Assembly (NCBI GenBank): GCA_944391055.1
Contig: CALXSF010000005.1
Span: 28,922-92,921, forward strand
DNA length: 64,000 bases
Source: an uncultured Kiritimatiellota bacterium
GTDB lineage: Bacteria; Verrucomicrobiota; Kiritimatiellia; RFP12; DVOR01
Direction of reading: 5' to 3'
Program-made: the position numbers and the translations under genes
Shown here: piece after piece, positions 1-64,000 of the stretch
Layout: each line of letters starts with the position of its first letter
Numbering within the stretch: the first letter of the stretch is position 1
Notes under the pieces: model-generated
Told to the model about the DNA's origin: nothing
Seen by the model: the letters and a program-made list of their open reading frames with translations, nothing else
Databases searched by the model: none

Positions 1-126
1 TGGTGGGAGCGCATTGAGAACCTCTCCGAGAGCGTCGTCACCCGCGAGGGCATCCTGCGCGACCGCTCGATGACCCCCTTCGTGATGGCCGGCGACCAAT
101 ACTATGACCAGGTGAAGGCCAAGTAA
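1..126 (+). CDS. 3' end of an upstream gene (partial, product unknown); ends ...VMAGDQYYDQVKAK*
   Basis: Open frame from window start to TAA at 124-126. Directly precedes the pilM-like gene, so it may belong to the same pilus/secretion operon. No recognizable motif in the 41 aa visible. Confidence 0.35.
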   Translation, partial: WWERIENLSESVVTREGILRDRSMTPFVMAGDQYYDQVKAK

Positions 127-150
127 CCGCCCCAAGGCAAGAGACGCGCT

Positions 151-1836
151 ATGGAACGGATTCTGACACTCAATATTGGCGCCACGCGCCTGGCGCTGGC
201 CGAGTTCGAGGTGCGCCCTGGCCAAAGCCCAAGCCTCACGCGCCACACCTTCGGCGAGCTGCCCGATGGGGCCGCCGAGGCGCCCGAGACCTTCGGCGTC
301 GAGCTTGAGCAGGCCCTGCGCGGCATGATGGCCGCCTCCGGCATCCGCCCCGGGCGGATCCATGTGGCGCTCTCCGGGCAGATGGCCTTCCCGCGCTTCG
401 TCAAGGTCCTCGCCGAGGGCGAGGAGAAGATGCGCGAGCAGATCCGTTTCGAGGTCGAGCAGAACGTCCCCTTCCCGCTCTCCGAGGCCATTTGGGACGA
501 CGCCCTCGTCGGGGCGCCCAACGCCGGCGAGCAGCACGTCATGATCGTGGCCGCGCGCTCCGACCTCGTCGGCGCCATCGCCAAGGGGTTGCTCAACGCC
601 GGCTGCGAGCCCGAGCTCGTCGACGTGGCGCCCGTCGCCCTCTACAACGCCGTCCGCTTCAACTACCCCGAGGCCGAGGGCTGCACGCTGGTCGTCGACA
701 TCGGCGCGCGCTGCACCAACCTCGTCTTCGTCGAGCAGGATCGCATCTTCTACCGCACCATCCCCGTCGCCGGCAACACCATCACCGCCGAGGTCGCCAA
801 GACCTTCGGGCTCTCCCACGAGGAGGCCGAGCGCTTCAAGTGCGAGCAGGGCCTCGTGGCGCAGGGCGGCGCCTTCGCCGTCGACGACCCCGACGTGGAC
901 CGCCTCTCCAAGGTCATCCGCAACGTGATGACGCGCCTCAACGCCGAGGTCACCCGCTCCATCGCCTTCTACCGCAGCCAGCAGGAAGGCTCCGCGCCCA
1001 CGCGCGTCCTCCTCTCCGGCGCCTCCGCGCAGCTGCCCTACATGCAGAACTTCTTCGAGGAGAAGCTGCAGGTGGCGGCCGACTTCCTCAACCCCTTCCA
1101 GACGGTGTCGTACCCCTCGGACATCGACGCCGACCAGTTCGGGCGCGACGCCTTCTCCCTGCCCGTGCTCGTGGGGCTGGCGCTGCGCCGCGGCCTGACC
1201 TGCCCCGTGGAGATCAACCTGGTCTCCCAGGACATCACCGCCCGGAAGGAGTTCCGCCGCCGCCTCCCCTTCTTCGCCATCGCCGCCGCCGGGCTCGTCT
1301 TCATCATGGGCATCTGGCTGGTCTACGTCGGACGCATGGGCGCGCTCTATGAGCAGCAGGCCCAAAAGATCCAGGAGCGCATCACGGCCTACGAACAGCT
1401 GAAATCCGACTTCGACAAGGCCGACAAGGCCGCCGTCGCCGCCGAGGCCCGGGCCGCCGCCTACCGTGGGCTGCTCGAGGGCCGCCAGACGTGGATGCGC
1501 ATGCTCGTGGCCGTCAACAAGGCCATCCCGGACGGCCTCTGGGTCACCAGCCTCTCCGCGCGACGCTCGGGGACGGCGCTCCAAGGGCTCAACCTGTCGG
1601 TCTCCGTCTGGAAAGACCTCGAGGGCCGCCTCTCCGCCTCCGGCAAGACCATCGACGAGACGGTCGCCGCCAAGCTCACCCAGCAGGATGTCTTCGCCGC
1701 CGACGTCAAGGACATCCCCATCAGCAAGAAGACGCAGCTGCCGTGGATGACCTCGTTTGACATCACCGCCAACCTCCGGGCCGCCCAGACGCCGAAGGAG
1801 GCCAAAGGCAGCGCCGCCCGCCGCAGCAGGAGGTAA
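151..1836 (+). CDS. pilM: Type IV pilus assembly protein PilM fused to a PilN-like domain (actin-like ATPase domain + TM helix + coiled coil)
   Basis: 561-aa ORF. The N-terminus (ILTLNIGATRLALAEFEV...) resembles the PilM/FtsA actin-like fold. One TM helix (LPFFAIAAAGLVFIMGIWLVYVG) is followed by a coiled-coil periplasmic region typical of PilN. Sits in a cluster with a PilO-like gene and a secretin. Confidence 0.7.
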   Translation: MERILTLNIGATRLALAEFEVRPGQSPSLTRHTFGELPDGAAEAPETFGVELEQALRGMMAASGIRPGRIHVALSGQMAFPRFVKVLAEGEEKMREQIRFEVEQNVPFPLSEAIWDDALVGAPNAGEQHVMIVAARSDLVGAIAKGLLNAGCEPELVDVAPVALYNAVRFNYPEAEGCTLVVDIGARCTNLVFVEQDRIFYRTIPVAGNTITAEVAKTFGLSHEEAERFKCEQGLVAQGGAFAVDDPDVDRLSKVIRNVMTRLNAEVTRSIAFYRSQQEGSAPTRVLLSGASAQLPYMQNFFEEKLQVAADFLNPFQTVSYPSDIDADQFGRDAFSLPVLVGLALRRGLTCPVEINLVSQDITARKEFRRRLPFFAIAAAGLVFIMGIWLVYVGRMGALYEQQAQKIQERITAYEQLKSDFDKADKAAVAAEARAAAYRGLLEGRQTWMRMLVAVNKAIPDGLWVTSLSARRSGTALQGLNLSVSVWKDLEGRLSASGKTIDETVAAKLTQQDVFAADVKDIPISKKTQLPWMTSFDITANLRAAQTPKEAKGSAARRSRR

Positions 1837-1843
1837 CAGCAAG

Positions 1844-2908
1844 ATGGACCCCAAGCAAAAACTGATCGCCATCGCCGTCGGCTCCGTCTGCGGCCTCATC
1901 ATCCTGGCGCTGGCCGTGCTCCTCGTCCTCCAGATCGGGCACATGAACGAGGCGCGCGCGGCCCGCGACAACGCCGAGGCGACCATCAACAACTATTACG
2001 CCGCCAAGCCCTATCCCTCCGAAGACAACCGCGCCGTCCGCAAGCAGGACGAGACGGCCCGCGCCGGGTGGGCCGACAAGGCGCGGGCCGTGCTCACGCA
2101 TGGCCTCCAGGTGCCGCAGGGCGAGTCGCCCTCCCAGTTCGTCCAACGGATCGGCGACGCCGTCCGCGGCCTGAACGCCCGCCAAGAGACCGCCGTCGCC
2201 GCCGCCGGGCAGCAGCAGGTCATGGATTATTCCTTCGGCCGCTACGTCGTCCAAGGCGCCATCCCCAAGGACGCGGACGTCCCCCGCCTCGCCCAGCAGT
2301 TCGCCGTCGTTGAGCACGTCTGCGACCTGCTCTTGGACAATGGCGCGCGCGCCATCACCGCCGTCACCCGCGAGGAGTTCGACGCCGCCGCGGCCAAGCC
2401 CGAGGAGGAGGAGCCCCGCACGCGCCGCCGTCGCCGCCGCGCCGAGGAGGAGGAGCCCGCCGCCGCCGTGGGCGCCGCCATCGACCCCATCCTCGCCAAG
2501 GACGGCGTCCGGCGCGAATCCTACACCATCGCCTTCTCCGCGCCCTACGTCGCCATCGCAAAGACGCTCAACGCCCTTGCCGTCGACGACCTTTTCGTGG
2601 TGGTGACCGACCTGTCCGTGGACGCGACCTCCTCCGTCGCCGCCAGCGTCGACGAGTTGATCAAGAAGCGTCAGTCCGCCAAGAGCAACGCCGCCCGGCG
2701 CGCCGCCTCCTCCCGCGCCGCGGCGCAGAAACAGGCGGCCGCGCCCGCCTCGGAGACCTCGCTCTTCGAGGGCGCCTCCCCCGCCGAGCGCCTTGTCACG
2801 GATCCCGCGCACGCCGCGCCGCTGCGGGCCGTCCTGAGCTTTGACGTCTACTCCGCCGCGCCCGCTCAGGCCCCCGCCGCCCCGGCCGAAACGAAGAAAG
2901 GGAACTAA
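1844..2908 (+). CDS. PilO-like inner-membrane pilus/secretion assembly protein (single N-terminal TM helix, periplasmic domain, low-complexity tail)
   Basis: In-frame ATG at 1844 lies 8 nt after the pilMN stop, with an AGGAGG RBS at about 1829-1834. The N-terminal TM helix (IAIAVGSVCGLIILALAVLLVL) and its position between pilMN and the secretin fit PilO. The ORF-track start at 1757 overlaps pilMN and is unlikely. Confidence 0.5.
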   Translation: MDPKQKLIAIAVGSVCGLIILALAVLLVLQIGHMNEARAARDNAEATINNYYAAKPYPSEDNRAVRKQDETARAGWADKARAVLTHGLQVPQGESPSQFVQRIGDAVRGLNARQETAVAAAGQQQVMDYSFGRYVVQGAIPKDADVPRLAQQFAVVEHVCDLLLDNGARAITAVTREEFDAAAAKPEEEEPRTRRRRRRAEEEEPAAAVGAAIDPILAKDGVRRESYTIAFSAPYVAIAKTLNALAVDDLFVVVTDLSVDATSSVAASVDELIKKRQSAKSNAARRAASSRAAAQKQAAAPASETSLFEGASPAERLVTDPAHAAPLRAVLSFDVYSAAPAQAPAAPAETKKGN

Positions 2909-2911
2909 GCC

Positions 2912-4036
2912 ATGGCGAAAGACCTTCCTCCCATTCTGCGCCAATACGACCGCCTCACGGCCGTCGCCGTCCTCGCCATCCTGCTTGTCTCCCTCCTTTA
3001 CCTCATCCTCGCCGGCCTGCAGGAGCAGAAGCGGGTCGAGCGGTATGACGACGAGTTGAATCTGCGGATTCCCTCCGGCTCCCAGATCGCGGCCGCCAAA
3101 CTCGATCAGGACGAGGCGCTGCTCGCCGGGGTCGTCACGCCCGCCAAGACCGCGCTCCTCACCGTCCGCTCCGATGCCGAGGCCCCCAACCTCTTCACGC
3201 CCGCGCGGCGCCTCCTGTGCGTCAAATGCGTCCAGCCGATCCCGTGGCAGGCCGAGCGCTGCCCCTTCTGCAAGACCGAGCAACCCAAGGAGAAGACCAT
3301 CGACCTCTCCACGGTCGACACCGACGGCGACACCATGCCCGACCAGTGGGAGATCGCGCACAAACTGAACCCGCAGGACGCCAACGACGCTGACCTTGAC
3401 GCCGACGGCGACGGCTTCACCAACGTCGAGGAGTTCCAGGCCAAGACCGACCCCAACGACCCCAAGAGCCACCCCGGCTACGAGACCCGCATGACGCTCC
3501 AAGGCATCTCCGGCGAGAAGGTGCCCCTGCGCGCCGTCGGCAAGATGGAGCTGCCCTCCGTCCGCGACGCCGCCGGCAACCCCGTGCGCCAGTTCGAGAT
3601 CACGTTCGTCTCCGTCTCGCAGGACGGCAAGGAAGGCACCACCAGCCTGCGCACGAAGAACGGCGGCGAGATCGGCAAGTCCGGCTTCCGCTTCGTGCGC
3701 TACAACGAGCAGCCGACCAAGCGCATCGAGATCGGCCAGCACAAGCAGGTGCGCTTCATCAACGTCTCCACCATCGACATCGAGCGCATCTCGGACGGCA
3801 AGAAGATCCAACTCACCTTCAAGGATGAGAACAACCCCGCGTGGCCCGGCGACCCCCTGCTGGAGCAGAAGGCGGAGATTGCCATCGACCTGCCGGGCGT
3901 CGAGCCTGTCACCGTCGCCCCGGGCTCCACGTTCACCGTCAAGGGCGAGACCTACACCGTCCGCGGCGTCGACGCCGAGCAGAAATGCGTGCGCATCGAG
4001 AAAAATGCGGAGAAGAAGGTTTTTGAGTTGAAATAA
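2912..4036 (+). CDS. Membrane-anchored protein with a C4 zinc-ribbon and thrombospondin-type-3-like Ca-binding repeats, then a beta-rich C-terminal domain; candidate PilP-like secretin partner
   Basis: N-terminal TM helix (AVAVLAILLVSLLYLILAGL). CVKC...CPFC is a zinc-ribbon. DTDGDTMPDQWE and DADGDGFTNVEEF are TSP3/calcium-binding Asp-rich repeats. The gene sits immediately upstream of the secretin and is translationally coupled (3-nt gap after the previous gene). Confidence 0.5.
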   Translation: MAKDLPPILRQYDRLTAVAVLAILLVSLLYLILAGLQEQKRVERYDDELNLRIPSGSQIAAAKLDQDEALLAGVVTPAKTALLTVRSDAEAPNLFTPARRLLCVKCVQPIPWQAERCPFCKTEQPKEKTIDLSTVDTDGDTMPDQWEIAHKLNPQDANDADLDADGDGFTNVEEFQAKTDPNDPKSHPGYETRMTLQGISGEKVPLRAVGKMELPSVRDAAGNPVRQFEITFVSVSQDGKEGTTSLRTKNGGEIGKSGFRFVRYNEQPTKRIEIGQHKQVRFINVSTIDIERISDGKKIQLTFKDENNPAWPGDPLLEQKAEIAIDLPGVEPVTVAPGSTFTVKGETYTVRGVDAEQKCVRIEKNAEKKVFELK

Positions 4037-4092
4037 TCCACCCGTTGGGCTATACTCTCTTCACGATTTGGATACGGGCGAGACCCAAACTA

Positions 4093-7000
4093 ATGCGGAG
4101 AAAACGTGCTATGACACACTTTGTGCGCTTTGCCATGGTCGGCGTGATTGTCGCCGGGGCGTCTTGTTGCGCCCTCGCGCAACAGCAGGACGACGACCTC
4201 GACTCCCTCTTGGAGGGGTTGATCGAAGAGCCTGCCGCGCAGCCGGAAAAGCCGGCCGACAAAGAACCGGCCGCCGAGCCTGACAAACCCGCCGAACAAG
4301 TGGCCGACGAACCCGCCGGGAACCCCGCCGTCAAGCCGGCAGGGCAAGAGGCCGAGGTGGCCGTCGGGAACCCCGCCGTCAAGCCGGCGGGCCAAGAGGC
4401 CGACGCGCCCGCCGGGAATCCCGCCGTCAAGCCGGCGGGGCAGGAAGCCGTCGCGCCCGCCGTGGCCAAGGAGGAGCCCGCCGCCAAGGAGGAGCCCTCT
4501 GCGGACAAGGAAGAGCCCGCGGAGGAACCCGCCGAGGAGCCTGCGGTCGCCGAGGAGCCTGCCAAGGAACCCCAGGCTGAGCCGGCCGCCGAGCCCGCGG
4601 CCAAAGAGGACGGTCTTTTGGCCGATTTGGACGGCGACACCGCCGCTTTGGACGCGCTGACGGATGAGGATCGCGCCCTGAACGAGTTGGAAATGCTCAT
4701 CCGCCTCAAGAACCAGGGGCTGGACGTCCAAGCCACCGCCTGCCTCCGCAAGGCGCGTCAGCTGATGACCAAGGCTCCCGCCCCCGGGAAAGCCTTTGAG
4801 CAATATCAGGCGGCCATCAAGATGTACATGGACGCGAAGAAATATTTCCGCGAACATGAGGCCAACCTGCCGCTCAAGGCGGAGTGCGACGCCGGCATCC
4901 GCGAAGCCCGTTACCGTCAGGCGCTGACCCTCTTCCAGGACGACGAGTATGCCGAGGCGCTCGATCTCGCCCAGCAGGTGTTGCGCGAAGGCCATCCCCA
5001 GGCGGCGGCCTTGGTCGCCCAGATCCAGGAAGAGATGAATCGTCCGCCGGAGATCCGGCCCACGCCCGTCCTGCCCGAATACGCGCAGGAGGACTACCAG
5101 GCCTCCCGGCTGGCGGTCATGGAGCGCATCAAGCGGGCCACCGTCTATTACCACCTCGCCAAATACAAGGAGGCCAACGATCAGTTGGAGCTCGTGCTCC
5201 GCGACGATCCCAACAACGAGGCCGCCATCAGCCTCCGCGCCCGCATCAACCAGCGCAAGGATTCCCGGGATCGTCAGCTTCAGGCGTCCACCCATGACGC
5301 GATGATCGATGAGGTCTCCCTCAACTGGACCCCGCTCGGCGCCCTTGGCCGCGACTCCGAGGAGCTCTACGCGCCGACCGTCACCTCCGGGGCCAAGGCG
5401 CCCGTCGATGACGCGGGCCAGAAGGAGGCCCAGGCGGTCCTCGCCAAGCTCCAGTACATCCGCCTCCCCGAGTTCTCCATCCGTCCGCCGAGCACGCTCG
5501 CCGATGCGGTTCAGATGTTCGCCGAGATGTCTCGCGCCTATGACAAGCCCGAGCTCCCCCCCGAGGAAAAGGGCGTCTCCTTCGTGTTGAACATGGGCAC
5601 CAACAAGGCCGCCTCCGCCGAGGCGTCGGCCGAGGCCGACCCCTTCGCCACCGACAACACCGCCTCCTCCGGTGGGCTGCCGCCCATCCAGAACATCAAC
5701 CTGACCTACGTCACGCTCAAGGACGCGCTCGACATGGTCTGCGAGGTCACGGGCTCCAAATACATCATCCGCGGCAAGACCGTCGTCATCGTCCCCAATT
5801 CCTATGTCGAGGGCGAGATGGAGACGCGCACGTACAACGTCATGAGCGGGTTGCTCGAGAAGATCAGCGGCGTGCAGTCCGACCTTCAGGCGTCCTCGTC
5901 CTCCTCCGGGTTCGGTGACGGCAGCGACGACTGGGGGAGCATCGGCTCCGCCTCGCTCGAATCGCCCAGCGCCGGCACCACGCCCGAGATGCTCAAGAGT
6001 TTCTTCCAGGAATTGGGCGTGAACTTCGATGGCAATGCCCGAATCGCTTACCTCTCCTCCATCGGCAAGCTCCGCGTCACCAACACCCCCGAGAACCTCG
6101 CCCTGCTGGAGAGCCTGCTCGAGGAGCTCAACGTCACGCCCTATCAGATTGAGGTCGAGGCGCGCTTCGTCGAGGTCAGCCAAGAGGATCTCAACTCCCT
6201 CGGTTTCGAGTGGCAGCTGAACAGCGACATCGTGGGGACCGTCGGTTCCGGCATTGACTGGTCGTCCTCCCACATCCTGGGCAACCCGCAGGGCGGCAAC
6301 TCCGCCGGCGGCATCGGCGCGGGCGGTTACCATGTCTTCCGCAACACCTCTCTGGGCGGCACGGGCGACGCCAACGTCGCCATGCACGGCGGCTCCTTCA
6401 ACAATGGCATGCGCTTCCTTGGCGATGAGACCACCTATGCCAACCGCATCAACCTGAGCGACGCCACCCTCGCGCCCAACGACGAGTTCGCCTCCTTCTC
6501 CGCCGTCTTCGGCAAGATGGATATCACCATGATCCTCCACATGCTGGCCCAGCGCACCGACACGGACATGCTCTCCAGCCCGAAGGTGCTTGCCCGCCCC
6601 GGCCAGGAGGCCATGATCCGCGTCGTCACCGAATGGATTTATCCCACGGAGTTCGACGTCCAGGAACTCGAAGAGGCCGACAACAATTACGACGGCGACA
6701 ACTCCGTCATCGGCGGCGGCGGTGTGCAGGTTCAGGCCCCGCCCGTCAAGTTCGCCGTCGAGCCGCAGTCCTTCGAGAAGCAGGATGTCGGCGTCTCCCT
6801 CCAGGTCATCCCCGAGGTCTCCCAAGAGGGGCAGATGATCAACCTGCTTGTCAATCCCAAGGTCGTGGAATACCTCGGCGACTTCGAGTATGGCATGCAG
6901 GTGCCCTACATCCAGTACGGTATGACCGGCGGCGTCGTCACCTCCGCCTCCGTGGAATACTATCAGGTCTCCATGCCTCAGCCGATGTTCCACTTCCGTG

Positions 7001-7302
7001 AGATCAGCACCTACCTCTCCGTCTACAACGGCTCCACCGTTGTCATGGGCGGCTTGATCACGGAGACGCGGAACTCCTTCGAGGACAAGATCCCGATTTT
7101 GGGCGACCTCCCCTTCATCGGCTTCCTCTTCCGCTCCACGGGTGAGTACAGCGAGAAGCGCAACCTCCTGATCTTCCTCACCGCGCGTCTGGTCGATCCC
7201 GCGGGCCGTCCCCTCAAGACCGCCACCGACGGCCGCATGGGTTCCGCCGCGATGAACAACCAGTCCCCCGCCGAGACGATGGCCTCCGCCGTCCAGCAGT
7301 GA
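4093..7302 (+). CDS. pilQ: Secretin (PilQ/GspD family) outer-membrane channel with a long N-terminal acidic/Pro-Ala-rich repeat extension
   Basis: C-terminal secretin domain (GGLITETRNSFEDKIPILGDLPFIGFLFRSTGEYSEKRNLLIFLTARLVDP). Signal peptide (MTHFVRFAMVGVIVAGASCCALAQQ). The start is chosen downstream of a TATACT -10 at 4051-4056; the ATG at 4111 is an alternative. About 1070 aa. Confidence 0.8.
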   Translation: MRRKRAMTHFVRFAMVGVIVAGASCCALAQQQDDDLDSLLEGLIEEPAAQPEKPADKEPAAEPDKPAEQVADEPAGNPAVKPAGQEAEVAVGNPAVKPAGQEADAPAGNPAVKPAGQEAVAPAVAKEEPAAKEEPSADKEEPAEEPAEEPAVAEEPAKEPQAEPAAEPAAKEDGLLADLDGDTAALDALTDEDRALNELEMLIRLKNQGLDVQATACLRKARQLMTKAPAPGKAFEQYQAAIKMYMDAKKYFREHEANLPLKAECDAGIREARYRQALTLFQDDEYAEALDLAQQVLREGHPQAAALVAQIQEEMNRPPEIRPTPVLPEYAQEDYQASRLAVMERIKRATVYYHLAKYKEANDQLELVLRDDPNNEAAISLRARINQRKDSRDRQLQASTHDAMIDEVSLNWTPLGALGRDSEELYAPTVTSGAKAPVDDAGQKEAQAVLAKLQYIRLPEFSIRPPSTLADAVQMFAEMSRAYDKPELPPEEKGVSFVLNMGTNKAASAEASAEADPFATDNTASSGGLPPIQNINLTYVTLKDALDMVCEVTGSKYIIRGKTVVIVPNSYVEGEMETRTYNVMSGLLEKISGVQSDLQASSSSSGFGDGSDDWGSIGSASLESPSAGTTPEMLKSFFQELGVNFDGNARIAYLSSIGKLRVTNTPENLALLESLLEELNVTPYQIEVEARFVEVSQEDLNSLGFEWQLNSDIVGTVGSGIDWSSSHILGNPQGGNSAGGIGAGGYHVFRNTSLGGTGDANVAMHGGSFNNGMRFLGDETTYANRINLSDATLAPNDEFASFSAVFGKMDITMILHMLAQRTDTDMLSSPKVLARPGQEAMIRVVTEWIYPTEFDVQELEEADNNYDGDNSVIGGGGVQVQAPPVKFAVEPQSFEKQDVGVSLQVIPEVSQEGQMINLLVNPKVVEYLGDFEYGMQVPYIQYGMTGGVVTSASVEYYQVSMPQPMFHFREISTYLSVYNGSTVVMGGLITETRNSFEDKIPILGDLPFIGFLFRSTGEYSEKRNLLIFLTARLVDPAGRPLKTATDGRMGSAAMNNQSPAETMASAVQQ
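4315..4458 (+). repeat. In-frame 48-bp tandem repeat x3 inside the secretin N-terminal extension (AGNPAVKPAGQEA + 3 variable residues)
   Basis: Three near-identical copies of gggaaccccgccgtcaagccggc(a/g)gg(g/c)caagaggcc are visible by eye. They encode G-N-P-A-V-K-P-A-G-Q-E-A three times. Confidence 0.6.
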
Positions 7303-7320
7303 CGCAGATGGCTTCGGGAA

Positions 7321-7352
7321 AGCGGCCTCCGCAAGGAGGCCGCTTTTTCTTT
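7321..7352 (+). terminator. Rho-independent terminator after the secretin gene
   Basis: gcggcctccgcaaggaggccgc stem-loop followed by a tttttctttt T-run, 19 nt after the stop. Confidence 0.6.
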
Positions 7353-7794
7353 TGTCCCCGTTCTTATTCCCGTCAAGCCGCTCTTCCATCCCCGCCGTCT
7401 GCGTGGCCGGGTCGGTCTTGTGGAACGTTTGGAGGGCGTGTGCGTGGCGCGGCGGCCTGGGAGCCTGTTGCCTGCGTGGCGTCTGCCATGGCCTACTTCC
7501 CTTTATGTTCGCGTTTCTTTTTCCGTTGCTTCTGCTGTGCGTGTTCCTGCTTGCCGGGAGCCGTGCATTGAACGGTTTCTTGACGCGCGCGACAGGGTGC
7601 GTGCGCGCCACGCGCGGCAGGGCATCGTCATCAGGGAAAACAAAGACGGGACGACGACGGCCACGATGTTTTCCTCCGATAGCCTTCCCAATGCCTCCGT
7701 GTCTCGCCGTCCAACGGGTGGGAGACCTTCTGGGCGGCCTTCGTAAAATCGCGGTGCGGCACGCGCGGGGCGCGAGGCTTACGCCCCGATGGCG

Positions 7795-7815
7795 GCGTGT
7801 GGTACAATGAAAGCA
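7795..7815 (+). promoter_or_regulatory. Extended -10 promoter (TGtGGTACAAT) directly abutting the pdxA start codon; possible leaderless transcript
   Basis: gtgtggtacaatgaaagcATG. The -10 TACAAT at 7803-7808 is preceded by TGnG. Only 6-7 nt separate the -10 from the ATG at 7815. Confidence 0.4.
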
Positions 7816-8747
7816 TGAAACCTTTGGCTATCACGGGGGGGGACTGCGCGGGGATCGGGCCGGAGATCGCGGCCCGGGCGATGGCGGCGTTCCCGGACGA
7901 GCGGTTCGTGGTGTACACGGATCGGGCGCTGTTCGCGCGGGCGTGCGCGGCGGCGGGGGTGCCGCTGCCGCGCAACGCGGAGTGGCGCGAGGTGCCGGCG
8001 GTGGGCGACGCGGCGGCGGTCGTGCCGGGGCGGGAGCAGGCCCTGACGGGGCGCCTGGCGCATGATTGCGTGGCGGCGGCGGGGCGGGACGCCCTGGCGG
8101 GGCGGGTGCGGGGATTGGTGACGGCGCCGTTCAGCAAGGCGGCGCTGCGCTTGGCGGGCTTCGACGTGCCGGGGCACACGGAGCTGCTGGCGCGGCTCTG
8201 CGGGCGGGAGGAGGCCACGATGGCGTTCTTCGCGCCGGGGCTGGTGGTGGGGCTGGTGACGATCCATTGCGCGCTGCGGGAGGTGCCGGCGCTGGTCACG
8301 CCCGAGCGGCTCCTGCGCGCGCTGGGCGATCTGGCGGGGGCGCTGCGGCGGGCGTTGGGGCGGCGGCCGCGCATCGGGGTGCTGGCGCTGAACCCGCACG
8401 CGGGGGAGGGCGGGGCCTTCGGCGACGAGGAGGCGCGGGTCATCGCGCCGACCCTGCGCCGGGCGGCGGACTTGGCGGAGTTGGAGGGGCCGCTGGTGCC
8501 GGACACGGCCTTCGCCCCGGCGGCGCACCCGGAGCGCTTCGACGCCTTTTTGGCGATGTACCACGACCAGGGGCTGATTCCCTTCAAGCGGGCGGCCTTC
8601 GAGGAGGGCGTCAACGTCACCCTCGGGCTGCCGTTTGTGCGGACGAGCCCCGACCATGGCACGGCCTTCGCGCTGGCGTGGCAGGGGCGGGCCTCGGCGC
8701 GGAGCATGGAGGCGGCCATCCGCCGGGCGCGGGAGCTGACGCGATGA
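7815..8747 (+). CDS. pdxA: 4-hydroxythreonine-4-phosphate dehydrogenase PdxA
   Basis: N-terminal ITGGDCAGIGPEI and NPHAGEGG motifs are typical of the PdxA family. About 310 aa. The start is taken at MKPLAITGGD (second in-frame ATG) because the promoter sits immediately upstream. Confidence 0.8.
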   Translation: MKPLAITGGDCAGIGPEIAARAMAAFPDERFVVYTDRALFARACAAAGVPLPRNAEWREVPAVGDAAAVVPGREQALTGRLAHDCVAAAGRDALAGRVRGLVTAPFSKAALRLAGFDVPGHTELLARLCGREEATMAFFAPGLVVGLVTIHCALREVPALVTPERLLRALGDLAGALRRALGRRPRIGVLALNPHAGEGGAFGDEEARVIAPTLRRAADLAELEGPLVPDTAFAPAAHPERFDAFLAMYHDQGLIPFKRAAFEEGVNVTLGLPFVRTSPDHGTAFALAWQGRASARSMEAAIRRARELTR

Positions 8748-9316
8748 TCGGCGAGCCGGCGGAGGATCGGGCGCGCGCCCGGCGCGACCGCATCGCGCTG
8801 CGGCTCTTCCTGGGCTGCGCGGCGGCCTTGCTGGGGGCCTATGCGTGCGCCGACGCGGCAGGGGTGTTGCCGCGGGAGCTCTCGGTGCGGTGGCGCTCGG
8901 CCCATCGCGGGGAGTTGGACCTCGACCGCCGGTACGCGGAGTTCGACCCGGATCTTTGCCTGGGGATCGCGGTGGGGGACACGCGCTATCGTTTCAACTA
9001 CGCCACGTACCACGCCATCGTCACGCGGCCGCTCTTCGGCGTGCGCCACTGGGTGGTGCCCGAGGAGGTGCGTTTCGAGGGGGACGTCTTCACGGTGACG
9101 GCGCTTGACCCCTTCGCCCTGCTCAACGCCACCGGCGTGGAGACCGTCTCCCTGCCGCCGACCCTGCGCCACACCAACGGCGCCGAGGCGCTGGCGTGCC
9201 GCGAGCTGCGCACGCTGACCCTGCGCCTGCCCGGCGGCGGCGCGCGCGTCTTTCCCCAAGCCAAGGGCTTCGGCGAGGAGACCCTCCGCCGCCTGGCCCC
9301 CCAACCCTCGGAGTGA
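8744..9316 (+). CDS. Hypothetical membrane-anchored protein (190 aa)
   Basis: ATG overlaps the pdxA stop (ATGA coupling). One N-terminal hydrophobic segment (IALRLFLGCAAALLGAYACA). No recognizable family. The 416-aa ORF 8066..9316 is a frame artifact extending upstream over pdxA. Confidence 0.5.
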   Translation: MIGEPAEDRARARRDRIALRLFLGCAAALLGAYACADAAGVLPRELSVRWRSAHRGELDLDRRYAEFDPDLCLGIAVGDTRYRFNYATYHAIVTRPLFGVRHWVVPEEVRFEGDVFTVTALDPFALLNATGVETVSLPPTLRHTNGAEALACRELRTLTLRLPGGGARVFPQAKGFGEETLRRLAPQPSE

Positions 9317-9320
9317 ACCC

Positions 9321-9893
9321 ATGCGAATCACCGGCGGCGCCTGGCGCGGGCGCACCCTGCTCATCCCGAAATCCGACGCCGTCCGCCCGACGCAGGACCG
9401 CGTGCGCGAGGCGCTCTTCAACCTGCTGCGCCCCGTGCTGGGCGGCGCGCGCTTCCTGGACCTCTTCGCCGGGTCGGGGGCCGTGGGGCTCGAGGCGCTG
9501 AGCCAGGGGGCGGCCTCGGCCGACTTCGTGGAGCGCGACCGGACGGTCCACGCCACGCTGGTGCGCAACCTCGCGGCCTTCGGCGTCGACCCCGCCCACG
9601 CCTTCCTGGCCGACGCGGAGGCGTGGCTGGCGCGGCCTCTGCCCCCCCACGGCCCGTGGGACGTGGTCTTCGCCGACCCGCCTTACCGCCTGGGCGAGGC
9701 GTTGGGGGCAGCGGCCTTCGCGGAGGGGCTGCTCCGGCGCGGGGCCCTCGCGCCCGGGGGCATCCTGGCGCTGGAATCCGACGGCGCGTCGCCGCCCGGG
9801 CCGTTGCCGGGGATGACGCTCCTGCGCGACCGGCGCTACGGCAAGACGCGCCTGACGCTGCACCGGCTGGGCGCCCCGGAGGCCTCGGCTTAG
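9321..9893 (+). CDS. rsmD: 16S rRNA (guanine966-N2)-methyltransferase RsmD
   Basis: The 190-aa protein begins MRITGGAWRGRTLLIPKSDAVRPTQDRVREALFN... It carries a FLDLFAGSGAVGLEALSQGA SAM-binding motif and a DPPY motif, the canonical RsmD architecture. Confidence 0.8.
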   Translation: MRITGGAWRGRTLLIPKSDAVRPTQDRVREALFNLLRPVLGGARFLDLFAGSGAVGLEALSQGAASADFVERDRTVHATLVRNLAAFGVDPAHAFLADAEAWLARPLPPHGPWDVVFADPPYRLGEALGAAAFAEGLLRRGALAPGGILALESDGASPPGPLPGMTLLRDRRYGKTRLTLHRLGAPEASA

Positions 9894-9960
9894 AGCGGCT
9901 CACGGGCCCGCGCAGTCCGCGTCGCGAACCTTTCGAGAGCGGCTCTTAGCGAAAAAGTCC

Positions 9961-9990
9961 TTGACAGGGGGGCTTTCGGGGGGCTATACT
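9961..9990 (+). promoter_or_regulatory. Near-consensus sigma70 promoter (TTGACA-18 bp-TATACT) for the HU-like gene / efflux operon
   Basis: TTGACA at 9961-9966 and TATACT at 9985-9990. The RBS AAGGAGG at 10003-10009 and the ATG at 10015 follow. Confidence 0.6.
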
Positions 9991-10014
9991 TGGGGCCATC
10001 GAAAGGAGGACCCC

Positions 10015-10431
10015 ATGGATCGCGCGGAAGAGAAGAAGCCCGAGGGCGTGCAGTACATCATCCATCCCACGCCGCCGGACGCGACGGGCCGCCGGAAGCT
10101 CTGCGCCCACGCCGTGGCGCGTAAGACCTACACGCGCAAGGAATTGGCGGAGTTCATCGCCTCGCGTACGCCGTTGCTGGACGCCGCGACGGTGATTTTC
10201 GTGCAGGAGGCCGTCCAAGACGCCATCAAGGTGCTGTTGAAGCGCGGCGACAGCGTGGCCTTCCAGAACCTCTTCACCCTCCAGCTCGCCATCTCCGGCA
10301 CCTTCGAGGAGGGCGAGGCGCCCGACCCGGCGAAGGGCAACGTGCTCAAGCCGCGCGTGCGCATCGCCCCGGCCTTCATCAAGGAGGTGAACGAGGGGAT
10401 CCGCTTCGTGCCCAAGGAGGAGGGGAAATGA
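10015..10431 (+). CDS. HU/IHF-like DNA-binding protein (Bacteroidetes-type histone-like family), 138 aa
   Basis: Strong RBS upstream. Sequence ...RRKLCAHAVARKTYTRKELAEFIASRTPLLDAATVIFVQEAVQDAIKVLLKRGDSVAFQNLF... resembles HU-fold histone-like proteins. Start chosen at MDRAEEKK over the upstream ORF-track start because of the promoter and RBS. Confidence 0.5.
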   Translation: MDRAEEKKPEGVQYIIHPTPPDATGRRKLCAHAVARKTYTRKELAEFIASRTPLLDAATVIFVQEAVQDAIKVLLKRGDSVAFQNLFTLQLAISGTFEEGEAPDPAKGNVLKPRVRIAPAFIKEVNEGIRFVPKEEGK

Positions 10432-11927
10432 GGCTCGGCGGGCTCGCGGCGGGCGCGTTGGCGCTGGCCGGGCTCGCGGGGTGCGCGCCTGGCCTGGGGG
10501 AGCGTGTGGAGGCGGCGCGGGAGTACGACGCCGGGAAGACGGCGGAGACGGAGGACTTCTTCCGCACAAACGCCGCGCCGCTGCGCCTCACGCAGTGCCG
10601 GGAGTGGGCGCGGGCGCGGACGCTGAAGCTGACGCAGGCGCGGCTGGACGCGCGGTTGGCGCGCATCCAGGGGACGGCGGCCTTCTCGGCCTTCCTGCCG
10701 CAGGTGGAGCTGACGTATGGGCGCTCGGGGACGGACAAGATCCTGCGCACGAACGTGGCGGCGCTGGGGCTGTCGCTCCAGATGCAGGACAAGTGGGTGA
10801 CGGAGTCGGCGCTGACGATCAGCCAGCCGGTTTTCGCCCCCAACGCCTGGCTGCTGTGGCTGGCGGCGCGCCGCGGGGCGCAGCTGCAGGCGCTGACGGT
10901 GGCGCGCAACGAGGAGATGCTCGACGTCCAGGTGGCCACCCTCTTCTATCAGGCCGCGGTGGCCGCGCGGACGGTCGAGGCCTATGAGGCCCAGGCGAAG
11001 GCCTCCGCCGAGCTGACGCGCCAGATTGAGGCGCTGACCCAGGAGGGGCTGGCGCTCCGGGGCGAGGAGGCGCGGGCGCGGGCCCTCCACGCGGGCGACG
11101 TCTACAACGCCCAGGTGGCGCGCGACAACGCCTTCGCCGCCAAGGCCAACCTGTTGGACCTGATGAACCTCCATCCGCTGGCCGAGGCGGCGCCGCCGGT
11201 GGACGGCGATTCGCTGCTGGAGGTGCGGGCGCTGCCGTGGGGCGTGGCGGACGCGGAGGGGAAGTGGGCGCCGCGCAGCCGGAAGGCCGCGCTGGGGACG
11301 CCCTTGGAGGAGTGGCTGTGGACGGCGTTGGTGGCGCGCAAGGAGATGTGGGCGGGCGACCTGACGATCGTCCTGCGCAGGGTGGAGGCGCTGGCCGCGC
11401 TGGCGCATTTCCTGCCCACGCTCTCGGTGGGCGGCGGCAAGGCCTATTCCGGCAGCGATTTCCTGACGCCGCACAGTTATCTGACGGGGGCGGTCGGCGG
11501 CGTGATGAGCGTCTTCGACGGGCTCCAGTCCATCGCCGACTACCAGGCCGCGCGGGCCAAGGAGGAGGCGGCCTACGCGCTGCGCGAGGACGCCGCGGCC
11601 ACCCTCATGGTCTCGGTCTGGCAGGCGTGGACGAATTGGCGCCAGGCGCGCGACCTGCGGGCCGTGGCCGCCGCCGCGCGCGAGGCCGCCGAGATCGACT
11701 ACGCGGAGACCAAGGCGCGCTACGAGAACGACCAGGAGACGCTCTCGGAGGTGCTCGACAAGTTCTCGGCGCTGGAGCGGGCGCGCATCGACGCGCTCGC
11801 CTCGGAGTACGCGGACGCGCTGGCGGAGTTCGTCTTCCGCGACACCATCGGCCTCGGCTGGGGGGCGGACGTGCCCCGCGACCCGGGGGCGCAACCTTTG
11901 CTCAGGGAAATGGAGGCAACGGAATGA
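10428..11927 (+). CDS. Outer-membrane efflux protein (TolC/OprM family lipoprotein)
   Basis: Lipoprotein signal (LALAGLAGC). Coiled-coil and beta-barrel repeat organisation. First gene of a three-gene efflux operon with overlapping start/stop codons. Confidence 0.75.
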   Translation: MRLGGLAAGALALAGLAGCAPGLGERVEAAREYDAGKTAETEDFFRTNAAPLRLTQCREWARARTLKLTQARLDARLARIQGTAAFSAFLPQVELTYGRSGTDKILRTNVAALGLSLQMQDKWVTESALTISQPVFAPNAWLLWLAARRGAQLQALTVARNEEMLDVQVATLFYQAAVAARTVEAYEAQAKASAELTRQIEALTQEGLALRGEEARARALHAGDVYNAQVARDNAFAAKANLLDLMNLHPLAEAAPPVDGDSLLEVRALPWGVADAEGKWAPRSRKAALGTPLEEWLWTALVARKEMWAGDLTIVLRRVEALAALAHFLPTLSVGGGKAYSGSDFLTPHSYLTGAVGGVMSVFDGLQSIADYQAARAKEEAAYALREDAAATLMVSVWQAWTNWRQARDLRAVAAAAREAAEIDYAETKARYENDQETLSEVLDKFSALERARIDALASEYADALAEFVFRDTIGLGWGADVPRDPGAQPLLREMEATE

Positions 11928-13057
11928 GGCGTTTGGTTTGGCTGTGCGCGGCGCTGGCCTTGGCCGGCTGCGCGAAGGAAGAGACGCAGGGGCAGGCGGA
12001 CAACCGCCCGCGCGTGAAGGTCTGCGCGCTGACCGGCGGCCTGACCTTCGAGGACTTCGCGACGGTGCAGGGGAGCGTGCGCACGAAGTTCACCGCCGCC
12101 GTGGCGTCGCGTCTGCCGGGGACGGTGGACGAGGTGCTGGCGGACGAGGGGGACGTGGTGAAGGCCGGCCAGCCGCTCTTCCAGGTCGACCGCGTGAACC
12201 TCGAGAACCAGGTGGCCATCGCGAAGGACGACCAGGCCGTCGCCGCCGCCGCGCGCGCCGAGGCCGTCGCCGCCCAGGCCGAGGCCGAGGCCGCCCACGC
12301 CAAGGCCCTCACCGACGCCGCGCGCTACAGGCGACTCTACGAGGAGAGCCGCTCCGTCACCAAGGACGCCTGGGAGCGGGCCGAGCTGCAGCTGCGCAGC
12401 GCCGCGGCGACCCTCGCCCGCGCCAAGGCCGCCGTGGCCACCGCCGACGCCAAGATCCTCCAGGCCGACACCGCCCTGCGCATCGCCGAGAAGAACCTGG
12501 CCGACTCGCGCGGGCTGGCGCCCTTCGACGGCATCGTCACCCAGAAGCTGCGCGACCGCGGCGACTTCGTGGACGCGGGCACGGCCATCTTCGCGCTCGA
12601 CGACCCGCGCGTCCGCGAGGTCTGCGTGACCCTGACGGCCGACCGGTACGCGGACGTGGCCGTCGGCAAGACCGAGATCGTGACCTCCTTCGGGCAGACG
12701 CTCCCCGTGACCTACAAGTCGCCGACGGTGGACCCCGCGACGCGCACCTTCGAGATCCGCGCCGTGATGCGGCCCGACCCCGCGGTGGCGCCGGGGATGC
12801 TTTGCGGCGCGCGGATCGTCTTCGCGCGGCGGACGGGCTTCGGCCTGCCGGCGGGCGCGGTGGCGCCGCGCGGCGGGCGCGAGGTGGCCTTCGCCGTGGA
12901 CGCGGAGGGGACGGTCGGGGCCATCGAGGCCAAGCGCGGCGCCACCGCCGGCGGCATGGTCGAGATCCTCAACCCCGAGGCCTTCGAGGGCGCGCAGGTG
13001 GTGGCCGAGGGGATGCTCCTGCTCAACCTGGGCGACCGCGTGAAGGCGGTGAGGTAA
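11924..13057 (+). CDS. RND efflux membrane fusion (periplasmic adaptor) protein, HlyD/AcrA family
   Basis: Lipoprotein signal (MRRLVWLCAALALAGC). Biotinyl/lipoyl-like hairpin (DEGDVVKAGQPLFQVD) and a long coiled coil. The ATG overlaps the OMF stop. The ORF-track start at 11237 is a frame extension. Confidence 0.8.
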   Translation: MRRLVWLCAALALAGCAKEETQGQADNRPRVKVCALTGGLTFEDFATVQGSVRTKFTAAVASRLPGTVDEVLADEGDVVKAGQPLFQVDRVNLENQVAIAKDDQAVAAAARAEAVAAQAEAEAAHAKALTDAARYRRLYEESRSVTKDAWERAELQLRSAAATLARAKAAVATADAKILQADTALRIAEKNLADSRGLAPFDGIVTQKLRDRGDFVDAGTAIFALDDPRVREVCVTLTADRYADVAVGKTEIVTSFGQTLPVTYKSPTVDPATRTFEIRAVMRPDPAVAPGMLCGARIVFARRTGFGLPAGAVAPRGGREVAFAVDAEGTVGAIEAKRGATAGGMVEILNPEAFEGAQVVAEGMLLLNLGDRVKAVR

Positions 13058-13085
13058 CCCGCCGGCGAAACGAAAGGAGGCGGCC

Positions 13086-16000
13086 ATGTTTCTTGCGGAC
13101 GCATCGGTCAAGCGGCCCATCGCGATGAGCGTGCTCATCATCATGCTCTCCTTCCTGGGCGTGATGTCGCTGCGCACGCTGGGCAACGACCTTCTGCCGA
13201 CGGTCGACGTCCCCTACGTCACCATCTCCGTGGTCTATTCCGGCGCCTCGCCCGACGAGCTGGAGACCTCCGTCACCCGCAAGATCGAGGACGCCATCTC
13301 GCAGGTCGAGGGCATCAAGCACATCTCCTCCACCTGCCTCAACAACTTCACCCAGGTGCTCATCGAGTTCGAGCTCGACCGCGACGTCGACGTCGCCGCC
13401 ACCGACGTCCGCGAGAAGGTTGACCTCATCCTCGACGAGCTCCCTGAGGACGCCGAGGCCCCCGAGATCCTCAAGTACGACATCAACGCCACCCCCGTCG
13501 TCACCCTCGCCCTCAAGGGCGACCTCCCCCTCGACGAGCTCTACGACTACGCCGACGACAAGCTGAGCGACCGCTTCTCCTCCCTCGCCGGCGTGGCCAG
13601 CGTGGACCTCATCGGCGGCATGGAGCGCGAGGTCATCGTGGAGGTCGACCGCGACAAGCTCGCCGGCCGTGGCCTGGCGATGGCCAACGTCGTCCAGGCC
13701 CTCGGCCAAGGCAACGTCAAGATCCCCATGGGCCAGATCGACGACGGCGCGCGCGAGATCTCCCTCACCTTCGACGGCGAGCCCGACGAGATCGAGGGCC
13801 TGGGCGACCTCCAGGTCGGCGTCTCCCAAGGCCGCCGCGTCTATCTGCGCGACGTCGCCACCTTCGCCTTCGGCACCGAGCGCAAGACCTCCCTCTCCTT
13901 CCACGACGGCGACCCCTGCGTGACCATGAAGGTCACCAAGAAGGGCGACGCCAACGGCACCCTCGTCGTCGCCGAGGTCGCGCGTGTCGTCGCCGAGCTC
14001 AAGGATTCCCTCCCCGGCGGCATGGAGCTGGTCTGGTTCCGCGACGACGGCACCTACATCAACGCCACCGTCTCCGACGGCTTCCTCTCCGTCTGGCAGG
14101 GCGTCCTCCTCACCGGCATCGTGCTGCTCATCTTCCTGGCGGACGTGCGGACGGCCTTCGCCGCCTTCGTCTCCATCCCCGTGACGATGCTCATCACCGC
14201 CGCCGCCTTCCCCCTCTTCGGCTACACCTTCAACATCATCACCATGTGCGCGGTCGGCATCTCGGTCGGCATCCTGGTGGCCAACTCCATCGTCGTGCTC
14301 GAGAACATCGGCCTGGAGTTCGCCAAGCGCAAGGGCACGCGCTACGCCATCGGCCCGGTCGTCGCCTCCGCCACCGGCTACGTCGCCCTCGCCGTCGCCG
14401 CCAGCGCGCTCACCAACATCGTCGTCTTCCTGCCCATCGCCACCATGTCCTCGCTGGCGGGCAAGTTTCTGGCCCCCTTTGCCGTGGTCGTCACCGTGGC
14501 CACCTTCGCCTCGCTGCTCATCTCCTTCACCCTCACGCCCATCCTGGCGATGGTCACCGTGCGCTGGGGCGAGCGCCGCCTCAACCCGGCCCTTGCCTGG
14601 TGCCTCCGCCCGTGGGATTGGTTCTACAAGCGCCTCGAGCGCGCCTACGTCCGCTCCGTCAAGCACGTCGCCCGCGCCCCGTGGGCTTTCCTGCTCGTCG
14701 CCGGCGGGCTCACCGTCGCCGGCTTCCTCTACTTTCCCAAGCAGGTCCAGATGGACTTCGTCCCCGAGATCGACCAAGGCGACGTCACCATCCGCCTGGA
14801 GTTCCCCGCCGACTACAACCTCGGCCGCACCGTCGCCCGCACCCGCGCCATCGCCGACAAGATCCGCGCCGCCGAGCCCGCCGTCACCCACACCAACATC
14901 AACTGCGGCAAGGTCCAGGGCCAGATGGGCACCGTCTCCGAGGGCCCCTACCTCGCCGAGGTCAACCTCCGCCTCACCCCCATGACCGAGCGCCCCGACG
15001 ACCCCATCGGCGCCATTCGCGCCCGCCTCCGCGCCCTTCTCCTCGAGGAGCCCGACTGCATCTACGCCGTCCTCATCCCCTCCGCCGCCGGCGGCGCCAG
15101 CCAGGACATCGCCCAATACGTCAAGGGCCCCGACCTTGGCGTCCTCGACCAGGCCGGCCTGCGCATGGCCCGGGCCTTCGCCGCCGACCCCGTCAACACC
15201 GACGTCGCCTCCTCCATCCGCCCTGGCCGCCCCGAGGTCCGCTTCCTCCCCGACCGCGCCGTCCTCCACGACCTCGGCCTCCCCGCCTCCACCCTCGGCC
15301 AAAGCCTCCGCGCCAACGTCGCCGGCCTCGAGCAGACCACCTACAAGCGCGGCGACCGCTCCTACGACATCCGCGCCCGCTACCGCCAGGTCGACGGCCA
15401 GGGCCAGCTCGCCGCCTTCGACCTCCCCGGCCCCGGCTCCCAGCCCTTCCCCATCGGCGCCGTCGCCGAGCTTCGCCCCGGCCTCCAGCCCACCATCATC
15501 AACCGCTACGACAAATCCCGCACCGTCATCCTCTACGCCAACGCCGCCCGCGGCTACGGCATGGGCACCGCCCTCGCCCACCAGGGCCGCGTCATCGCCG
15601 ACAACCTCCCCCCCGGCTGCTCCGCCACCGTCGGCGGCATGGCCGAGAAGATGAACGAGACCTTCGCCGAGTTCGCCACCGTCGTCTTCGTCGCCATCGT
15701 CCTCACCTACCTGCTCCTCTGCGCCATGATGGAATCCTGGACGCAGCCCTTCATCATCCTCCTCACCGTCCCCTTCTCCTACCTCGGGCTCTACATCGCC
15801 CTCTGGCTCACCCACGAAAGCCTCTCCATGTTCGGCCTCCTGGCCGGCGTCATGCTCGTGGGCGTCGTCGTCAACGCCGCCATCCTCCTCATCGACGAGG
15901 TCAACACCATCCGCCGCGCCGGCGCCGACGTCCTCCCCGCCGCCGCCCTCCTCCGCGCCGCCAAGCGCAAGTTCCGCCCCATCCTCATGACCTGCGTCGC

Positions 16001-16166
16001 CGCCCTCTTCGGCATGCTCCCCATGGCCACCGGCACCGGGCTGGGCTCCGAGCTGCGCGCCTCCATCGGCATCGGCTCGGTCGGCGGCATCATCCTCTCC
16101 TCCCTCATGGCCCTCTACTTCATCCCCGCGGCCTACCTGATCCTCGCCCGGCGCAGGGGGGCCTGA
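13086..16166 (+). CDS. RND-family efflux transporter permease (AcrB/HAE1-like), 1026 aa
   Basis: N-terminus MFLADASVKRPIAMSVLIIMLSFLGVMSLRTLGNDLLP, with 12-TM topology and two large periplasmic loops. Length and operon context are typical. Confidence 0.9.
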   Translation: MFLADASVKRPIAMSVLIIMLSFLGVMSLRTLGNDLLPTVDVPYVTISVVYSGASPDELETSVTRKIEDAISQVEGIKHISSTCLNNFTQVLIEFELDRDVDVAATDVREKVDLILDELPEDAEAPEILKYDINATPVVTLALKGDLPLDELYDYADDKLSDRFSSLAGVASVDLIGGMEREVIVEVDRDKLAGRGLAMANVVQALGQGNVKIPMGQIDDGAREISLTFDGEPDEIEGLGDLQVGVSQGRRVYLRDVATFAFGTERKTSLSFHDGDPCVTMKVTKKGDANGTLVVAEVARVVAELKDSLPGGMELVWFRDDGTYINATVSDGFLSVWQGVLLTGIVLLIFLADVRTAFAAFVSIPVTMLITAAAFPLFGYTFNIITMCAVGISVGILVANSIVVLENIGLEFAKRKGTRYAIGPVVASATGYVALAVAASALTNIVVFLPIATMSSLAGKFLAPFAVVVTVATFASLLISFTLTPILAMVTVRWGERRLNPALAWCLRPWDWFYKRLERAYVRSVKHVARAPWAFLLVAGGLTVAGFLYFPKQVQMDFVPEIDQGDVTIRLEFPADYNLGRTVARTRAIADKIRAAEPAVTHTNINCGKVQGQMGTVSEGPYLAEVNLRLTPMTERPDDPIGAIRARLRALLLEEPDCIYAVLIPSAAGGASQDIAQYVKGPDLGVLDQAGLRMARAFAADPVNTDVASSIRPGRPEVRFLPDRAVLHDLGLPASTLGQSLRANVAGLEQTTYKRGDRSYDIRARYRQVDGQGQLAAFDLPGPGSQPFPIGAVAELRPGLQPTIINRYDKSRTVILYANAARGYGMGTALAHQGRVIADNLPPGCSATVGGMAEKMNETFAEFATVVFVAIVLTYLLLCAMMESWTQPFIILLTVPFSYLGLYIALWLTHESLSMFGLLAGVMLVGVVVNAAILLIDEVNTIRRAGADVLPAAALLRAAKRKFRPILMTCVAALFGMLPMATGTGLGSELRASIGIGSVGGIILSSLMALYFIPAAYLILARRRGA

Positions 16167-16182
16167 CCCGTTTCTCCGCACA

Positions 16183-16222
16183 AAAAAAGGGCCGCCCCCG
16201 TCGGGGGCGGCCCTTTTTTGCC
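16183..16222. terminator. Bidirectional rho-independent terminator between convergent genes
   Basis: aaaaaaagggccgcccccgtcgggggcggcccttttttgcc: a perfect GC stem flanked by A-run and T-run. Confidence 0.7.
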
Positions 16223-16228
16223 TTCCTC

Positions 16229-18703
16229 TCACTCGTAACGCAGCTGGGCGGTGGCGGCGCAGGGGGCGGAGGCGCGGAAGCGGAGCCAGTAGCCGTCGAG
16301 GTCGGAGAGGTCAACGGCGAGGGGCTTGCCGGCGGGGACGGCGTAGGTGGCGTAGGGGAACCAGACGCCGGTGCCGGTGAGGTCGACCTCGAGGGTGAAG
16401 GCGACGGGCCTCTTGGCGTCGTGGGCGAGGGTGAGGGCCTTGCGGTCGAAGCCGGTGAGGAGGTAGGGGTCGGAGGGCTCGCCGGCCTTGACGGGGGTCT
16501 TGAGCCAGGGGCCGCCCTGGCCGCGGGGCTTGCCGAAGGCCCACAGGTCGTCGATGGCGCCGACCCAGACGGCGGCCTTGCCGTCGTCGGAGCGGATGAC
16601 GTGCCCGTCGGCGGGGGCGTCGGGGCGGACGCCGGTGAGGACGAGGAGGCCGCGCCAGGAGGCGAAGTCGTGGATCTGGGCGTTGTGGGCGGCGATGGGG
16701 CGGACTTTGGCGAAGCCGCCGGCGTTCTCGGCGGGGAGCTCGTAGAAGAGGCCGCAGAGGTTCAGGAGGTCGCGCTCGGTGCAGACCTCGCGGCAGACGC
16801 GTGCCGGGCCGAGGGGGCCGGGGCGGTCGAAGGCGGCGGAGGCCTTGGGGAAGCGCCAGCGGCGGCCCTTGTCGTCGACGAGCAGGGCGGAGGCGGCGTC
16901 GACGCTCACGCCCGTGCCCTCGGTGGGGATGGCGTAGTTGGCCTTGGCCCAGGCGGGGTTGTCGGGGAGGCGGCGGAGCGTGAGGTCGGGGGTGAGCTCG
17001 TAGAGGCCGACGTCCTCGGGGCCGTCCTTCCCGGCGCGCATGGCCGCGAGGCCAAGGGTGCCGAGGCGTTCGCCGCGGACGTAGGGGAGGCCGCCGAGGG
17101 CCTGCGCGCCGCCCACGCGGGCGAGGCCGTCGAAGCGCGTGTCGGGGCGCGTGCCGCGCGTGTCGGCCTTGGCGTATTGGAAGTAGGCGGTGACGCCCTC
17201 GGCGTCGCGCCCGGCGGTGAGGCGGAGCCAGGCGCCGCGGAGGGCGGAGAGGTCACAGCGGGTGGCTTGGTTGGGGGGGACGTCGAGGGTGCCGACCTTT
17301 TCCCAAGTGCCGTCGCCCTTGGCGTCGACCTCGAGGGTGACGGCGAGGGGCTTGTCGCCGCGGTGGGCGAGCCAAAGGGCGCGGCGGTCGTAGCCGTCGA
17401 GGAGGTAGGGGTCGGAGGGCTCGCCGGCCTTGACGGCCTCGTCGAACCAGAGGGCGCCGCGGCCGAGGGCGGGGCCGAGGGCGGCGAGCTGGTCGGGGCG
17501 GAGGAACCAGAGGTTGGAGTTGGATTGGCCGGGGCCGCGGATGGCGCCCTTGGCGCGGCGCTTGTTGTAGAACTCGTTCTTGGCGGTGTCGTCGCAGCCG
17601 AGGACGACCCAGTCGCCCCAGCGGCAGAAGTCGCCGACGACCTTGACGGTGTTGGAGAGGGGGCGGATGCCGGCGGAGGTCTTGGAGGTGAAGGTCTTGG
17701 GGAAGCGCCAGAAGGTGCCGTGCATGGTCATGAGCAGGTCGTTGCCGAGGCCGATCTCGCGGATTCGGGGCCATTCGGTGTTCCAGCCGTGGGCGCCGTC
17801 GTAGCTGTGGCTGCCCTTGGGGAGGCGGTAGGTGTGCCATTGGCCGCCGTCGAGGGCCATGAGGATGAGGGAGCGGTAGTCCCAGCCGACGCTCCAGAGG
17901 GGGTCGTCGGGGGAGGCGTTGCCGAGGATGCCGCCGGGGCCGGTGACCTCGGTGAACTGGTTGCGGCGGACGACGCGGAAGTCGGGGCGGCCGTCGTCGC
18001 GGAGCCCGCCCCGCCATTCGGCCAGGACGCCGGAGGGGGTGGCGGGGTCCCACTGCGCGCGGGCGGCGGTGTCGCCGTTGTTGGCGTAGACCACGCGGCC
18101 CTGGGCGGTGTAGGCGCCCTTGCCGTGGTAGCCGGGGAGGAGGGTGCCGGCGTGGCTGCGCGCGCCGGGCTCGCGGTTGCCGTCCACGTTGAGCTCGCGC
18201 AGCGCCAAGGTGCGGACGTCGATGTCGTAGAGGCCCTCCTCCATCGTGGCGTAGTAGAGGCGGTTGGCGGGGTCGGTGAGGTGGCGCATGTTGGCCGTGA
18301 GGCGGCCGTAGATGGGCTTGCCGGGGCGCTTGGGGTCCTTGGGGACGCGGACGCCGCCCTTTTTGTCGATGACGTAGGGGCCGATGAAGAGCTGGCGGGA
18401 CTCGCGGTGGATCATGCGGTTGGCGGGGGTGCCGCCGATGCTTTCGGGGCGGATGATCTGCGTGAGGTCGGGGGTGATCTGGTAGAGCTTGTCCGAGGAG
18501 CCGTCGGGCTCGTGCGGGGCGTAGGTGACGGCCCAGAGGCTGCCGGCCCAGGGGACCACCGCGCCCGTGCCGCATTCGCCCTCGTCGTTGAACATGGCCA
18601 GGTGCGGGTAGATGCCGCTGACGAAGGGTCGCTTGGCGGCCTCGGCCGCCGTGGCCGCGCCGGCGCCGAGCAGGGCCAGCGCGCAGAGGAGGAGTCGTTT
18701 CAT
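16229..18703 (-). CDS. Secreted hypothetical protein (824 aa) with an internal duplication of a ~400-aa unit
   Basis: Signal peptide (MKRLLLCALALLGAGAATAAEA). Two homologous halves, e.g. KAGEPSDPYLLDGYDRRALWLAHRGDKPLAVTLEVDAKGDG and KAGEPSDPYLLTGFDRKALTLAHDAKRPVAFTLEVDLTGTG. No family recognized. The GC-rich antisense ORFs on the plus strand are artifacts. Confidence 0.6.
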   Translation of the reverse strand: MKRLLLCALALLGAGAATAAEAAKRPFVSGIYPHLAMFNDEGECGTGAVVPWAGSLWAVTYAPHEPDGSSDKLYQITPDLTQIIRPESIGGTPANRMIHRESRQLFIGPYVIDKKGGVRVPKDPKRPGKPIYGRLTANMRHLTDPANRLYYATMEEGLYDIDVRTLALRELNVDGNREPGARSHAGTLLPGYHGKGAYTAQGRVVYANNGDTAARAQWDPATPSGVLAEWRGGLRDDGRPDFRVVRRNQFTEVTGPGGILGNASPDDPLWSVGWDYRSLILMALDGGQWHTYRLPKGSHSYDGAHGWNTEWPRIREIGLGNDLLMTMHGTFWRFPKTFTSKTSAGIRPLSNTVKVVGDFCRWGDWVVLGCDDTAKNEFYNKRRAKGAIRGPGQSNSNLWFLRPDQLAALGPALGRGALWFDEAVKAGEPSDPYLLDGYDRRALWLAHRGDKPLAVTLEVDAKGDGTWEKVGTLDVPPNQATRCDLSALRGAWLRLTAGRDAEGVTAYFQYAKADTRGTRPDTRFDGLARVGGAQALGGLPYVRGERLGTLGLAAMRAGKDGPEDVGLYELTPDLTLRRLPDNPAWAKANYAIPTEGTGVSVDAASALLVDDKGRRWRFPKASAAFDRPGPLGPARVCREVCTERDLLNLCGLFYELPAENAGGFAKVRPIAAHNAQIHDFASWRGLLVLTGVRPDAPADGHVIRSDDGKAAVWVGAIDDLWAFGKPRGQGGPWLKTPVKAGEPSDPYLLTGFDRKALTLAHDAKRPVAFTLEVDLTGTGVWFPYATYAVPAGKPLAVDLSDLDGYWLRFRASAPCAATAQLRYE

Positions 18704-18730
18704 GGTCGGTTGTCTCCGTGGGGGGATGGG

Positions 18731-19450
18731 TCAGGCGGCCTTGCGGCGGAGGGCGAGGCCGGCGACGCCAAGGGCCAAGAGGCCCAAGGCGGTGGGTTCG
18801 GGGAGGAAAAGCGCGTCGTAGGCCTTCTCGATGTCGCCGACGCCGGTGTAATTGTCGGTTTTAACCGTCGATTTGGCGTAGGTGAGGTTGTAGGACCAGT
18901 CGGAGGTGCCGATCGCGTTCCTAAGGTCATAGTCGCAGCCGACGGTGACTTTGTTGAAGGTGACGCCGCCGAAGTAGCCCTCATAGGAGAAGGCCTTCTC
19001 GCCGTTGACGAAGATGGAGATGACCGAGTGATAGGCAATCCCCTCGACGTTCGTGGAGCGGTCGATGGCCAGCACCACTTGGTTCAGACCGGCCTCCAGC
19101 TTGGCCGACCCGGCGATGGTCTGGGTGCCGCGCTCGTCCGTGAAGGAAGCCATGAGGCCATTCTCGGCGAGGGAGAGTTTAATGCCCCCCCCCGTTCCTC
19201 CGGCCATCAGCAGGCAACCGGCCGTGGGGACCGTGCCGGGGAAGCGGACATTCAGGCGGAAGGCGGCTTTGGCGGTGGTTCCAATGTGTCCGATATCCCT
19301 GTAAAAGCCGGACTCCTCCTTCCCGTCCATGAAACCGAGACCGCGCCAGTTGATCCCGCCCCAGTCCACGTCTTTGTTCCAGTCGATGGTCACGGCCTGG
19401 GCCGAGAGGGCGGCCAACGCCGTGAGGCAGACGATGCAGAATCGTTTCAT
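18731..19450 (-). CDS. PEP-CTERM sorting-domain secreted protein (exosortase substrate), 240 aa
   Basis: Signal peptide (MKRFCIVCLTALAALSAQA). C-terminal PEPTALGLLALGVAGLALRRKAA is a PEP motif plus TM helix plus basic tail. Start at the second in-frame ATG (MKRF). Confidence 0.7.
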   Translation of the reverse strand: MKRFCIVCLTALAALSAQAVTIDWNKDVDWGGINWRGLGFMDGKEESGFYRDIGHIGTTAKAAFRLNVRFPGTVPTAGCLLMAGGTGGGIKLSLAENGLMASFTDERGTQTIAGSAKLEAGLNQVVLAIDRSTNVEGIAYHSVISIFVNGEKAFSYEGYFGGVTFNKVTVGCDYDLRNAIGTSDWSYNLTYAKSTVKTDNYTGVGDIEKAYDALFLPEPTALGLLALGVAGLALRRKAA

Positions 19451-19576
19451 AATCGGTGGTCTCCGTCGCGTGTCCCGCCGCACCATGCGGGGGGACGAGG
19501 CCATGATACTTCTTTCCAGGCACGCGTGTCTCGCACTTTCATAGGGACAAAACTGCTGTATACAGGGACGATTCTG

Positions 19577-21376
19577 CTATTTCTCGGCGAACGGCTCGAT
19601 CCGGGTGACGAGGGCGATCGGCCCGGGGCCGGCCTTGGCTTTGCGGAGGACGAGGATGGGCCGGGCCTCCTTCTTGCCGTGGTGGCGGGAGCGCCAGCCG
19701 GGCTCGACGGTGGCCTCCCAGCCCTCGGCGCCGGGGAAGGCGAGGCGGATGTCGTTGCCGTCGGGGAAGCGGGTGCGCCACGAGCCGTCGGGGAGGCGCA
19801 CGGGGTCGGCGCCGGGCGCGAGGGCAAAGCGGACGGCGACGCCGCCGGTGGCCGGCCCGATGGCCTCGTCGCGCACGGTGAGCGCGCCGCCGGGGGCCAA
19901 CTCAAGGCTGCGGCGGTGGGCGAGGCCGGGATAGGCGGGCGTCTCGACGGCGACGGCCGAGCCCGCGGCGTCGGCCCGCCAGCGGAGGAGGCGGGAGCCG
20001 GGGGCGTTGTCGCGGTCGTCGAGGGTGAGGGTGGTGTGGGCCTTGGTGGCGCGGAAGGCGGCGCGCGCGGCATTGGTGTCGGGGCCGCCGTAGAGGTAGG
20101 AGCCCGCGTCGGGGAAGAAGTCCCGCCCCGCGCGCCAGTAGGAGAAGGTGCCGTTGTCGGGCTGGTTGTGCCAGAAGGCGGCCGGCCCGGCCTTGAGGAC
20201 GACCATCGTCCCGGTCCGCGGGTCGCCCTCGCGGAGGACGTAGAAGCCGCCGTCGGGATAGGCGCGGGAGGCGAAGGCGGGGCGGTCGAAGGCCTCGGGG
20301 AAGGTCTTCCGGGCGTCGTCGAGGAGGCGCCGGCGGCCGGCGAGGCTGTGGGTGTCGGCGAAGTAGGGGTGCTCGCCGTCGGGGAAGAAGAGGTCGTCGG
20401 CGAAGGCGGCCATCCGGGCGACGCGGGCGCGGTCGTCGGCGTCGAAGGCGTCGGGGGCCAGGCGCAGGGCGTCGCGGAAGAGTTTGTAGGCGCTGAGGTG
20501 GTAGCCGAGGTCGAGCTCGTATTGCACGCCGTCGGGATAGACCTGTTTGCGGAGTTCCTCCTTGAGGGTGCGGAGGGCGTTGGCGCGCCAGACGGGGGCG
20601 GCCTTGAGCTCGGGGCAGGCGTCGGCGGCGCCGAGCAGGCGGGTCATCTCGAAGAGCAGATGGTTGCCCTTGTCGGCGCGGCGCTCCCAGACCAGGGCGG
20701 CGTGGCGGTCGATCTCGGCGAGGGCGGCCTTGAGGTCGGCGGGGGCGCAGGCGGGGACGTTGACGGCCAGGGCGAGCTGTCGGGGCAGGCCGCTCAGGCG
20801 GTCGCTGATCTCGAGGGCGCGCCAGGCGAAGCGGGCGTTCTCGCGCTCGGCGGGGGTGCGCGGCGGCCAGGGGTTCTTCGCCCGCCAATCGGCCCACTGG
20901 TCGCGCCACGCCGCGAAGTAGCGGGCGTCGCCGGTGGCGGCGCAGACGCGCAGGAGGGGCAGGAACCATTTGTGGCGGTGGAGCTGCCAGCGGAGCTCGT
21001 TGGCCTTGACGGGCCAGTACGTCCAGTCGATGTCCTTGCCGTAGAAGTAGGAGGGCTGGTAGGCCTCGTGGGCGTAGAAGCGGTGCTCCAGCGCGTCGTC
21101 GGCCAGGCGGCGGTCGAAGGCCGAGGGGGCGCGGCTTGTGGCCTTGGCCCAGGCCTTTTGGGCGTCGGGGCGGCCGCGCCAATAGGCCAGGAGCGCGGCG
21201 TCGGCGGCGGCCTCGTCGCCTTTGGCGAGGGCCTCGGCCACGGGGCGCAGGCCGGGGCGGGAGAGGTCGAGCCGCGTCCAGAGGTTCGTGTCGGCCGCCC
21301 CGGCGCCGAGGGCCAAGAGCCCGGCGGCCGCGCAGAGCGCCCGGCGCAGGGAGGGGAGGGTGAAGGTCGCGTTCAT
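19577..21376 (-). CDS. Heparinase II/III-like polysaccharide lyase family protein (secreted)
   Basis: Signal peptide. N-terminal alginate-lyase-like alpha/alpha-toroid and C-terminal heparinase II/III-like regions. Trp/His-rich motifs (WQLHRHKW, GNHLLFE, YELDLGYH). 599 aa. Confidence 0.65.
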   Translation of the reverse strand: MNATFTLPSLRRALCAAAGLLALGAGAADTNLWTRLDLSRPGLRPVAEALAKGDEAAADAALLAYWRGRPDAQKAWAKATSRAPSAFDRRLADDALEHRFYAHEAYQPSYFYGKDIDWTYWPVKANELRWQLHRHKWFLPLLRVCAATGDARYFAAWRDQWADWRAKNPWPPRTPAERENARFAWRALEISDRLSGLPRQLALAVNVPACAPADLKAALAEIDRHAALVWERRADKGNHLLFEMTRLLGAADACPELKAAPVWRANALRTLKEELRKQVYPDGVQYELDLGYHLSAYKLFRDALRLAPDAFDADDRARVARMAAFADDLFFPDGEHPYFADTHSLAGRRRLLDDARKTFPEAFDRPAFASRAYPDGGFYVLREGDPRTGTMVVLKAGPAAFWHNQPDNGTFSYWRAGRDFFPDAGSYLYGGPDTNAARAAFRATKAHTTLTLDDRDNAPGSRLLRWRADAAGSAVAVETPAYPGLAHRRSLELAPGGALTVRDEAIGPATGGVAVRFALAPGADPVRLPDGSWRTRFPDGNDIRLAFPGAEGWEATVEPGWRSRHHGKKEARPILVLRKAKAGPGPIALVTRIEPFAEK

Positions 21377-21459
21377 GCCTTCAGTATAAGTTCTTCCGGG
21401 GCGGCGGCCAACGCTTTGCCTCCACGTTGCGCGCCCCTGCGTCCTCGAGGACGCGGCGC

Positions 21460-21948
21460 CTAGGCGCGGCCGCCCCGCTCAAGGGCGAGGAGGCGCGCCT
21501 TGCGGCCGAGGCCGCCGGCGTAGCCGGTGAGGGCGCCGCGCGCCCCGACGACGCGGTGGCAGGGGATGATGAGGCTGACGGGGTTGCGGGCGACGGCGCC
21601 GCCGACGGCCCGGGCGGCGGCGCGCGGCAGGCCGAGCGCCGCGGCGAGCGCGCCGTAGGTCATCGTCTCCCCGAAGGGGATGGCGCGGAGGCGTTCCCAG
21701 ACGGCCCGCCGGAAGGGCGTGCCGCGCGGCGCGAGGGGCGGCGCGAACCCCGGGTCGCGCCCGGCGAAGTAGACCTCCAGCCAGCGCCGCGCCGCGTCGA
21801 AGGCGGGGTGTTCGCGCGCCTCCCGCGCGTCGGGGAGCCCCTCGCCGAAGTGCGCCTGGCCATCGAACCACAGCCCGATGAGCGCCTCCCCCTCCGCCGC
21901 GAGCGTGACGCCCCCCAGCGGCGTGTCGCAGTGTCCGACGCAGACCAT
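21460..21948 (-). CDS. ogt: Methylated-DNA--protein-cysteine methyltransferase (Ogt/MGMT)
   Basis: Active-site IPCHRVV motif and an HTH 'DNA binding methylated-DNA' domain. 162 aa. Confidence 0.8.
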   Translation of the reverse strand: MVCVGHCDTPLGGVTLAAEGEALIGLWFDGQAHFGEGLPDAREAREHPAFDAARRWLEVYFAGRDPGFAPPLAPRGTPFRRAVWERLRAIPFGETMTYGALAAALGLPRAAARAVGGAVARNPVSLIIPCHRVVGARGALTGYAGGLGRKARLLALERGGRA

Positions 21949-21969
21949 GGGGAGAACGCGGCGGCCGCC

Positions 21970-24477
21970 TTATTTGGCGACGACGTTGACGAGTTTGCCG
22001 GGGACGACGATGACTTTGGCGATGGTGAGGCCCTCGGTGTGGCGCTTGACCTCGGGGGCCTCGCGGGCGGCGGCCTCGAGCTCGGCGCGGCCCAGGCCGG
22101 CGGGGAGGGTGACCTTGCCGCGCATCTTGCCGTTGACCTGGAGGACGATCTCGATGGCGTCTTCCTTGAGGGCCTCGGGGTTGACGGCGGGCCAGCCGGC
22201 GTCGAGGACGGAGCCTTGGCCGCCGAACTCGGCCCAGATTTCCTCGGCGATGTGGGGGGTGAAGGGGGCCATCATGCGGGCGAGGGTGACGATGGTCTCG
22301 CGGAGGAGGGCCTTGGCGGCGGGGGCCGAGGCGGCGTCGAAGCGGGCCTTGTCGAAGGCGTTCATGAGCTCCATGAGCTGGGCGATGGCGGTGTTGAAGC
22401 GGAAGCCGTGCTCGATGGCGTCGGTGACGCCTTGGAGGGTCTGGTGGAGCTTGCGCCAGAGGGTGCGCTGGGCGGGGTCGAGGGCCGCGCCGTCGACGGG
22501 GGCGTCGGCCTCGGGGACGAGGGGCTTGGCGTCGTAGGCCTTCTTCCAGAGGCGGCAGAGGAAGCGGTAGGGGCCCTGGATGGCGGTGTCCTGCCACTCG
22601 GCGTCGAGCTCGGGGGGGCCGATGAAGAGGGTGTAGAGGCGGACGGTGTCGGCGCCGTAGGCCTCGATGAGCTCGTCGGGGGAGACGACGTTGCCGACGG
22701 ATTTGGACATCTTCTTGAGGACGCCGTTGCCGTCGCGCTTGCAGATCATGCCCTGGGTGAAGAGGGCCTTGAAGGGCTCGACGCAGTCGAGGGCGCCGGC
22801 GTCGTTGAGGATCTTGACGACGAAGCGGGAGTAGAGGAGGTGGAGGACGGCGTGCTCGACGCCGCCGATGTATTGGTCGACGGGCATCCACTTGTCCACC
22901 AACGCCTTGTCGAAGGGCGCCTGGTCGTTGCGCGCGTCGATGTAGCGCAGGAAGTACCAGCAGGAGCAGAGCCACTGGGCGAGGGTGTCGGTCTCGCGCT
23001 TGGCGGGGGCGCCGCACTTGGGGCAGGTGGTGTTGATGAAGCCTTCGTGGCGGGCGAGGGGGTTGCCCTGGTCGCTCTTGAAGTCGACGTCGTCGGGGAG
23101 GCGGACGGGGAGCTGGTCCTCGGGGACGGGGACGGCGCCGCAGTGGGGGCAGTGGACGATGGGGATGGGGGCGCCCCAGTAGCGCTGGCGGGCGACGTTC
23201 CAGTCGCGGATGCGGAAGTTGGTGGTGAAGGCGGCGAAGCCGTGGTCGACGCCGTGCTGGGTGATGGCCTGGATGGCCTGGCGGTTGGGGAGGCCGTCGA
23301 AGGCGCCGGAGTTGACGAGCACGCCGTCGTCGACGTAGGCGGCGGTCATGGCGGCGGGGTCGAGGGGCGCCTCGGGGTTTTGGATGACGAGCTTGCGGGC
23401 GATGCCGTACTTGGCGGCGAAGTCCCAGTCGCGCTGGTCGTGGGTGGGCACGGCCATGACGATGCCGGTGCCGGAGTCGGCCACGACGTAGTTGGTGACC
23501 CAGAGCTCGATGTCCTTGTCGCCGCTGTAGGGGTTGGTGACGTGGAAGCCGGTGAAGACGCCCTCCTTGGCGAGCGCGTCGGAGAAGCGCTCGGCGGCGG
23601 GGATGTTGGCCAGGCGCTCGCGGAAGGCCCGCACCTCGGCCTCGCGCGGGGAGCCGGGGAGCAGCTTCTCGAGCAGCGGGTGGTCGGGCGAGATGGCCAT
23701 GAAGGTGACGCCGAAGATGGTGTCGGGCCGCGTGGTGTAGACGGGGCATTCGTCGCCGGTCTCGGTGACCGTGAAGGTGACCTTGGCGCCCTGGGACTTG
23801 CCGATCCAGTTGGCCTGCATCTGGCGGACCTTCTCGGGCCAGCCCTCGAGGAGGTCGAGGTCCTTGAGCAGGCGGTCGGCGTAGCGGGTGATGCGGAAGA
23901 ACCACTGCTTGAGGTTGCGCTTCTCCACGGGGCGCCCGCAGCGGACGCAGTGGCCGTCGGCGGTGACCTCCTCGTTGGCGAGGTTGGTGCAGAGGGGGCA
24001 CCAGTTCACGGGCGCCTCCTTCTGGTAGGCCACGCCCAGCTTGTAGGCCTGGAGGAAGACCCACTGCGTCCACTTGTAGTAATCGGGGTGGCAGGTGGCG
24101 ATCTCGCGCGACCAATCGTAGCCCACGCCCCAGCTGCGCACCTGGCGCTTCATCTCGCGGATGTTCTCGATCGTCCACTTGTGGGGGTGGACGTGGAACT
24201 TCTTGGCGGCGTTCTCCGCGGGCAGGCCGAAGCTGTCCCAGCCCATGGGCGAGAGCACGTTGAAACCGAGCATCTTCTTGTAGCGGGTGATGACGTCGCC
24301 CATGATGTAGTTGCGGCCGTGGCCCACGTGCATGTGGCCGCTGGGGTAGGGGAACATCGTCAGGCAATAGAACTTCGGGCGGGAGTCGTCGCGCGTGTCG
24401 CACGCGAAGGTGCCGTGCTCATCCCAATACTTCTGCCACTTGGGCTCGATCGCGTGAAACGGATACTTCTCTTCCAT
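21970..24477 (-). CDS. leuS: Leucyl-tRNA synthetase
   Basis: HIGH-class motif ([15 protein letters not shown]) and KMSKS ([10 protein letters not shown]). 835 aa. N-terminus [20 protein letters not shown] is typical of LeuS. Confidence 0.95.
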
Positions 24478-24502
24478 GTCGGGGCATTCCTTGCGTAAAA
24501 CG

Positions 24503-24522
24503 GACGCAAGTATAGCACAATC
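24503..24522 (-). promoter_or_regulatory. Candidate leuS promoter with extended -10 (TGCTATACT on minus strand)
   Basis: The plus-strand gtatagcacaatcc reads ggattgtgctatac on the minus strand. It lies about 30 nt upstream of the leuS ATG. Confidence 0.4.
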
Positions 24523-24620
24523 CCCCCGGCCCGCGCCGCCCGGCCCTTTTCGCTTGCATTTCGCGGGGGAATGGCTTACACTTAGGGGCAGTCTTCAATC
24601 TGCACGGAAAGGACAGGGAC

Positions 24621-25337
24621 ATGACTGGTTTGGTTCGGATGGCGGCGGCCGCGGCGGCGGCCTGCGTGGCGTTCGCGGCGTTCGCGGCGGAGAAGCCGAT
24701 GACCGAGGGCGCGGCGCTCGGGAAGTGGACGATGGATGAGCCGGCGGCGCGGGCCCTGGCCAAGGAGACGGGCAAGCCGATCTTCATGAACTTCACCGGC
24801 AGCGATTGGTGCGGCTGGTGCAAGCTGATGGACGGCAAGGTCTTCTCGCAGCAGGCGTGGCAGGATTACGCGAAGGGGAACCTGGTGCTGCTGTGGGTGG
24901 ATTTCCCGCGGGACAAGAGCCTGGTGCCGGAGAAGTTCGTGAAGCAGAACGCGGCGCTCTCGGAGCGTTACGGCATCTCGGGGTATCCGACGTACGTGGT
25001 GGTCGGGCCCGACGGCAAGGAGCTCGGGCGGCTCGGCGCCGACCGCGAGGCCACGCCCGAGGGCTTCGTCAAGGAGTTGAAGGGCGTCCTCGTCCTGAAG
25101 GACATCGAATCGCTGCTCTCCGCCGAGGACCTCGCCGCCTACCGCGCCGCGGAAAAGGCGCAGAAGGACGCCGGCGAGGGGTTGGAGAAGCTCCAGGCGC
25201 GCTTCATGGAGGAGGCCAAGGCCATGCAGGAGAAGTTCCAGAAGGAGGCCGAGCCCATCGGCAAGGCCTACCAGGCCGCCGAGGAGCGGCTGGAGGCCCT
25301 GAAGGCCAAGGCCGTCGAGGCCGCCGCCAAGAAGTAA
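24621..25337 (+). CDS. Secreted thioredoxin-fold protein (CGWC active site)
   Basis: Signal peptide. FMNFTGSDWCGWCKLMDGKVF is a CxxC thioredoxin-like motif. C-terminal coiled-coil tail. Confidence 0.6.
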   Translation: MTGLVRMAAAAAAACVAFAAFAAEKPMTEGAALGKWTMDEPAARALAKETGKPIFMNFTGSDWCGWCKLMDGKVFSQQAWQDYAKGNLVLLWVDFPRDKSLVPEKFVKQNAALSERYGISGYPTYVVVGPDGKELGRLGADREATPEGFVKELKGVLVLKDIESLLSAEDLAAYRAAEKAQKDAGEGLEKLQARFMEEAKAMQEKFQKEAEPIGKAYQAAEERLEALKAKAVEAAAKK

Positions 25338-25362
25338 GCGAAGGGAAGGGCGCGCGCACGGC

Positions 25363-26922
25363 ATGACACGGGAGAATTGGACGTCCTCGATCGGTTTCAT
25401 CCTTGCCTCCGCCGGCTCGGCGATCGGCCTGGGGAACATTTGGAAGTTCCCCTACATGGCCGGCGAGAACGGCGGCGGCACGTTTGTGTTGGTCTATGTG
25501 CTGTGCGTGGCCTTCATCGGCCTGCCGGTGATGTGCGGCGAGATGCTCATCGGGCGGCACACCCGGCGCAACGTGATCAACGCGATGGGCAAGATCGAGC
25601 GCCTCTCCGGCCAGCCGCGGGTGCGCTTCGTGCTCAGCGTGCTGTCGGCGGGGATGGCCGTGGCCTTCGCCACCATGCACGCGTGGCTGCCCGTGGCGCT
25701 GGCGCTCTTCGGCGTGTGGGCCTTCGCGCGGCGGGGGTTCGCCGCGCTCGGGTGGGTCTGCACGGCGGTGGCGCTCGCCATCCTCTCCTACTACGCCGTC
25801 GTCGGGGGGTGGATCGTCGACTACATCTGGCGCTCGGTGAGCGGCACGCTCGCCCCCGCGGCGGCGGAGGGCGCCGCGGTCACGGAGGTGGCCGAGGCCG
25901 CCGGCACCGTCTTCAGTGGCTACGTCGCCAACCCGTGGCGCGTGCTCGTCGGCTTCCTCGTCTTTATGGCCCTGACGGGGGTGGTGTTGCTCGGCGGCAT
26001 CCAAAAGGGCATCGAGCGGATGAGCAAGGTGCTCATGCCGGCCCTCTTCGTCCTGCTGCTGGTGGTGATCGCGCGGAGCGTCACGCTCCCCGGCGCGGGC
26101 GAGGGGATCCGGTTCCTGCTGATGCCGACGGCCGAGGCCTTCACCCCCAAGGTGGTGCTGATGGCGCTGGGGCAGGTCTTCTTCTCCCTCTCCCTCGGGA
26201 TGGCCATCACCGTCACCTACGGCTCCTACCTCCACAAGGAGCACAATATCCTCCGCGCCGCCGGGTGGGTGGGCGTGCTCGACACCTTGGCCGCGCTGCT
26301 GGCGGGGCTGGCCATCTTCCCCGCCGTCTTCGCCGTCGGGCTGGAGCCGAGCGAGGGGCCGGGGCTGATCTTCGGCGCGCTGCCCGCGGTCTTCGACGCC
26401 ATGTGGCTGGGGCCGCTCTGGGCCACCTGCTTCTTCGTCATGCTCCTCATCGCCGCCGTCACCAGCTCCGTCGCCCTGCTGGAATGCGGCGCCACCGTCT
26501 TCATCGAGCGGTGGCGGCGCGGGCACAAACGCGGCAGCCGCAGGCACGCCGTCGCCGTCGGCTTCGCCCTCTGCACGCTCCTTGGGCTGCTGGCCGTCTT
26601 CTCCACCGCGGGGTGGGGCGGCTGCGAGGCCGCCGGGAAGGCCGCCGCCCTCTGCATGGGCGAGCTGGCGCATGACAGCTGGTTCAACCTGCTCGACAAC
26701 TTCGCCAGCAACTGGTGCCTCCCCTTCACCGCCCTCTGCATCACCCTGCTCGTCGGCTGGGCGTGGGGTTCCCGCCGCGCGGCCCCCGAGCTGCTCGCCG
26801 CCGACGAGGCCGGGACCTTCCCCGCGTGGCTCCCCCGGCTGTGGGGGTTCCTGATCCGCTGGGTCTCCCCCGTCGGCATCATCCTGGTCTTCCTTTATGT
26901 CTCTGGCTTCCTGGGGGCCTGA
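25363..26922 (+). CDS. Sodium-dependent transporter, neurotransmitter:sodium symporter (NSS/SNF) family
   Basis: N-terminal NWTSSIGFILASAGSAIGLGNIWKFPYMAGENGGG is the NSS signature. Multi-TM protein, 519 aa. Confidence 0.85.
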   Translation: MTRENWTSSIGFILASAGSAIGLGNIWKFPYMAGENGGGTFVLVYVLCVAFIGLPVMCGEMLIGRHTRRNVINAMGKIERLSGQPRVRFVLSVLSAGMAVAFATMHAWLPVALALFGVWAFARRGFAALGWVCTAVALAILSYYAVVGGWIVDYIWRSVSGTLAPAAAEGAAVTEVAEAAGTVFSGYVANPWRVLVGFLVFMALTGVVLLGGIQKGIERMSKVLMPALFVLLLVVIARSVTLPGAGEGIRFLLMPTAEAFTPKVVLMALGQVFFSLSLGMAITVTYGSYLHKEHNILRAAGWVGVLDTLAALLAGLAIFPAVFAVGLEPSEGPGLIFGALPAVFDAMWLGPLWATCFFVMLLIAAVTSSVALLECGATVFIERWRRGHKRGSRRHAVAVGFALCTLLGLLAVFSTAGWGGCEAAGKAAALCMGELAHDSWFNLLDNFASNWCLPFTALCITLLVGWAWGSRRAAPELLAADEAGTFPAWLPRLWGFLIRWVSPVGIILVFLYVSGFLGA

Positions 26923-26923
26923 C

Positions 26924-27745
26924 ATGCGCGCGTGGTTCCTCCTGGCCCTGGCCGCCCCCGCCCTCCTCGCCGCCGAGGAGCCCCGCGAGCGCTACCAGCC
27001 CATCATCGACGCCAAGCCCTTCGGCGACATGAGCGACCTGGCCGCCGTCTCCGCCGCGCAGGCCGAGGAACAGCAGCAGAAGGAGGAGATCGCCAAGGCC
27101 TTCCGGATGTGCGGCATCACCGATATGCCCGACGGCTCCCGGAAGATCGCCTTCCTCGACGAGACCGCCGGCGCCGCCGCCAGCTACCTCCTTGCCGTCG
27201 GCGAGACCCAGAACGGCTTCACCCTCCTCTCCGCCGACTACGACGCCGAGCGCGCCACCCTCTCCAAGGACGGCCTCACCTTCACCCTCGGCCTCGGCAA
27301 GGGCCTCATCGACGACGCCCCCCAGGCCGCCGCCGACAAGGCTCCCGCCCCCGCACCCGCCGCCGCCCCGCCCGCCCCCGCCAAAGGCTCCTTCCGCGAG
27401 CGCCTGCTCCTCCGCGAGGCCGCCAAGGCCCAGGACGCCGCCAACCGCCGCAAGGCGATCGGCGACGAGATCGCCGCCGAGGCCGCCAAGACCCTCGAGG
27501 CCAAGACCCAAGCCGCCGCCCGCCGCCTCCAGATCGAGCGCATCAAGCAGGGCCTGCCCCCCACGCGCCCCATCACCCTCACCCCCGAGGAGGACGCCGA
27601 GCTCGAGGCCGCCGGCGTCTTCCGCCAGCCCCGCCAGCCCGAGGAACGGCAGGACGCCCCGGCGCAGCCCCAACAACAGCCCGACAGCCCCGCCGGCGAC
27701 CCGAACGACCATGACGAAGAAGCCCTACCCCCAGCCAACCCCTGA
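26924..27745 (+). CDS. Secreted hypothetical protein (Ala/Pro/Gln-rich, coiled-coil), 273 aa
   Basis: Signal peptide (MRAWFLLALAAPALLAAEE). ATG 1 nt after the NSS stop. Low-complexity C-terminus. Possibly a chaperone-like partner of the downstream PPIase. Confidence 0.45.
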   Translation: MRAWFLLALAAPALLAAEEPRERYQPIIDAKPFGDMSDLAAVSAAQAEEQQQKEEIAKAFRMCGITDMPDGSRKIAFLDETAGAAASYLLAVGETQNGFTLLSADYDAERATLSKDGLTFTLGLGKGLIDDAPQAAADKAPAPAPAAAPPAPAKGSFRERLLLREAAKAQDAANRRKAIGDEIAAEAAKTLEAKTQAAARRLQIERIKQGLPPTRPITLTPEEDAELEAAGVFRQPRQPEERQDAPAQPQQQPDSPAGDPNDHDEEALPPANP

Positions 27746-28424
27746 GGCCGTCGCCGCCGAGGCCGACCGCCTCCGCCCCCAATACGAGGCCTTCATGCGG
27801 GCCAACGGCGAGACCCCCGACCCCGGCCAACTCCGCGACTGGGCCGCCGAGAACCTCCGCGAGCGCATCATCCTTGAGCAGGACGCCGAGGCCGCCGGCC
27901 TCACCGTCGAGGCCCTCATGCGCCAGATCGCCGACGCCGCCCCCCAGCCGACCGTCGCCGACGCCCGCGCCGCCTACAAGGCCGCCCCCGAGCGCTTCGT
28001 CGCCCCCGAGCGCGTCCACGCCCAGCACATCGTCATCCACCGCGACCAGGCCCCCGACCCCGCGCAGGCCATCCTTGACCTCCAGAACCTCCGCGCCGAG
28101 ATCCTCGCCGGCAAGATCGCCTGGGAGGAGGCCGCCGCCGCCCACTCCTCCTGCCCCGGCAACGACGACCTCGGCTTCTTCCCCCGGGGCGCCATGGTGC
28201 AGGAGTTCGAGGACGCCGCCTTCGCCGCCCCCGAGGGGAGCGTCACCGACGTCGTCGAAACCCCCTTCGGCTGGCATCTCATCCGCGTCCTCGCCCACCT
28301 CCCCGAGGAGCCGCTCCTCTTCGAGGAGGCCAAGGAGCGCCTCCTCGCCGAACTGCGCGAAGCCAGGGAACGCGCTGCCCTCGAGGCCTATGTCGACGCC
28401 CGCAAGGGCGACTTTGCCCCCTGA
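27711..28424 (+). CDS. Parvulin-type peptidyl-prolyl cis-trans isomerase (PpiC/PrsA/SurA-like)
   Basis: Parvulin domain (HAQHIVIH..., GNDDLGFFPRGAMVQEFEDAAFAAPEGSVTDVVETPFGWHLIRV). Start inferred at MTKKPYP (ATG 27711), overlapping the previous gene's end. The ORF-track start at 27192 is a frame extension. Confidence 0.65.
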   Translation: MTKKPYPQPTPEAVAAEADRLRPQYEAFMRANGETPDPGQLRDWAAENLRERIILEQDAEAAGLTVEALMRQIADAAPQPTVADARAAYKAAPERFVAPERVHAQHIVIHRDQAPDPAQAILDLQNLRAEILAGKIAWEEAAAAHSSCPGNDDLGFFPRGAMVQEFEDAAFAAPEGSVTDVVETPFGWHLIRVLAHLPEEPLLFEEAKERLLAELREARERAALEAYVDARKGDFAP

Positions 28425-28438
28425 CGGGCGCCCCAACG

Positions 28439-28480
28439 AAAAAGCCCCCGGCCTCGCAAGAGGCCGGGGGCTTTTTCGTT
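28439..28480. terminator. Bidirectional rho-independent terminator
   Basis: aaaaagcccccggcctcgcaagaggccgggggctttttcg, between the convergent PPIase and helicase genes. Confidence 0.7.
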
Positions 28481-28484
28481 GGGG

Positions 28485-30626
28485 TCACTTCGTCTCGCCG
28501 GGCGACCACTCATCGGTGATGGGGCCTCGGCGGCCGGGGGCGTAGATGGGCCGGGCGGTGATGGGGGCCGCGTGGTGGCTCTCGGAGCCGTCGCGCGGGC
28601 CGTCGGCCTGGGTGCGGGCCCACCGCTGCGCCACGGGTTTGGGGCGGCGCGGGGGCTTGTCGGCGGCGGGGCGCGCCTCCTCGCGGCGGCCCTCGCCGCG
28701 GGGGCGGAAGCGGGGCTCGCGGACGGGGCGGATGTCCTGCTTGGCGGGCGCGGGCGCGGGCTCCTTGGCCTCGGGGGCCGCGTCCTTGGCCTCGGGGGCG
28801 GGCGGCTCCTGCGCGGGGGCGGGGGCCTCGGCGGCCTCGGGGGCGGCGGGCGCGGGCTCGGCGCGCTCGCGGCGGTCGCGGCGGCGGCCGCGCGGCGCGG
28901 GGGCGGGCGGCTCGGCGAACATCCAGTCCTCGGGCATGGTGCACTTGAGCGGCTCGTTGATGTACGCCTCGATGTCGGGGATGATGAAGCTTTCGTCCTC
29001 GTCGGCGAAGGAGATGGCGGTGCCGGTGTGGCCGGCGCGGCCGGTGCGGCCGATGCGGTGGACGTAGTCCTCGGGCTCGTAGGGGAAGTCGTAGTTCACG
29101 ACGTAGGCGATGTCGTCGACGTGGATGCCGCGCCCGGCGACGTCGGTGGCCACGACGATGCGGATCTTCCCGGCGCGGAAGTCCTCGAGGATGCGCAGGC
29201 GCTTGACCTGGTTGACGTCGCCGGAGAGCACCTCGCAGGCGATGCCGCGGCGGCGGAGGTTCTCGGCGAGGCGCTCGGTGGTGAACTTGCGGTTGCAGAA
29301 GATGATGGTGCGGGCCTCGGGGTTGCGCGCCAGGTGGTTGTAGAGGAGGGTGAACTTCTCCTCGGCGCGGGCGATGTAGACGACCTGTCGGACGGTGTCG
29401 GTGGCGGGCTTGTCGGCCTCGATCTCCACACGCATGGGGTCGCGCATCCACATGGCGGCCAGGTTCATGACCGTGTCGTTGAGGGTGGCGGAATAGAGCA
29501 TCGTGCAGCGGTGGTCGCGGTCGGGCAGGCGGTTGACGATGGCGCGCACGTCGGGGATGAAGCCCATGTCGAGCATCCGGTCGGCCTCGTCGATGACCAG
29601 CGTGTCCACCTGCCGGAGGTCGACCACGTGGGCGCGCATGTAATCCTTCAGCCGCCCCGGGGTGGCCACCAAGAGATCCACGGGCGCCTCCTCCAGCTCG
29701 CGGCGCTGGCGGTCGTAGTCCATGCCGCCGTAGACGGCCAGGGAGCGGACGTCGCCGCAATACTTGCCCAGCGCCTCGGCGTCCTTGCAGATCTGGATGA
29801 CCAGCTCGCGCGTCGGCGCCAGGATGAGGGCGCGGGGCGTGCCGGGCTTCAGGTTGCGCTTCTCGGGCGTGCGGAGGTACCGCGTCAGCACGGCGATGAG
29901 GAAGGCCGCCGTCTTGCCCGTACCCGTCTGCGCGCGCCCCGCCACGTTCTTCCCCTCCAGGGCGAAGGCCAGCGACTGCGCCTGGATGGGCGTGCAGTAA
30001 CGGAAGCCCAGGTCGGCCACCGCGTGCAGGATCTCGCCCGGCAGGCCGAAGTCCACGAAGCGCTTCTTGCCTTCCTCCGGCGGCACGTCATAACTCGCCG
30101 GATCCCAGGCCGCGTGCGCCTCCGCGTACTCCTTCAGCTGCGCCTCCGTGAAGGCGCCGCCCGGGCGCGCGTGGCCGGCGGGGGTGTCCCTCGGCCCGCG
30201 CTCCGCGCGGTCGTCGCGGCCGCGTCCGCCGCGTCCCCTCCCGCCGCGGTCGCGGCGGCGCTCCCCGCGCCCCTCGCGCTCACGGCGCGGGGCGGCCTCC
30301 TGGGCCTCGGGCGCGGCGGGGGCCTCGGCGGCCGGCGCCTCCGGCGCGGGCCCCTCGCCGGGCTTGGCCGAACGCGAACGCACGGCGGGGCCGCGCCCCT
30401 CGCGCGCGCCTTCCGGGCGCGGGGCGCCCTCGCGGCGCTCGCCCTGCCGATTGCCCCCGCGGCCGCGGCCGCCGCGCCGGCGGCGGCGTTTGCGTTCCTC
30501 GCCGCCCTCGCGCGCCCCGTCCGCCTCCGGGCGCGGCGCCTGGGGTGCGCGCGCGGCCTGGGGCGCGCCGGCGGCGGCCCCGTCCTTCAGCCCGAGGGCT
30601 GACTTGATCTTGGAAAGAAGACCCAT
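28485..30626 (-). CDS. DEAD-box ATP-dependent RNA helicase with RG-rich N-terminal and basic/acidic C-terminal extensions
   Basis: Q-motif, AQTGTGKT (motif I), VIDEADRMLD (DEAD), SAT and HRIGRTGR (motif VI) all present. 713 aa. Confidence 0.85.
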   Translation of the reverse strand: MGLLSKIKSALGLKDGAAAGAPQAARAPQAPRPEADGAREGGEERKRRRRRGGRGRGGNRQGERREGAPRPEGAREGRGPAVRSRSAKPGEGPAPEAPAAEAPAAPEAQEAAPRREREGRGERRRDRGGRGRGGRGRDDRAERGPRDTPAGHARPGGAFTEAQLKEYAEAHAAWDPASYDVPPEEGKKRFVDFGLPGEILHAVADLGFRYCTPIQAQSLAFALEGKNVAGRAQTGTGKTAAFLIAVLTRYLRTPEKRNLKPGTPRALILAPTRELVIQICKDAEALGKYCGDVRSLAVYGGMDYDRQRRELEEAPVDLLVATPGRLKDYMRAHVVDLRQVDTLVIDEADRMLDMGFIPDVRAIVNRLPDRDHRCTMLYSATLNDTVMNLAAMWMRDPMRVEIEADKPATDTVRQVVYIARAEEKFTLLYNHLARNPEARTIIFCNRKFTTERLAENLRRRGIACEVLSGDVNQVKRLRILEDFRAGKIRIVVATDVAGRGIHVDDIAYVVNYDFPYEPEDYVHRIGRTGRAGHTGTAISFADEDESFIIPDIEAYINEPLKCTMPEDWMFAEPPAPAPRGRRRDRRERAEPAPAAPEAAEAPAPAQEPPAPEAKDAAPEAKEPAPAPAKQDIRPVREPRFRPRGEGRREEARPAADKPPRRPKPVAQRWARTQADGPRDGSESHHAAPITARPIYAPGRRGPITDEWSPGETK

Positions 30627-30699
30627 CTCGGCGTCCTCCTCTGCAAAGGTTTGGCCCAGGCTTAGGCGGCAAAGGCCGCCCGAGACTCCCGGGATAGGC

Positions 30700-30745
30700 G
30701 AAAAAGGGGCGACGTCCTCCTCTGAAGACGTCCGCCCCCCTTCGG
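30700..30745 (-). terminator. Candidate rho-independent terminator of the rplM-rpsI operon
   Basis: Minus strand reads ggggcggacgtcttcagaggaggacgtcgcccc followed by tttttc. Located about 40 nt downstream of the rpsI stop. Confidence 0.45.
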
Positions 30746-30782
30746 AAACCGCGCGGGGGAACGCCCCGCGCGGGGTTCGGGA

Positions 30783-31175
30783 TTAGCGCTTCGAGAACTG
30801 GAAGCGGGCGCGGGCGCCGCGCTGGCCGGGTTTCTTGCGCTCTTTCATGCGCGCGTCGCGCGTCAGGCAGCCGGCCTTCTTGAGCACCTCGCGGAGGTTG
30901 GCGTCGAGGCCGCAGAGGGCGCGGGAGAGGGCGTGACGCATGGCGCCGGCCTGGCCGGCGATGCCGCCGCCCTTGGCGGAGACGAGGACGTCGTACTTGC
31001 CCGCCAGGTCGGTCATCGCGAAGGGCTGGTTGATGTAGGCGCGCAGGGACTCGCTGGGGATGTAGCGCTCCACGTCCACGCCGTTGACCGTCCACTTGCC
31101 CGTGCCGGAGATGAGGCGCACGTGCGCCACGGCGGTTTTGCGGCGACCGGTCGCCTTGGAAAGTTCGTTGGCCAT
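30783..31175 (-). CDS. rpsI: 30S ribosomal protein S9
   Basis: Ends ...[10 protein letters not shown], the S9 C-terminal signature. AAGGAG RBS 8 nt upstream of ATG (MANELSK...). The ORF-track start at 31202 is a short upstream extension. Confidence 0.9.
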
Positions 31176-31201
31176 AACTTGAAAGCTCCTTTCGCGCGAC
31201 A

Positions 31202-31636
31202 TCAGATGCTCAGCGGCTCAGGCTTCTGGGCCGCGTGCGGGTGCTCGGCGCCCGCGTAGACTTTCAGGCGGGTCATGCGGATGTCCGCCGTGTTGTTCTT
31301 GGGGAGCATCCCCCAGACCGCGTGCTCGATGAGGCGCTCGGGGTTGCGCTCGCGGACGACGGAGGCGGGGGTCTTGGTCTGGCCGCCGCGCCACCCGGTG
31401 AAGTCCACGTACTGCTTCTGCTCGTTCTTCTTGCCCGTGAGCGCCACTTTCTGGGCGTTCACGACGATCACGAAGGCGCCCGTGTCCACCGACGGCGCGT
31501 AATCCGCGCGGTCTTTGCCGCGCAGCGCGTTGGCGACCTTCACGGCCAAGCGGCCGAGCGGCTTGTCCGCAGCGTCCACGATGTACCACTTGCGGCTGTT
31601 GTTGTCGGGCAACTCAGGGAGAGTCGTCTTGGTCAT
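31202..31636 (-). CDS. rplM: 50S ribosomal protein L13
   Basis: [31 protein letters not shown]... matches L13. 144 aa. The 232-aa ORF-track version extends into the 5' leader. Confidence 0.9.
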
Positions 31637-31863
31637 TGTCGTATACCCTGTCTTGTTGGTTCGTGCGCCTTGTCGGCCCGCCTTCGACGATCCGGAGGGC
31701 TTGGGCGCCCGTCGTGCGCGGGTTCTGCCGGGGCGGGGCACCAGGGAGTCTCGCGTGTCCCGCCAATCCCGCGCACAAGTCCCCATAAAATAGCACAATC
31801 GCCCGACGCATTGCAACCGCCCCGCCGCAGGTCGCATAAACGGATGGGCGCGGGGGCGGGGAA

Positions 31864-31900
31864 CGTGTTTGCGGGCCTCGTTTCCCGGACCGCGCCGCAA
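31864..31900. repeat. Dispersed copy of a 36-bp core motif (AACGTGTTTGCGGGCCTCGTTTCCCGGACCGCGCCG) shared with the rpoD-region tandem array
   Basis: About 34/36 identity to the cores at 51590, 51851, 51961 and 52071. It lies between the divergent rplM and gmd promoters. Confidence 0.5.
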
Positions 31901-31943
31901 GTCCCCCCGGACCGCGCCGCATCCCGGCCCCGGGGCGGGCGGT

Positions 31944-31974
31944 TTGCGCGGGGTGGGGCGATTGGGCTATAATG
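31944..31974 (+). promoter_or_regulatory. Candidate gmd promoter (-10 TATAAT at 31969-31974)
   Basis: gggctataatgg, then RBS AAGGAG at 31993-31998 and ATG at 32009. Weak -35-like TTGCGC about 19 bp upstream. Confidence 0.45.
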
Positions 31975-32008
31975 GCGGGGTATTCGGTTCATAAGGAGAA
32001 GAGGCTGT

Positions 32009-33043
32009 ATGGCAAAGACCGCATTCATCACGGGCATCACGGGACAGGACGGGTCGTATCTGGCGGAGCTGCTGTTGGGGAAGGGTTATGAGGTGCATGG
32101 GCTGATCCGCCGTTCCTCCAGCTTCAACACGCAGCGCATCGACCATCTTTACCAGGACCCGCACGAGGCGGGGGCGAGGCTTCACCTGCATTACGGCGAC
32201 GTGACGGACGCCGGGGGCCTCTGCCGCCTGATCTACGAGACCCAGCCCGACGAGGTCTATCATCTGGCGGCGCAGAGCCATGTGCGCGTCTCCTTCGACG
32301 CGCCGGACTACACCGGCGACGTGGTGGCGCTGGGCACGATGCGTCTGCTGGAGGCCATCCGCCTGACGGGGATGGGCAAGAAGACGCGCTTTTACCAGGC
32401 CTCGACCTCCGAGCTTTTCGGCAAGGTGCAGGAGGTGCCGCAGCGGGAGACGACGCCGTTCTACCCGCGTTCGCCTTACGCGGTGGCGAAGCTCTACGGC
32501 TTCTGGGCGGTGAAGAACTATCGCGAGGCGTACGGCCTCTTCGCCTCCAACGGCATCCTCTTCAACCACGAGAGCCCGCGCCGCGGCCCCACCTTCGTCA
32601 CGCGCAAGATCACCATGGCCGCCGCGCGCATCAAGCTGGGGATGCAGGAGAAGCTCTATCTCGGCAACGTGAACGCCTTGCGCGACTGGGGCTTCGCCGG
32701 CGACTACGTGGAGGGCATGTGGCGCATCCTCCAGCACGAGCGCGCGGACGACTTTGTCCTGGCCACGGGCGAGATGCACTCCGTCAAGGAGTTCTGCCAG
32801 GAGGCCTTCGGCCTGCTGGGCATGGACTGGGAGCGTTACGTGGCGCACGACCCGCGCTACGACCGCCCCGCCGAGGTGGAGCAGCTGCTGGGCGACCCCT
32901 CCAAGGCCCGCCGCGAGCTGGGCTGGGAGCCGAAGGTCACCTTCAAGGCGTTGGTGCGGATGATGGTGGAGGCCGACCTGGCCGTGGCGCGCCAGGAGGC
33001 CGCCGCCGCCAAGGAGGGCCGCGTCATCGAGCGCGCGGAGTGA
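32009..33043 (+). CDS. gmd: GDP-mannose 4,6-dehydratase
   Basis: [48 protein letters not shown]... is near-canonical Gmd. 344 aa. Confidence 0.9.
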
Positions 33044-33045
33044 CC

Positions 33046-33999
33046 ATGGACACGACGCAGACCTTTTACGTGGCCGGGCACCGCGGCATGGTGGGCTCGG
33101 CGGTGGTGCGGGCCCTCCGGCGGCGCGGGTGCGGGCGCATCCTCACGGCGACGCACCGGGAGCTGGATTTGACGGATCAGGCGGCGACGCGCGCGTGGTT
33201 CGCCGCCAACCGGCCCGACGTGGCCGTCATCGCCGCCGCGCGCGTGGGGGGCATCGGCGCGAACAGCGCGGCCAACGCCACCTTCCTCATCGAGAACCTG
33301 CTCATCGCGGCCAACACCGTCGAGGCCGCCTTCCGCGCGGGCGTGCGCCGTCTGCTCTTTTTGGGCTCCTCGTGCATCTACCCGCGCCTGGCGCCCCAGC
33401 CCATCCCGGAGGGCGCGCTCCTTTCGGGCCCCTTGGAGAAGACCAACGAGGGCTACGCCCTGGCCAAGATCGCGGGACTCAAGCTCTGCGAGTTCTACCG
33501 CCGCGACTTCGGCGCGCTCTACCATTCGCTCATGCCCACCAACCTTTACGGCACGGGCGACAACTACGACGTCGTGGGGGGGCACGTCCTGCCCACGATG
33601 ATCCGCAAGTTCGAGCTTGCCCGCACCAACGGCGACGCCTTCGTCGACCTGTGGGGCACCGGCACGCCCCTGCGCGAGTTCCTCCATGTGGACGACCTCG
33701 CCGAGGCCTGCCTCCACGCGCTGGATTTGGACGACCCGCCCGACCTGATGAACGTCGGCTCCGGCCGCGAGGTCTCCATCCGCCAGCTTGCCGAGATGGT
33801 CCGCGCCGCCACCGGCTGCCGGGCTGAGATCCGCTGGGACGCCTCGAAGCCCGACGGCACCCCGCGCAAGCTCTGCGATTCCACCCTCCTGCGGTCGCTC
33901 GGCTGGGAGCCGAGGATCGATTTGGAGGCCGGCATCGCCCGCACCGTCGCCGAATACCGCGAGGCCCTCGCCTCCGGCGACATCCGTTTGGGGCATTGA
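33046..33999 (+). CDS. fcl: GDP-L-fucose synthase (GDP-4-keto-6-deoxy-D-mannose-3,5-epimerase-4-reductase)
   Basis: YVAGHRGMVGSAVVRAL... Rossmann N-terminus and a YxxxK-containing SDR core (NEGYALAKIAGLKLCEFY). Immediately downstream of gmd. The ORF-track start at 32719 is an overlap artifact. Confidence 0.85.
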   Translation: MDTTQTFYVAGHRGMVGSAVVRALRRRGCGRILTATHRELDLTDQAATRAWFAANRPDVAVIAAARVGGIGANSAANATFLIENLLIAANTVEAAFRAGVRRLLFLGSSCIYPRLAPQPIPEGALLSGPLEKTNEGYALAKIAGLKLCEFYRRDFGALYHSLMPTNLYGTGDNYDVVGGHVLPTMIRKFELARTNGDAFVDLWGTGTPLREFLHVDDLAEACLHALDLDDPPDLMNVGSGREVSIRQLAEMVRAATGCRAEIRWDASKPDGTPRKLCDSTLLRSLGWEPRIDLEAGIARTVAEYREALASGDIRLGH

Positions 34000-34019
34000 G
34001 GGGCAGGAAGGAGGCGCCG

Positions 34020-34457
34020 ATGGAATTGGCCGTGGTTTGGTTGATCGCCGGGCTGGTGCTCATGCTGCTGGAGTTCGTGATCCCCGGCTTCGTCATCGTC
34101 TTCTTTGGGCTGGGCGGGCTGATCACGGGCGTGGCCGTCTGGCTCATCCCCGCCGTCGGGGGCTCCCTCGTGGCGCAGGGGCTCTGCTTCGCCGTCGCCT
34201 CCGTGCTGACGTTGGTGGTGGGGCGGCGCTGCTTCCGCAACCTGCTGGGCGGCAAACGCGCCGCGCCGGCGATCGACGCCGACGACGACGGCTTCGTCGG
34301 CTCGGCCGTGGTGGTCTCGGAGGCCATCCGCCCGCCGCTCGCCGGCCGCGTCACCCTCAATGGCGCGGAATGGGCCGCCGTCTCCGACCGCCCCATCGAG
34401 AAGGGCGCGACGGTCCGCGTCGTCGCCCGCGACAACATCACCCTCACCGTCCGCTGA
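34020..34457 (+). CDS. NfeD-family membrane protein (short form, OB-fold C-terminus), partner of the SPFH protein
   Basis: RBS GGAGG upstream of ATG (MELAVVWLIAGLVLMLLEF...). Two TM helices plus a C-terminal beta domain. Followed by a stomatin-like gene. Confidence 0.65.
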   Translation: MELAVVWLIAGLVLMLLEFVIPGFVIVFFGLGGLITGVAVWLIPAVGGSLVAQGLCFAVASVLTLVVGRRCFRNLLGGKRAAPAIDADDDGFVGSAVVVSEAIRPPLAGRVTLNGAEWAAVSDRPIEKGATVRVVARDNITLTVR

Positions 34458-34489
34458 AACCCTCCCGAAAACCCGAAAGGAACCCCGCC

Positions 34490-35407
34490 ATGACGCTCCC
34501 GGCAATCCTGATCCTCGTCCTCATCGTGGTGGTCGTCGTCACCATCTTCAAGACGGCCGTCGTCGTGCCGCAGCGCTCGGCCTACATCGTCGAGCGCCTC
34601 GGCAAGTACAACGCCACCCTGGAGGCCGGCTTCCACATCCTCATGCCCTTCCTCGACCGCGTGGCCTACAAGCGCACCCTCAAGGAGACCCCGCTCGACG
34701 TGCCGCCCCAGCAGTGCATCACCAAGGACAACATCACCGTCGAGGTCGACGGCATCATCTACCTCCAGGTGATGGATCCGGTCAAGGCCTCCTACGGCAT
34801 CGACAACTACCTCATCGCCACCACCCAGCTGGCCCAGACCACCATGCGCTCGGAGATCGGCAAGCTCGAGCTCGACACCATCTTCAACGTGCGCGAGACC
34901 ATGAACGCCGCCATCTGCAACGCCGTCGACACCGCCGCCAACCCCTGGGGCGTCAAGGTCATGCGCTACGAGATCAAGTCCATCACCCCGCCCCGCGCCA
35001 TCCATGACGCCATGGAGAAGCAAATGCGCGCCGAGCGCGAGAAGCGCGCCATGATCGCCGAGTCCGAGGGCGAGCGCCAGGCCAAGATCAACCGCGCCGA
35101 GGGCGACAAGCAGGAGGCCATCGCCCGCTCCGAGGGCGAGATGCAGCGCCGCATCAACGAGGCCCAGGGCCGCGCCCGGGAGATCCAGCTCGTCGCCGAG
35201 GCCACCGCCTCCGGCCTCGCCGCCATCGCCCAATCCATCAGCAACAACGCCGGCGGCATCGAGGCCGTCAACCTCCGCCTCGCCGAGCAGTACCTCACCG
35301 AGTTCGGCAAACTGGCCAAGGAGGGCAACACCATGATCCTCCCCTCCAACCTCACCGACATCGCCTCCGTCATCAAGGTGGCCACCTCCGCCGTCAAGAA
35401 GTCGTGA
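34490..35407 (+). CDS. SPFH/band-7 (stomatin/HflC-like) domain protein
   Basis: N-terminal TM ([18 protein letters not shown]). SPFH core ([34 protein letters not shown]...) and a C-terminal coiled coil. Start inferred at MTLPAIL; the longer ORF-track version is a frame extension. Confidence 0.8.
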
Positions 35408-36075
35408 GCGGCGCCGCGCAGCCCCCTTACGCCTTCCGGGACCCGGCGCTCCTGCGCCGGGCCCTTGCCGTCCCGGAGCCCAACCGCCGGACGCCCGACA
35501 ACCAACGCCTGGAGTTCCTGGGCGACGCCGTCCTCGAGCTCCTCGTCTCCGAACGCCTCTACGCCCTCCACCCCGCCGCCGACGAGGGGCGGCTCACCGC
35601 CATGCGCGCCGCCCTCGTCTCCACCGCCGCCCTCCTCGCCCGCCTCCCGCGCCTGGGCGCCTGGTTCGAGGCCGCCTTCGCGCGCTGCGACGAGGCCGCC
35701 TACCACAACCTCGGCAAGGCCCGGGTCGACGCCTTCGAGGCCGTGGTCGGCGCGGCGTGGCTCGACGGCGGCCGCGCGGCCGCCGAACGTTTCCTGGACG
35801 CCCTCTACCGCGAGGAGGACTTCCGCTCCGAGCTGGTCTGCGCCGACGCGGAGGGGAACCCCAAGGGCGCCCTCCAAGCCTTCGCCCAGCGCCGCCATCT
35901 GCCGCTGCCCGCCTATCGCGTCCTGGGCCAGACGGGGCCGACCCACGCCCCCAGCTTCCGCGTCGCCGTCCGGTGCGCCGGCCTCGACGCCGAGGCCGGC
36001 GGCCCCTCCCTCAAAAAGGCCGAGGCCGCCGCCGCGCGGGCCCTCCTGGCCCGCCTCTCCGAGGAGAAGCCATGA
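35404..36075 (+). CDS. rnc: Ribonuclease III
   Basis: RNase III signature [13 protein letters not shown] and a C-terminal dsRBD ([21 protein letters not shown]...). Start codon is probably GTG at 35404. Confidence 0.85.
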
Positions 36076-36905
36076 ACGACTACGAACTTCTGGACAGCGG
36101 CGGGGGCGCCAAACTCGAGCGCTTCGGCGCCGTCGTCCTCGCCCGCCCCTGCGCGCAGGCCGTCTGGCAGCCCCAGCGCCCCGATCGCTGGAAGGCCGCC
36201 GACGCCACCTTCGACCGCGAGGAGGGCAACCGCTGGCACGGCCGCGCCCGCCTCCCCAAGGAATGGGCCATCGACGTCGACGGCACCCGCTTCCGCCTCT
36301 CCGGCACCGACTTCGGGCACCTGGGCATCTTCCCCGAGCAGCGCGCCCAATGGGCCTGGATCCGCGCGCGCGTCGCCGCCGCGCCCCGCCCCGTCCGCGT
36401 CCTCAACCTCTTCGCCTACTCCGGCGGCTCCACCCTCGCCGCCGCCCGAGCCGGCGCGGAGGTCTGCCATCTCGACGCCTCCAAGGGCATGGTGCAGTGG
36501 GCCCGCGCCAACGCCGACCTCAACGGCCTCGCCGAGCGCCCCATCCGCTGGATCGTCGACGACGCCCACAAGTTCCTCAACCGCGAGATCCGCCGCGGCC
36601 GCCGCTACGACGGCATCATCCTGGACCCGCCCACCTACGGCCGCGGCGGCAACGGCGAGACCTACAAGATCGAGCGCGACCTCACCGAGACCCTCCGCCT
36701 CTGCCGCGCGCTCCTCTCCGAGGCCCCCCGCTTCCTCCTTCTCTCCGCCCACACCCCCGGCCACACCCCCGTCGTCCTCGCCAACGTCCTCGCGCAGGCC
36801 CTCCGCGGCCTCCCCGGCGCCATCGAGTCCGGCGAGATGCTGCTGACCGGCGCGCCGGACGTCCTCCCCCTCCCCTCCGGGGCCTACGCGCGGTGGCAGC
36901 CATGA
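36072..36905 (+). CDS. Class I SAM-dependent methyltransferase, rRNA m5C/m2G methyltransferase-like (RlmI/RlmK-type catalytic domain)
   Basis: SAM-binding [16 protein letters not shown] and catalytic [10 protein letters not shown] motifs. ATG overlaps the rnc stop. Start is inside the ORF-track ORF 35757..36905. Confidence 0.6.
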
Positions 36906-38347
36906 GCCGGCGCGCCTTCCTTGCCCTTGCGGCGCTCGCCGCCGGGTTCGCCCCCGGCGCCGTCACCCTCCGTCCCGACTATGCCGGGCTCACCGTCCCC
37001 CCGAACATCGCCCCCCTCAACTTCGACGTCCAAGGCGTCCCCGACGACGCCACCGTCACCCTCTCCAACGGCACGGAGACGCGCGATTTCGGCCCCCGCG
37101 TCCGCGTCCCCCCCGCCTTCTGGCGCCGCCTGCTCCAGGCCCCGGCCTACACCGTCACCGTCCGCGACGGCGGCCGCACCCTTTTCTGCGCCACCAACAC
37201 CGTCGCCCGGGAGGCCATCGACCCCGTCCTGGCCTACCGCCTCATCCCGCCCAGCTACGAGAACTACCAGGGCATGGGCCTTTGGTGGCGCGACCTCACC
37301 ACCTTCCGCGAGCACCCGCTCTACACCAATCTCCAATCCTCCCCCACCCAGTGCGTCAATTGCCACGCCTTCAACCAAGGCGACCCCGACACGCTCCTCT
37401 TCCACCTCCGCGCCGAGAACCCCGGCACGCTCATCTACGCCGGCAAGGGCGACCCCGGCCGCAAGCGCGACTTCAAGGGCGGCCCCTTCTTCGCCTCGGG
37501 CGTCTATCCCGCCTGGCACCCCTCCGGCGATTTCGTCGCCTTCTCCGTCAATGACACTATGCAGGTCTTCTACTACGCCAACCCCGACAAGGTCGAGGTC
37601 CTCGACACCCGCAGCGACATGCTGCTCTACGACCTGCGCGCCGACGCCGCCATCCCCATCGAGACGAACCCCCTCCTCTTCGACTGCTTCCCCGCCTGGT
37701 CGCCCGACGGCAAGACCCTCTATTCCGTCGCCGCCCAGCCGCCTTTCCCCTCCATCCCCGACGACAAGGACGCGCGCGGCGCCCAGGCCGTCAATGGCTA
37801 TACGAACCTGTGCTACAACCTCATCGCCCGGGAGTTCGACCCCGGCCGCCGCGCCTTCTCCAAGCCCCGCGTCGTCCTCAACGTCTCGGACTCCCACCGC
37901 TCCGTCACCCTCCCCCGCGTCTCCCCCGACGGCCGCTGGCTTGTCTTCTCCCTCGGCCCCCAAGGCGTCTTCCACGTCTGGCACAAAGCCTCCGACCTCT
38001 GGATCCTCGACCTCCGGGAGCGCGCCTTCCGCCCCCTCTCCGAGCTCAACTCCCCCGATTCCGAGAGCTACCACGCCTTCTCCTCCAACGGCGCCTGGAT
38101 GGTCTTCTCCTCCCGCCGCGACGACGGCGCCTACACGCGCCCCTACATCGCCCACTTCGACCCCGCCACCGGCCGCTTCGGCAAGCCCTTCATCCTCCCC
38201 CAGGAGGAGCCCGCCCACCACGACCGCCGGATGCTCTCCTACAACGTCCCCGAGTTCGCCAAGGCCCCGCCCTCCCGCTCGCCCCGGGAGCTCCGCCGCC
38301 TCGCCGAGCGCCCCGCCGCCAAACCCGCCTTCCCCGCCAAGCCCTGA
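36902..38347 (+). CDS. Secreted TolB-like beta-propeller (PD40/WD40-like repeats) protein
   Basis: Signal peptide with Tat-like RRAFL. PD40-type repeats ([31 protein letters not shown]). The 960-aa ORF-track frame 35465..38347 is an artifact; the start is inferred at ATG 36902 overlapping the previous stop. Confidence 0.6.
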
Positions 38348-38354
38348 GCCGCGC

Positions 38355-38415
38355 CCGCCCGCCCCGCGTGGGCGGGGCGCGGACGAGAAAGGCGCGGGCG
38401 AAAGCCCGCGCCGGG
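38355..38415. terminator. GC-rich hairpins between convergent genes (candidate bidirectional terminators)
   Basis: cccgccccgcgtgggcggggcg and ggcgcgggcgaaagcccgcgcc stem-loops. No strong T-run, so weak. Confidence 0.35.
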
Positions 38416-38441
38416 ATGGGTGATGGAATTGTGGGGAAGGG

Positions 38442-39431
38442 TCAGGCGCGGCGGCTGACGGCGTCGAGCTCGATCTCGAAGAGGAGGTCGTCGCGGCAGA
38501 CGTCGGCGATGACCTCTTGGGCGAGGTCGGCGGGGAGGCCGTGGTCGGCGAGCCAGCGCTGCCAGAGGGGGCGGTATTCGGGGCGCTTGATGTAGGCGAT
38601 GGCCCGGGAGGTGTCGCGGAGCGTCATCCGCCGGGTGGCGAGGATGGCGGAGACGACGTCCATGGTGAGGGCGATCTGCTTCTCGGGGTCGCCGACGTGG
38701 GCGGTCTCGCCGCCGAAGGCGATGCTGGCGGTGCCGGAGACGAAGACGGTGCGGCCTTCGGGGGTGACGATCTCGGCGGCGCGGCTGAAGCTGCTGCGGT
38801 AGTCGAGGGCGGGGCATTGGAGGGGGGAATCCAGCATCCCGCGGGTGACGGCGGCGCCGGGTTTGGGGCGCATGGCCAGCGCGCCGGCGATGATGGCGCT
38901 GCCGGTGGTGTTGGCGCTGCCGATGCCGGTGCTGGCGGGGACGAACCCGCCGAAGACGCGGCGGCTCTCGAAGAAGGCGTCGCGGACGCGGTTGAAGGGG
39001 TCGTACCACTCCAGGAGTTTGTCGAGGTAGAGCCAGGTGCGGACGACGTCGTGGAAGCCGAAGCCGACGGATTGGAGGGCGGCCTCGATGTTCTCGAAGA
39101 CGGACGCGGCCTGGGCCTCGCGGGGGGCGGAGAGGTCGGTGGGGAGGACGCCGGTGAGGAGGACGTAGTCGGCGTGGGCGTCGGCCCAGCGGGCGCCGAC
39201 GGCGGCGCCGTTGAGGGTGACGGTGTCGACGGCGCCGTTGGAGACGAGCGTGCGCTGGACGACCGCGGGGAGCCCGCCGGTCTGCTCGTTGCAGAGCCAG
39301 ATGGCGGGGACGTCGAGGGTCTGGACGGCGGCGAGGGCCTCCGGGGAGCCCCAGCCGGCGCGGGCGATCTCGACGCCTCGGACGGTGGTCTCAAGCGTGG
39401 GCCAGAGGGCGCCTTTGAGTTGGGTCATCAT
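38442..39431 (-). CDS. Tandem RidA/YjgF-fold protein, possibly chorismatase (FkbO/Hyg5-like) family
   Basis: 329 aa with two RidA-like halves (e.g. FENIEAALQSVGFGFHDVVRTWLYL and GDPEKQIALTMDVVSAILATRRMTLRDTSRAIAYI). Size and duplication fit the chorismatase family. The specific function is inferred from architecture only. Confidence 0.45.
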   Translation of the reverse strand: MMTQLKGALWPTLETTVRGVEIARAGWGSPEALAAVQTLDVPAIWLCNEQTGGLPAVVQRTLVSNGAVDTVTLNGAAVGARWADAHADYVLLTGVLPTDLSAPREAQAASVFENIEAALQSVGFGFHDVVRTWLYLDKLLEWYDPFNRVRDAFFESRRVFGGFVPASTGIGSANTTGSAIIAGALAMRPKPGAAVTRGMLDSPLQCPALDYRSSFSRAAEIVTPEGRTVFVSGTASIAFGGETAHVGDPEKQIALTMDVVSAILATRRMTLRDTSRAIAYIKRPEYRPLWQRWLADHGLPADLAQEVIADVCRDDLLFEIELDAVSRRA

Positions 39432-39446
39432 GGCGTGGGCGTTCCT

Positions 39447-41333
39447 TCAGAGAGAGAGGATGTAGAGCTCGAGGTCGGCGAGCTCCTCTTCGGAGAGGTC
39501 GCTGGTGATGCCGTGCTCGTCGGCGGGGTTGAAGGTGGTGAGGACCTCGCGCATGGTGCGGGCGCGGCCGTCGTAGAGATAGGGGGCGGTGCGCCAGCAT
39601 TCGTTGAGGGTGGGCACGTCGAACTTCTGCCCGAGTTCGTCGCGGGTGCCCAGGCCGAGGTCGTAGAGGGGGGACTTGGCGCCGTCGTTGGGGTCGGCCG
39701 CCGCGGTGAAGTGGAGCTCGGGCTTGTGGCAGCGGGCGCAGTCGGCCTTCTCGAAGACGGCCTTGCCGCGGGCGATGGCCTCGGCGTTCGCGGGGCGGCC
39801 GTAGGGGGAGGGCTGCTGGCGCATGGAGATGACGTAGGCGTCGATGCACTTGGCGTCCTCCTCGGCGGCGTCGTAGAACTGGATGTGGTGGAAGCCGGCG
39901 CGGTTGCAGTGGAACATATCCTTGCGGATGCCGGTGATCATGGTGGGGGGCGTGACGTTGGAGAGGTAGAGGGACTTGGTCTGCTTGGGGTTGCCGATGC
40001 CGTCGTTCATGAGATCCCAGTTGAGGCCGTCGGCGACGCCGTCGGGGTGGCAGGAGGCGCAGGACTGCCATTGCTGGAAGCACTTGGAGCCGTCGTTGAA
40101 GAGCATCTCGCCGCGGAGGACGGGGTCTTGGGCCAGGTCGATGAGCTTGCCGTCGGCGGCGAGGGGCAGGGTGACGGGCTTGATGACGCGCTCCTTGAAG
40201 GGGACGACGGTGAGGGCGTCGGCGAAGTAGGAGACGACGTAGGCGCGGTCGTTGGTGGCGACGATGCCGCGGGGGCCGTCGGCGGAGAGGGGGACGCGGC
40301 GGCGGATGCCGGAGAGGAAGGAGAGGTCGTTGTGGACCTCGGCGGCGGAGGAGACGACCTCCGTGACCTTCTCGCCGCGGGCGGCCTTGTCGAGGCGCTC
40401 GTGGAGCTTGGCGCGGTCGATGACGTTGACCTCGCGGGAGCCGGCGTGGGCGACGAGGATCCAGGCGCCGTCGGGGGTGACGGAGACGCCCCAGGGGTTG
40501 GCGGCGCCGAGGTCGACGTCGTCGAGGAGGACGGTGTTGACGTATTTGCCGGTGACGCCGTCGAAGACGGAGAGGGCGGCGGTGTTCATCCAGCCGCGCT
40601 CAAGCTGGGTGGTGGGGAGCTGGTAGCGGGCCTGGGTGTGGGTGAGGTAGACGAATTTGCCGTCGGGCGAGGCGGTGATGGCGCGCACGCCGGTGGAGCC
40701 GTCGGGGAGATGGATGTTGTCGAGGACCTTGAAGGTGGCCGTGTCGATGACGGTGACCTTGGCGGCGACGTACTTGACGGGCTCGGCGGCGTCGTCGGGG
40801 AGCATGTTGATGACGAAGAGCAGCTTGCCGTCCTTGCCGAGGGCGCAGCCGTTGGCCTCGCGGACGGCGGGGGCGGTGGCCAGTAACTCCAGCGTGGCCG
40901 CGTCGTACTTTTGGACGTTGGCGTCGAAGCGGTTGCAGACGTAGACGTACTTGCCGTCGGGGGAGAGGGTGGGGGTCATGGGGCGGTTGCCGGTGACGAC
41001 GCTCTCGCCGTCCTCGCGGAAGAGGCGGCCCTCGTTGCCGTCGTCGGCGGTGTAGAAGAGCGTTCCGTCGGGGGCGACGGCGACGCCGGTGACGGGGAGG
41101 CTGGTCTTGGTGGTGAAGAGGCCGAGGAAGCCGCCGGTCTCCTTGAAGGCCTCGACGCTCCGCAGCTCCTTCCCTTGGAGGTCGCGGACGGAGACCTTGT
41201 GGGCGCCGCGCTCGCCGATGACAAGGTTGGCGCGGTCGGGCGTCAGGCAAATCGTCTCGGGCAACAAGTAATCGGCGCCCCATGCGGTCGCGACGGCGGC
41301 CAAGAGGCCGGCGAAAATCGTCAAACGCTTCAT
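39447..41333 (-). CDS. Secreted beta-propeller (YVTN-type repeats) fused to a C-terminal di-haem cytochrome c domain
   Basis: Signal peptide (MKRLTIFAGLLAAVATAWGA), GGAGG RBS. Repeated 'SPDGK[FY]VY' propeller blades. Two CxxCH haem-binding motifs (CASCHPDG, CARCHKPE) in the last ~200 aa, laid out like bacterial di-haem peroxidase or MauG. Confidence 0.65.
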   Translation of the reverse strand: MKRLTIFAGLLAAVATAWGADYLLPETICLTPDRANLVIGERGAHKVSVRDLQGKELRSVEAFKETGGFLGLFTTKTSLPVTGVAVAPDGTLFYTADDGNEGRLFREDGESVVTGNRPMTPTLSPDGKYVYVCNRFDANVQKYDAATLELLATAPAVREANGCALGKDGKLLFVINMLPDDAAEPVKYVAAKVTVIDTATFKVLDNIHLPDGSTGVRAITASPDGKFVYLTHTQARYQLPTTQLERGWMNTAALSVFDGVTGKYVNTVLLDDVDLGAANPWGVSVTPDGAWILVAHAGSREVNVIDRAKLHERLDKAARGEKVTEVVSSAAEVHNDLSFLSGIRRRVPLSADGPRGIVATNDRAYVVSYFADALTVVPFKERVIKPVTLPLAADGKLIDLAQDPVLRGEMLFNDGSKCFQQWQSCASCHPDGVADGLNWDLMNDGIGNPKQTKSLYLSNVTPPTMITGIRKDMFHCNRAGFHHIQFYDAAEEDAKCIDAYVISMRQQPSPYGRPANAEAIARGKAVFEKADCARCHKPELHFTAAADPNDGAKSPLYDLGLGTRDELGQKFDVPTLNECWRTAPYLYDGRARTMREVLTTFNPADEHGITSDLSEEELADLELYILSL

Positions 41334-41448
41334 CGTGCGTTCCTCCAAATGCGGTTAACGCCAGTAGTCTAGCACAATCCGCCCGCCGCGCGCCAACCTT
41401 TTGCGCCCCCCTGCGTACGGGAGTGGGCAGGGGCGGGCCGCCGGGCGC

Positions 41449-43053
41449 TCAGCGCGCCCGGGAGGCCGCCTCGCTCGCGAGGGCGGCGAAGGGGCGCTTG
41501 TCGGCGGGGTGGACGTTGGCGGGGTCGCCGAGGCCCGCGCCGAAGGTGTCGAGGAAGACGGCGCCCTCCTCGGCGCAGACCTTGCGCTGGAGCGCGCGGT
41601 AGGGCCCCCAGGGGCGATTGAGGCGGGGCAGGCCCATGACGAGGGGCGGCGTCTTGGGGCTGAGGGCGCGGAGGGTGCGGACGGTCGCACGGAGCGTCTC
41701 TTCCATGTAGGCCTCGTCCAAGGGGGCGTCGGGCTCGCCGCCGATGGCGACGGAGGCGTTGGATTCGCCCTGGTACCAGAGGATGCCCGTGAGCGGCACG
41801 CCGCGGAGGCGGGCGAGGCCGTGCCGCCAGAGCGCGCCGACCTCCCAGCCAGGCCAGGCGCCGTCGCTGCGGCGGCCGTGGGTGACCTTGGCCCAGGTGC
41901 GGGGGTAGTCCTCGTTCTGGCAGAGGGTCTTGCGGTTGGTGAGGATGCGCAGGAGGCGGGGGAGGCGCGGCTTGCCGGCCTCGTCCGCGCCGGCCATGAG
42001 GGGCGCGGGGAGGAAGGCCTCGGTGGGCGCGCCGCCGACGTCGACGAGCAGGATGGCGATGGGCTTGCCGGTGGCCTCGGCGCGGCGGAGGGCGAAGGAG
42101 ACGGCCAGCGCGCTCCATTGCTTGGCGTTGGCGGGGGTGAGGCGGCGCCAGCGGCCGGTGACGAAGTCCCAGAGGCGGATGTCGTGCTTGGCGGTGGCGG
42201 CGGCCTCGGCGTCGGCGCCGGCGCAGCGGGCGAGGGGCCAGTACATGTTGGACTGCCCGGCGCAGAGCCAGGCTTCGCACGTCCCGGCGATGTCGGCGGG
42301 GAGGGCGACGGGCGGGGCGGGCCAGGGCTCGGCCCAGCCGTTGGCGACGCGCGGGCGGTTTTCGCCGCCGGCGGGCTTGGGCGCGTCCGTGGCCTGGGCG
42401 ATGGCCTTGGCGGTGGCTTGGGCGATGGCCTTGGCGGCCTCGGCGTCGGGGTGGATGCCGTCGGGGAAATGGCTGAGGGGGAGCTGGCGCAGGGCCAGCG
42501 CCATGTCGATGGAGGTGGCGCCGGCGCGCGCGGCGACCTCGGCGAGGGGCGCCTCCATGAGGAAGGGCACGGGCGAGCGGTAGAGGCGGTGGCCGGGGGC
42601 GAGCGGCCCGAGGGTGCCCCAGATGAGGAGCTTGGGCTTGGTGGGGAGCGCGGCGTAGTCGGCCAGCAATTTCAGGTAGTCGTCGCGGAAGGCGCCGGGG
42701 CGCTTGGCCTCGGCGGCGGGGAAGGCGTCGGCGTCGTTGATGCCGAGGTTGCAGACGACGATGTCGGGCCGCCAGTCGAGGGCGGCGCGGTGCTCGGGCA
42801 TGTGGCGGAAGCCGCGGGGCTCGGCGCCGCGGCGGGTGTGGAGGTAGACGCCGCGGCCGGGGTTGCCGAAGTTGCGCACCTCGTAACCGGGCCCCAGGAG
42901 CGCCTGGAGCTGGGCGGGGTAGGCCTGCGTGGCGCGGTCGGCCAGGCCGGAGCCGTAGGTGATGGAGTCGCCGACGCAGGCGACGCGGAGCGCGGCCTGC
43001 GCCATGAGCGGGGCGAGGAGGGCGAGGAGGAGGGGGGCGAGGCGTTTTTTCAT
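41449..43053 (-). CDS. Secreted two-domain esterase: SGNH/GDSL hydrolase + sialate O-acetylesterase-like (SASA/DUF303) domain
   Basis: Signal peptide (MKKRLAPLLLALLAPLMAQA). GDSL motif VACVGDSITYG. Second domain with LCAGQSNM and WYQGESN motifs. Start at the second in-frame ATG. Confidence 0.7.
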   Translation of the reverse strand: MKKRLAPLLLALLAPLMAQAALRVACVGDSITYGSGLADRATQAYPAQLQALLGPGYEVRNFGNPGRGVYLHTRRGAEPRGFRHMPEHRAALDWRPDIVVCNLGINDADAFPAAEAKRPGAFRDDYLKLLADYAALPTKPKLLIWGTLGPLAPGHRLYRSPVPFLMEAPLAEVAARAGATSIDMALALRQLPLSHFPDGIHPDAEAAKAIAQATAKAIAQATDAPKPAGGENRPRVANGWAEPWPAPPVALPADIAGTCEAWLCAGQSNMYWPLARCAGADAEAAATAKHDIRLWDFVTGRWRRLTPANAKQWSALAVSFALRRAEATGKPIAILLVDVGGAPTEAFLPAPLMAGADEAGKPRLPRLLRILTNRKTLCQNEDYPRTWAKVTHGRRSDGAWPGWEVGALWRHGLARLRGVPLTGILWYQGESNASVAIGGEPDAPLDEAYMEETLRATVRTLRALSPKTPPLVMGLPRLNRPWGPYRALQRKVCAEEGAVFLDTFGAGLGDPANVHPADKRPFAALASEAASRAR

Positions 43054-43144
43054 GCCCTCAATGATACGCCCGCGCCGCGCCGCGCGCCAGCGCGAAGGCG
43101 GCCTTGGGCGCGGGGTGCGTGGCGCGGGACGCACCCCCGGGCGC

Positions 43145-44968
43145 TCAGACGTCGGTGTTGTCGACGAAGAGGTTCCGGAAGATGTACCGGCGGCGCTCGG
43201 GGGTGTTGGCGCCCATGAGGAAGCGGACGGTGTCCCAGACGCGGGTGTCGTTGTGGACGTTGACGGGCGTGAGGCGGATGCCCTCGCCGATGAAGTCCTT
43301 GAACTCCTTGGCGTTGATCTCGCCGAGGCCCTTGAAGCGGGTGATCTCGGCCTTGGGGCCGCAGGCCTTGATGGCCGCCTCGCGCTCGGCGTCGTCGTAG
43401 CAGTAGAAGGAGCGCTTGGCGTCGCGGACGCGGAAGAGCGGGGTCTCGAGGATGAAGAGCCGCCCGTCCTTGATGATGTGGTCGAAGAAGCGGAGGAAGA
43501 AGGTGATGAGGAGGTTGCGGATGTGCAGGCCGTCGACGTCGGCGTCGGTGGCGAGGATGACCTTGCCGTAGCGGAGGGCGTCGGGGGATTGCTCGATGCC
43601 GAGGGACTTGACGAGGTCGTAGAACTCCTTGTTCTTGTAGATGGCGTCGCGGTTGAGGTCGCAGACGTTCAGCGGCTTGCCGCGGAGCTTGAAGACGGCC
43701 TGGGTCTGCGTGTCGCGGGCGGTGCCGACGGTGCCGCCGGCGGATTTGCCCTCCACGAGGAAGATCATGGTCTCCTCGCCCTTGCCCTTGGCCTTGTCGA
43801 GGTGGCGCTTGCAGTCGATGAGCTCCTCGACGCGGACGGCGGATTGGCGGGCGCGCTCGCGGACGGTCTTCTGGAGGTCCTTGCTGGCGGCGCGGATGCG
43901 GGCGGTCTCGTCGATCTTGTCCAGCAGGCGCTGGGCGTCCTCGGGGTGGCGGTGGAGCTCGTCCTCCACCACCTTCTTGACCTCGGCGACGAGGGCGGCG
44001 CGGATCTCGGGGTTGCCGAGCTTGTTCTTGGTCTGCCCCTCGAAGGCGGGGTCCTTGAGGCGGATGGCGATGGCGGCGACGATGCCGTCGCGCGCCACCT
44101 CGCCTTCGTAGCGCTTCTTGGAGAACTCCTGCACGCCGCGGAGGAAGCCTTCCTTGAAGGCGGTGAGGTGGGTGCCGCCCTCGTTGGTGTACTGGCCGTT
44201 CACGAAGCTGTGGTAGTCCTCGCCCATGTGGTTGGAGTGGGTGAAGGCGATTTCCAGCATCTTCCCGCGGAAGTGGATGGGGCCGTAGAGCTGCTCCCCG
44301 CCGGCCTCGGCGTCGATGAGGTCGAGCAGGCCGCCCTCCGACTGGATGCGCGTGCCGTTGAGCTCGAGCGTGAGCCCCGCGTTCAGGTAGGCGTAGAGCT
44401 TCATGCGGCGGACGACGTGCTCCTCGCGGAAGGCGAACTTGGGGAAGATCTCCGCGTCGGGCAGGAAGGCCATGAAGGTGCCGTTGCGCTCGCGCGTCTC
44501 GCCCTCCCGGCGCTCGGTCAGGCGCCCGCGGGCGAAGGCGGCCTCGACGAAGCGCCCCTCGCGCACGGAGCGCACGGCGAAGCGCTCGGAGAGCGCGTTC
44601 ACCGCCTTGGTCCCCACGCCGTTCATGCCCACGGAGAACTGGAAGACGTCGTCGCTGTACTTCCCGCCCGTGTTCATCTTGCTCACGCAGTCCACCACCT
44701 TCTCCAGCGGGATGCCGCGCCCGTAGTCGCGCACCGCCACCTCCCCCGTCGCGTAATCCACCCGCACGGCGATCCGCTTGCCGAAGCCCATGATGAACTC
44801 GTCCACCGCGTTGTCCAGCACCTCCTTCAGGAGGATGTAGATGCCGTCGTCGTACTGCGTCCCGTCCCCGCGCCGGCCGATGTACATCCCCGTGCGCAGC
44901 CGGATGTGCTCCAGCGGGTCCAGGGTCTTGATGCTGTCTGCGGTGTAGTCCGCCGGGTTCTTTGCCAT
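43145..44968 (-). CDS. Type IIA DNA topoisomerase ATPase subunit B (GyrB/ParE), 607 aa
   Basis: N-terminal GHKL ATPase (LEHIRLRTGMYIG, EVLDNAVDE). Toprim with EGDSAGG-like (LVEGKSAGG) and PLRGK motifs. No gyrA/parC neighbour is visible, so GyrB versus ParE is unresolved. Confidence 0.85.
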   Translation of the reverse strand: MAKNPADYTADSIKTLDPLEHIRLRTGMYIGRRGDGTQYDDGIYILLKEVLDNAVDEFIMGFGKRIAVRVDYATGEVAVRDYGRGIPLEKVVDCVSKMNTGGKYSDDVFQFSVGMNGVGTKAVNALSERFAVRSVREGRFVEAAFARGRLTERREGETRERNGTFMAFLPDAEIFPKFAFREEHVVRRMKLYAYLNAGLTLELNGTRIQSEGGLLDLIDAEAGGEQLYGPIHFRGKMLEIAFTHSNHMGEDYHSFVNGQYTNEGGTHLTAFKEGFLRGVQEFSKKRYEGEVARDGIVAAIAIRLKDPAFEGQTKNKLGNPEIRAALVAEVKKVVEDELHRHPEDAQRLLDKIDETARIRAASKDLQKTVRERARQSAVRVEELIDCKRHLDKAKGKGEETMIFLVEGKSAGGTVGTARDTQTQAVFKLRGKPLNVCDLNRDAIYKNKEFYDLVKSLGIEQSPDALRYGKVILATDADVDGLHIRNLLITFFLRFFDHIIKDGRLFILETPLFRVRDAKRSFYCYDDAEREAAIKACGPKAEITRFKGLGEINAKEFKDFIGEGIRLTPVNVHNDTRVWDTVRFLMGANTPERRRYIFRNLFVDNTDV

Positions 44969-44984
44969 GTCGCTCCTCGAAAAT

Positions 44985-45000
44985 CGCCGCACAGTCTACC
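44985..45000 (-). promoter_or_regulatory. Candidate promoter of the topoisomerase B-subunit gene (extended -10 TGGTAGACT on minus strand)
   Basis: Plus-strand cagtctaccacaac reads gttgtggtagactg on the minus strand, about 20 nt upstream of the ATG. Confidence 0.35.
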
Positions 45001-45062
45001 ACAACGCGCGGCCCCCGCGTAAACGAAAAACGCGCGGGGCCGGGCCCCGCGCGCCTTGGCGC

Positions 45063-45500
45063 TCACGCCCCGCCGGGCCCCGCGCAGGCGGCGCAGCGCC
45101 CCCAGAGCGTGACGTCGGCGGCGTCGGCGCGGCAGCCCTCGGGCAGGCCGACCTGCCGGGGCAGGTCGCCGGGGAGTGGCCCCAGGTCGCGCAGCGCCCC
45201 GCAGCGCGTGCACTTGAAGTGCGCGTGCGGCTCGGCGCGCCCGTCGTAGCGCAGCTCCCCGTCCTCCGTGCGCACCGCGGCCGCCAGCCCGCGCGCCACG
45301 AAGGCGTGGAGCACGTTGTAGACCGTCGTGCGCGACAGGGAGGGGTGGTCGGGGCGCAGCGCCCGGAAGATCTGGTCGATCGTCGGATGGGCGGTGTTGC
45401 CCCGGAGCCACGCGTAGATGGCCACGCGCGGCCCCGAGGGGGTCAGCCCGCACGCGCGCAGACGGCCTCGGATGGCCTCTGGGTCGTCTTCCACGCGCAT
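45063..45500 (-). CDS. Fur-family transcriptional regulator (probably PerR-like peroxide regulator)
   Basis: 145 aa with an HTH (PRVAIYAWLRGNTAHPTIDQIFRAL) and C-terminal HxH / CxxC metal sites (HAHFKCTRCG...CAAC). Immediately downstream of a rubrerythrin in the same orientation. Confidence 0.75.
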   Translation of the reverse strand: MRVEDDPEAIRGRLRACGLTPSGPRVAIYAWLRGNTAHPTIDQIFRALRPDHPSLSRTTVYNVLHAFVARGLAAAVRTEDGELRYDGRAEPHAHFKCTRCGALRDLGPLPGDLPRQVGLPEGCRADAADVTLWGRCAACAGPGGA

Positions 45501-45506
45501 GGCCGC

Positions 45507-46055
45507 TTAGGCGAAGTAGCGCTTGAGCAGGCCCTCGAAGCCGGCGCCGTGGCGGGCCTCGTCCTTGCACATCTCGTGCACGGTGTCGTGGATCGCGTCC
45601 AAGCCCAGCTGCTTGGCCTTCTTGGCCAGCTCGAGTTTGCCGGCGCAGGCGCCCTGCTCGGCGGCGGCGCGCAGCTCCAGGTTCTTCTTGGTGGAGTCGG
45701 TGATCACCTCGCCCAGGAGCTCGGCGAACTTGGAGGCGTGCTCGGCCTCCTCCCACGCGGCCTGCTGGTAGAAGGCGGCCACCTCGGGGTAGCCCTCGCG
45801 GGTGGCCACGCGCGCCATCGCCAGGTACATGCCCACCTCGGTGCACTCGCCGGTGAAGTTCATGCGCAGGCCCTCGACGATCTCGGGGTCGACGTCCTTG
45901 GCCACGCCCACGCGGTGCTCGTCGGCCCACTCCATCTTGCCGGTCTCGGCCTTCTCGATGAACTTGGCGCCGGCGCAGCCGCACTGCGGGCACTTCTCGG
46001 GGGGCGTGTCGCCGACGTGGACGTAACCGCAGATCGGGCAGACGTACTTCTTCAT
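45507..46055 (-). CDS. Reverse rubrerythrin (N-terminal rubredoxin-like CxxC...CxxC + C-terminal di-iron ferritin-like domain)
   Basis: [26 protein letters not shown] is a rubredoxin-type centre. EExH di-iron motifs ([18 protein letters not shown]). AAGGAGAG RBS. An extended -10 promoter (TTGTTATAATCA on the minus strand) lies about 35 nt upstream. Confidence 0.85.
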
Positions 46056-46195
46056 GGGTCTCTCTCCTTGTTGTGGTGTGAAAACTGGAATGATTATAAC
46101 AAACCCGCCCCCGCCGCGCAATCCTCCCGCCGTGCTTGGGGCGTTTTTGCGCGGTCTGGGGGAGGGCGCGGCGTGAGCGCGCGGGAGGGCGAAAG

Positions 46196-46232
46196 AAAGC
46201 CCCCGGCCGGGAAGGCCGGGGGCTTCTTTTTC
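46196..46232. terminator. Rho-independent terminator downstream of glgP
   Basis: agcccccggccgggaaggccgggggcttcttttt: a perfect stem flanked by A- and T-runs. Confidence 0.6.
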
Positions 46233-46245
46233 GCCGGGCGGGCCG

Positions 46246-48744
46246 TCATTTGACGGTGAAGGGCGGGAGGTGCCAGATCTCCTCGGCGTATTCGCGGATG
46301 GTGCGGTCGCTGGAGAACTTGCCGGCGGAGGCGACGTTGAGGAGGGAGGCTTTGTTCCAGGCGGCGGTGTCGCGGTAGAGGGCCTCGACGCGGTCCTGGG
46401 CCTTGATGTAGTCGGGCAGGTCCTTGAGGAGCATGTAGTAGTCGTTGTAGTCGAGGAGGTTTTGGAGGAGGGGCTCGAAGACGCCGGGGGCCATGAGGGA
46501 GAAGACGTTGCGGCGGATCATGTCGAGCGCGCGCTTGATCTCGGGGTTGCTCTCGTAGATGGCGCGGGCGTTGTAGGTGGGGCGGAGCTTCTCGACCTCC
46601 TCGGTCTTGAGGCCGAAGATGACGATGTTGTCGGGGCCGACCTCCTGGGCGATCTCGACGTTGGCGCCGTCGAGGGTGCCGAGGGTGATGGCGCCGTTGA
46701 GCATGAGCTTCATGTTGCCGGTGCCGGAGGCCTCGGTGCCGGCGAGGGAGATCTGCTCGGAGACGTTGGCGGCGGGGATGATCTTCTCGGCGAGGGAGAC
46801 GCGGTAGTCGGGGAGGAAGGCGACGGCGAGGCGGCCCTTGACGAGGGGGTGGGTGTTGACGACGCCGGCGACGCCGTGGATGAGGCGGATGATGAGCTTG
46901 GCGACCCAGTAGCCGGGGGCGGCCTTGGCGCCGAAGACGAAGACGCGGGGGTGGATGTCGAGGTCGGGCCTCTCGATGAGGCGGTTGAAGAGGATGATGA
47001 TGTAGAGGACGAGGAGGAGCTGGCGCTTGTACTCGTGGAGGCGTTTGACCTGGACGTCGAAGATGGCGTCGGGCGAGACCTGGAAGCCGAGGGTGTTGAA
47101 GATGGTGTTGGCGAGGATCTCCTTGTTGGCGCGCTTGATCTCGGCGAAGCGCTCGAGGAAGGCCTTGTCGTCGGCCTTGGCCTTGAGCTTGGTGAGCTGG
47201 CCGAGGTCGGTGACCCAGCCTTCGCCGATGGTCTCGGTGATGAGGGCGGCGAGGCGGGGGTTGGCCTTGAGGAGCCAGCGGCGCTGGGTGATGCCGTTGG
47301 TCTTGTTGGAGAAGTGGGTGGGCATGATCTCGTAGAAGTCCCGGAAGATGGTCTTCTTGAGGATCTCGGTGTGGAGGGCGGCGACGCCGTTGACGGCGCT
47401 GGTGCCCACGAGGCAGAGGTTGGCCATGCGGACGGATTTGTCGCCGCCCTCGTCGATGAGGCTCATGCGGGCCAGGCGCGCGACGTCGCCGGGGTAGAGG
47501 GTGGCGACGTGCCGGAGGAAGCGGGCGTTGATCTCGTAGATGATCTGCATGTGGCGGGGGAGGACGCGCTCCATGAGGGGCACCGGCCACTTCTCGAGGG
47601 CCTCGGGGAGGACCGTGTGGTTGGTGTAGCCGGTGCAGGCGCGCACGTAGGTCCACGCGTCGTCCCACGCCAGCCCCTCCACGTCCACGAGGATGCGCAT
47701 GAGTTCGGGGATGACGAGGGTGGGGTGGGTGTCGTTGAGCTGGATGAAGACGTACTTGGGCAGGTGGCGCCACTCGTGGCCCTCCTCGCGGAAGCGGCGC
47801 AGGATGTCGTGCACGGAGGCGGCGACGAAGAGGTATTGCTGGCGCAGGCGCAGCTCCTTGCCCTGGGTGGTGCTGTCGTTGGGGTAGAGCACCTTGGTGA
47901 GGTTCTCGGCGAGGACCTTGGCCTCGACGGCCTCGACGTAGTCGCCGCGGTTGAACTCGTCCAGCGAGAACTCGTTGGTGGCCTTGGCGCTCCAGAGGCG
48001 GAGGGTGGAGACCGTCTTGCCCTGGTAACCGACGATGGGCAGGTCGTAGGGCACGGCCTGGACCTGCTGGGCGGGCACCCAGACCCACTCGTCGCGCCCG
48101 GTGCGCCCGGTGTAGTGCTCCACGTGCCCGCCGAAGCCGATGAGGCAGGCGTACTCGGGGCGCTGGATCTCCCACGGGTAGCCATACTTCAGCCAGTTGT
48201 CGGGCTCCTCGCGCTGCTCGCCGTTGACGATGCGCTGGCGGAAGATGCCGTAGTCATAGCGCAGGCCATAGCCGGTGGCCGGCAGGTTGAGCGTGGCGAG
48301 CGAGTCCATGAAGCAGGCGGCCAGGCGCCCGAGCCCGCCGTTGCCCAGCCCGGCGTCCATCTCGTAGTCGCGCAGGCGGTTCCAGTCCAGCCCCAGGGAG
48401 TCCATCGCCTCGCGGCACTGCTGCTCGAGCCCCAGGTTGATGACGTTGTTGCCCAGGAGGCGCCCGATGAGGAACTCAAGGGAAAGGTAATAGACGCGGC
48501 GGACCTTCGCGGCGCGGTAGGCGTCCTGCGTCGCCATCCAACGATCCACGATGCGGTCGCGCACGGCGTAGGCCAGGGCCTTGTAGCAATCGCGCTCCGT
48601 GGCGCGGTCGCCGCTTTTGGCCAGCGAGAAGCGCATGTTCCAGAGGAAATCCTGCGCCAGCCCCTCGGCCGTCAGCTCGGCGGAGGGATGGTTGCCGGGG
48701 AGGACGACCTTCTCGGCGTCCTTGGTCTTGGTGGGGGTGCTCAT
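46246..48744 (-). CDS. glgP: Alpha-glucan (glycogen/maltodextrin) phosphorylase
   Basis: 832 aa. [17 protein letters not shown] and the PLP-site region ([12 protein letters not shown]... and [16 protein letters not shown]) are hallmark GT35 phosphorylase motifs. Confidence 0.9.
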
Positions 48745-48784
48745 GGGATGGCTCCTTGGGGGTGAGTGGGGTGGGGGGCGCCTC

Positions 48785-49111
48785 TCAGTGGCTGCCCTTG
48801 CCGTTGCGGGCCTCGTTGACGCGGAGGCGGCGGCCCATCACGGACTTGTCGTGCAGGGCCCGGATGGCGGCCTCGGCCTGCGCGCGGTAGCACATCTCCA
48901 CGAAGCCGAAGCCCTTGCTCTTGTGGGTGTGGCGGTTCTCGATGACGCGCGCGCGCCGCACCTCGCCATACTTGGCGAACGCGGCGCGCAGCTGCTCGTC
49001 GGTCATCTCGTAGCTCAGGTTGCCGACGTAGATCTCGATGCTTTCGCGGGGGCCGGTGGGGGCGGCCTTGCGGAGGCCAAGGCGGGTCAGCAGCGTGGAG
49101 AAAAAGCTCAT
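48785..49111 (-). CDS. RRM-domain RNA-binding protein
   Basis: RNP-2 (IYVGNL) and RNP-1 (KGFGFVEM) motifs. 108 aa. Start at MSFFST; the longer ORF-track N-terminus is unlikely. Confidence 0.7.
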   Translation of the reverse strand: MSFFSTLLTRLGLRKAAPTGPRESIEIYVGNLSYEMTDEQLRAAFAKYGEVRRARVIENRHTHKSKGFGFVEMCYRAQAEAAIRALHDKSVMGRRLRVNEARNGKGSH

Positions 49112-49285
49112 CTCATCTCTTTCGTTCGGGTTCCGGGCGCCCCGGCCCTCGCCGGGGCTGTCGACGTCTGCGCGGCGGGCGCGCACGTTTTGGGACAACG
49201 CCCCCAATGATACCAAAAACGCCCGCGCGGTGTATCACACCCGCGGGCGTCCCGATCCGCGCCGAGGCCTGGGCGCGGCGGCGCC

Positions 49286-51445
<2,160 letters not shown>

Positions 51446-51587
51446 GATCGGACTGCGCTCCTCGCTTTTTCCCTGCGCCGCGGCCGCTCGCCCACGGCGT
51501 GCTTGAAGGCTATAATTATACCAAAAGTAGCACATCGGCGGCCGCCCGTCAAGCGTTTTTTCGCGACCGCCCCGCCTTCCCCCAAAA

Positions 51588-51640
51588 ACGTGTTTGCGGG
51601 CCTCGTTTCCCGGATCGCGCCGCGTCTCCCCCCGAACCTC
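51588..51640. repeat. Isolated partial copy (core plus right flank) of the 110-bp repeat
   Basis: aacgtgtttgcgggcctcgtttcccggatcgcgccgcgtctccccccgaacc is identical to the core of the array units. Confidence 0.6.
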
Positions 51641-51810
51641 GCCGCACCCCGCCAAGACGGCAAGGCCCCGTCGCGGGATGATGGCGCGGCGGGGCAAAAC
51701 AATTTCCCCCCGTTGAAACGGCGCCTTGCGGCCCCGCCCGAGGGGATCAACACATTTATTATAGCAAAAGCCGGCCGATTGTGCCGTGTTTCGGATTGTG
51801 CGCGCCGCCG

Positions 51811-52172
51811 AACCCGCCCCGCCGCGCCGCGCGCCCCGTCCCCCGGCCAAACGTGTTTGCGGGCCTCGTTTCCCGGATCGCGCCGCGTCTCCCCCCGAAC
51901 CCCGCCGCGTCGCGACCCCGAACCCGCCCCGCCGCGCCGCGCGCCCCGTCCCCCGGCCAAACGTGTTTGCGGGCCTCGTTTCTTGGATCGCGCCGTGTCT
52001 CGCCCCGAACCCCGCCGCGCCCCGCCCCCGAACCCGCCCCGCCGCGCCGCGCGCCCCGTCCCCCGCCTAAATGTGTTTGCGGGCCTCGTTTCCCGGATCG
52101 CGCCGTGTCTCCCCCCGAACCCCGCCGCGCCCCGCCCCCGAACCCGCCCCGCCGCGCCGAACGGCTTCGGGA
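51811..52172. repeat. Tandem array of ~3.3 copies of a 110-bp non-coding repeat (~95% identity)
   Basis: Units start at about 51811, 51921 and 52031, with a partial unit from 52141. Each unit reads gaacccgccccgccgcgccgcgcgccccgtcccccggccaaacgtgtttgcgggcctcgtttcccggatcgcgccg(c/t)gtctc(c/g)ccccgaaccccgccgcg... There are no variable spacers, so it is not a CRISPR array. It lies between divergent rpoD (minus) and a secreted-protein gene (plus). Confidence 0.8.
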
Positions 52173-52212
52173 GGCTTGCGCAGGATGGCGGGCTTGTGCT
52201 ACGATAACCCCC

Positions 52213-53277
52213 ATGAAACGACATTGGAGTCTCTTTGCGCTTGGAGTGCTTCTCCTCGCCCCCTCGGCGTGGGCGGAGTTCGCGTACTCCGCTTATTTCT
52301 GCCGGGAGGCGCTGCTGGATGACGGCTCCACCCTTTCCTCGCTGCCGCTCGCTTATGCCGATGGCACGCCCGCGGCGGGGGAAACGCTGGCCTTCCTCTA
52401 CGTGGTGCCCGAGGCGGGCGTCGCGTTCACGGAGGAGGATTCGCCGCCCTTCACCTTTGCGTCCGATGGCACGGTGACGCTTGGGGAGGGGGCCGCGCGC
52501 GTCGTGTGGGCGGCCATGGGTGATGTGGAGTCGCCCAACCACGGCGTGGCCTTGGGGGCGGATGGGCTGCCCGCGTTGAACTATGTCAATGGGTTCGGTT
52601 TTTGCACCGCGAACTGGCCTGCCGAGGCGGGGGAGCCTCCGGCCACGGCCTATCTTTATGTAATCCATTTCGACACCCGCGCCGTCGACCCTGCCACGGG
52701 CGAGATGACGGTCGCCGCGCCCGTCGTTTCGGGGGACAAAGGGCCCGCCCCCCTCTCCGCGTGGGGCGCCACGCTCTGCGAGGTCTTTTCTTGGCCGACG
52801 ATGGGGCCCGGCGTGGCGGAGTATCTGAATCTGCCTTATGAGGGCGAGGGGAACGTCCGGCTGGCCGCCGCGGAGCAGCCCGTCGCGCCCATCACCGAGC
52901 TTGTCGTGGAGGGCGAGACGCTCACGGATCCCGACGCGATCGCGGCCGCACTTGCCCCCGCCGTCTCCGGTTTCGCCGCCGCGGAGGATGAGGAGGGCGA
53001 CCCGGTCTTCACGTTCAGTTTCGCTCCCGCGCGGGTGCCCGAGGCCACCACCTACACGCTTTGGACCTCCGACCGCTTGGACGGCGGGTGGATGACCTTC
53101 GACGCGCTCCTTCAACAAAAAGGGCTTGCCCAATCCGGCGGGGTGCGCTATACTAAGTGGCGTATTCAGAAGGAAGGGTCTGTGGCAATCCCGCGCCTTC
53201 CCGATGAGGACACGCGCTTTTACCGCCTTCGCGGCGACATCGACGTAGGAACGAACGAAAGCGTCAAAGGAGAATGA
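52213..53277 (+). CDS. Secreted hypothetical protein (354 aa)
   Basis: Signal peptide (MKRHWSLFALGVLLLAPSAWA). ATG at 52213 is 40 nt after the repeat array. No recognized domain. Upstream ORF-track residues are repeat-encoded. Confidence 0.5.
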   Translation: MKRHWSLFALGVLLLAPSAWAEFAYSAYFCREALLDDGSTLSSLPLAYADGTPAAGETLAFLYVVPEAGVAFTEEDSPPFTFASDGTVTLGEGAARVVWAAMGDVESPNHGVALGADGLPALNYVNGFGFCTANWPAEAGEPPATAYLYVIHFDTRAVDPATGEMTVAAPVVSGDKGPAPLSAWGATLCEVFSWPTMGPGVAEYLNLPYEGEGNVRLAAAEQPVAPITELVVEGETLTDPDAIAAALAPAVSGFAAAEDEEGDPVFTFSFAPARVPEATTYTLWTSDRLDGGWMTFDALLQQKGLAQSGGVRYTKWRIQKEGSVAIPRLPDEDTRFYRLRGDIDVGTNESVKGE

Positions 53278-53279
53278 CG

Positions 53280-54107
53280 ATGCGAAAAGTTATTGCAGTG
53301 TTTGCCGGGGTGGCCGTGGCCGGCCTCGCCCTCGCCGCCAACGTCACGACGGCCAATACCGCCGTGGTCGTCCGGAAGAACCCCGTGGAGAGCGCCGACG
53401 GCTGGCAGTTCCTCTGCGTCCCCGTCCGCGGCTTCGACATCACCGGCCAAGGGAAAGGGCTGGGCGTGCCGCTGAACGACGTGCTCCCCCCCGCCGATTT
53501 CCCCGAGGGAACGGAACTTCGGATTCAGGGCAACAGCACGGGCGCGTCCCTTGACGCCGAGGGTACGGCGGAACTTGCGCCGGACGGTGTTTACACCGTG
53601 GCGGAGTCTGGGGACGCTTGGCAGGTTTCGGAAGGCGGGACGGGTTCCGGAGAGGATTTGCTCAAGGCCGGTGCGTTTCTGTGGCTGAAGGTTGGGGGGA
53701 CGTCGGCTCCGAAGTTGCTGGGCGGTCTTTCGTTCGCCTTCGCCTCGAATACCGCCACCGAAACCCCTGTCACCACCTTCTGCGGGGAGCAGAACACCCT
53801 CGCCAAGGGGGAGACATTGGTTCCCGCCGAAACGGCGCCCGGCATGGTGGCCTACGGCAACGACACTGACACGGCGGTGGATGTTACTGCCGTTTGCGCC
53901 GAGCCGCAGGATGGCGACGAAATCCTGCGGATTAAAGACGGCGGCAAGGAATATCAATACTTGGAGTACATGAATAGCCGCGGACAATCTGGGTGGTATT
54001 ATTTCGGCACTAACGGGAAGGTGAAAATCCCCGAGACCCAGGGCGAATGGATTCGCACGATCGCCGCCGGCGAGGCGTTCTATTACTATCGTCGCCCGAC
54101 GGAGTGA
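53280..54107 (+). CDS. Secreted hypothetical protein (276 aa)
   Basis: AAGGAG RBS 8 nt upstream of ATG (MRKVIAVFAGVAVAGLALAANV...). A TATACT promoter-like element at 53161-53166 sits inside the end of the previous gene. Confidence 0.5.
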   Translation: MRKVIAVFAGVAVAGLALAANVTTANTAVVVRKNPVESADGWQFLCVPVRGFDITGQGKGLGVPLNDVLPPADFPEGTELRIQGNSTGASLDAEGTAELAPDGVYTVAESGDAWQVSEGGTGSGEDLLKAGAFLWLKVGGTSAPKLLGGLSFAFASNTATETPVTTFCGEQNTLAKGETLVPAETAPGMVAYGNDTDTAVDVTAVCAEPQDGDEILRIKDGGKEYQYLEYMNSRGQSGWYYFGTNGKVKIPETQGEWIRTIAAGEAFYYYRRPTE

Positions 54108-54147
54108 GCCATTATTTGGGAAAGTTTTCAGCAGCAAGGAGAAAGAG

Positions 54148-54789
54148 ATGAGAAAAGTTTTGTTTGCGTTGCTGGGTGTGGCGATTAGCGGGATGGTTTC
54201 TGCGATTACGTGTGAGTGGTCGTGGTCGTCCAATGGGAGTGCTTGGCAGTCCAATTCGGCTATTTACATGGTTTACTCGCAGGTCCAGTTGGATGCCGAT
54301 CAGGTGGTCAGTGCCGCCAATGTGTCTTATGGTTCTTCGGTAACGGGTGAGAAGAACAGCACGGGGGGAGCGTGGACGTCTCCGACTATGCCGGGATCCA
54401 ATACGATTGTGGTCAGCAGTCCGGCGACCAAGTCTAATACTGAGGCTGGGTCGATTCAGGGTAATGCAGGTTTCTCCGAGGGTAATTTCGTTTGGAACGA
54501 CAGTATGTTTGGGGAGGGCGGCGGTTACTTTTATTTGGTGATTTTCAACAGTACGAGCGCAGACACCGCCACGGAGTTTGCCGTCGCCCAAGCCGGGGAG
54601 AGCGGGCACTTGGTGAAAAATGGCAATGGAGTGGCCATTCCAAGGCCTGGTGAAGATCCTTTGCCAATCAACTACATCGACCCGGTTTGGATTGGCGGCA
54701 CGTTCCGTGATGCGGCGCCGGAGCCGACGGCGCTGGCGTTGCTGGCGCTGGGCGTGGCCGGGGCGGCGCTTCGCCGCCGCGTGCGCTGA
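54148..54789 (+). CDS. PEP-CTERM sorting-domain secreted protein (213 aa)
   Basis: RBS AAGGAGAAAGAG. Signal peptide MRKVLFALLGVAISGMVSA. C-terminal PEPTALALLALGVAGAALRRRVR is a PEP-CTERM anchor. Confidence 0.7.
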   Translation: MRKVLFALLGVAISGMVSAITCEWSWSSNGSAWQSNSAIYMVYSQVQLDADQVVSAANVSYGSSVTGEKNSTGGAWTSPTMPGSNTIVVSSPATKSNTEAGSIQGNAGFSEGNFVWNDSMFGEGGGYFYLVIFNSTSADTATEFAVAQAGESGHLVKNGNGVAIPRPGEDPLPINYIDPVWIGGTFRDAAPEPTALALLALGVAGAALRRRVR

Positions 54790-54828
54790 CCTTGCTTCCG
54801 CCAAGGGATGGCCGCCGGTTGGCGGCGT

Positions 54829-54866
54829 TGTGGGCGCCCGATTGGGCGCCCGCCTCTTTTTTGCCC
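54829..54866 (+). terminator. Rho-independent terminator after the PEP-CTERM gene
   Basis: gggcgcccgattgggcgccc (palindromic GC stem) followed by gcctctttttt. Confidence 0.55.
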
Positions 54867-54993
54867 GCCGGGCGTCGCGGGGGGAGGGCGTTTGGGCGGG
54901 GTGGGGATGGGGCCGCGCAGGGCGTCCTTCGCGTGGAGGCGCGCGTTCTGCTGTGCGGATTTGCTACATTGCGCGGCAAAAAGAGGAAACGCC

Positions 54994-55266
54994 ATGGTCA
55001 CCGCCAATCTCACCATTCGTCTGGATCCCTCGCTGAAGCAGGAGGCCGAGACGCTCTTCGCCAAGCTGGGGATGAACCTTTCCACCGCCGTCAACGTCTT
55101 CTTCCGGCAGTCGCTGGAATATGGCGGCATTCCCTTCGACATCCGCACCAAGCGCCCCAACAACGCCACCTTGGAGGCCCTCGCCGAGGCCCGCGCCCTC
55201 GCCCACGACCCGAACGCGAAGTTTGTCACCTCGGTCGAGGCGTTGATGGAGGACTTGGACAAATGA
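54994..55266 (+). CDS. dinJ: DinJ/RelB-family antitoxin
   Basis: MVTANLTIRLDPSLKQEAETLFAKLGMNLSTAVNVFFRQSLEYGGIPFDIR is a ribbon-helix-helix DinJ-type antitoxin. 90 aa. RBS AGAGGA upstream. Confidence 0.7.
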   Translation: MVTANLTIRLDPSLKQEAETLFAKLGMNLSTAVNVFFRQSLEYGGIPFDIRTKRPNNATLEALAEARALAHDPNAKFVTSVEALMEDLDK

Positions 55267-55420
55267 GGTATGCGATCATCGCGACCATGCGTTGGCCGGC
55301 GACTACGCGGGCTTCCGCGAATGCCACATCCAGCCCGATTGGCTGCTGATCTACGCCATCGACAACGGCGCGCTGATCCTGACCCTCTCGCGCACGGGCA
55401 CGCACAGCGACCTCTTCTGA
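55265..55420 (+). pseudogene. Truncated YafQ/RelE-like toxin remnant (C-terminal ~45 aa only, out of frame with the coupled ATG)
   Basis: Frame +3 encodes ...HALAGDYAGFRECHIQPDWLLIYAIDNGALILTLSRTGTHSDLF*. This matches the YafQ C-terminus (GYRxxHVxPDWxLIY...RTGTHxxLF). The ATG at 55263 overlapping the dinJ stop is in a different frame and gives a 28-aa nonsense peptide. The N-terminal half of the toxin is missing. Confidence 0.55.
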
Positions 55421-55477
55421 CCCCATCCTCGGAAGGGCCGTCGCCTTCGCGCCGTCGCCGCGCGGGGGCGTCCTTTT

Positions 55478-55496
55478 CTGTGGTATACTAGGGGCA
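55478..55496 (+). promoter_or_regulatory. Extended -10 promoter (TGTGGTATACT) immediately upstream of the dCMP deaminase ATG; possible leaderless mRNA
   Basis: tctgtggtatactaggggcATG. Only ~6 nt separate the -10 (55484-55489) from the ATG at 55496. Confidence 0.4.
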
Positions 55497-55984
55497 TGGA
55501 CAAAGAGGACATCGTGGACAAGCGGCCCGACTGGGACACGTATTTCATGGCGATCGCGAACGTGGTGGCGCTGCGCGCGAATTGTTCGCGTCGGAAGGTG
55601 GCCGCGGTGATCGTGGCCGACCGCCGGATCATCTCCACCGGCTACAACGGCACGCCCCGGGGCATCCGCAATTGCTTCGAGGGGGGGTGCCCGCGCTGCT
55701 CGGGGAACGTGCGCAGCGGGGCCTCGCTGGAGGAGTGCCTGTGCGTCCATGCCGAGCAGAACGCCATCTGCCAGGCGGCCTATTACGGGATCCGGCTGGC
55801 CGGCTCCACCATCTATGTGACGCTGACGCCGTGCCTGACCTGCGCGAAGATGATCGTCAACGCCGGGATCCGCGAGGTGGTCTATGCCGGGCAGTATGCC
55901 TTCGATGCGCAGACGCGCGCGCTCTTCGAGGAGGCCGGCGTGGTCTGCCGCCATTATGAGGGGGCCGCCGCCGATGGGCGCTGA
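55496..55984 (+). CDS. Deoxycytidylate (dCMP) deaminase, ComEB-type
   Basis: CMP/dCMP deaminase zinc motifs HAEQNAI and PCLTCAKMI. 162 aa. Housekeeping-type short form. Confidence 0.8.
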   Translation: MDKEDIVDKRPDWDTYFMAIANVVALRANCSRRKVAAVIVADRRIISTGYNGTPRGIRNCFEGGCPRCSGNVRSGASLEECLCVHAEQNAICQAAYYGIRLAGSTIYVTLTPCLTCAKMIVNAGIREVVYAGQYAFDAQTRALFEEAGVVCRHYEGAAADGR

Positions 55985-57098
55985 GCGCGGGCGTCTGTGG
56001 GCCTGCCTGTTGGCCGCGGCGCTGGCCCTGCCCGCCGCGGGGCAGGGGCTGGGGGCGCGGGCGCCGCGCCTGGCCGGCGCCATCGACGAGGCGGCCTTGG
56101 CGCGCTTCAAGGCCGCGCCGCCGCCGGTGCAGTCCGCCGACGGCGCAGTCTACGTGAGCTGCGCCGCCGCCGACCGGGCCACGCTGCGCTGGCCCGTGCT
56201 CCGCTTCGTCGACCGCGTGCGCGAGAACCTGGGCGAGGCGTTCCTGCCGCTGGGCTCGCGCGAGGCACCGCTCCTGGTGCAGCTGGGCGACGCGACGAAC
56301 CGGGTGGAGACGGTGGAGCGGCGGACGCTCGACGCGGGGGACGGCCTCACGCAGCTGGTCATCCGCGTGCCCAACCCCGAGACCGTGGATTTGGAGGCGC
56401 TGCGCGAGGCGGTGGCCGAGGCCTTCCTGCGCCAGGCCGCGCGCGACCGTGCGGGGGCGTATGGGGCGCTGTGCTGGCCGCGGTGGTTCGTCCGGGCGGC
56501 GGTGGACGCCTCGCGCGGGAACGTGTGGCGGGCGGAGGCCTACGAGGCCGTCCACGCCGCCCTCGAGGCGGGGGGGCTGCCCCCGCCGGACGCCTTTTTC
56601 GCCGCGGACGCCGCGCCGCCGCGCGAGGTGGCCGCCTTCTTCGCGCAGTGGGTCTTCGAGCGCGCGGGCCGGGAGGGGCGCGCGGCCCTGCTGGGCGCGC
56701 CGTGGGCGCGCGCGGCCATCCTCGGGGACGCCTCCGACGCGGAGTGGGCGGCGTGGGTGCGCGGCTTCGAGGACGCCATCTTCATGCCCGGCCTGATCAC
56801 CCGCGCCCAGTTCGCCCGTTGGCGCGAGGGGCTGACCGAGCCGAAGGACGCCGCCGACGCGCGCGCCATCACCGGGCGCCTCACCCTCCAGGCCGCCGGG
56901 CGCCCCCAGGTCTTCCGCGACCTCACCGAGCTTTACCTCCGCGCCTACGCCGCCTTCGCTACCGGCGACGCCGAGCGTTACCGCGCCCTGCGCGCGGAGG
57001 CCGACGAGGCGCGCGCCATCCTCGAGACCCATCTCAAGACCCGCCCCGTGCTGGCGGACGAACCCACCCCCGGAGCCCCCCATGAAGCCACCCGCTGA
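55974..57098 (+). CDS. Secreted hypothetical protein (Ala/Arg-rich, 374 aa)
   Basis: Signal peptide MGAERGRLWACLLAAALALPAAGQG at the second in-frame ATG. Overlaps the deaminase 3' end by ~11 nt. No domain recognized. Coding status is supported mainly by ORF length and the absence of competing ORFs. Confidence 0.45.
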   Translation: MGAERGRLWACLLAAALALPAAGQGLGARAPRLAGAIDEAALARFKAAPPPVQSADGAVYVSCAAADRATLRWPVLRFVDRVRENLGEAFLPLGSREAPLLVQLGDATNRVETVERRTLDAGDGLTQLVIRVPNPETVDLEALREAVAEAFLRQAARDRAGAYGALCWPRWFVRAAVDASRGNVWRAEAYEAVHAALEAGGLPPPDAFFAADAAPPREVAAFFAQWVFERAGREGRAALLGAPWARAAILGDASDAEWAAWVRGFEDAIFMPGLITRAQFARWREGLTEPKDAADARAITGRLTLQAAGRPQVFRDLTELYLRAYAAFATGDAERYRALRAEADEARAILETHLKTRPVLADEPTPGAPHEATR

Positions 57099-58461
57099 CA
57101 CCGCCACCACCGTCGGCAAGATCAACCCCGACGTCCTCGCCTTCACCGAGGGCAAGGATCCCGTCCTCGACCTGGCCTTGGTGGAGGCCGACTGCCTCGG
57201 CACCGCCGCCCACGTCACCATGCTCGCGCGCATGGACTACACGCCCACCCTCTTCACCGAGGAACAGCGCCGCGCCGTGATCGCCGCGCTGCGCGACATC
57301 ATCGCCGAGGCGCGCGGCGGCGGCTTCGCCATCACCGCCGCCGACCAGGACGTCCACCTCGCCGTCGAGCGCCGCCTGACCGAGCGTTTGGGCGACCTGG
57401 GCAAGAAGGTCCACACCTGCCGCAGCCGCAACGACCAGGTGGCCGTCGACATCCGCCTCCACATCCGCAACGAGCTCAACGCCCTCGACGGCGAGCTCGC
57501 CGCCCTGGCCGGCGCGCTCCTGGCTTTGGCCGAGGCCAACCGCGCCGTCCCCATGGTCGGGCGCACCCACCTGCAGCCCGCGATGCCCAGCAGCGTGGCC
57601 ATGTGGGCCAGCGGCTACGCCGAGATGCTCTTGGACGACGCCTACCTGCTCGAGGCCGCCTACCGCGCCAACGACCTCTGCCCCCTCGGCTCCGCCGCCG
57701 GCTATGGCGTGCCCCTGCCCATCGACCGGCAGCTGACCAGCGACCTGCTGGCCTTCGCCCGCCCCTTCCACAACGTCTTCTACGCCTCCTGCGCGCGCGG
57801 CAAGGACGAGGCCATCCTCCTCTGCGCCTGCGCCCAGGTGATGCTCTCGCTCTCGCGCCTGGCCGAGGATCTCATCCTCTTCTCCATGCCCGAGTTCCGG
57901 TACTTCACCCTGCCGCGCGACCTCTGCACCGGCAGCTCCATCATGCCGCAGAAGTACAACCCCGACGTGCTCGAGCTCATCCGCGCCAAGGCCGCCCTCC
58001 TCCTCGGCCAATCCGCCGCCGCCAACACCATCCTCAAGGCCCTGCCCGGCGGCTACAACCGCGACCTTCAGGACACCAAGGAGCTGTACATGGAGGGCCT
58101 GCGCGTCACCCGCGCCTCCCTCCGCATCATGCGCCTCATGGCCCAGAACCTCACCGTCAACCCCGAGCGCTGCCGCGCCGCCTTCGGCGAGCCCGGCGTC
58201 TTCGCCACCGACCGCGCCCTCGAGCTGGTGGCCCAGGGGATGCCCTTCCGCGACGCCTACCACCAGGTCCGCGACCACCTCGAGGACCTCCGCGGCATGG
58301 ATCCCGACGCCGTCATCGCCAAGAAGACCCACCTCGGCGGCACCAACGGCCTCGACCTCGCCGGGCTCCGCGCCCGCGCCGACGCCCTCGCCGCCGACGC
58401 CGCCGCCCGCCAGGCCCGCATCGACGCCGCCTTCGCCGCCTTGATGAACCCCGCCGACTGA
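57082..58461 (+). CDS. argH: Argininosuccinate lyase
   Basis: Fumarate-lyase signature GSSIMPQKYNPDVLE. N-terminus matches the ArgH consensus. 459 aa. Confidence 0.9.
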   Translation: MKPPADTATTVGKINPDVLAFTEGKDPVLDLALVEADCLGTAAHVTMLARMDYTPTLFTEEQRRAVIAALRDIIAEARGGGFAITAADQDVHLAVERRLTERLGDLGKKVHTCRSRNDQVAVDIRLHIRNELNALDGELAALAGALLALAEANRAVPMVGRTHLQPAMPSSVAMWASGYAEMLLDDAYLLEAAYRANDLCPLGSAAGYGVPLPIDRQLTSDLLAFARPFHNVFYASCARGKDEAILLCACAQVMLSLSRLAEDLILFSMPEFRYFTLPRDLCTGSSIMPQKYNPDVLELIRAKAALLLGQSAAANTILKALPGGYNRDLQDTKELYMEGLRVTRASLRIMRLMAQNLTVNPERCRAAFGEPGVFATDRALELVAQGMPFRDAYHQVRDHLEDLRGMDPDAVIAKKTHLGGTNGLDLAGLRARADALAADAAARQARIDAAFAALMNPAD

Positions 58462-58476
58462 CCGTCAGGACGGGCC

Positions 58477-59142
58477 ATGAGGACGATCGAGGAATTGGAC
58501 GCGATCCATGAGGCGCTGGCGCGGGCGTTCGCGGAGAAACCGGCGCCGATCATGGATTTGGTGGCGGCGCAGACGCGCGACCCGTATTGTGTGCTGGTGG
58601 GGACGATCCTGTCGGCGCGGACGCGCGACCAGGTGACCGCGGAGGCGGTTCGGCGGCTGCTGCCGGCGGCGCCGGACCCGGAGGCGCTGGGGCGGCTCTC
58701 GGTGGAGGAATTGGAGGCGCTGATCCGGCCGGTGGGCTTCTTCCACGCGAAGGCGCGCCACTTGGCGGCGCTGCCGGGGGCGCTGCGGGAGCGCTTCGGC
58801 GGGCGTATCCCGGAGACGGTGGAGGAACTGTGCGAGCTGCCGGGGGTGGGGCGCAAGACGGCGAACCTGGTGGTGGCGCTGGGGTTCGGCAAGCCGGCGA
58901 TCTGCGTGGACACGCACGTCCACCGGATCAACAATCTGCTGGGGGTGGTGCGCACGAAGACGCCGTTGGAGACGGAGATGGCGCTGCGGCGGATTTTGCC
59001 GGAGCGGCTGTGGATCCCGTGGAACAGCATCTTCGTCTCGTTCGGGCAGACGTGCTGCAAGCCGGTGGGGGCGCGGTGCGGGGAGTGCCCGGTGGCGCGC
59101 TTCTGCAAGGGGCCGGCGCGGCGGAAGGGGGGGCGGCGATGA
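58477..59142 (+). CDS. nth: Endonuclease III (DNA glycosylase/AP lyase)
   Basis: HhH-GPD (LPGVGRKTANLVVALGFG). Catalytic Lys/Asp context. 4Fe-4S cluster loop CKPVGARCGECPVARFC. Confidence 0.9.
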   Translation: MRTIEELDAIHEALARAFAEKPAPIMDLVAAQTRDPYCVLVGTILSARTRDQVTAEAVRRLLPAAPDPEALGRLSVEELEALIRPVGFFHAKARHLAALPGALRERFGGRIPETVEELCELPGVGRKTANLVVALGFGKPAICVDTHVHRINNLLGVVRTKTPLETEMALRRILPERLWIPWNSIFVSFGQTCCKPVGARCGECPVARFCKGPARRKGGRR

Positions 59143-59813
59143 GGGAGGGGCTGCCGGCGCTGGCGCTGTTCGACGTGGACGGGACGCTCTTTGAGTCGGA
59201 GCGGCTGTGGGCGGAGGCGCTGGCGCTCTCGCTGGAGCGGCTGGGGGTGCGGGAACGCGCGGGGGCGCTCTCGGCGCTGATTTACGGGAAGGCGTGGCCG
59301 GACGCGTTCGCGGCGCTGCGGGGGCGCTTCCCGGAGGCGTTGGGGGGGATCTCGGCGGGGGGGCTGGGGCGGATGCTGTGCGAGGACTTCGGGCGGCTCT
59401 TCGCGGCGGCGCCGCCGGTGATCGGGCCGGCCGTGGCGCTGCTGCGGCGCCTGCGGGGGGCGGGGGTGCCGTGCGCCTACGTCTCGGGGAGCCCGCGGGC
59501 GACGATCGCGCAGAATCTGCGGGCGGCGGGGCTGGAGGGGCTGCTGGACGAGGCGCGGTCGGTGCCCTCGGACGACGTGGCGCGGGGCAAGCCGGACCCG
59601 GAGGGTTATCGGCTGGCGATGGCGCGCTTCGGGGCGGACCCGGCGGCGGTGGCGGTCTTCGAGGATTCGGGGGTCGGGGCGCGGGCGGCGCTGGCGGCCG
59701 GGGTGGGGCGGGTCTACGTGTGCCCGCCGCCCTCCGCGCCGCCGCAGGCGTACCCGCCCGGCGCGCGGCGCCTGCCCTCGTGGGACGCGGCCTTCCCGGC
59801 GTGCGGGGCGTGA
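59139..59813 (+). CDS. HAD-superfamily hydrolase (beta-phosphoglucomutase-like subfamily IA)
   Basis: Motif I ALFDVDGTLFES, motif III (GKPDPEGY) and motif IV (FEDSGVGARAA). Start ATG overlaps the nth stop. The ORF-track frame 58587.. is an extension. Confidence 0.7.
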   Translation: MREGLPALALFDVDGTLFESERLWAEALALSLERLGVRERAGALSALIYGKAWPDAFAALRGRFPEALGGISAGGLGRMLCEDFGRLFAAAPPVIGPAVALLRRLRGAGVPCAYVSGSPRATIAQNLRAAGLEGLLDEARSVPSDDVARGKPDPEGYRLAMARFGADPAAVAVFEDSGVGARAALAAGVGRVYVCPPPSAPPQAYPPGARRLPSWDAAFPACGA

Positions 59814-59922
59814 GGGGCCCCGGCGGGCCCGCCGGCCGTGCCCTTTTTGGGCCGTGGCGCAAAAAAACCTTCCCTTTTGGCGGGCTTTCCTCTATACTAT
59901 TTTCAACGTGAAAGGTATGCAC

Positions 59923-61068
59923 ATGAGACGGTTCGCTTTGAGGCGCGGCTTCACGATGATCGAGCTCTTGGTCGTCGTCGTGATTCTTGGCGTGTTGGCG
60001 GCGGCGCTGATGCCGGCCGTCGGGAAGTTCCTTGACGCGGGCGAGGCGGCCACCTCCCGGAACAACCTGATGCGGCTGGGGCGCGCGGCGCTCACCTATC
60101 GCACGGACCATGGGAACTACTATCCCGCGGCGGGGGGCTATTTCACCGAGTTCACCCTTCAGGCCGAGGGCTCGCCCGAGCGGCGGTACGGCCGCGCGCG
60201 CGGGTGGGTCTACTTCGAGCACGACTGCCCGCGCTCGCGCGGCGACGTCGAGGCCAAGGACGAGATCGGCGACGGCAACCACCAGGCCGACGGCATGCTG
60301 GGCGGCACCGGCCGCAAGGACGAGAGCGGCAACCTCCAGGGCACCGAGGTGAACGAGGAGGGCTGCTGCCTCTGCTTCAACTCGCGCAGCTCGGAGGGCG
60401 GGCTCGGCGCGCGCCCCGCGAATTGGAAGGAGCGGGCCACGGACATGTGGTCGCAGGCGCAGACGGCCATCGTCAACGGCTGCCTCTATTCCTACGTGGG
60501 CGAGGATCTGGAGTGCTTCAAGAACCCCACCTTCGAGAAGCGCGCGCTGGAGAAGTTCGGCGTGGCCGCGCAGGACGTGGCCCGCGCCTACGCCATGAAC
60601 GTCATCACCGGCACGGACGACGACCTCTACGAGACCGACTGCTACAAGGACGGCGGTTACGAGAAGGCCTATTGCCACCCAAGCTCCGAGACCGCGCACT
60701 ACACCATCCGCCTCGGCTCCGCCGGCCTCCGCCCCCGCATCGACTCCGACGACACCAACAAGGGCGAGGCCATGCCCGCGAAGACCGCGCTCATCGTGGA
60801 GCTGGACCTCGACAACACGGCCCTCTCCTCCGACAACTCCCTGGAGGGCGACCAGGTGTGGGACTGGGACGAGGGCGACGAGAGCATGGGCTTCAACCAC
60901 GAGGACAACGGCGCGATGTTCGCGCACGTCTGCTTCGCCGACGGCCACGTGGAGACCATCCGAGACCCCTCCTCCGACCCCGAGAACCCGGACGACAACA
61001 AGCGGCGGGCGCTCTCCAAATGGTATGGCTCCGGCGGCCTGAACGCCTCCGGCGAAAAACTGGACTGA
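59923..61068 (+). CDS. Prepilin-type N-terminal cleavage/methylation-domain protein with DUF1559-like C-terminus (T2SS pseudopilin-like)
   Basis: RRGFTMIELLVVVVILGVLAAAL is a class III signal (G/FTxIELLVV). The C-terminal region ...NGAMFAHVCFADGHVETI resembles the H-x(n)-DGHV motif of PVC DUF1559 proteins. TATACT -10 at 59893-59898. Confidence 0.7.
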   Translation: MRRFALRRGFTMIELLVVVVILGVLAAALMPAVGKFLDAGEAATSRNNLMRLGRAALTYRTDHGNYYPAAGGYFTEFTLQAEGSPERRYGRARGWVYFEHDCPRSRGDVEAKDEIGDGNHQADGMLGGTGRKDESGNLQGTEVNEEGCCLCFNSRSSEGGLGARPANWKERATDMWSQAQTAIVNGCLYSYVGEDLECFKNPTFEKRALEKFGVAAQDVARAYAMNVITGTDDDLYETDCYKDGGYEKAYCHPSSETAHYTIRLGSAGLRPRIDSDDTNKGEAMPAKTALIVELDLDNTALSSDNSLEGDQVWDWDEGDESMGFNHEDNGAMFAHVCFADGHVETIRDPSSDPENPDDNKRRALSKWYGSGGLNASGEKLD

Positions 61069-61077
61069 TCGACCCAT

Positions 61078-64000
61078 GACCATGACCACGCAGTTTCGCA
61101 TCTTGGCGCTTTGCGCGTTTGCGGCGGGCCTGACCTTTGGGCCCGCCGCGCGGGCGCAGGGCACGGCGCAGACCTCCGAGGTGTCCTACGCCCTCACCCT
61201 CATCGACGCGGGCGACGGCTCCGGCAACACCCAGACCGGCGGCCCCGTCACCGACGCCACCACGCACGTGCGCGTGAAGGTGACCGTTTCCATCCCCCGC
61301 TCGGAGGGCTCCTCCGCTTACGGCGACATCCCCGCCTACGCCAGCCCCGCCCGTCTGATGTACCGCCTCCACCGGGGCCCCGCCACGGCCTTCGACGGCT
61401 CCATCGCCCTCACCCGCGACGCCCCCTACCGCGACGCCGCCGGCACGCCGATGACCACCGCCTTCTATCCCATGCCCCAGGCGACCACCTCCTCCGGCGG
61501 CGTCACAATCAGCCAGACCGACCCCACCCGGCTCAACTACGCCGGCGTCGCCTCCCGCTCCGACGACAACGCCCTCGGCGACCCTTACGCCGACTATCTC
61601 GCCTACGGCCGCGTCTCCGACCCCGCCCGCTGGGAGGCCACCTTCCTCAGCCCCGCCTATGCTATCGCCGACATCGAGGCCGACGCCGACGGCCAGTACG
61701 CGATGCTCAAATCCCTGCTCGACGGCTCGGCCACCTACGAGTGGTACGCCGCCAGCCGCTACGGCCTCGGCGCCTTCGCCCGCATCTCCGACATCCAGGA
61801 CCACGGCCGCAACCAATCCTTCACCGACGTCCGTCTCTGGACGCCGGAGACGGATCCGAACCACGACTGGTCGGGCGTCGTCACCGACCGCGACTCCGTC
61901 CGCACCCTCGGCGAGAACTTCGCCTTCCGCTTGGCCTCCATGCCCAACAGGGGCGGCATGGCCTCCTCGTGGTTCATCCGCGGCGGCGCGGTGGGCGACG
62001 CCAACAGCGGCAGCGGCGGCCTGCAGCTCCTCAACGTCGTCGGCGTGGAGGATGACTACTCCGATTATCCCCGCGTCGAGTCCCCCCTCTATCCCGACGG
62101 CATCGCCTCCGTCTCCTTCCAGGCCTCCGTCCCCGGCTCCGACCCCGACGGCACCCCGCAGACGCTGCTCGTCCAATGCTCCACCGACGGCGGCCAGCGG
62201 TGGGCCGACGTCGAGCGCGTGACCCTCTCCGCCTCCGGCTTCAACGACTACGCCATCGACTTCGGGGAGCTGGCGCCCTCCGGCGTCGCCAACACGCGCT
62301 TCCGCGTCATCCGCGTCTCCGAGTCGCTCGGCGACGGCCAGGCCAACCTCGGCACCATCGCCATCCGCAACCTGCTCGTCCGCTCCGCCGCGCCCGTCGC
62401 GGACTTCTCCGCGCCCGTCTGCGTCTCCGCCACGGAATCCGCCGAGCCTTACGCCACCGAGCCGTTCGAGGTGAACATCGGCGCCACCGGCTCGTCCACC
62501 GAGACGCCGCGCGGCTATGAGGCCGCCATGCGCCTGCGCCGCCGCGCCGAGGGCGACACCACCCGCGCCTGGCGCGACGTCCCGGTCTCCGTCTCCGAGA
62601 CCTCCGGCAACGCCACGCTCTCGGCCTCCTTCACGCCCGGCACACTCCTGCTCAACCCAGACGGCACCGTCAACGCCGCCGAGGGGGCCTTCTTCCTGGA
62701 CGCGGACGGCGCCGTCACCGGCCTCCTGCCCGGCGTCTACGACTTGGCGCTGGATTATGCCATCCTAGGTTCCTTCGCCGCCGGGCGCGAGGAGATCGAC
62801 GGGCGCGAGCGCGTGGAGGGCACGCTCACCTCCTATCCCGTCACCACCCAGCTCCCGTCCGGGGAGCCGGAGACCATCCAGAAGCCCTTCCTGGTGAACG
62901 TCCGCGAGCATCAGGCGCTGGACGAGTCGGCCTTCCTGCGCGTCACCTACCGCGGCGGCGCGGGCACCGACCTCAACCCCTACACGGCGGGCACGCTCGA
63001 CCTGCCGCTCCTGCCGGCCTCCCGGGGGCCGCACCGGTGGCGCGTCGACGTCTCGCGCGTCCTGCGCCTCACCGACGACGAGGACGCCGTCTATGCCTGG
63101 ACCTATGACCCCGACGCCGCGACCGAGGGCGACGAGCGCTTCGAGCCTTATTACCTTTCCTTCAAGGTTTGCGTGACGGATTCCGACGGGGCGTCGCGCT
63201 GGTACGGGCAGACCTCCGCCGCCGCGCCCGGCTCCCTGCCCCCGACCATCGAGGCCGTCCCCGCCGTCACCGACTCCCTCTCCCTGGCCGCCTCCGAGGC
63301 GGACGCCGTGCCGGTGGTGGTGCCGCTTTCCGCGCTGCCGAACTCGCACGTCACCGTGGAGCTGGACCTTGCCTCCGAGACCTCGCCGGAGTACAGCCTC
63401 TGCGGCTCGTATTGGCAGGACTTCAACACGTGGTACGCCACCTCCGACCGCTTCGGCCCCGCGGAGTTCCGCGAGAACGTCACCTCCCGCGTCGCCGACT
63501 TCAACTGCGTCACGACGAATACGGTCGACGGCGTCGTCGTCGACAGCGGCTGGATCCCCGACGAGGGGCCGCTCGCCGACACCACCTCCTTCCTTGAGAC
63601 CTTCCCGGTCGGCCGCGGCAACAACCAGCGCGGCGAGTATCCTTTCTTCATGGAGGGCGGCACCTACATCGCCACCTGCAACTTCCGCCAGTGGGGCGCC
63701 GGCGGCGACCTCGCCGAGCCGCGTTACCTCCGCGAGAACGAGACGTCGAGCTATTATTCCACCTACGTCCAGTTCGCCCGGGACACCGAGGTGGTGCTCC
63801 GCCGTTCGTGGAGCCGCCAGCCCGACGGCACGTACAGCCCCGACGCCCAGATCCGCCTGCGCGGCTCGGGCGAGGGCGTCTGGCCCCGCACCGACAGTGG
63901 CCGCGGCGTGACGCTCAACGGCGTCGGCGCCGTCTCCTTCACGCTCGGCCTCTCCATCCCCTACAACCTCTCCCACATCGCCCGCCTCATCTCCGCCGAC
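61078..64000 (+). CDS. Very large secreted hypothetical protein (>974 aa), 3' end beyond window
   Basis: ATG at 61078, 10 nt after the previous stop. Signal peptide MTMTTQFRILALCAFAAGLTFGPAARAQG. Hand translation found no in-frame stop to the window end. The ORF track omits it, presumably because it lists only complete ORFs. Antisense ORFs 60893..62176 and 62765..63976 are considered artifacts. Confidence 0.55.

What the first reader, a model, noticed from the sequence alone, without database searches (positions are those of the whole stretch)
54994..55420. Intact DinJ antitoxin followed by a decayed YafQ toxin remnant
A full-length DinJ-type antitoxin ORF keeps its RBS and the typical ATGA stop/start coupling. 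The downstream ATG opens a 28-aa nonsense frame, while the recognizable YafQ C-terminus (ECHIQPDWLLIYAIDNGALILTLSRTGTHSDLF) survives only in the +3 frame and lacks its N-terminal half. This looks like a toxin inactivated by deletion/frameshift with the antitoxin retained. A retained antitoxin could still work as a transcription factor or cross-neutralize paralogous toxins.
Basis: seen in the sequence. Interest (0 to 1): 0.5.

Follow-up and report, generated by a model that had tools for sequence, protein, structure and literature searches.

The report
Decaying dinJ-yafQ toxin-antitoxin locus
This is an ordinary eroding toxin-antitoxin pair in a gut Kiritimatiellia bacterium: one old 118-base deletion destroyed the YafQ toxin gene, and the DinJ antitoxin gene that is still readable now appears to be drifting without selection.

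Summary
A full-length 90-aa RelB/DinJ antitoxin gene (54994-55266) overlaps by ATGA a broken YafQ gene (55263-55420).

The break is one internal 118-nt deletion, not a 5' truncation.
- Codons 1-8 (MRYAIIAT) are the authentic toxin N-terminus.
- Codons 46-91 follow in the -1 frame.
- The junction, ATCGCGACC (55278-55286), lies on a short direct repeat. The closest intact relative carries that repeat twice, exactly 118 nt apart.

Eighteen further loci, each from a different sample or run and covering at least six haplotypes, share the same junction. It is therefore one old, fixed event and not a sequencing error.

Since the deletion, dinJ has a pN/pS of about 0.9. Its neighbours score 0.00-0.14, and dinJ in intact modules scores 0.10-0.29. 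Replacements hit otherwise conserved residues, and three haplotypes have lost the AGGAGG ribosome-binding site. The antitoxin is therefore most likely decaying too, not retained for a new role.

Sister species have no module at this site. Toxin-first erosion of chromosomal toxin-antitoxin (TA) loci is well documented, so interest is low.

The parts
54830..54863 (+). Terminator-like hairpin plus T-run that ends the upstream PEP-CTERM gene. It marks the 5' limit of the TA transcription unit.
   Evidence: stem 54830-54853, tail CTCTTTTTTG.
54870..54993 (+). dinJ upstream region, the presumed promoter/operator. It includes the ribosome-binding site GAGG at 54983-54986, 7 nt before the ATG. No promoter or operator was identified.
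   Evidence: No sigma-70-like site was found. The only inverted repeat is GCCGCGCA/TGCGCGGC, 50 nt apart. This is the most polymorphic segment of the locus (pi 0.068), with a 21-nt indel. AGGAGG is changed to AGGCGA in L050, L052 and L059.
54994..55266 (+). dinJ: an intact 90-aa RelB/DinJ-family antitoxin ORF.
   Evidence: TIGR02384 positions 1-85 of 85, E 3e-20; Pfam RelB E 8e-11. Matches the DinJ chains of 9lew, 4q2u and 4ml0. pN/pS is about 0.9 within the population.
55263..55286 (+). yafQ pseudogene, 5' piece: the authentic start codon (ATGA overlap with the dinJ stop) and codons 1-8, MRYAIIAT.
   Evidence: Intact relatives begin MKYEVVVT or MKYEVIVT at the same ATGA overlap.
55278..55286 (+). 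Deletion junction ATCGCGACC: the single surviving copy of the short direct repeat between which 118 nt were lost.
   Evidence: A single 118-nt gap against L005. L005 and L016 carry TCGTGAC at toxin nt 17 and nt 135, an offset of 118. The junction is identical in all 18 other loci.
55280..55420 (+). yafQ pseudogene, 3' piece: codons 46-91 plus the stop, in the -1 frame relative to the start codon. It carries the conserved RDH, ECH, QPD, GTH and DLF motifs.
   Evidence: Pfam YafQ_toxin positions 42-87 of 88, E 1.3e-20. It is 88-89% identical to full-length 90-91-aa YafQ proteins.
55263..55349 (+). The 28-aa ORF left by the frameshift: 8 authentic residues followed by 20 out-of-frame residues. 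It is probably still reached by translational coupling, and no function is expected.
   Evidence: No family match. Its sequence varies among haplotypes.
55442..55480 (+). Terminator-like hairpin plus T-rich tail immediately after the toxin remnant. It marks the 3' limit of the TA unit.
   Evidence: 11-pair stem, tail TCCTTTTCTG.

Best explanation
This is a chromosomal type II dinJ-yafQ module caught part-way through erosion.

An ancestor of this gut Kiritimatiellia population acquired a standard module: a 90-aa DinJ and a 91-aa YafQ joined by an ATGA overlap. It landed at a variable spot just upstream of a conserved dCMP-deaminase block.

A single deletion then removed 118 nt between two copies of a 7-9-nt direct repeat inside yafQ. 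The mechanism, replication slippage or microhomology-mediated deletion, is inferred. The deletion took out codons 9-45 and shifted the frame. By alignment to YafQ these codons cover the region of helices alpha1 and alpha2, which the protein needs to bind the ribosomal A site. The catalytic half of the gene can therefore no longer be translated. The deletion became fixed.

With no toxin left to neutralise, dinJ lost its selective value. Its ORF is still open, but it and its expression signals are now accumulating changes at about the neutral rate.

Shown: the anatomy, the breakpoint, the single origin and fixation of the deletion, and the relaxed constraint on dinJ. Inferred: the slippage mechanism, the horizontal acquisition, and the absence of any residual DinJ function.
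For: 1. Family assignments and profile coverage.
2. There is one clean 118-nt gap against the closest intact module, L005. 158 + 118 = 276 nt, which is 91 codons plus a stop.
3. L005 has TCGTGAC at toxin nt 17 and nt 135, an offset of 118. The window's junction is ATCGCGACC.
4. All relatives carry a 90-aa DinJ and a 91-aa YafQ with the ATGA overlap.
5. The same junction is present in 18 other loci, each from a different sample or run and built by several assemblers, covering at least six haplotypes. No intact YafQ more than 89% identical to the remnant was found among 5.8 billion proteins.
6. dinJ has a pooled pN/pS of 0.91. The deaminase scores 0.00, g374 0.09 and the lyase 0.14.
7. Segregating N:S sites are 15:7 in dinJ, or 10:7 if the codon 77-79 block counts as one event. 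In the flanks they are 10:46. Fisher p = 7e-5 and 0.002 respectively.
8. dinJ in intact modules has dN/dS of 0.10-0.29.
9. dinJ nucleotide diversity (0.035) is at least that of the toxin remnant (0.024) and the intergenic DNA (0.027). The deaminase has 0.007.
10. Replacements hit residues that are conserved in relatives: L41P, P55L, D72E.
11. The ribosome-binding site AGGAGG is AGGCGA in three loci, and the upstream region has a 21-nt indel.
12. Sister species keep deaminase-g374-lyase but have unrelated upstream genes and no TA remnant.
13. Toxin-first erosion is the commonest pseudogenisation state reported for chromosomal TA loci (PMC13617665).
14. YafQ alpha1 and alpha2 are needed for A-site binding (PMC4652777).
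Against: - The dinJ ORF is open in every contig, including 23 contigs found through the deaminase and so sampled independently of dinJ. A rough neutral expectation is about 2.3 disabling events, giving P(0) of about 0.1 with a range of 0.002-0.45. Some residual selection against disruption cannot be excluded.
- pN/pS near 1 cannot separate neutrality from a mix of purifying and diversifying selection.
- dinJ adjoins a hypervariable, probably recombining region, which may have imported some of its variation. The six-base block at codons 77-79 is an example.
- Only 64 kb of the genome could be searched for a paralogous toxin.
- Expression was not tested.
Confidence: 0.85

Rival explanations
1. 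The antitoxin has been domesticated. After the toxin was lost, DinJ was kept as a transcription factor, as an anti-addiction or immunity factor against incoming YafQ-bearing mobile elements, or as a neutraliser of a paralogous toxin. Its many amino-acid variants would then reflect diversifying selection.
For: - The ORF is open and 90 aa long in all contigs, including those sampled through the neighbouring deaminase.
- The ATGA coupling is retained in every locus, and a recognisable ribosome-binding site in most.
- Related intact dinJ-yafQ modules circulate in Kiritimatiellota MAGs from the same studies.
- The literature discusses anti-addiction roles for orphan antitoxins (PMC7192599).
Against: - pN/pS of about 0.9 is what neutrality predicts. 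The changes are spread over both the DNA-binding and the toxin-binding halves and include a proline in a helix (L41P) and loss of the conserved P55.
- The ribosome-binding site is destroyed in three loci, and the upstream region is the most variable segment of the locus.
- No YafQ or DinJ paralogue lies in the 64-kb window.
- Cross-talk between non-cognate pairs is reported to be rare (abstract of PMC12301738).
Confidence: 0.1
2. The C-terminal YafQ fragment is itself expressed, either as a small protein from the TTG at 55292 (42 aa) or through a -1 ribosomal frameshift from the MRYAIIAT frame. It would then retain some activity.
For: - The fragment keeps all the conserved His/Asp/Phe motifs.
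- In the old toxin frame its polymorphisms are 6 synonymous to 3 non-synonymous.
- A gene caller once called the 42-aa ORF as a gene (P0020).
Against: - The TTG start is CTG in L050, L051, L052 and L059, and no Shine-Dalgarno sequence precedes it.
- There is no slippery heptamer at the junction (sequence).
- The 6:3 ratio is not significant once the all-transition, GC-to-AT mutation spectrum is allowed for: expected synonymous fraction 0.36-0.50, p = 0.05-0.25.
- The fragment lacks alpha1 and alpha2, which YafQ needs to bind the ribosome (PMC4652777).
- The nearest database hits are almost all full-length 90-95-aa toxins, with a few shorter entries mostly on short contigs. They do not form a short-protein family.
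Confidence: 0.02
3. It is an assembly or sequencing artefact, and the real genome carries an intact yafQ.
For: None found. Short direct repeats can in principle cause local misassembly.
Against: The identical junction appears in 18 other loci, each from a different sample or run. The contigs come from different pipelines (NODE_-type, k141_-type, scaffold_ and Logan contigs) and sit on diverged haplotype backgrounds. A 7-9-nt repeat is far shorter than any read.
Confidence: 0.01

Closest known systems
E. coli DinJ-YafQ type II toxin-antitoxin system (PDB 4Q2U, 4ML0; also 9LEW)
   Same: The same two families in the same order, with the antitoxin first and a ribbon-helix-helix-type RelB/DinJ antitoxin of about 90 aa. 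Intact relatives of this locus align end to end with YafQ chains at E of about 1e-17. The remnant keeps the motifs that match by position the catalytic H50/H63, D67, H87 and F91 (PMC4652777; the correspondence is inferred from alignment).
   Different: Here the toxin gene lacks codons 9-45 and is frameshifted, so no functional pair exists. DinJ sequence similarity to the E. coli protein is low (E 1e-4). The host is a Kiritimatiellia gut bacterium.
Eroded chromosomal TA loci with toxin-only pseudogenisation (Photorhabdus survey, Mol Biol Evol 2026, PMC13617665)
   Same: Both are acquired at a high-turnover spot without conservation of the neighbourhood, then lose the toxin while the antitoxin ORF persists. 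In that survey, toxin-only (185 copies) and both-gene (186) pseudogenisation far outnumber antitoxin-only loss (8). In this case too the toxin was lost first, and sister species have an empty site.
   Different: A different phylum and TA family. Here the single causal mutation is mapped, and population data show directly that the surviving antitoxin is under relaxed constraint.
[quoted passage not shown]
   Same: An antitoxin ORF with no functional partner, sitting in the context of a degraded pair. That paper lists 'degrading TA pairs' as one source of such orphans.
   Different: That paper leaves new functions for orphans, such as anti-addiction, as an open possibility. At this locus the substitution pattern argues against a maintained function.

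Membership tests
RelB/DinJ antitoxin family (TIGR02384 / PF04221) | Full-length match to the family profile above the curated cut-off | tested here: met
   TIGR02384 scores 72.1 bits against a cut-off of 45.65, over positions 1-85 of 85. PF04221 scores 42.2 bits against 22.4.
RelB/DinJ antitoxin family (TIGR02384 / PF04221) | Encoded immediately upstream of, and translationally coupled to, a RelE/YafQ-type toxin gene | tested here: met
   The ATGA overlap with the yafQ start is at 55263-55266. Intact relatives L005-L013 and L017-L019 have the same arrangement.
RelB/DinJ antitoxin family (TIGR02384 / PF04221) | Neutralises its cognate toxin and represses its own promoter | not testable with these tools
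   No cognate toxin is left and no operator was identified. This needs kill-rescue and EMSA assays.
YafQ toxin family (PF15738 / TIGR00053) | Sequence homology to YafQ | tested here: met
   PF15738 E 1.3e-20. The remnant is 88-89% identical to full-length YafQ proteins over 47-48 aa.
YafQ toxin family (PF15738 / TIGR00053) | Complete domain of about 90 aa, including helices alpha1 and alpha2, in one open reading frame | tested here: not met
   Only profile positions 42-87 of 88 are covered. TIGR00053 scores 53.3 bits, below its cut-off of 87.25. An internal 118 nt are missing and the two pieces are in different frames.
YafQ toxin family (PF15738 / TIGR00053) | Catalytic His/His/Asp/His and C-terminal Phe residues | tested here: inconclusive
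   The motifs RDH, ECH, QPD, GTH and DLF are encoded in the remnant. They match by position the catalytic residues described in PMC4652777. They are untranslatable, and the correspondence was not checked on a structure.
Functional type II toxin-antitoxin system | Both an active toxin gene and an antitoxin gene are present | tested here: not met
   The toxin is a pseudogene in all 19 loci examined, counting the window.
Functional type II toxin-antitoxin system | Purifying selection on the antitoxin | tested here: not met
   pN/pS is 0.91, against 0.00-0.14 in the flanking genes and 0.10-0.29 in intact modules.

The most novel reading that the evidence does not exclude
The orphan DinJ is not junk. 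It is kept open as an 'anti-addiction' immunity factor against the related dinJ-yafQ modules that circulate among gut Kiritimatiellota. Its unusually high amino-acid polymorphism, including the FVT/RYD swap in the toxin-binding tail, would then be diversifying selection tracking different incoming toxins.
Probability: 0.08. Interest if true: 0.45.

Novelty: new member of a known kind. Interest (0 to 1): 0.15.

Why it matters
It matters little beyond annotation.
- The toxin should be labelled a pseudogene.
- The antitoxin should be labelled a probably non-functional orphan.
- The 28-aa and 42-aa ORFs should not be called genes.

It is nonetheless a clean, base-resolved example of the toxin-first erosion pathway in an uncultured phylum. 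The causal microhomology deletion is identified, and population data show how quickly constraint on an antitoxin relaxes once its toxin is gone. That could serve as a calibration case for surveys of orphan antitoxins.

Tried and rejected
- Sequencing error: rejected. Five sequences are 100% identical over 621 nt, and the junction is shared by 18 other loci.
- A pre-deletion allele in the same lineage: none found. The best full-length toxin is only 88-89% identical, and every dinJ cluster member examined has the 228-229-nt spacing to the deaminase.
- An intact YafQ or DinJ paralogue in the window: HMMs built from the hits found only the locus itself. The rest of the genome is not available.
- Calibrating with within-population diversity of intact modules (L006-L009; L010-L013 and L017): uninformative, with only 0-1 differences. 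I used between-module dN/dS instead, which is near saturation at synonymous sites.
- Promoter and operator: no sigma-70-like site and no convincing palindrome, so I make no claim.
- Selection on the remnant in the toxin frame: 6 synonymous to 3 non-synonymous, not significant given the mutation spectrum.
- Rfam and tRNA scans of the window: nothing found. There is no tRNA-type integration site in the window.
- The organism's own genome was not among the species-representative genomes. The best dinJ hit there was 68% identical. I infer the taxonomy from the names that sources give to the closest deaminase and dinJ homologues.
- Structure prediction was not run. It would add nothing to a frameshifted pseudogene.

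Full report
**The observation**

A 90-aa ORF runs from ATG 54994 to TGA 55264-55266, with GAGG seven bases upstream of the start. It matches the RelB/DinJ antitoxin profile end to end (TIGR02384 positions 1-85 of 85, E 3e-20; Pfam RelB E 8e-11). It also matches the DinJ chains of solved DinJ-YafQ complexes (9lew, 4q2u, 4ml0).

An ATG at 55263 overlaps the stop codon (ATGA). It opens a 28-aa ORF that matches no family. A second frame reads ...DHRDHALAGDYAGFRECHIQPDWLLIYAIDNGALILTLSRTGTHSDLF* up to 55420. That frame matches Pfam YafQ_toxin positions 42-87 of 88 (E 1.3e-20). It scores below the full-length YafQ cut-off of NCBIfam (53.3 against 87.25 bits).

**What the lesion is**

A search with the remnant returned thousands of YafQ toxins. 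The best are 90-91 aa long and 88-89% identical over the surviving 47-48 residues. One of them, P0002, begins MKYEVVVTRQFRKDY.... The window's 'nonsense' ORF begins MRYAIIAT, so its first eight codons are the genuine toxin N-terminus.

P0002's locus, L005, carries a 90-aa DinJ and a 91-aa YafQ with the same ATGA overlap. Aligned to L005, the window shows one clean gap of 118 nt and nothing else. The arithmetic fits: 158 nt remain, and 158 + 118 = 276 nt, which is 91 codons plus a stop.

In L005 the heptamer TCGTGAC occurs at toxin nt 17 and again at nt 135, exactly 118 nt apart. The window's junction reads ATCGCGACC (55278-55286). In the start frame this is I-A-T (codons 6-8). In the surviving toxin frame it is R-D-(H) (codons 46-48). 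The lesion is therefore an internal deletion between two copies of a 7-9-nt direct repeat. It removes codons 9-45 plus one base and shifts the rest into the -1 frame. Slippage or microhomology-mediated deletion is the inferred mechanism.

By alignment to YafQ, the lost segment covers the N-terminal helices. In E. coli YafQ, alpha1 and alpha2 are required for binding the ribosomal A site, while the catalytic H50/H63, D67, H87 and F91 lie in the C-terminal half (PMC4652777). The remnant still encodes the corresponding motifs but cannot be translated from the coupled start.

**It is not an error, and it happened once**

The same DinJ protein is encoded on 19 contigs. Four of them, from different samples, are 100% identical to the window over 621 nt including the junction. 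The 90%-identity cluster of this DinJ holds 21 protein variants. The 15 that were listed are all 90 aa long.

I fetched loci for several variants, and also loci ascertained through the neighbouring deaminase. In total, 18 loci besides the window carry the identical junction. Each comes from a different sample or run, they were built by several assemblers, and they represent at least six haplotypes. One of them, L059, has a point change just after the junction.

The deletion therefore predates the diversification of this population and is fixed in everything sampled. No intact toxin closer than 88-89% identity exists in the 5.8-billion-protein collection.

**Where it sits**

The closest dinJ relatives in species-representative genomes belong to uncultured Kiritimatiellaeota MAGs and to Candidatus Spyradenecus faecavium. 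The closest homologues of the adjacent dCMP deaminase are named Kiritimatiellae or Kiritimatiellia. The host is thus a gut Kiritimatiellia bacterium (inferred).

Intact relatives of the module lie in unrelated genomic contexts. Sister species with a deaminase 85-90% identical keep the deaminase-g374-lyase block. Their upstream genes are different, and they carry no trace of DinJ or YafQ. The module's GC content is 62-65%, against 68-79% downstream.

The module was therefore acquired in this lineage at a variable spot. It is bracketed by terminator-like hairpins at 54830-54853 and 55442-55470.

**Is the antitoxin retained for a function?**

| Segment | Pooled pairwise pN/pS | Nucleotide diversity, pi |
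|---|---|---|
| Upstream region | not applicable | 0.068 |
| dinJ | 0.91 | 0.035 |
| Toxin remnant | not applicable | 0.024 |
| Intergenic DNA after the remnant | not applicable | 0.027 |
| Deaminase | 0.00 | 0.007 |
| g374 | 0.09 | not computed |
| Lyase | 0.14 | not computed |

- Synonymous divergence is similar in dinJ and its neighbours.
- Segregating non-synonymous to synonymous sites are about 15:7 in dinJ. They are 10:7 if the six-base block at codons 77-79 is counted as one event. In the flanks they are 10:46. Fisher p is 7e-5 and 0.002 respectively.
- Between intact modules, dinJ has dN/dS of 0.10-0.29 (synonymous sites are near saturation).
- Replacements include L41P, P55L and D72E, at positions conserved in relatives.
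- The upstream region carries a 21-nt indel, and three loci have AGGAGG mutated to AGGCGA.

Together this is the signature of relaxed constraint.

The counter-evidence is that no disrupted dinJ allele was seen, even among the 23 contigs sampled through the deaminase. A rough neutral expectation is about 2.3 disabling events, giving P(0) of about 0.1. The uncertainty is wide (0.002-0.45), so this is not decisive. pN/pS near 1 also cannot exclude a mixture of constraint and diversifying selection. I give the domesticated-antitoxin reading about 10%.

**Other rivals**

- The 42-aa TTG ORF has no Shine-Dalgarno sequence. Its start codon is CTG in several haplotypes.
- The junction has no slippery site for a programmed frameshift.
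- The apparent excess of synonymous changes in the remnant (6:3) is not significant. All changes are transitions, mostly at G/C sites, which raises the expected synonymous fraction to 0.36-0.50.
- No YafQ or DinJ paralogue lies in the 64-kb window. The rest of the genome could not be searched.

**Comparison with what is known**

Intact relatives are ordinary members of the DinJ-YafQ type II family. At this locus DinJ passes the sequence tests for membership. YafQ fails the test of a complete domain in one ORF, so it is a pseudogene.

Toxin-first erosion of chromosomal TA loci at high-turnover spots, leaving orphan antitoxins, has been described systematically. In Photorhabdus, 185 copies were toxin-only pseudogenes and 186 had both genes degraded, against 8 with only the antitoxin lost (PMC13617665). 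Orphan antitoxins are also abundant in Klebsiella (PMC7192599).

A second, independent toxin knock-out turned up in passing. L016, a Kiritimatiellaeota MAG, carries the L005 module at 99% identity but with Q10 changed from CAG to TAG.

**Verdict**

The core interpretation (toxin killed by a deletion with frameshift) is confirmed and refined to a single 118-nt repeat-mediated internal deletion. The speculation that the antitoxin retains a function is not supported. This is a new instance of a well-known process, and its interest is low.

Noticed in passing
window ~52213-54789 (three genes upstream of dinJ: 354 aa, 275 aa and a 213-aa PEP-CTERM protein): These genes are hypervariable among strains of the same population: 43-94% aa identity, with lengths of 331-354, 275-286 and 200-213 aa. 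The genes downstream of the TA locus are 99-100% identical. GC drops to about 52% over 53950-54700, against 68-79% downstream. In one haplotype (L059) no PEP-CTERM gene was called. The decayed TA locus sits exactly on the boundary between the variable and conserved DNA.
   Followed up: partly
L016:2912-3187 (uncultured Kiritimatiellaeota MAG BRZ_EK__bin27, CALXMT010000060.1): This is an independent toxin knock-out in a relative. The dinJ-yafQ module is 99% identical to the intact L005 module, but toxin codon 10 is TAG instead of CAG, while dinJ is intact. It comes from a single contig, so an error or a minority variant is not excluded.
   Followed up: partly
window 54949/54950 (indel site) and 54979-54987 (ribosome-binding site): Several haplotypes (L014, L015, L044-L046, L050, L052) carry an extra 21 nt here, creating a direct repeat of TGCCGTGC(G/A)G. 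L050, L052 and L059 have the ribosome-binding site AGGAGG mutated to AGGCGA, and the window itself has AGAGG. The 94 nt upstream of dinJ are the most polymorphic part of the locus (pi 0.068).
   Followed up: partly
window 55222-55230 (dinJ codons 77-79): Two haplotype classes differ at six bases in three adjacent codons: TTT GTC ACC (FVT) against CGT TAC GAC (RYD). Both versions resemble states seen in other dinJ lineages (KYVT and KRYD/KRYT). This suggests a short recombination or gene-conversion tract rather than six point mutations.
   Followed up: no
window 55481-55496: An extended -10-like TGGTATACT ends only six bases before the ATG of the dCMP deaminase gene, and no separate Shine-Dalgarno sequence is evident. 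The segment is invariant across all haplotypes. The mRNA may be leaderless or have a very short leader. This rests only on a consensus resemblance.
   Followed up: no
window 1-64000: There are no tRNA or tmRNA genes and no Rfam family at gathering threshold anywhere in the 64-kb window.
   Followed up: yes
L005:1-2490 (Logan SRR7685254 contig): The closest intact dinJ-yafQ module lies next to an AIPR (abortive-infection) protein and a D12-class methyltransferase, so it sits in a defence-island-like context.
   Followed up: no

What the first reader, a model, noticed from the sequence alone, without database searches (positions are those of the whole stretch)
59923..64000. DUF1559-type pseudopilin gene immediately followed by a giant secreted protein
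A prepilin-like protein (class III signal GFTMIELLVVV, DUF1559-like C-terminus ending ...FADGHVETI) has its own TATACT promoter. Ten nucleotides after it starts an uninterrupted open frame of more than 2.9 kb, encoding a signal-peptide-bearing, Thr/Ser/Asp-rich protein that continues past the window. In PVC bacteria DUF1559 pseudopilins are abundant but their cargo is unknown. A tightly linked giant secreted protein is a candidate substrate or adhesin of a pseudopilus-dependent secretion route.
Basis: partly seen in the sequence, partly recalled or inferred. Interest (0 to 1): 0.5.

Follow-up and report, generated by a model that had tools for sequence, protein, structure and literature searches.

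The report
Conserved pilin-plus-giant-protein gene pair
An uncultured Kiritimatiellia (PVC) bacterium carries a two-gene unit, conserved across its relatives, that pairs an oversized type-IV-pilin-like protein with a 3,952-residue exported protein matching no known family; this offers a testable case of a pilin with one dedicated partner.

Summary
Window 59923-61068 (+) encodes a 381-aa protein with a class III prepilin signal. Seven nt later (ATG 61076) a frame stays open for 975 codons to the window end. Public contigs identical to the window show that gene is 3,952 aa.

The linkage is not chance. In all 8 pilin lineages examined (40-100% identity, genome GC 44-70%), a collinear 3,469-4,084-aa homologue follows the pilin gene within about 40 nt. 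Flanking genes differ. Loci retrieved through the giant's C-terminus show the pilin gene's tail directly upstream (4/4 visible). The unit is exactly two genes.

The "DUF1559" label fails: there is no PF07596 hit, and profile comparison with genuine DUF1559 proteins aligns only the N-terminal helix.

The giant has a Sec signal peptide, no BLAST-detectable repeats, and no Pfam, NCBIfam or PDB sequence match. Only 21 relatives exist among 1.84 billion representatives. Its N-terminus models as CBM/MAM-like beta-jelly-rolls.

Best reading (inferred, about 0.4): the pilin-like protein couples the giant glycan-binding or adhesive protein to a type-4-filament machine for export or display, as in TcpB-TcpF or minor pilins-PilY1. 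I rate it a new variant of a known kind, of moderate interest.

The parts
59893..59898 (+). -10-like hexamer TATACT, about 25 nt upstream of the pilin ATG
   Evidence: Present in the sequence. The same position holds TATACT in L007 and L010, TATAAT in L008 and TATAGA in L009. The consensus scan found no full sigma-70 promoter because the -35 is weak. Its function is inferred.
59910..59915 (+). Shine-Dalgarno-like GAAAGG, 7 nt before ATG 59923
   Evidence: Sequence. It aligns with GAGAGG in the relatives.
59923..61068 (+). Gene for a 381-aa type-IV-pilin-like protein. It belongs to a Kiritimatiellia-specific family of about 70 clusters (90% identity level) spanning 40-100% identity.
59923..59949 (+). 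Class III (prepilin) leader MRRFALRRG; predicted cleavage after G9, before F10
   Evidence: N_methyl and TIGR02532 hits. G9 and F10 are nearly invariant and E14 (E+5) is invariant in 43 homologues. Cleavage is inferred.
60925..60960 (+). C-terminal HVCFADGHVETI motif, resembling the 'DG' end of the H-X9-DG motif
   Evidence: TIGR04294 matches residues 336-348 only, at 16.3 bits against a cutoff of 19. V336, F338, D340 and G341 are invariant. JGI names some relatives 'H-X9-DG protein'.
61069..61075 (+). 7-nt intergenic spacer; the two genes are probably co-transcribed
   Evidence: Spacers in relatives run from a 20-nt overlap as called (L096, L097) to 38 nt.
61076..64000 (+). First 975 codons of a 3,952-aa giant gene that continues past the window
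   Evidence: There is no Pfam, NCBIfam or PDB sequence match. Only 21 relatives were found among 1.84e9 representatives.
61076..61156 (+). Predicted Sec signal peptide (27 aa, ...AARA|QG)
   Evidence: Read from the sequence. Homologues share the hydrophobic core and A-x-A site. AF2 pLDDT is below 50 for residues 1-32. No signal-peptide predictor was available.
61970..62386 (+). Beta-jelly-roll (CBM/MAM-like) module, residues ~299-437 of the giant. One of several beta-sandwich domains in the window part.
127..7302 (+). Not part of the conserved unit. This is a candidate machine in the same genome: PilM-like gene, two unassigned genes (one with a TSP3 repeat), and a 1,091-aa TPR-secretin.
   Evidence: Pfam PilM_2 at 7e-37 and Secretin at 1e-29. 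It lies 53 kb from the pair. Any functional link is pure inference.

Best explanation
The pair is a self-contained, probably co-transcribed two-gene unit specific to a subclade of Kiritimatiellia.

Gene 1 encodes an enlarged type-IV-pilin-like protein. It has a class III signal, an invariant Glu+5, a long alpha-1 helix and a roughly 320-residue head.

Gene 2 encodes a protein of about 420 kDa that is exported by Sec. It has no BLAST-detectable repeats and is almost entirely beta in its modelled N-terminal quarter. That quarter consists of CBM/MAM-like jelly-rolls. No membrane anchor or sorting motif is evident in the C-terminal residues read by eye.

Most likely mechanism (inferred): after Sec export and folding in the periplasm, the giant protein is bound by the head of its cognate pilin-like partner. 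The partner is processed by the prepilin peptidase and sits at the tip, or in the first turn, of a type-4 filament (T2SS- or T4P-like; a PilM/secretin set exists in the same genome). Filament growth then pushes the giant through the secretin. The giant is either released, or held on the surface as a glycan-binding or adhesive organelle.

Shown: the identity of both genes, their conservation, their exclusive pairing, and the fold class of the giant's N-terminus.

Inferred: physical interaction, use of a filament machine, surface location, and ligand.
For: Pairing. The giant follows the pilin gene within about 40 nt in the window lineage and in 7 further pilin lineages at 40-57% pilin identity. 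Upstream genes are unrelated in each case. Examples are RpoD/phosphorylase, LptFG, a dihydroorotate dehydrogenase-like gene, a PA14 protein and PdxJ.

Reciprocal test. Four of the five loci fetched with the giant's C-terminus show '...KWYGSGG..GEKLD*' right before the giant's start; the fifth (L091) begins inside the giant gene, so its upstream side is not visible. In the four loci that extend past the giant's stop, the downstream genes differ and are housekeeping: LeuRS, FeoB, FtsW/RNase G and ClpP.

Co-divergence. Pilin identity against giant identity (BLASTP) runs 57/47-49, 50/41, 42/35 and 40/25-27%.

Pilin nature. Searches support it. E+5, which is needed for filament assembly in characterised pilins (established knowledge), is invariant.

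Giant. It has a Sec signal. Conservation is uniform along about 4,000 aa. The N-terminal fold is beta-jelly-roll of CBM/MAM type.

Machine. PilM and a secretin are in the same window.

Precedent. A large minor pilin that recognises a single Sec-exported partner encoded beside it is known for TcpB-TcpF and CofB-CofJ (PMC10120004). A large non-pilin protein held at a pilus tip by minor pilins is known for PilY1 (PMC7541494).
Against: The conserved unit contains no ATPase, platform, secretin or peptidase gene. Known pilin-cargo pairs sit inside their pilus operons.

Only one pilin-like gene occurs in the 64-kb window. PilY1-type tip complexes use four minor pilins.

A folded protein of about 420 kDa is far larger than any known T2SS or T4P substrate, so passage through a secretin is uncertain.

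Confidence: 0.4

Rival explanations
1. Periplasmic tether. The pilin-like protein never enters a filament. Its N-terminal helix serves only as an inner-membrane anchor, and its head holds or chaperones the giant protein in the periplasm, for example as a scaffold that captures polysaccharide in the periplasm.
For: The pair is separate from any machinery genes. PVC genomes hold hundreds of pilin-like DUF1559 proteins, far more than any filament needs. Pfam names DUF1559 'SBP_bac_10'. The giant's size argues against passage through a secretin.
Against: The invariant Glu+5 and the near-invariant G-1/F+1 are features selected for peptidase processing and filament assembly rather than for mere anchoring. 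This family is not DUF1559.
Confidence: 0.25
2. Secreted enzyme with a dedicated targeting pilin. The giant is a free exoenzyme, such as a polysaccharide-degrading multi-domain protein with cryptic catalytic domains in residues ~1000-3950 that were not modelled. The pilin acts only as its export-specificity factor.
For: Kiritimatiellia are known as polysaccharide degraders (own knowledge). The window holds a heparinase II/III gene. The N-terminal modules resemble CBMs, which normally accompany glycoside hydrolases. The TcpF and CofJ precedent involves released proteins.
Against: No catalytic family was detected in 12 full-length giants by Pfam or NCBIfam, nor by a PDB profile search. No anchor was found either, so this rival differs from the best explanation only in the protein's final fate.
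Confidence: 0.2
3. Incidental neighbours. The pilin is an ordinary pseudopilin paralogue, and its adjacency to a large gene has no functional meaning.
For: Pilin-like genes are very numerous in PVC genomes.
Against: Linkage held in 8/8 and 4/4 reciprocal tests across genomes of 44-70% GC, with changing flanks, near-zero spacing and parallel divergence. The two families are comparably small: about 70 pilin clusters at 90% identity against 16 full-length giant representatives at 50%.
Confidence: 0.03

Closest known systems
TcpB-TcpF (Vibrio cholerae TCP) and CofB-CofJ (ETEC CFA/III): a minor pilin and its single cognate exoprotein
   Same: Both have a large pilin-like protein and one Sec-exported non-pilin protein encoded beside it, giving a one-to-one relation. 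In the known systems the pilin at the filament tip binds the partner and carries it through the secretin (PMC10120004; PMC9565799 and PMC6048534, listed).
   Different: No sequence homology was found. The partner here is far larger (3,952 aa) and non-homologous. The pair stands alone, outside any pilus operon. The known export signal is a disordered N-terminal peptide. Here only about 5-9 residues separate the signal-peptide cleavage site from the first modelled strand.
PilY1/PilC with minor pilins (type IVa pilus priming and tip complex)
   Same: Both involve a large Sec-exported non-pilin protein encoded next to pilin-like genes. In the known system that protein sits at the pilus tip as an adhesin (PMC7541494).
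   Different: No PilY1/PilC family appears among the Pfam hits for the giants. There is one pilin gene rather than four. The protein is much larger than PilY1 (about 1,160 aa in P. aeruginosa, from my own knowledge), and no beta-propeller or vWA domain was detected.
DUF1559 (PF07596) / H-X9-DG pilin-like proteins of Planctomycetota, Verrucomicrobiota and Lentisphaerota
   Same: The N-terminal 70 residues are shared (hhalign probability 99.3%). The C-terminal '..F.DG.V..I' motif and the overall length are similar.
   Different: There is no PF07596 match. The head is not alignable to the DUF1559 profile. The His-to-DG spacing is 13 or 4 residues, not 9. This family appears dedicated to one partner gene rather than massively paralogous; copy number per genome was not checked.
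Giant genes of Omnitrophota next to T2SS/T4P-like loci (bioRxiv 10.1101/2023.11.21.568195)
   Same: Both are very large, mostly unannotated bacterial proteins with attachment or carbohydrate-type folds seen only by structure prediction, encoded near genes with class III signal peptides.
   Different: [quoted passage not shown] Here the gene is 12 kb, has a plain Sec signal, shows no such domain, and has a single pilin gene as its only conserved neighbour.

Membership tests
Type IV pilin-like proteins (type 4 filament subunits) | Class III signal: short basic leader ending in Gly, then Phe/Met and about 20 hydrophobic residues with Glu at +5 | tested here: met
   PF07963 scores 29.5 bits (cutoff 21.2). 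TIGR02532 scores 32.2 bits (cutoff 16.3). E14 is invariant and G9/F10 are at least 90% conserved in 43 sequences.
Type IV pilin-like proteins (type 4 filament subunits) | Lollipop fold: a long N-terminal alpha-helix packed on a beta-sheet head | tested here: inconclusive
Type IV pilin-like proteins (type 4 filament subunits) | Cleavage and N-methylation by a prepilin peptidase, and polymerisation by an ATPase/platform machine | not testable with these tools
   No peptidase or ATPase gene lies in the window; only PilM and a secretin are present.
DUF1559 / SBP_bac_10 (PF07596) | Match to PF07596 above the gathering score (23.3 bits) | tested here: not met
   No hit at E<=0.1 for the window protein. 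None of the roughly 70 family members carries PF07596. 29 of 29 control DUF1559 proteins do hit it.
DUF1559 / SBP_bac_10 (PF07596) | Head domain homologous to the DUF1559 head | tested here: not met
   hhalign of A1 against A5 aligns only columns 34-106 of the query, which is the N-terminal helix.
H-X9-DG C-terminal domain (TIGR04294) | Score of at least 19 bits; His, nine residues, then Asp-Gly near the C-terminus | tested here: inconclusive
   16.3 bits, covering residues 336-348 only. The spacing read from the sequence is H-X13-DG or H-X4-DG. JGI labels two members of a related cluster as H-X9-DG proteins.
T2SS major pseudopilin GspG (TIGR01710) | Equivalog score of at least 88.85 bits over the full 134-residue model | tested here: not met
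   40.2 bits, matching model positions 1-61 only.
PilY1 / PilC pilus tip adhesins | PilY1/PilC C-terminal beta-propeller domain, detectable by Pfam | tested here: not met
   No Pfam family at E<=0.01 in 12 full-length giants, and none at E<=1 in the window lineage's first 3,331 aa apart from a chance GH49 hit.
Pilin-exoprotein pairs of the TcpB-TcpF / CofB-CofJ type | The exoprotein gene lies within the pilus biogenesis operon | tested here: not met
   Flanking genes are housekeeping and differ between lineages.
Pilin-exoprotein pairs of the TcpB-TcpF / CofB-CofJ type | A disordered N-terminal export signal on the mature exoprotein that binds the minor pilin | not testable with these tools
   AF2 has low confidence for residues 1-32 and the first strand begins at residue 37. 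No complex prediction was available.
Verru_Chthon cassette (TIGR02596, TIGR02599 and partners) | Scores above the cutoffs for the cassette proteins | tested here: not met
   The pilin scores 19.8 bits (cutoff 70) and 15.3 bits (cutoff 256.5), on the N-terminal motif only. The giants have no NCBIfam hit.
Lamin-tail-domain (LTD) modules, considered for the thrice-repeated 'PYxWVY..W[LI]NE..E[LI]..GW' module | Detectable similarity to PF00932 or to solved LTD structures | tested here: not met
   Pfam found nothing at E<=10. A PDB profile search found nothing at E<=10.

The most novel reading that the evidence does not exclude
This would be a dedicated 'one pilin, one cargo' export or display module that can work with a type-4-filament machine encoded elsewhere in the genome. 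The specialised pilin would recognise a single ~420-kDa protein from an unannotated family and carry it through the outer membrane. That would make it the largest known substrate of a type-4 filament, and a first concrete cargo for a PVC-type pilin-like protein with the H..DG-like C-terminal architecture.
Probability: 0.25. Interest if true: 0.7.

Novelty: new variant of a known kind. Interest (0 to 1): 0.5.

Why it matters
PVC bacteria encode very large numbers of pilin-like proteins whose roles are unknown. How type-4 filaments recognise their substrates is also poorly understood, apart from two small Vibrio/ETEC examples.

This pair offers a clean genetic handle. One specialised pilin is always coupled to one giant exported protein, and the pair is conserved across a whole subclade of uncultured Kiritimatiellia (sample sources were not determined). 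If the two proteins interact, the system would show how a filament machine handles a ~420-kDa client. It would also assign a role to a ~4,000-residue protein family that has no annotation in Pfam, NCBIfam or the PDB. If the giant binds glycans, it bears on how these polysaccharide specialists attach to or harvest their substrates.

Tried and rejected
1. The genome-contig scan with the full pilin alignment was swamped by the generic IELLVV pilin motif. I reused those loci as a genuine DUF1559 control set.

2. The DUF1559 assignment was rejected.

3. The lamin-tail-domain idea for the triplicated module was tested three ways and is unsupported.

4. The search for homologous proteins with the giant's N-terminus returned only one broken homologue. 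Intact giants seem to be missing from that index. The exhaustive representative search recovered them.

5. Self-BLAST found no internal repeats. Only profile-profile comparison did.

6. Foldseek of the pilin model against the PDB found nothing. The afdb50 library was unavailable.

7. The hairpin after the upstream HAD gene (59808-59870) folds no better than shuffled sequence (z = 0.5), so I do not claim it as a terminator.

8. The sigma-70 consensus scan found no promoter.

9. Literature searches for Kiritimatiellae with pseudopilin, for H-X9-DG, and for DUF1559 with pseudopilin found no description of this pair.
Full report
**1. What is in the sequence**

The + strand holds an ORF that ends at TGA 61066-61068. 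Of the three possible starts, ATG 59923 gives the 381-aa product that is on record in public assemblies (23 contigs read). That start also fits the family alignment, with a 9-residue leader: MRRFALRRG|FTMIELLVVV. The N-terminus passes Pfam N_methyl (29.5 bits, cutoff 21.2) and TIGR02532 (32.2 bits, cutoff 16.3).

Seven nucleotides after the stop, ATG 61076 opens a frame that runs 975 codons to base 64000 without a stop.

A long open frame in 70%-GC DNA is weak evidence by itself; an 899-aa antisense ORF overlaps the same region. Three things show this frame is coding:
- It has coding-type composition (GC3 0.94, GC2 0.54).
- On contigs 100% identical to the window it is a 3,952-aa gene.
- It has collinear homologues in genomes with GC as low as 44%.

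**2. Organism**

The window's leucyl-tRNA synthetase has its best named relatives in 'Kiritimatiellia bacterium' MAGs (82%, 67% and 63% identity). The only named members of the pilin family are also Kiritimatiellia. The PVC attribution is therefore right. The organism is uncultured and known only from metagenome assemblies.

**3. The linkage is real and exclusive**

The pilin defines a tight family of about 70 clusters, 352-411 aa long, at 40-100% identity. I looked up the genomic place of eight lineages:
- the window lineage (L001-L006)
- L007, 57% pilin identity
- P0055, 50%
- P0068, 42%
- P0070, 40%
- P0047, 53%
- P0064, 46%
- P0037, 56%

In every case the next gene, starting between a 20-nt overlap as called and 38 nt downstream, is a giant of 3,469-4,084 aa. 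In L007 the giant is interrupted by one in-frame TAG. The upstream genes are different each time.

The four giants whose DNA was compared are collinear homologues over more than 3,000 residues (24.6-41.2% identity).

I then ran the converse test. I used the C-terminal 620 residues of the giants as the query in metagenome contigs. That retrieved five loci. The four whose 5' end reaches the giant's start all show the end of the pilin gene ('...KWYGSGG..GEKLD*') just before it.

The genes downstream of the giant are housekeeping, differ between loci, and are partly on the other strand: LeuRS, FeoB, FtsW/RNase G/LptD and ClpP. The conserved unit is therefore exactly two genes.

A -10-like hexamer and a GAGAGG-type ribosome-binding site are conserved upstream of the pilin gene in the window and four relatives. 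This fits a unit with its own promoter, although a consensus scan does not call one.

**4. The pilin-like protein**

Invariant features across 43 sequences include:
- Glu+5
- three Cys residues (C102, C149, C151)
- an acidic GDQVWDWD block
- FADGHVE
- a KLSKWYGSGG tail

The protein is not a DUF1559 protein. It has no PF07596 hit. As a control I assembled 29 proteins from the mis-aimed genome scan, and all 29 hit PF07596. That control profile aligns to this family only over the first 72 columns. The H-X9-DG model is sub-threshold (16.3 bits, cutoff 19) and covers only the 'DG' half. Some relatives are nevertheless labelled that way by JGI.

**5. The giant protein**

It has a Sec-type signal peptide (AARA|QG), shared by the homologues. 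By eye, the C-terminal 70 residues show no transmembrane stretch or PEP-CTERM motif. The C-terminus is a conserved '...GDGxLVLLGK...FFRAVLLS' segment.

No Pfam family was found at E<=0.01 and no NCBIfam family at E<=0.1 in 12 full-length members, apart from one chance hit in a single member. A PDB sequence-profile search also found no relative. An exhaustive profile search of 1.84 billion representatives found 21 proteins, of which 16 are full-length giants.

Conservation is even along the whole length. BLAST sees no repeats. Profile comparison does reveal a module present three times (near residues 1940, 2665 and 3395; probability 96-98%) and a jelly-roll module present at least twice (94%).

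**6. Mechanism**

The evidence shows an obligate genetic partnership between a filament-type pilin and a giant periplasm-exported protein.

The best-supported model, by analogy, is that the pilin head binds the giant and couples it to a type-4-filament machine for export or surface display. Two precedents exist. TcpB and CofB each recognise a single neighbouring exoprotein (PMC10120004). Minor pilins hold PilY1 at the pilus tip (PMC7541494). The invariant Glu+5 argues that the protein really does enter a filament. A PilM-secretin cluster lies 53 kb away in the same window.

Against this model:
- No machinery gene belongs to the unit.
- There is only one pilin gene in the window.
- The client is far larger than any known substrate.

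The main rival is a membrane-anchored periplasmic tether. A variant of the main model is a released exoenzyme whose catalytic domains have not been detected. Chance adjacency is excluded.

**7. Comparison and novelty**

The pair works most like the known pilin-plus-partner systems, but it is a member of none of them; the membership test gives the details. I found no paper describing it. I rate it a new variant of a known kind, of moderate interest. The linkage is solid and the giant's family is unannotated. The function remains inferred.

**8. Limits**

- Structure prediction covered only the first quarter of the giant.
- No complex prediction was possible.
- Whole genomes could not be inspected.
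- One collection scan was wasted.

Noticed in passing
window 127-7302 (+): A type-IV-pilus/T2SS-like envelope cluster. It comprises a PilM_2 protein (127-1836), an unassigned 385-aa ORF, a protein with a bacterial TSP3 repeat (2909-4036), and a 1,091-aa secretin with weak, sub-threshold TPR-like matches (4027-7302).
   Followed up: partly
L007 4945-4947: The giant-gene homologue in this relative carries a single in-frame TAG. Homology to the window's giant resumes in the same frame 24 nt later. This could be a nonsense mutation, an assembly error or read-through; I did not resolve which.
   Followed up: partly
L008 1-3586; L010 1-6797; L096 1-9110: Other giant genes (4,662, 5,475 and 4,865 aa; with Laminin_G_3, plus a faint TSP3_bac hit in the L010 gene) lie a few kb upstream of the pair in three relatives. 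In L096 a 1,193-aa PA14/F5_F8_type_C protein lies between them. These genomes carry several giant surface-type genes close together.
   Followed up: no
window 16229-21478 (-): A heparinase II/III-like gene (19577-21478) lies next to a PEP-CTERM protein (18731-19576) and an 833-aa protein with no Pfam match (16229-18730). Together they form a possible polysaccharide-processing trio. A second PEP-CTERM protein lies at 54148-54789.
   Followed up: no
window 61011-61068 and alignment A1: The last ~20 residues of the pilin (KLSKWYGSGG..GEKLD) are among its most conserved parts, even in low-GC relatives. They directly abut the giant's start codon. The conservation could reflect a protein contact or a translational-coupling signal.
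   Followed up: no
giant protein residues ~1940, ~2665, ~3395 (P0073 numbering; outside the window): A ~100-aa module with the signature PYxWVY...G.VW[LI]NE...E[LI]...GW occurs three times (hhalign probability 96-98%). It looks like a lamin-tail-domain signature, but no test supported that.
   Followed up: yes
window 46249-52066 (-) versus L008 4446-9721 (+): Glycogen phosphorylase and RpoD lie near the pair both in the window and in the 42%-identity relative L008, in different orientation and at a different distance. This may be a remnant of wider synteny around the unit.
   Followed up: no
L009 65-871: Fragments of a group II intron reverse transcriptase/maturase (RVT_1, GIIM) lie about 7 kb upstream of the pair in this relative.
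   Followed up: no
window 58465-61164 (-): An 899-aa antisense ORF rich in Pro, Arg and Ala overlaps the pilin gene. It is a typical high-GC artefact and a reminder that ORF length alone is not evidence of coding in this genome.
   Followed up: yes
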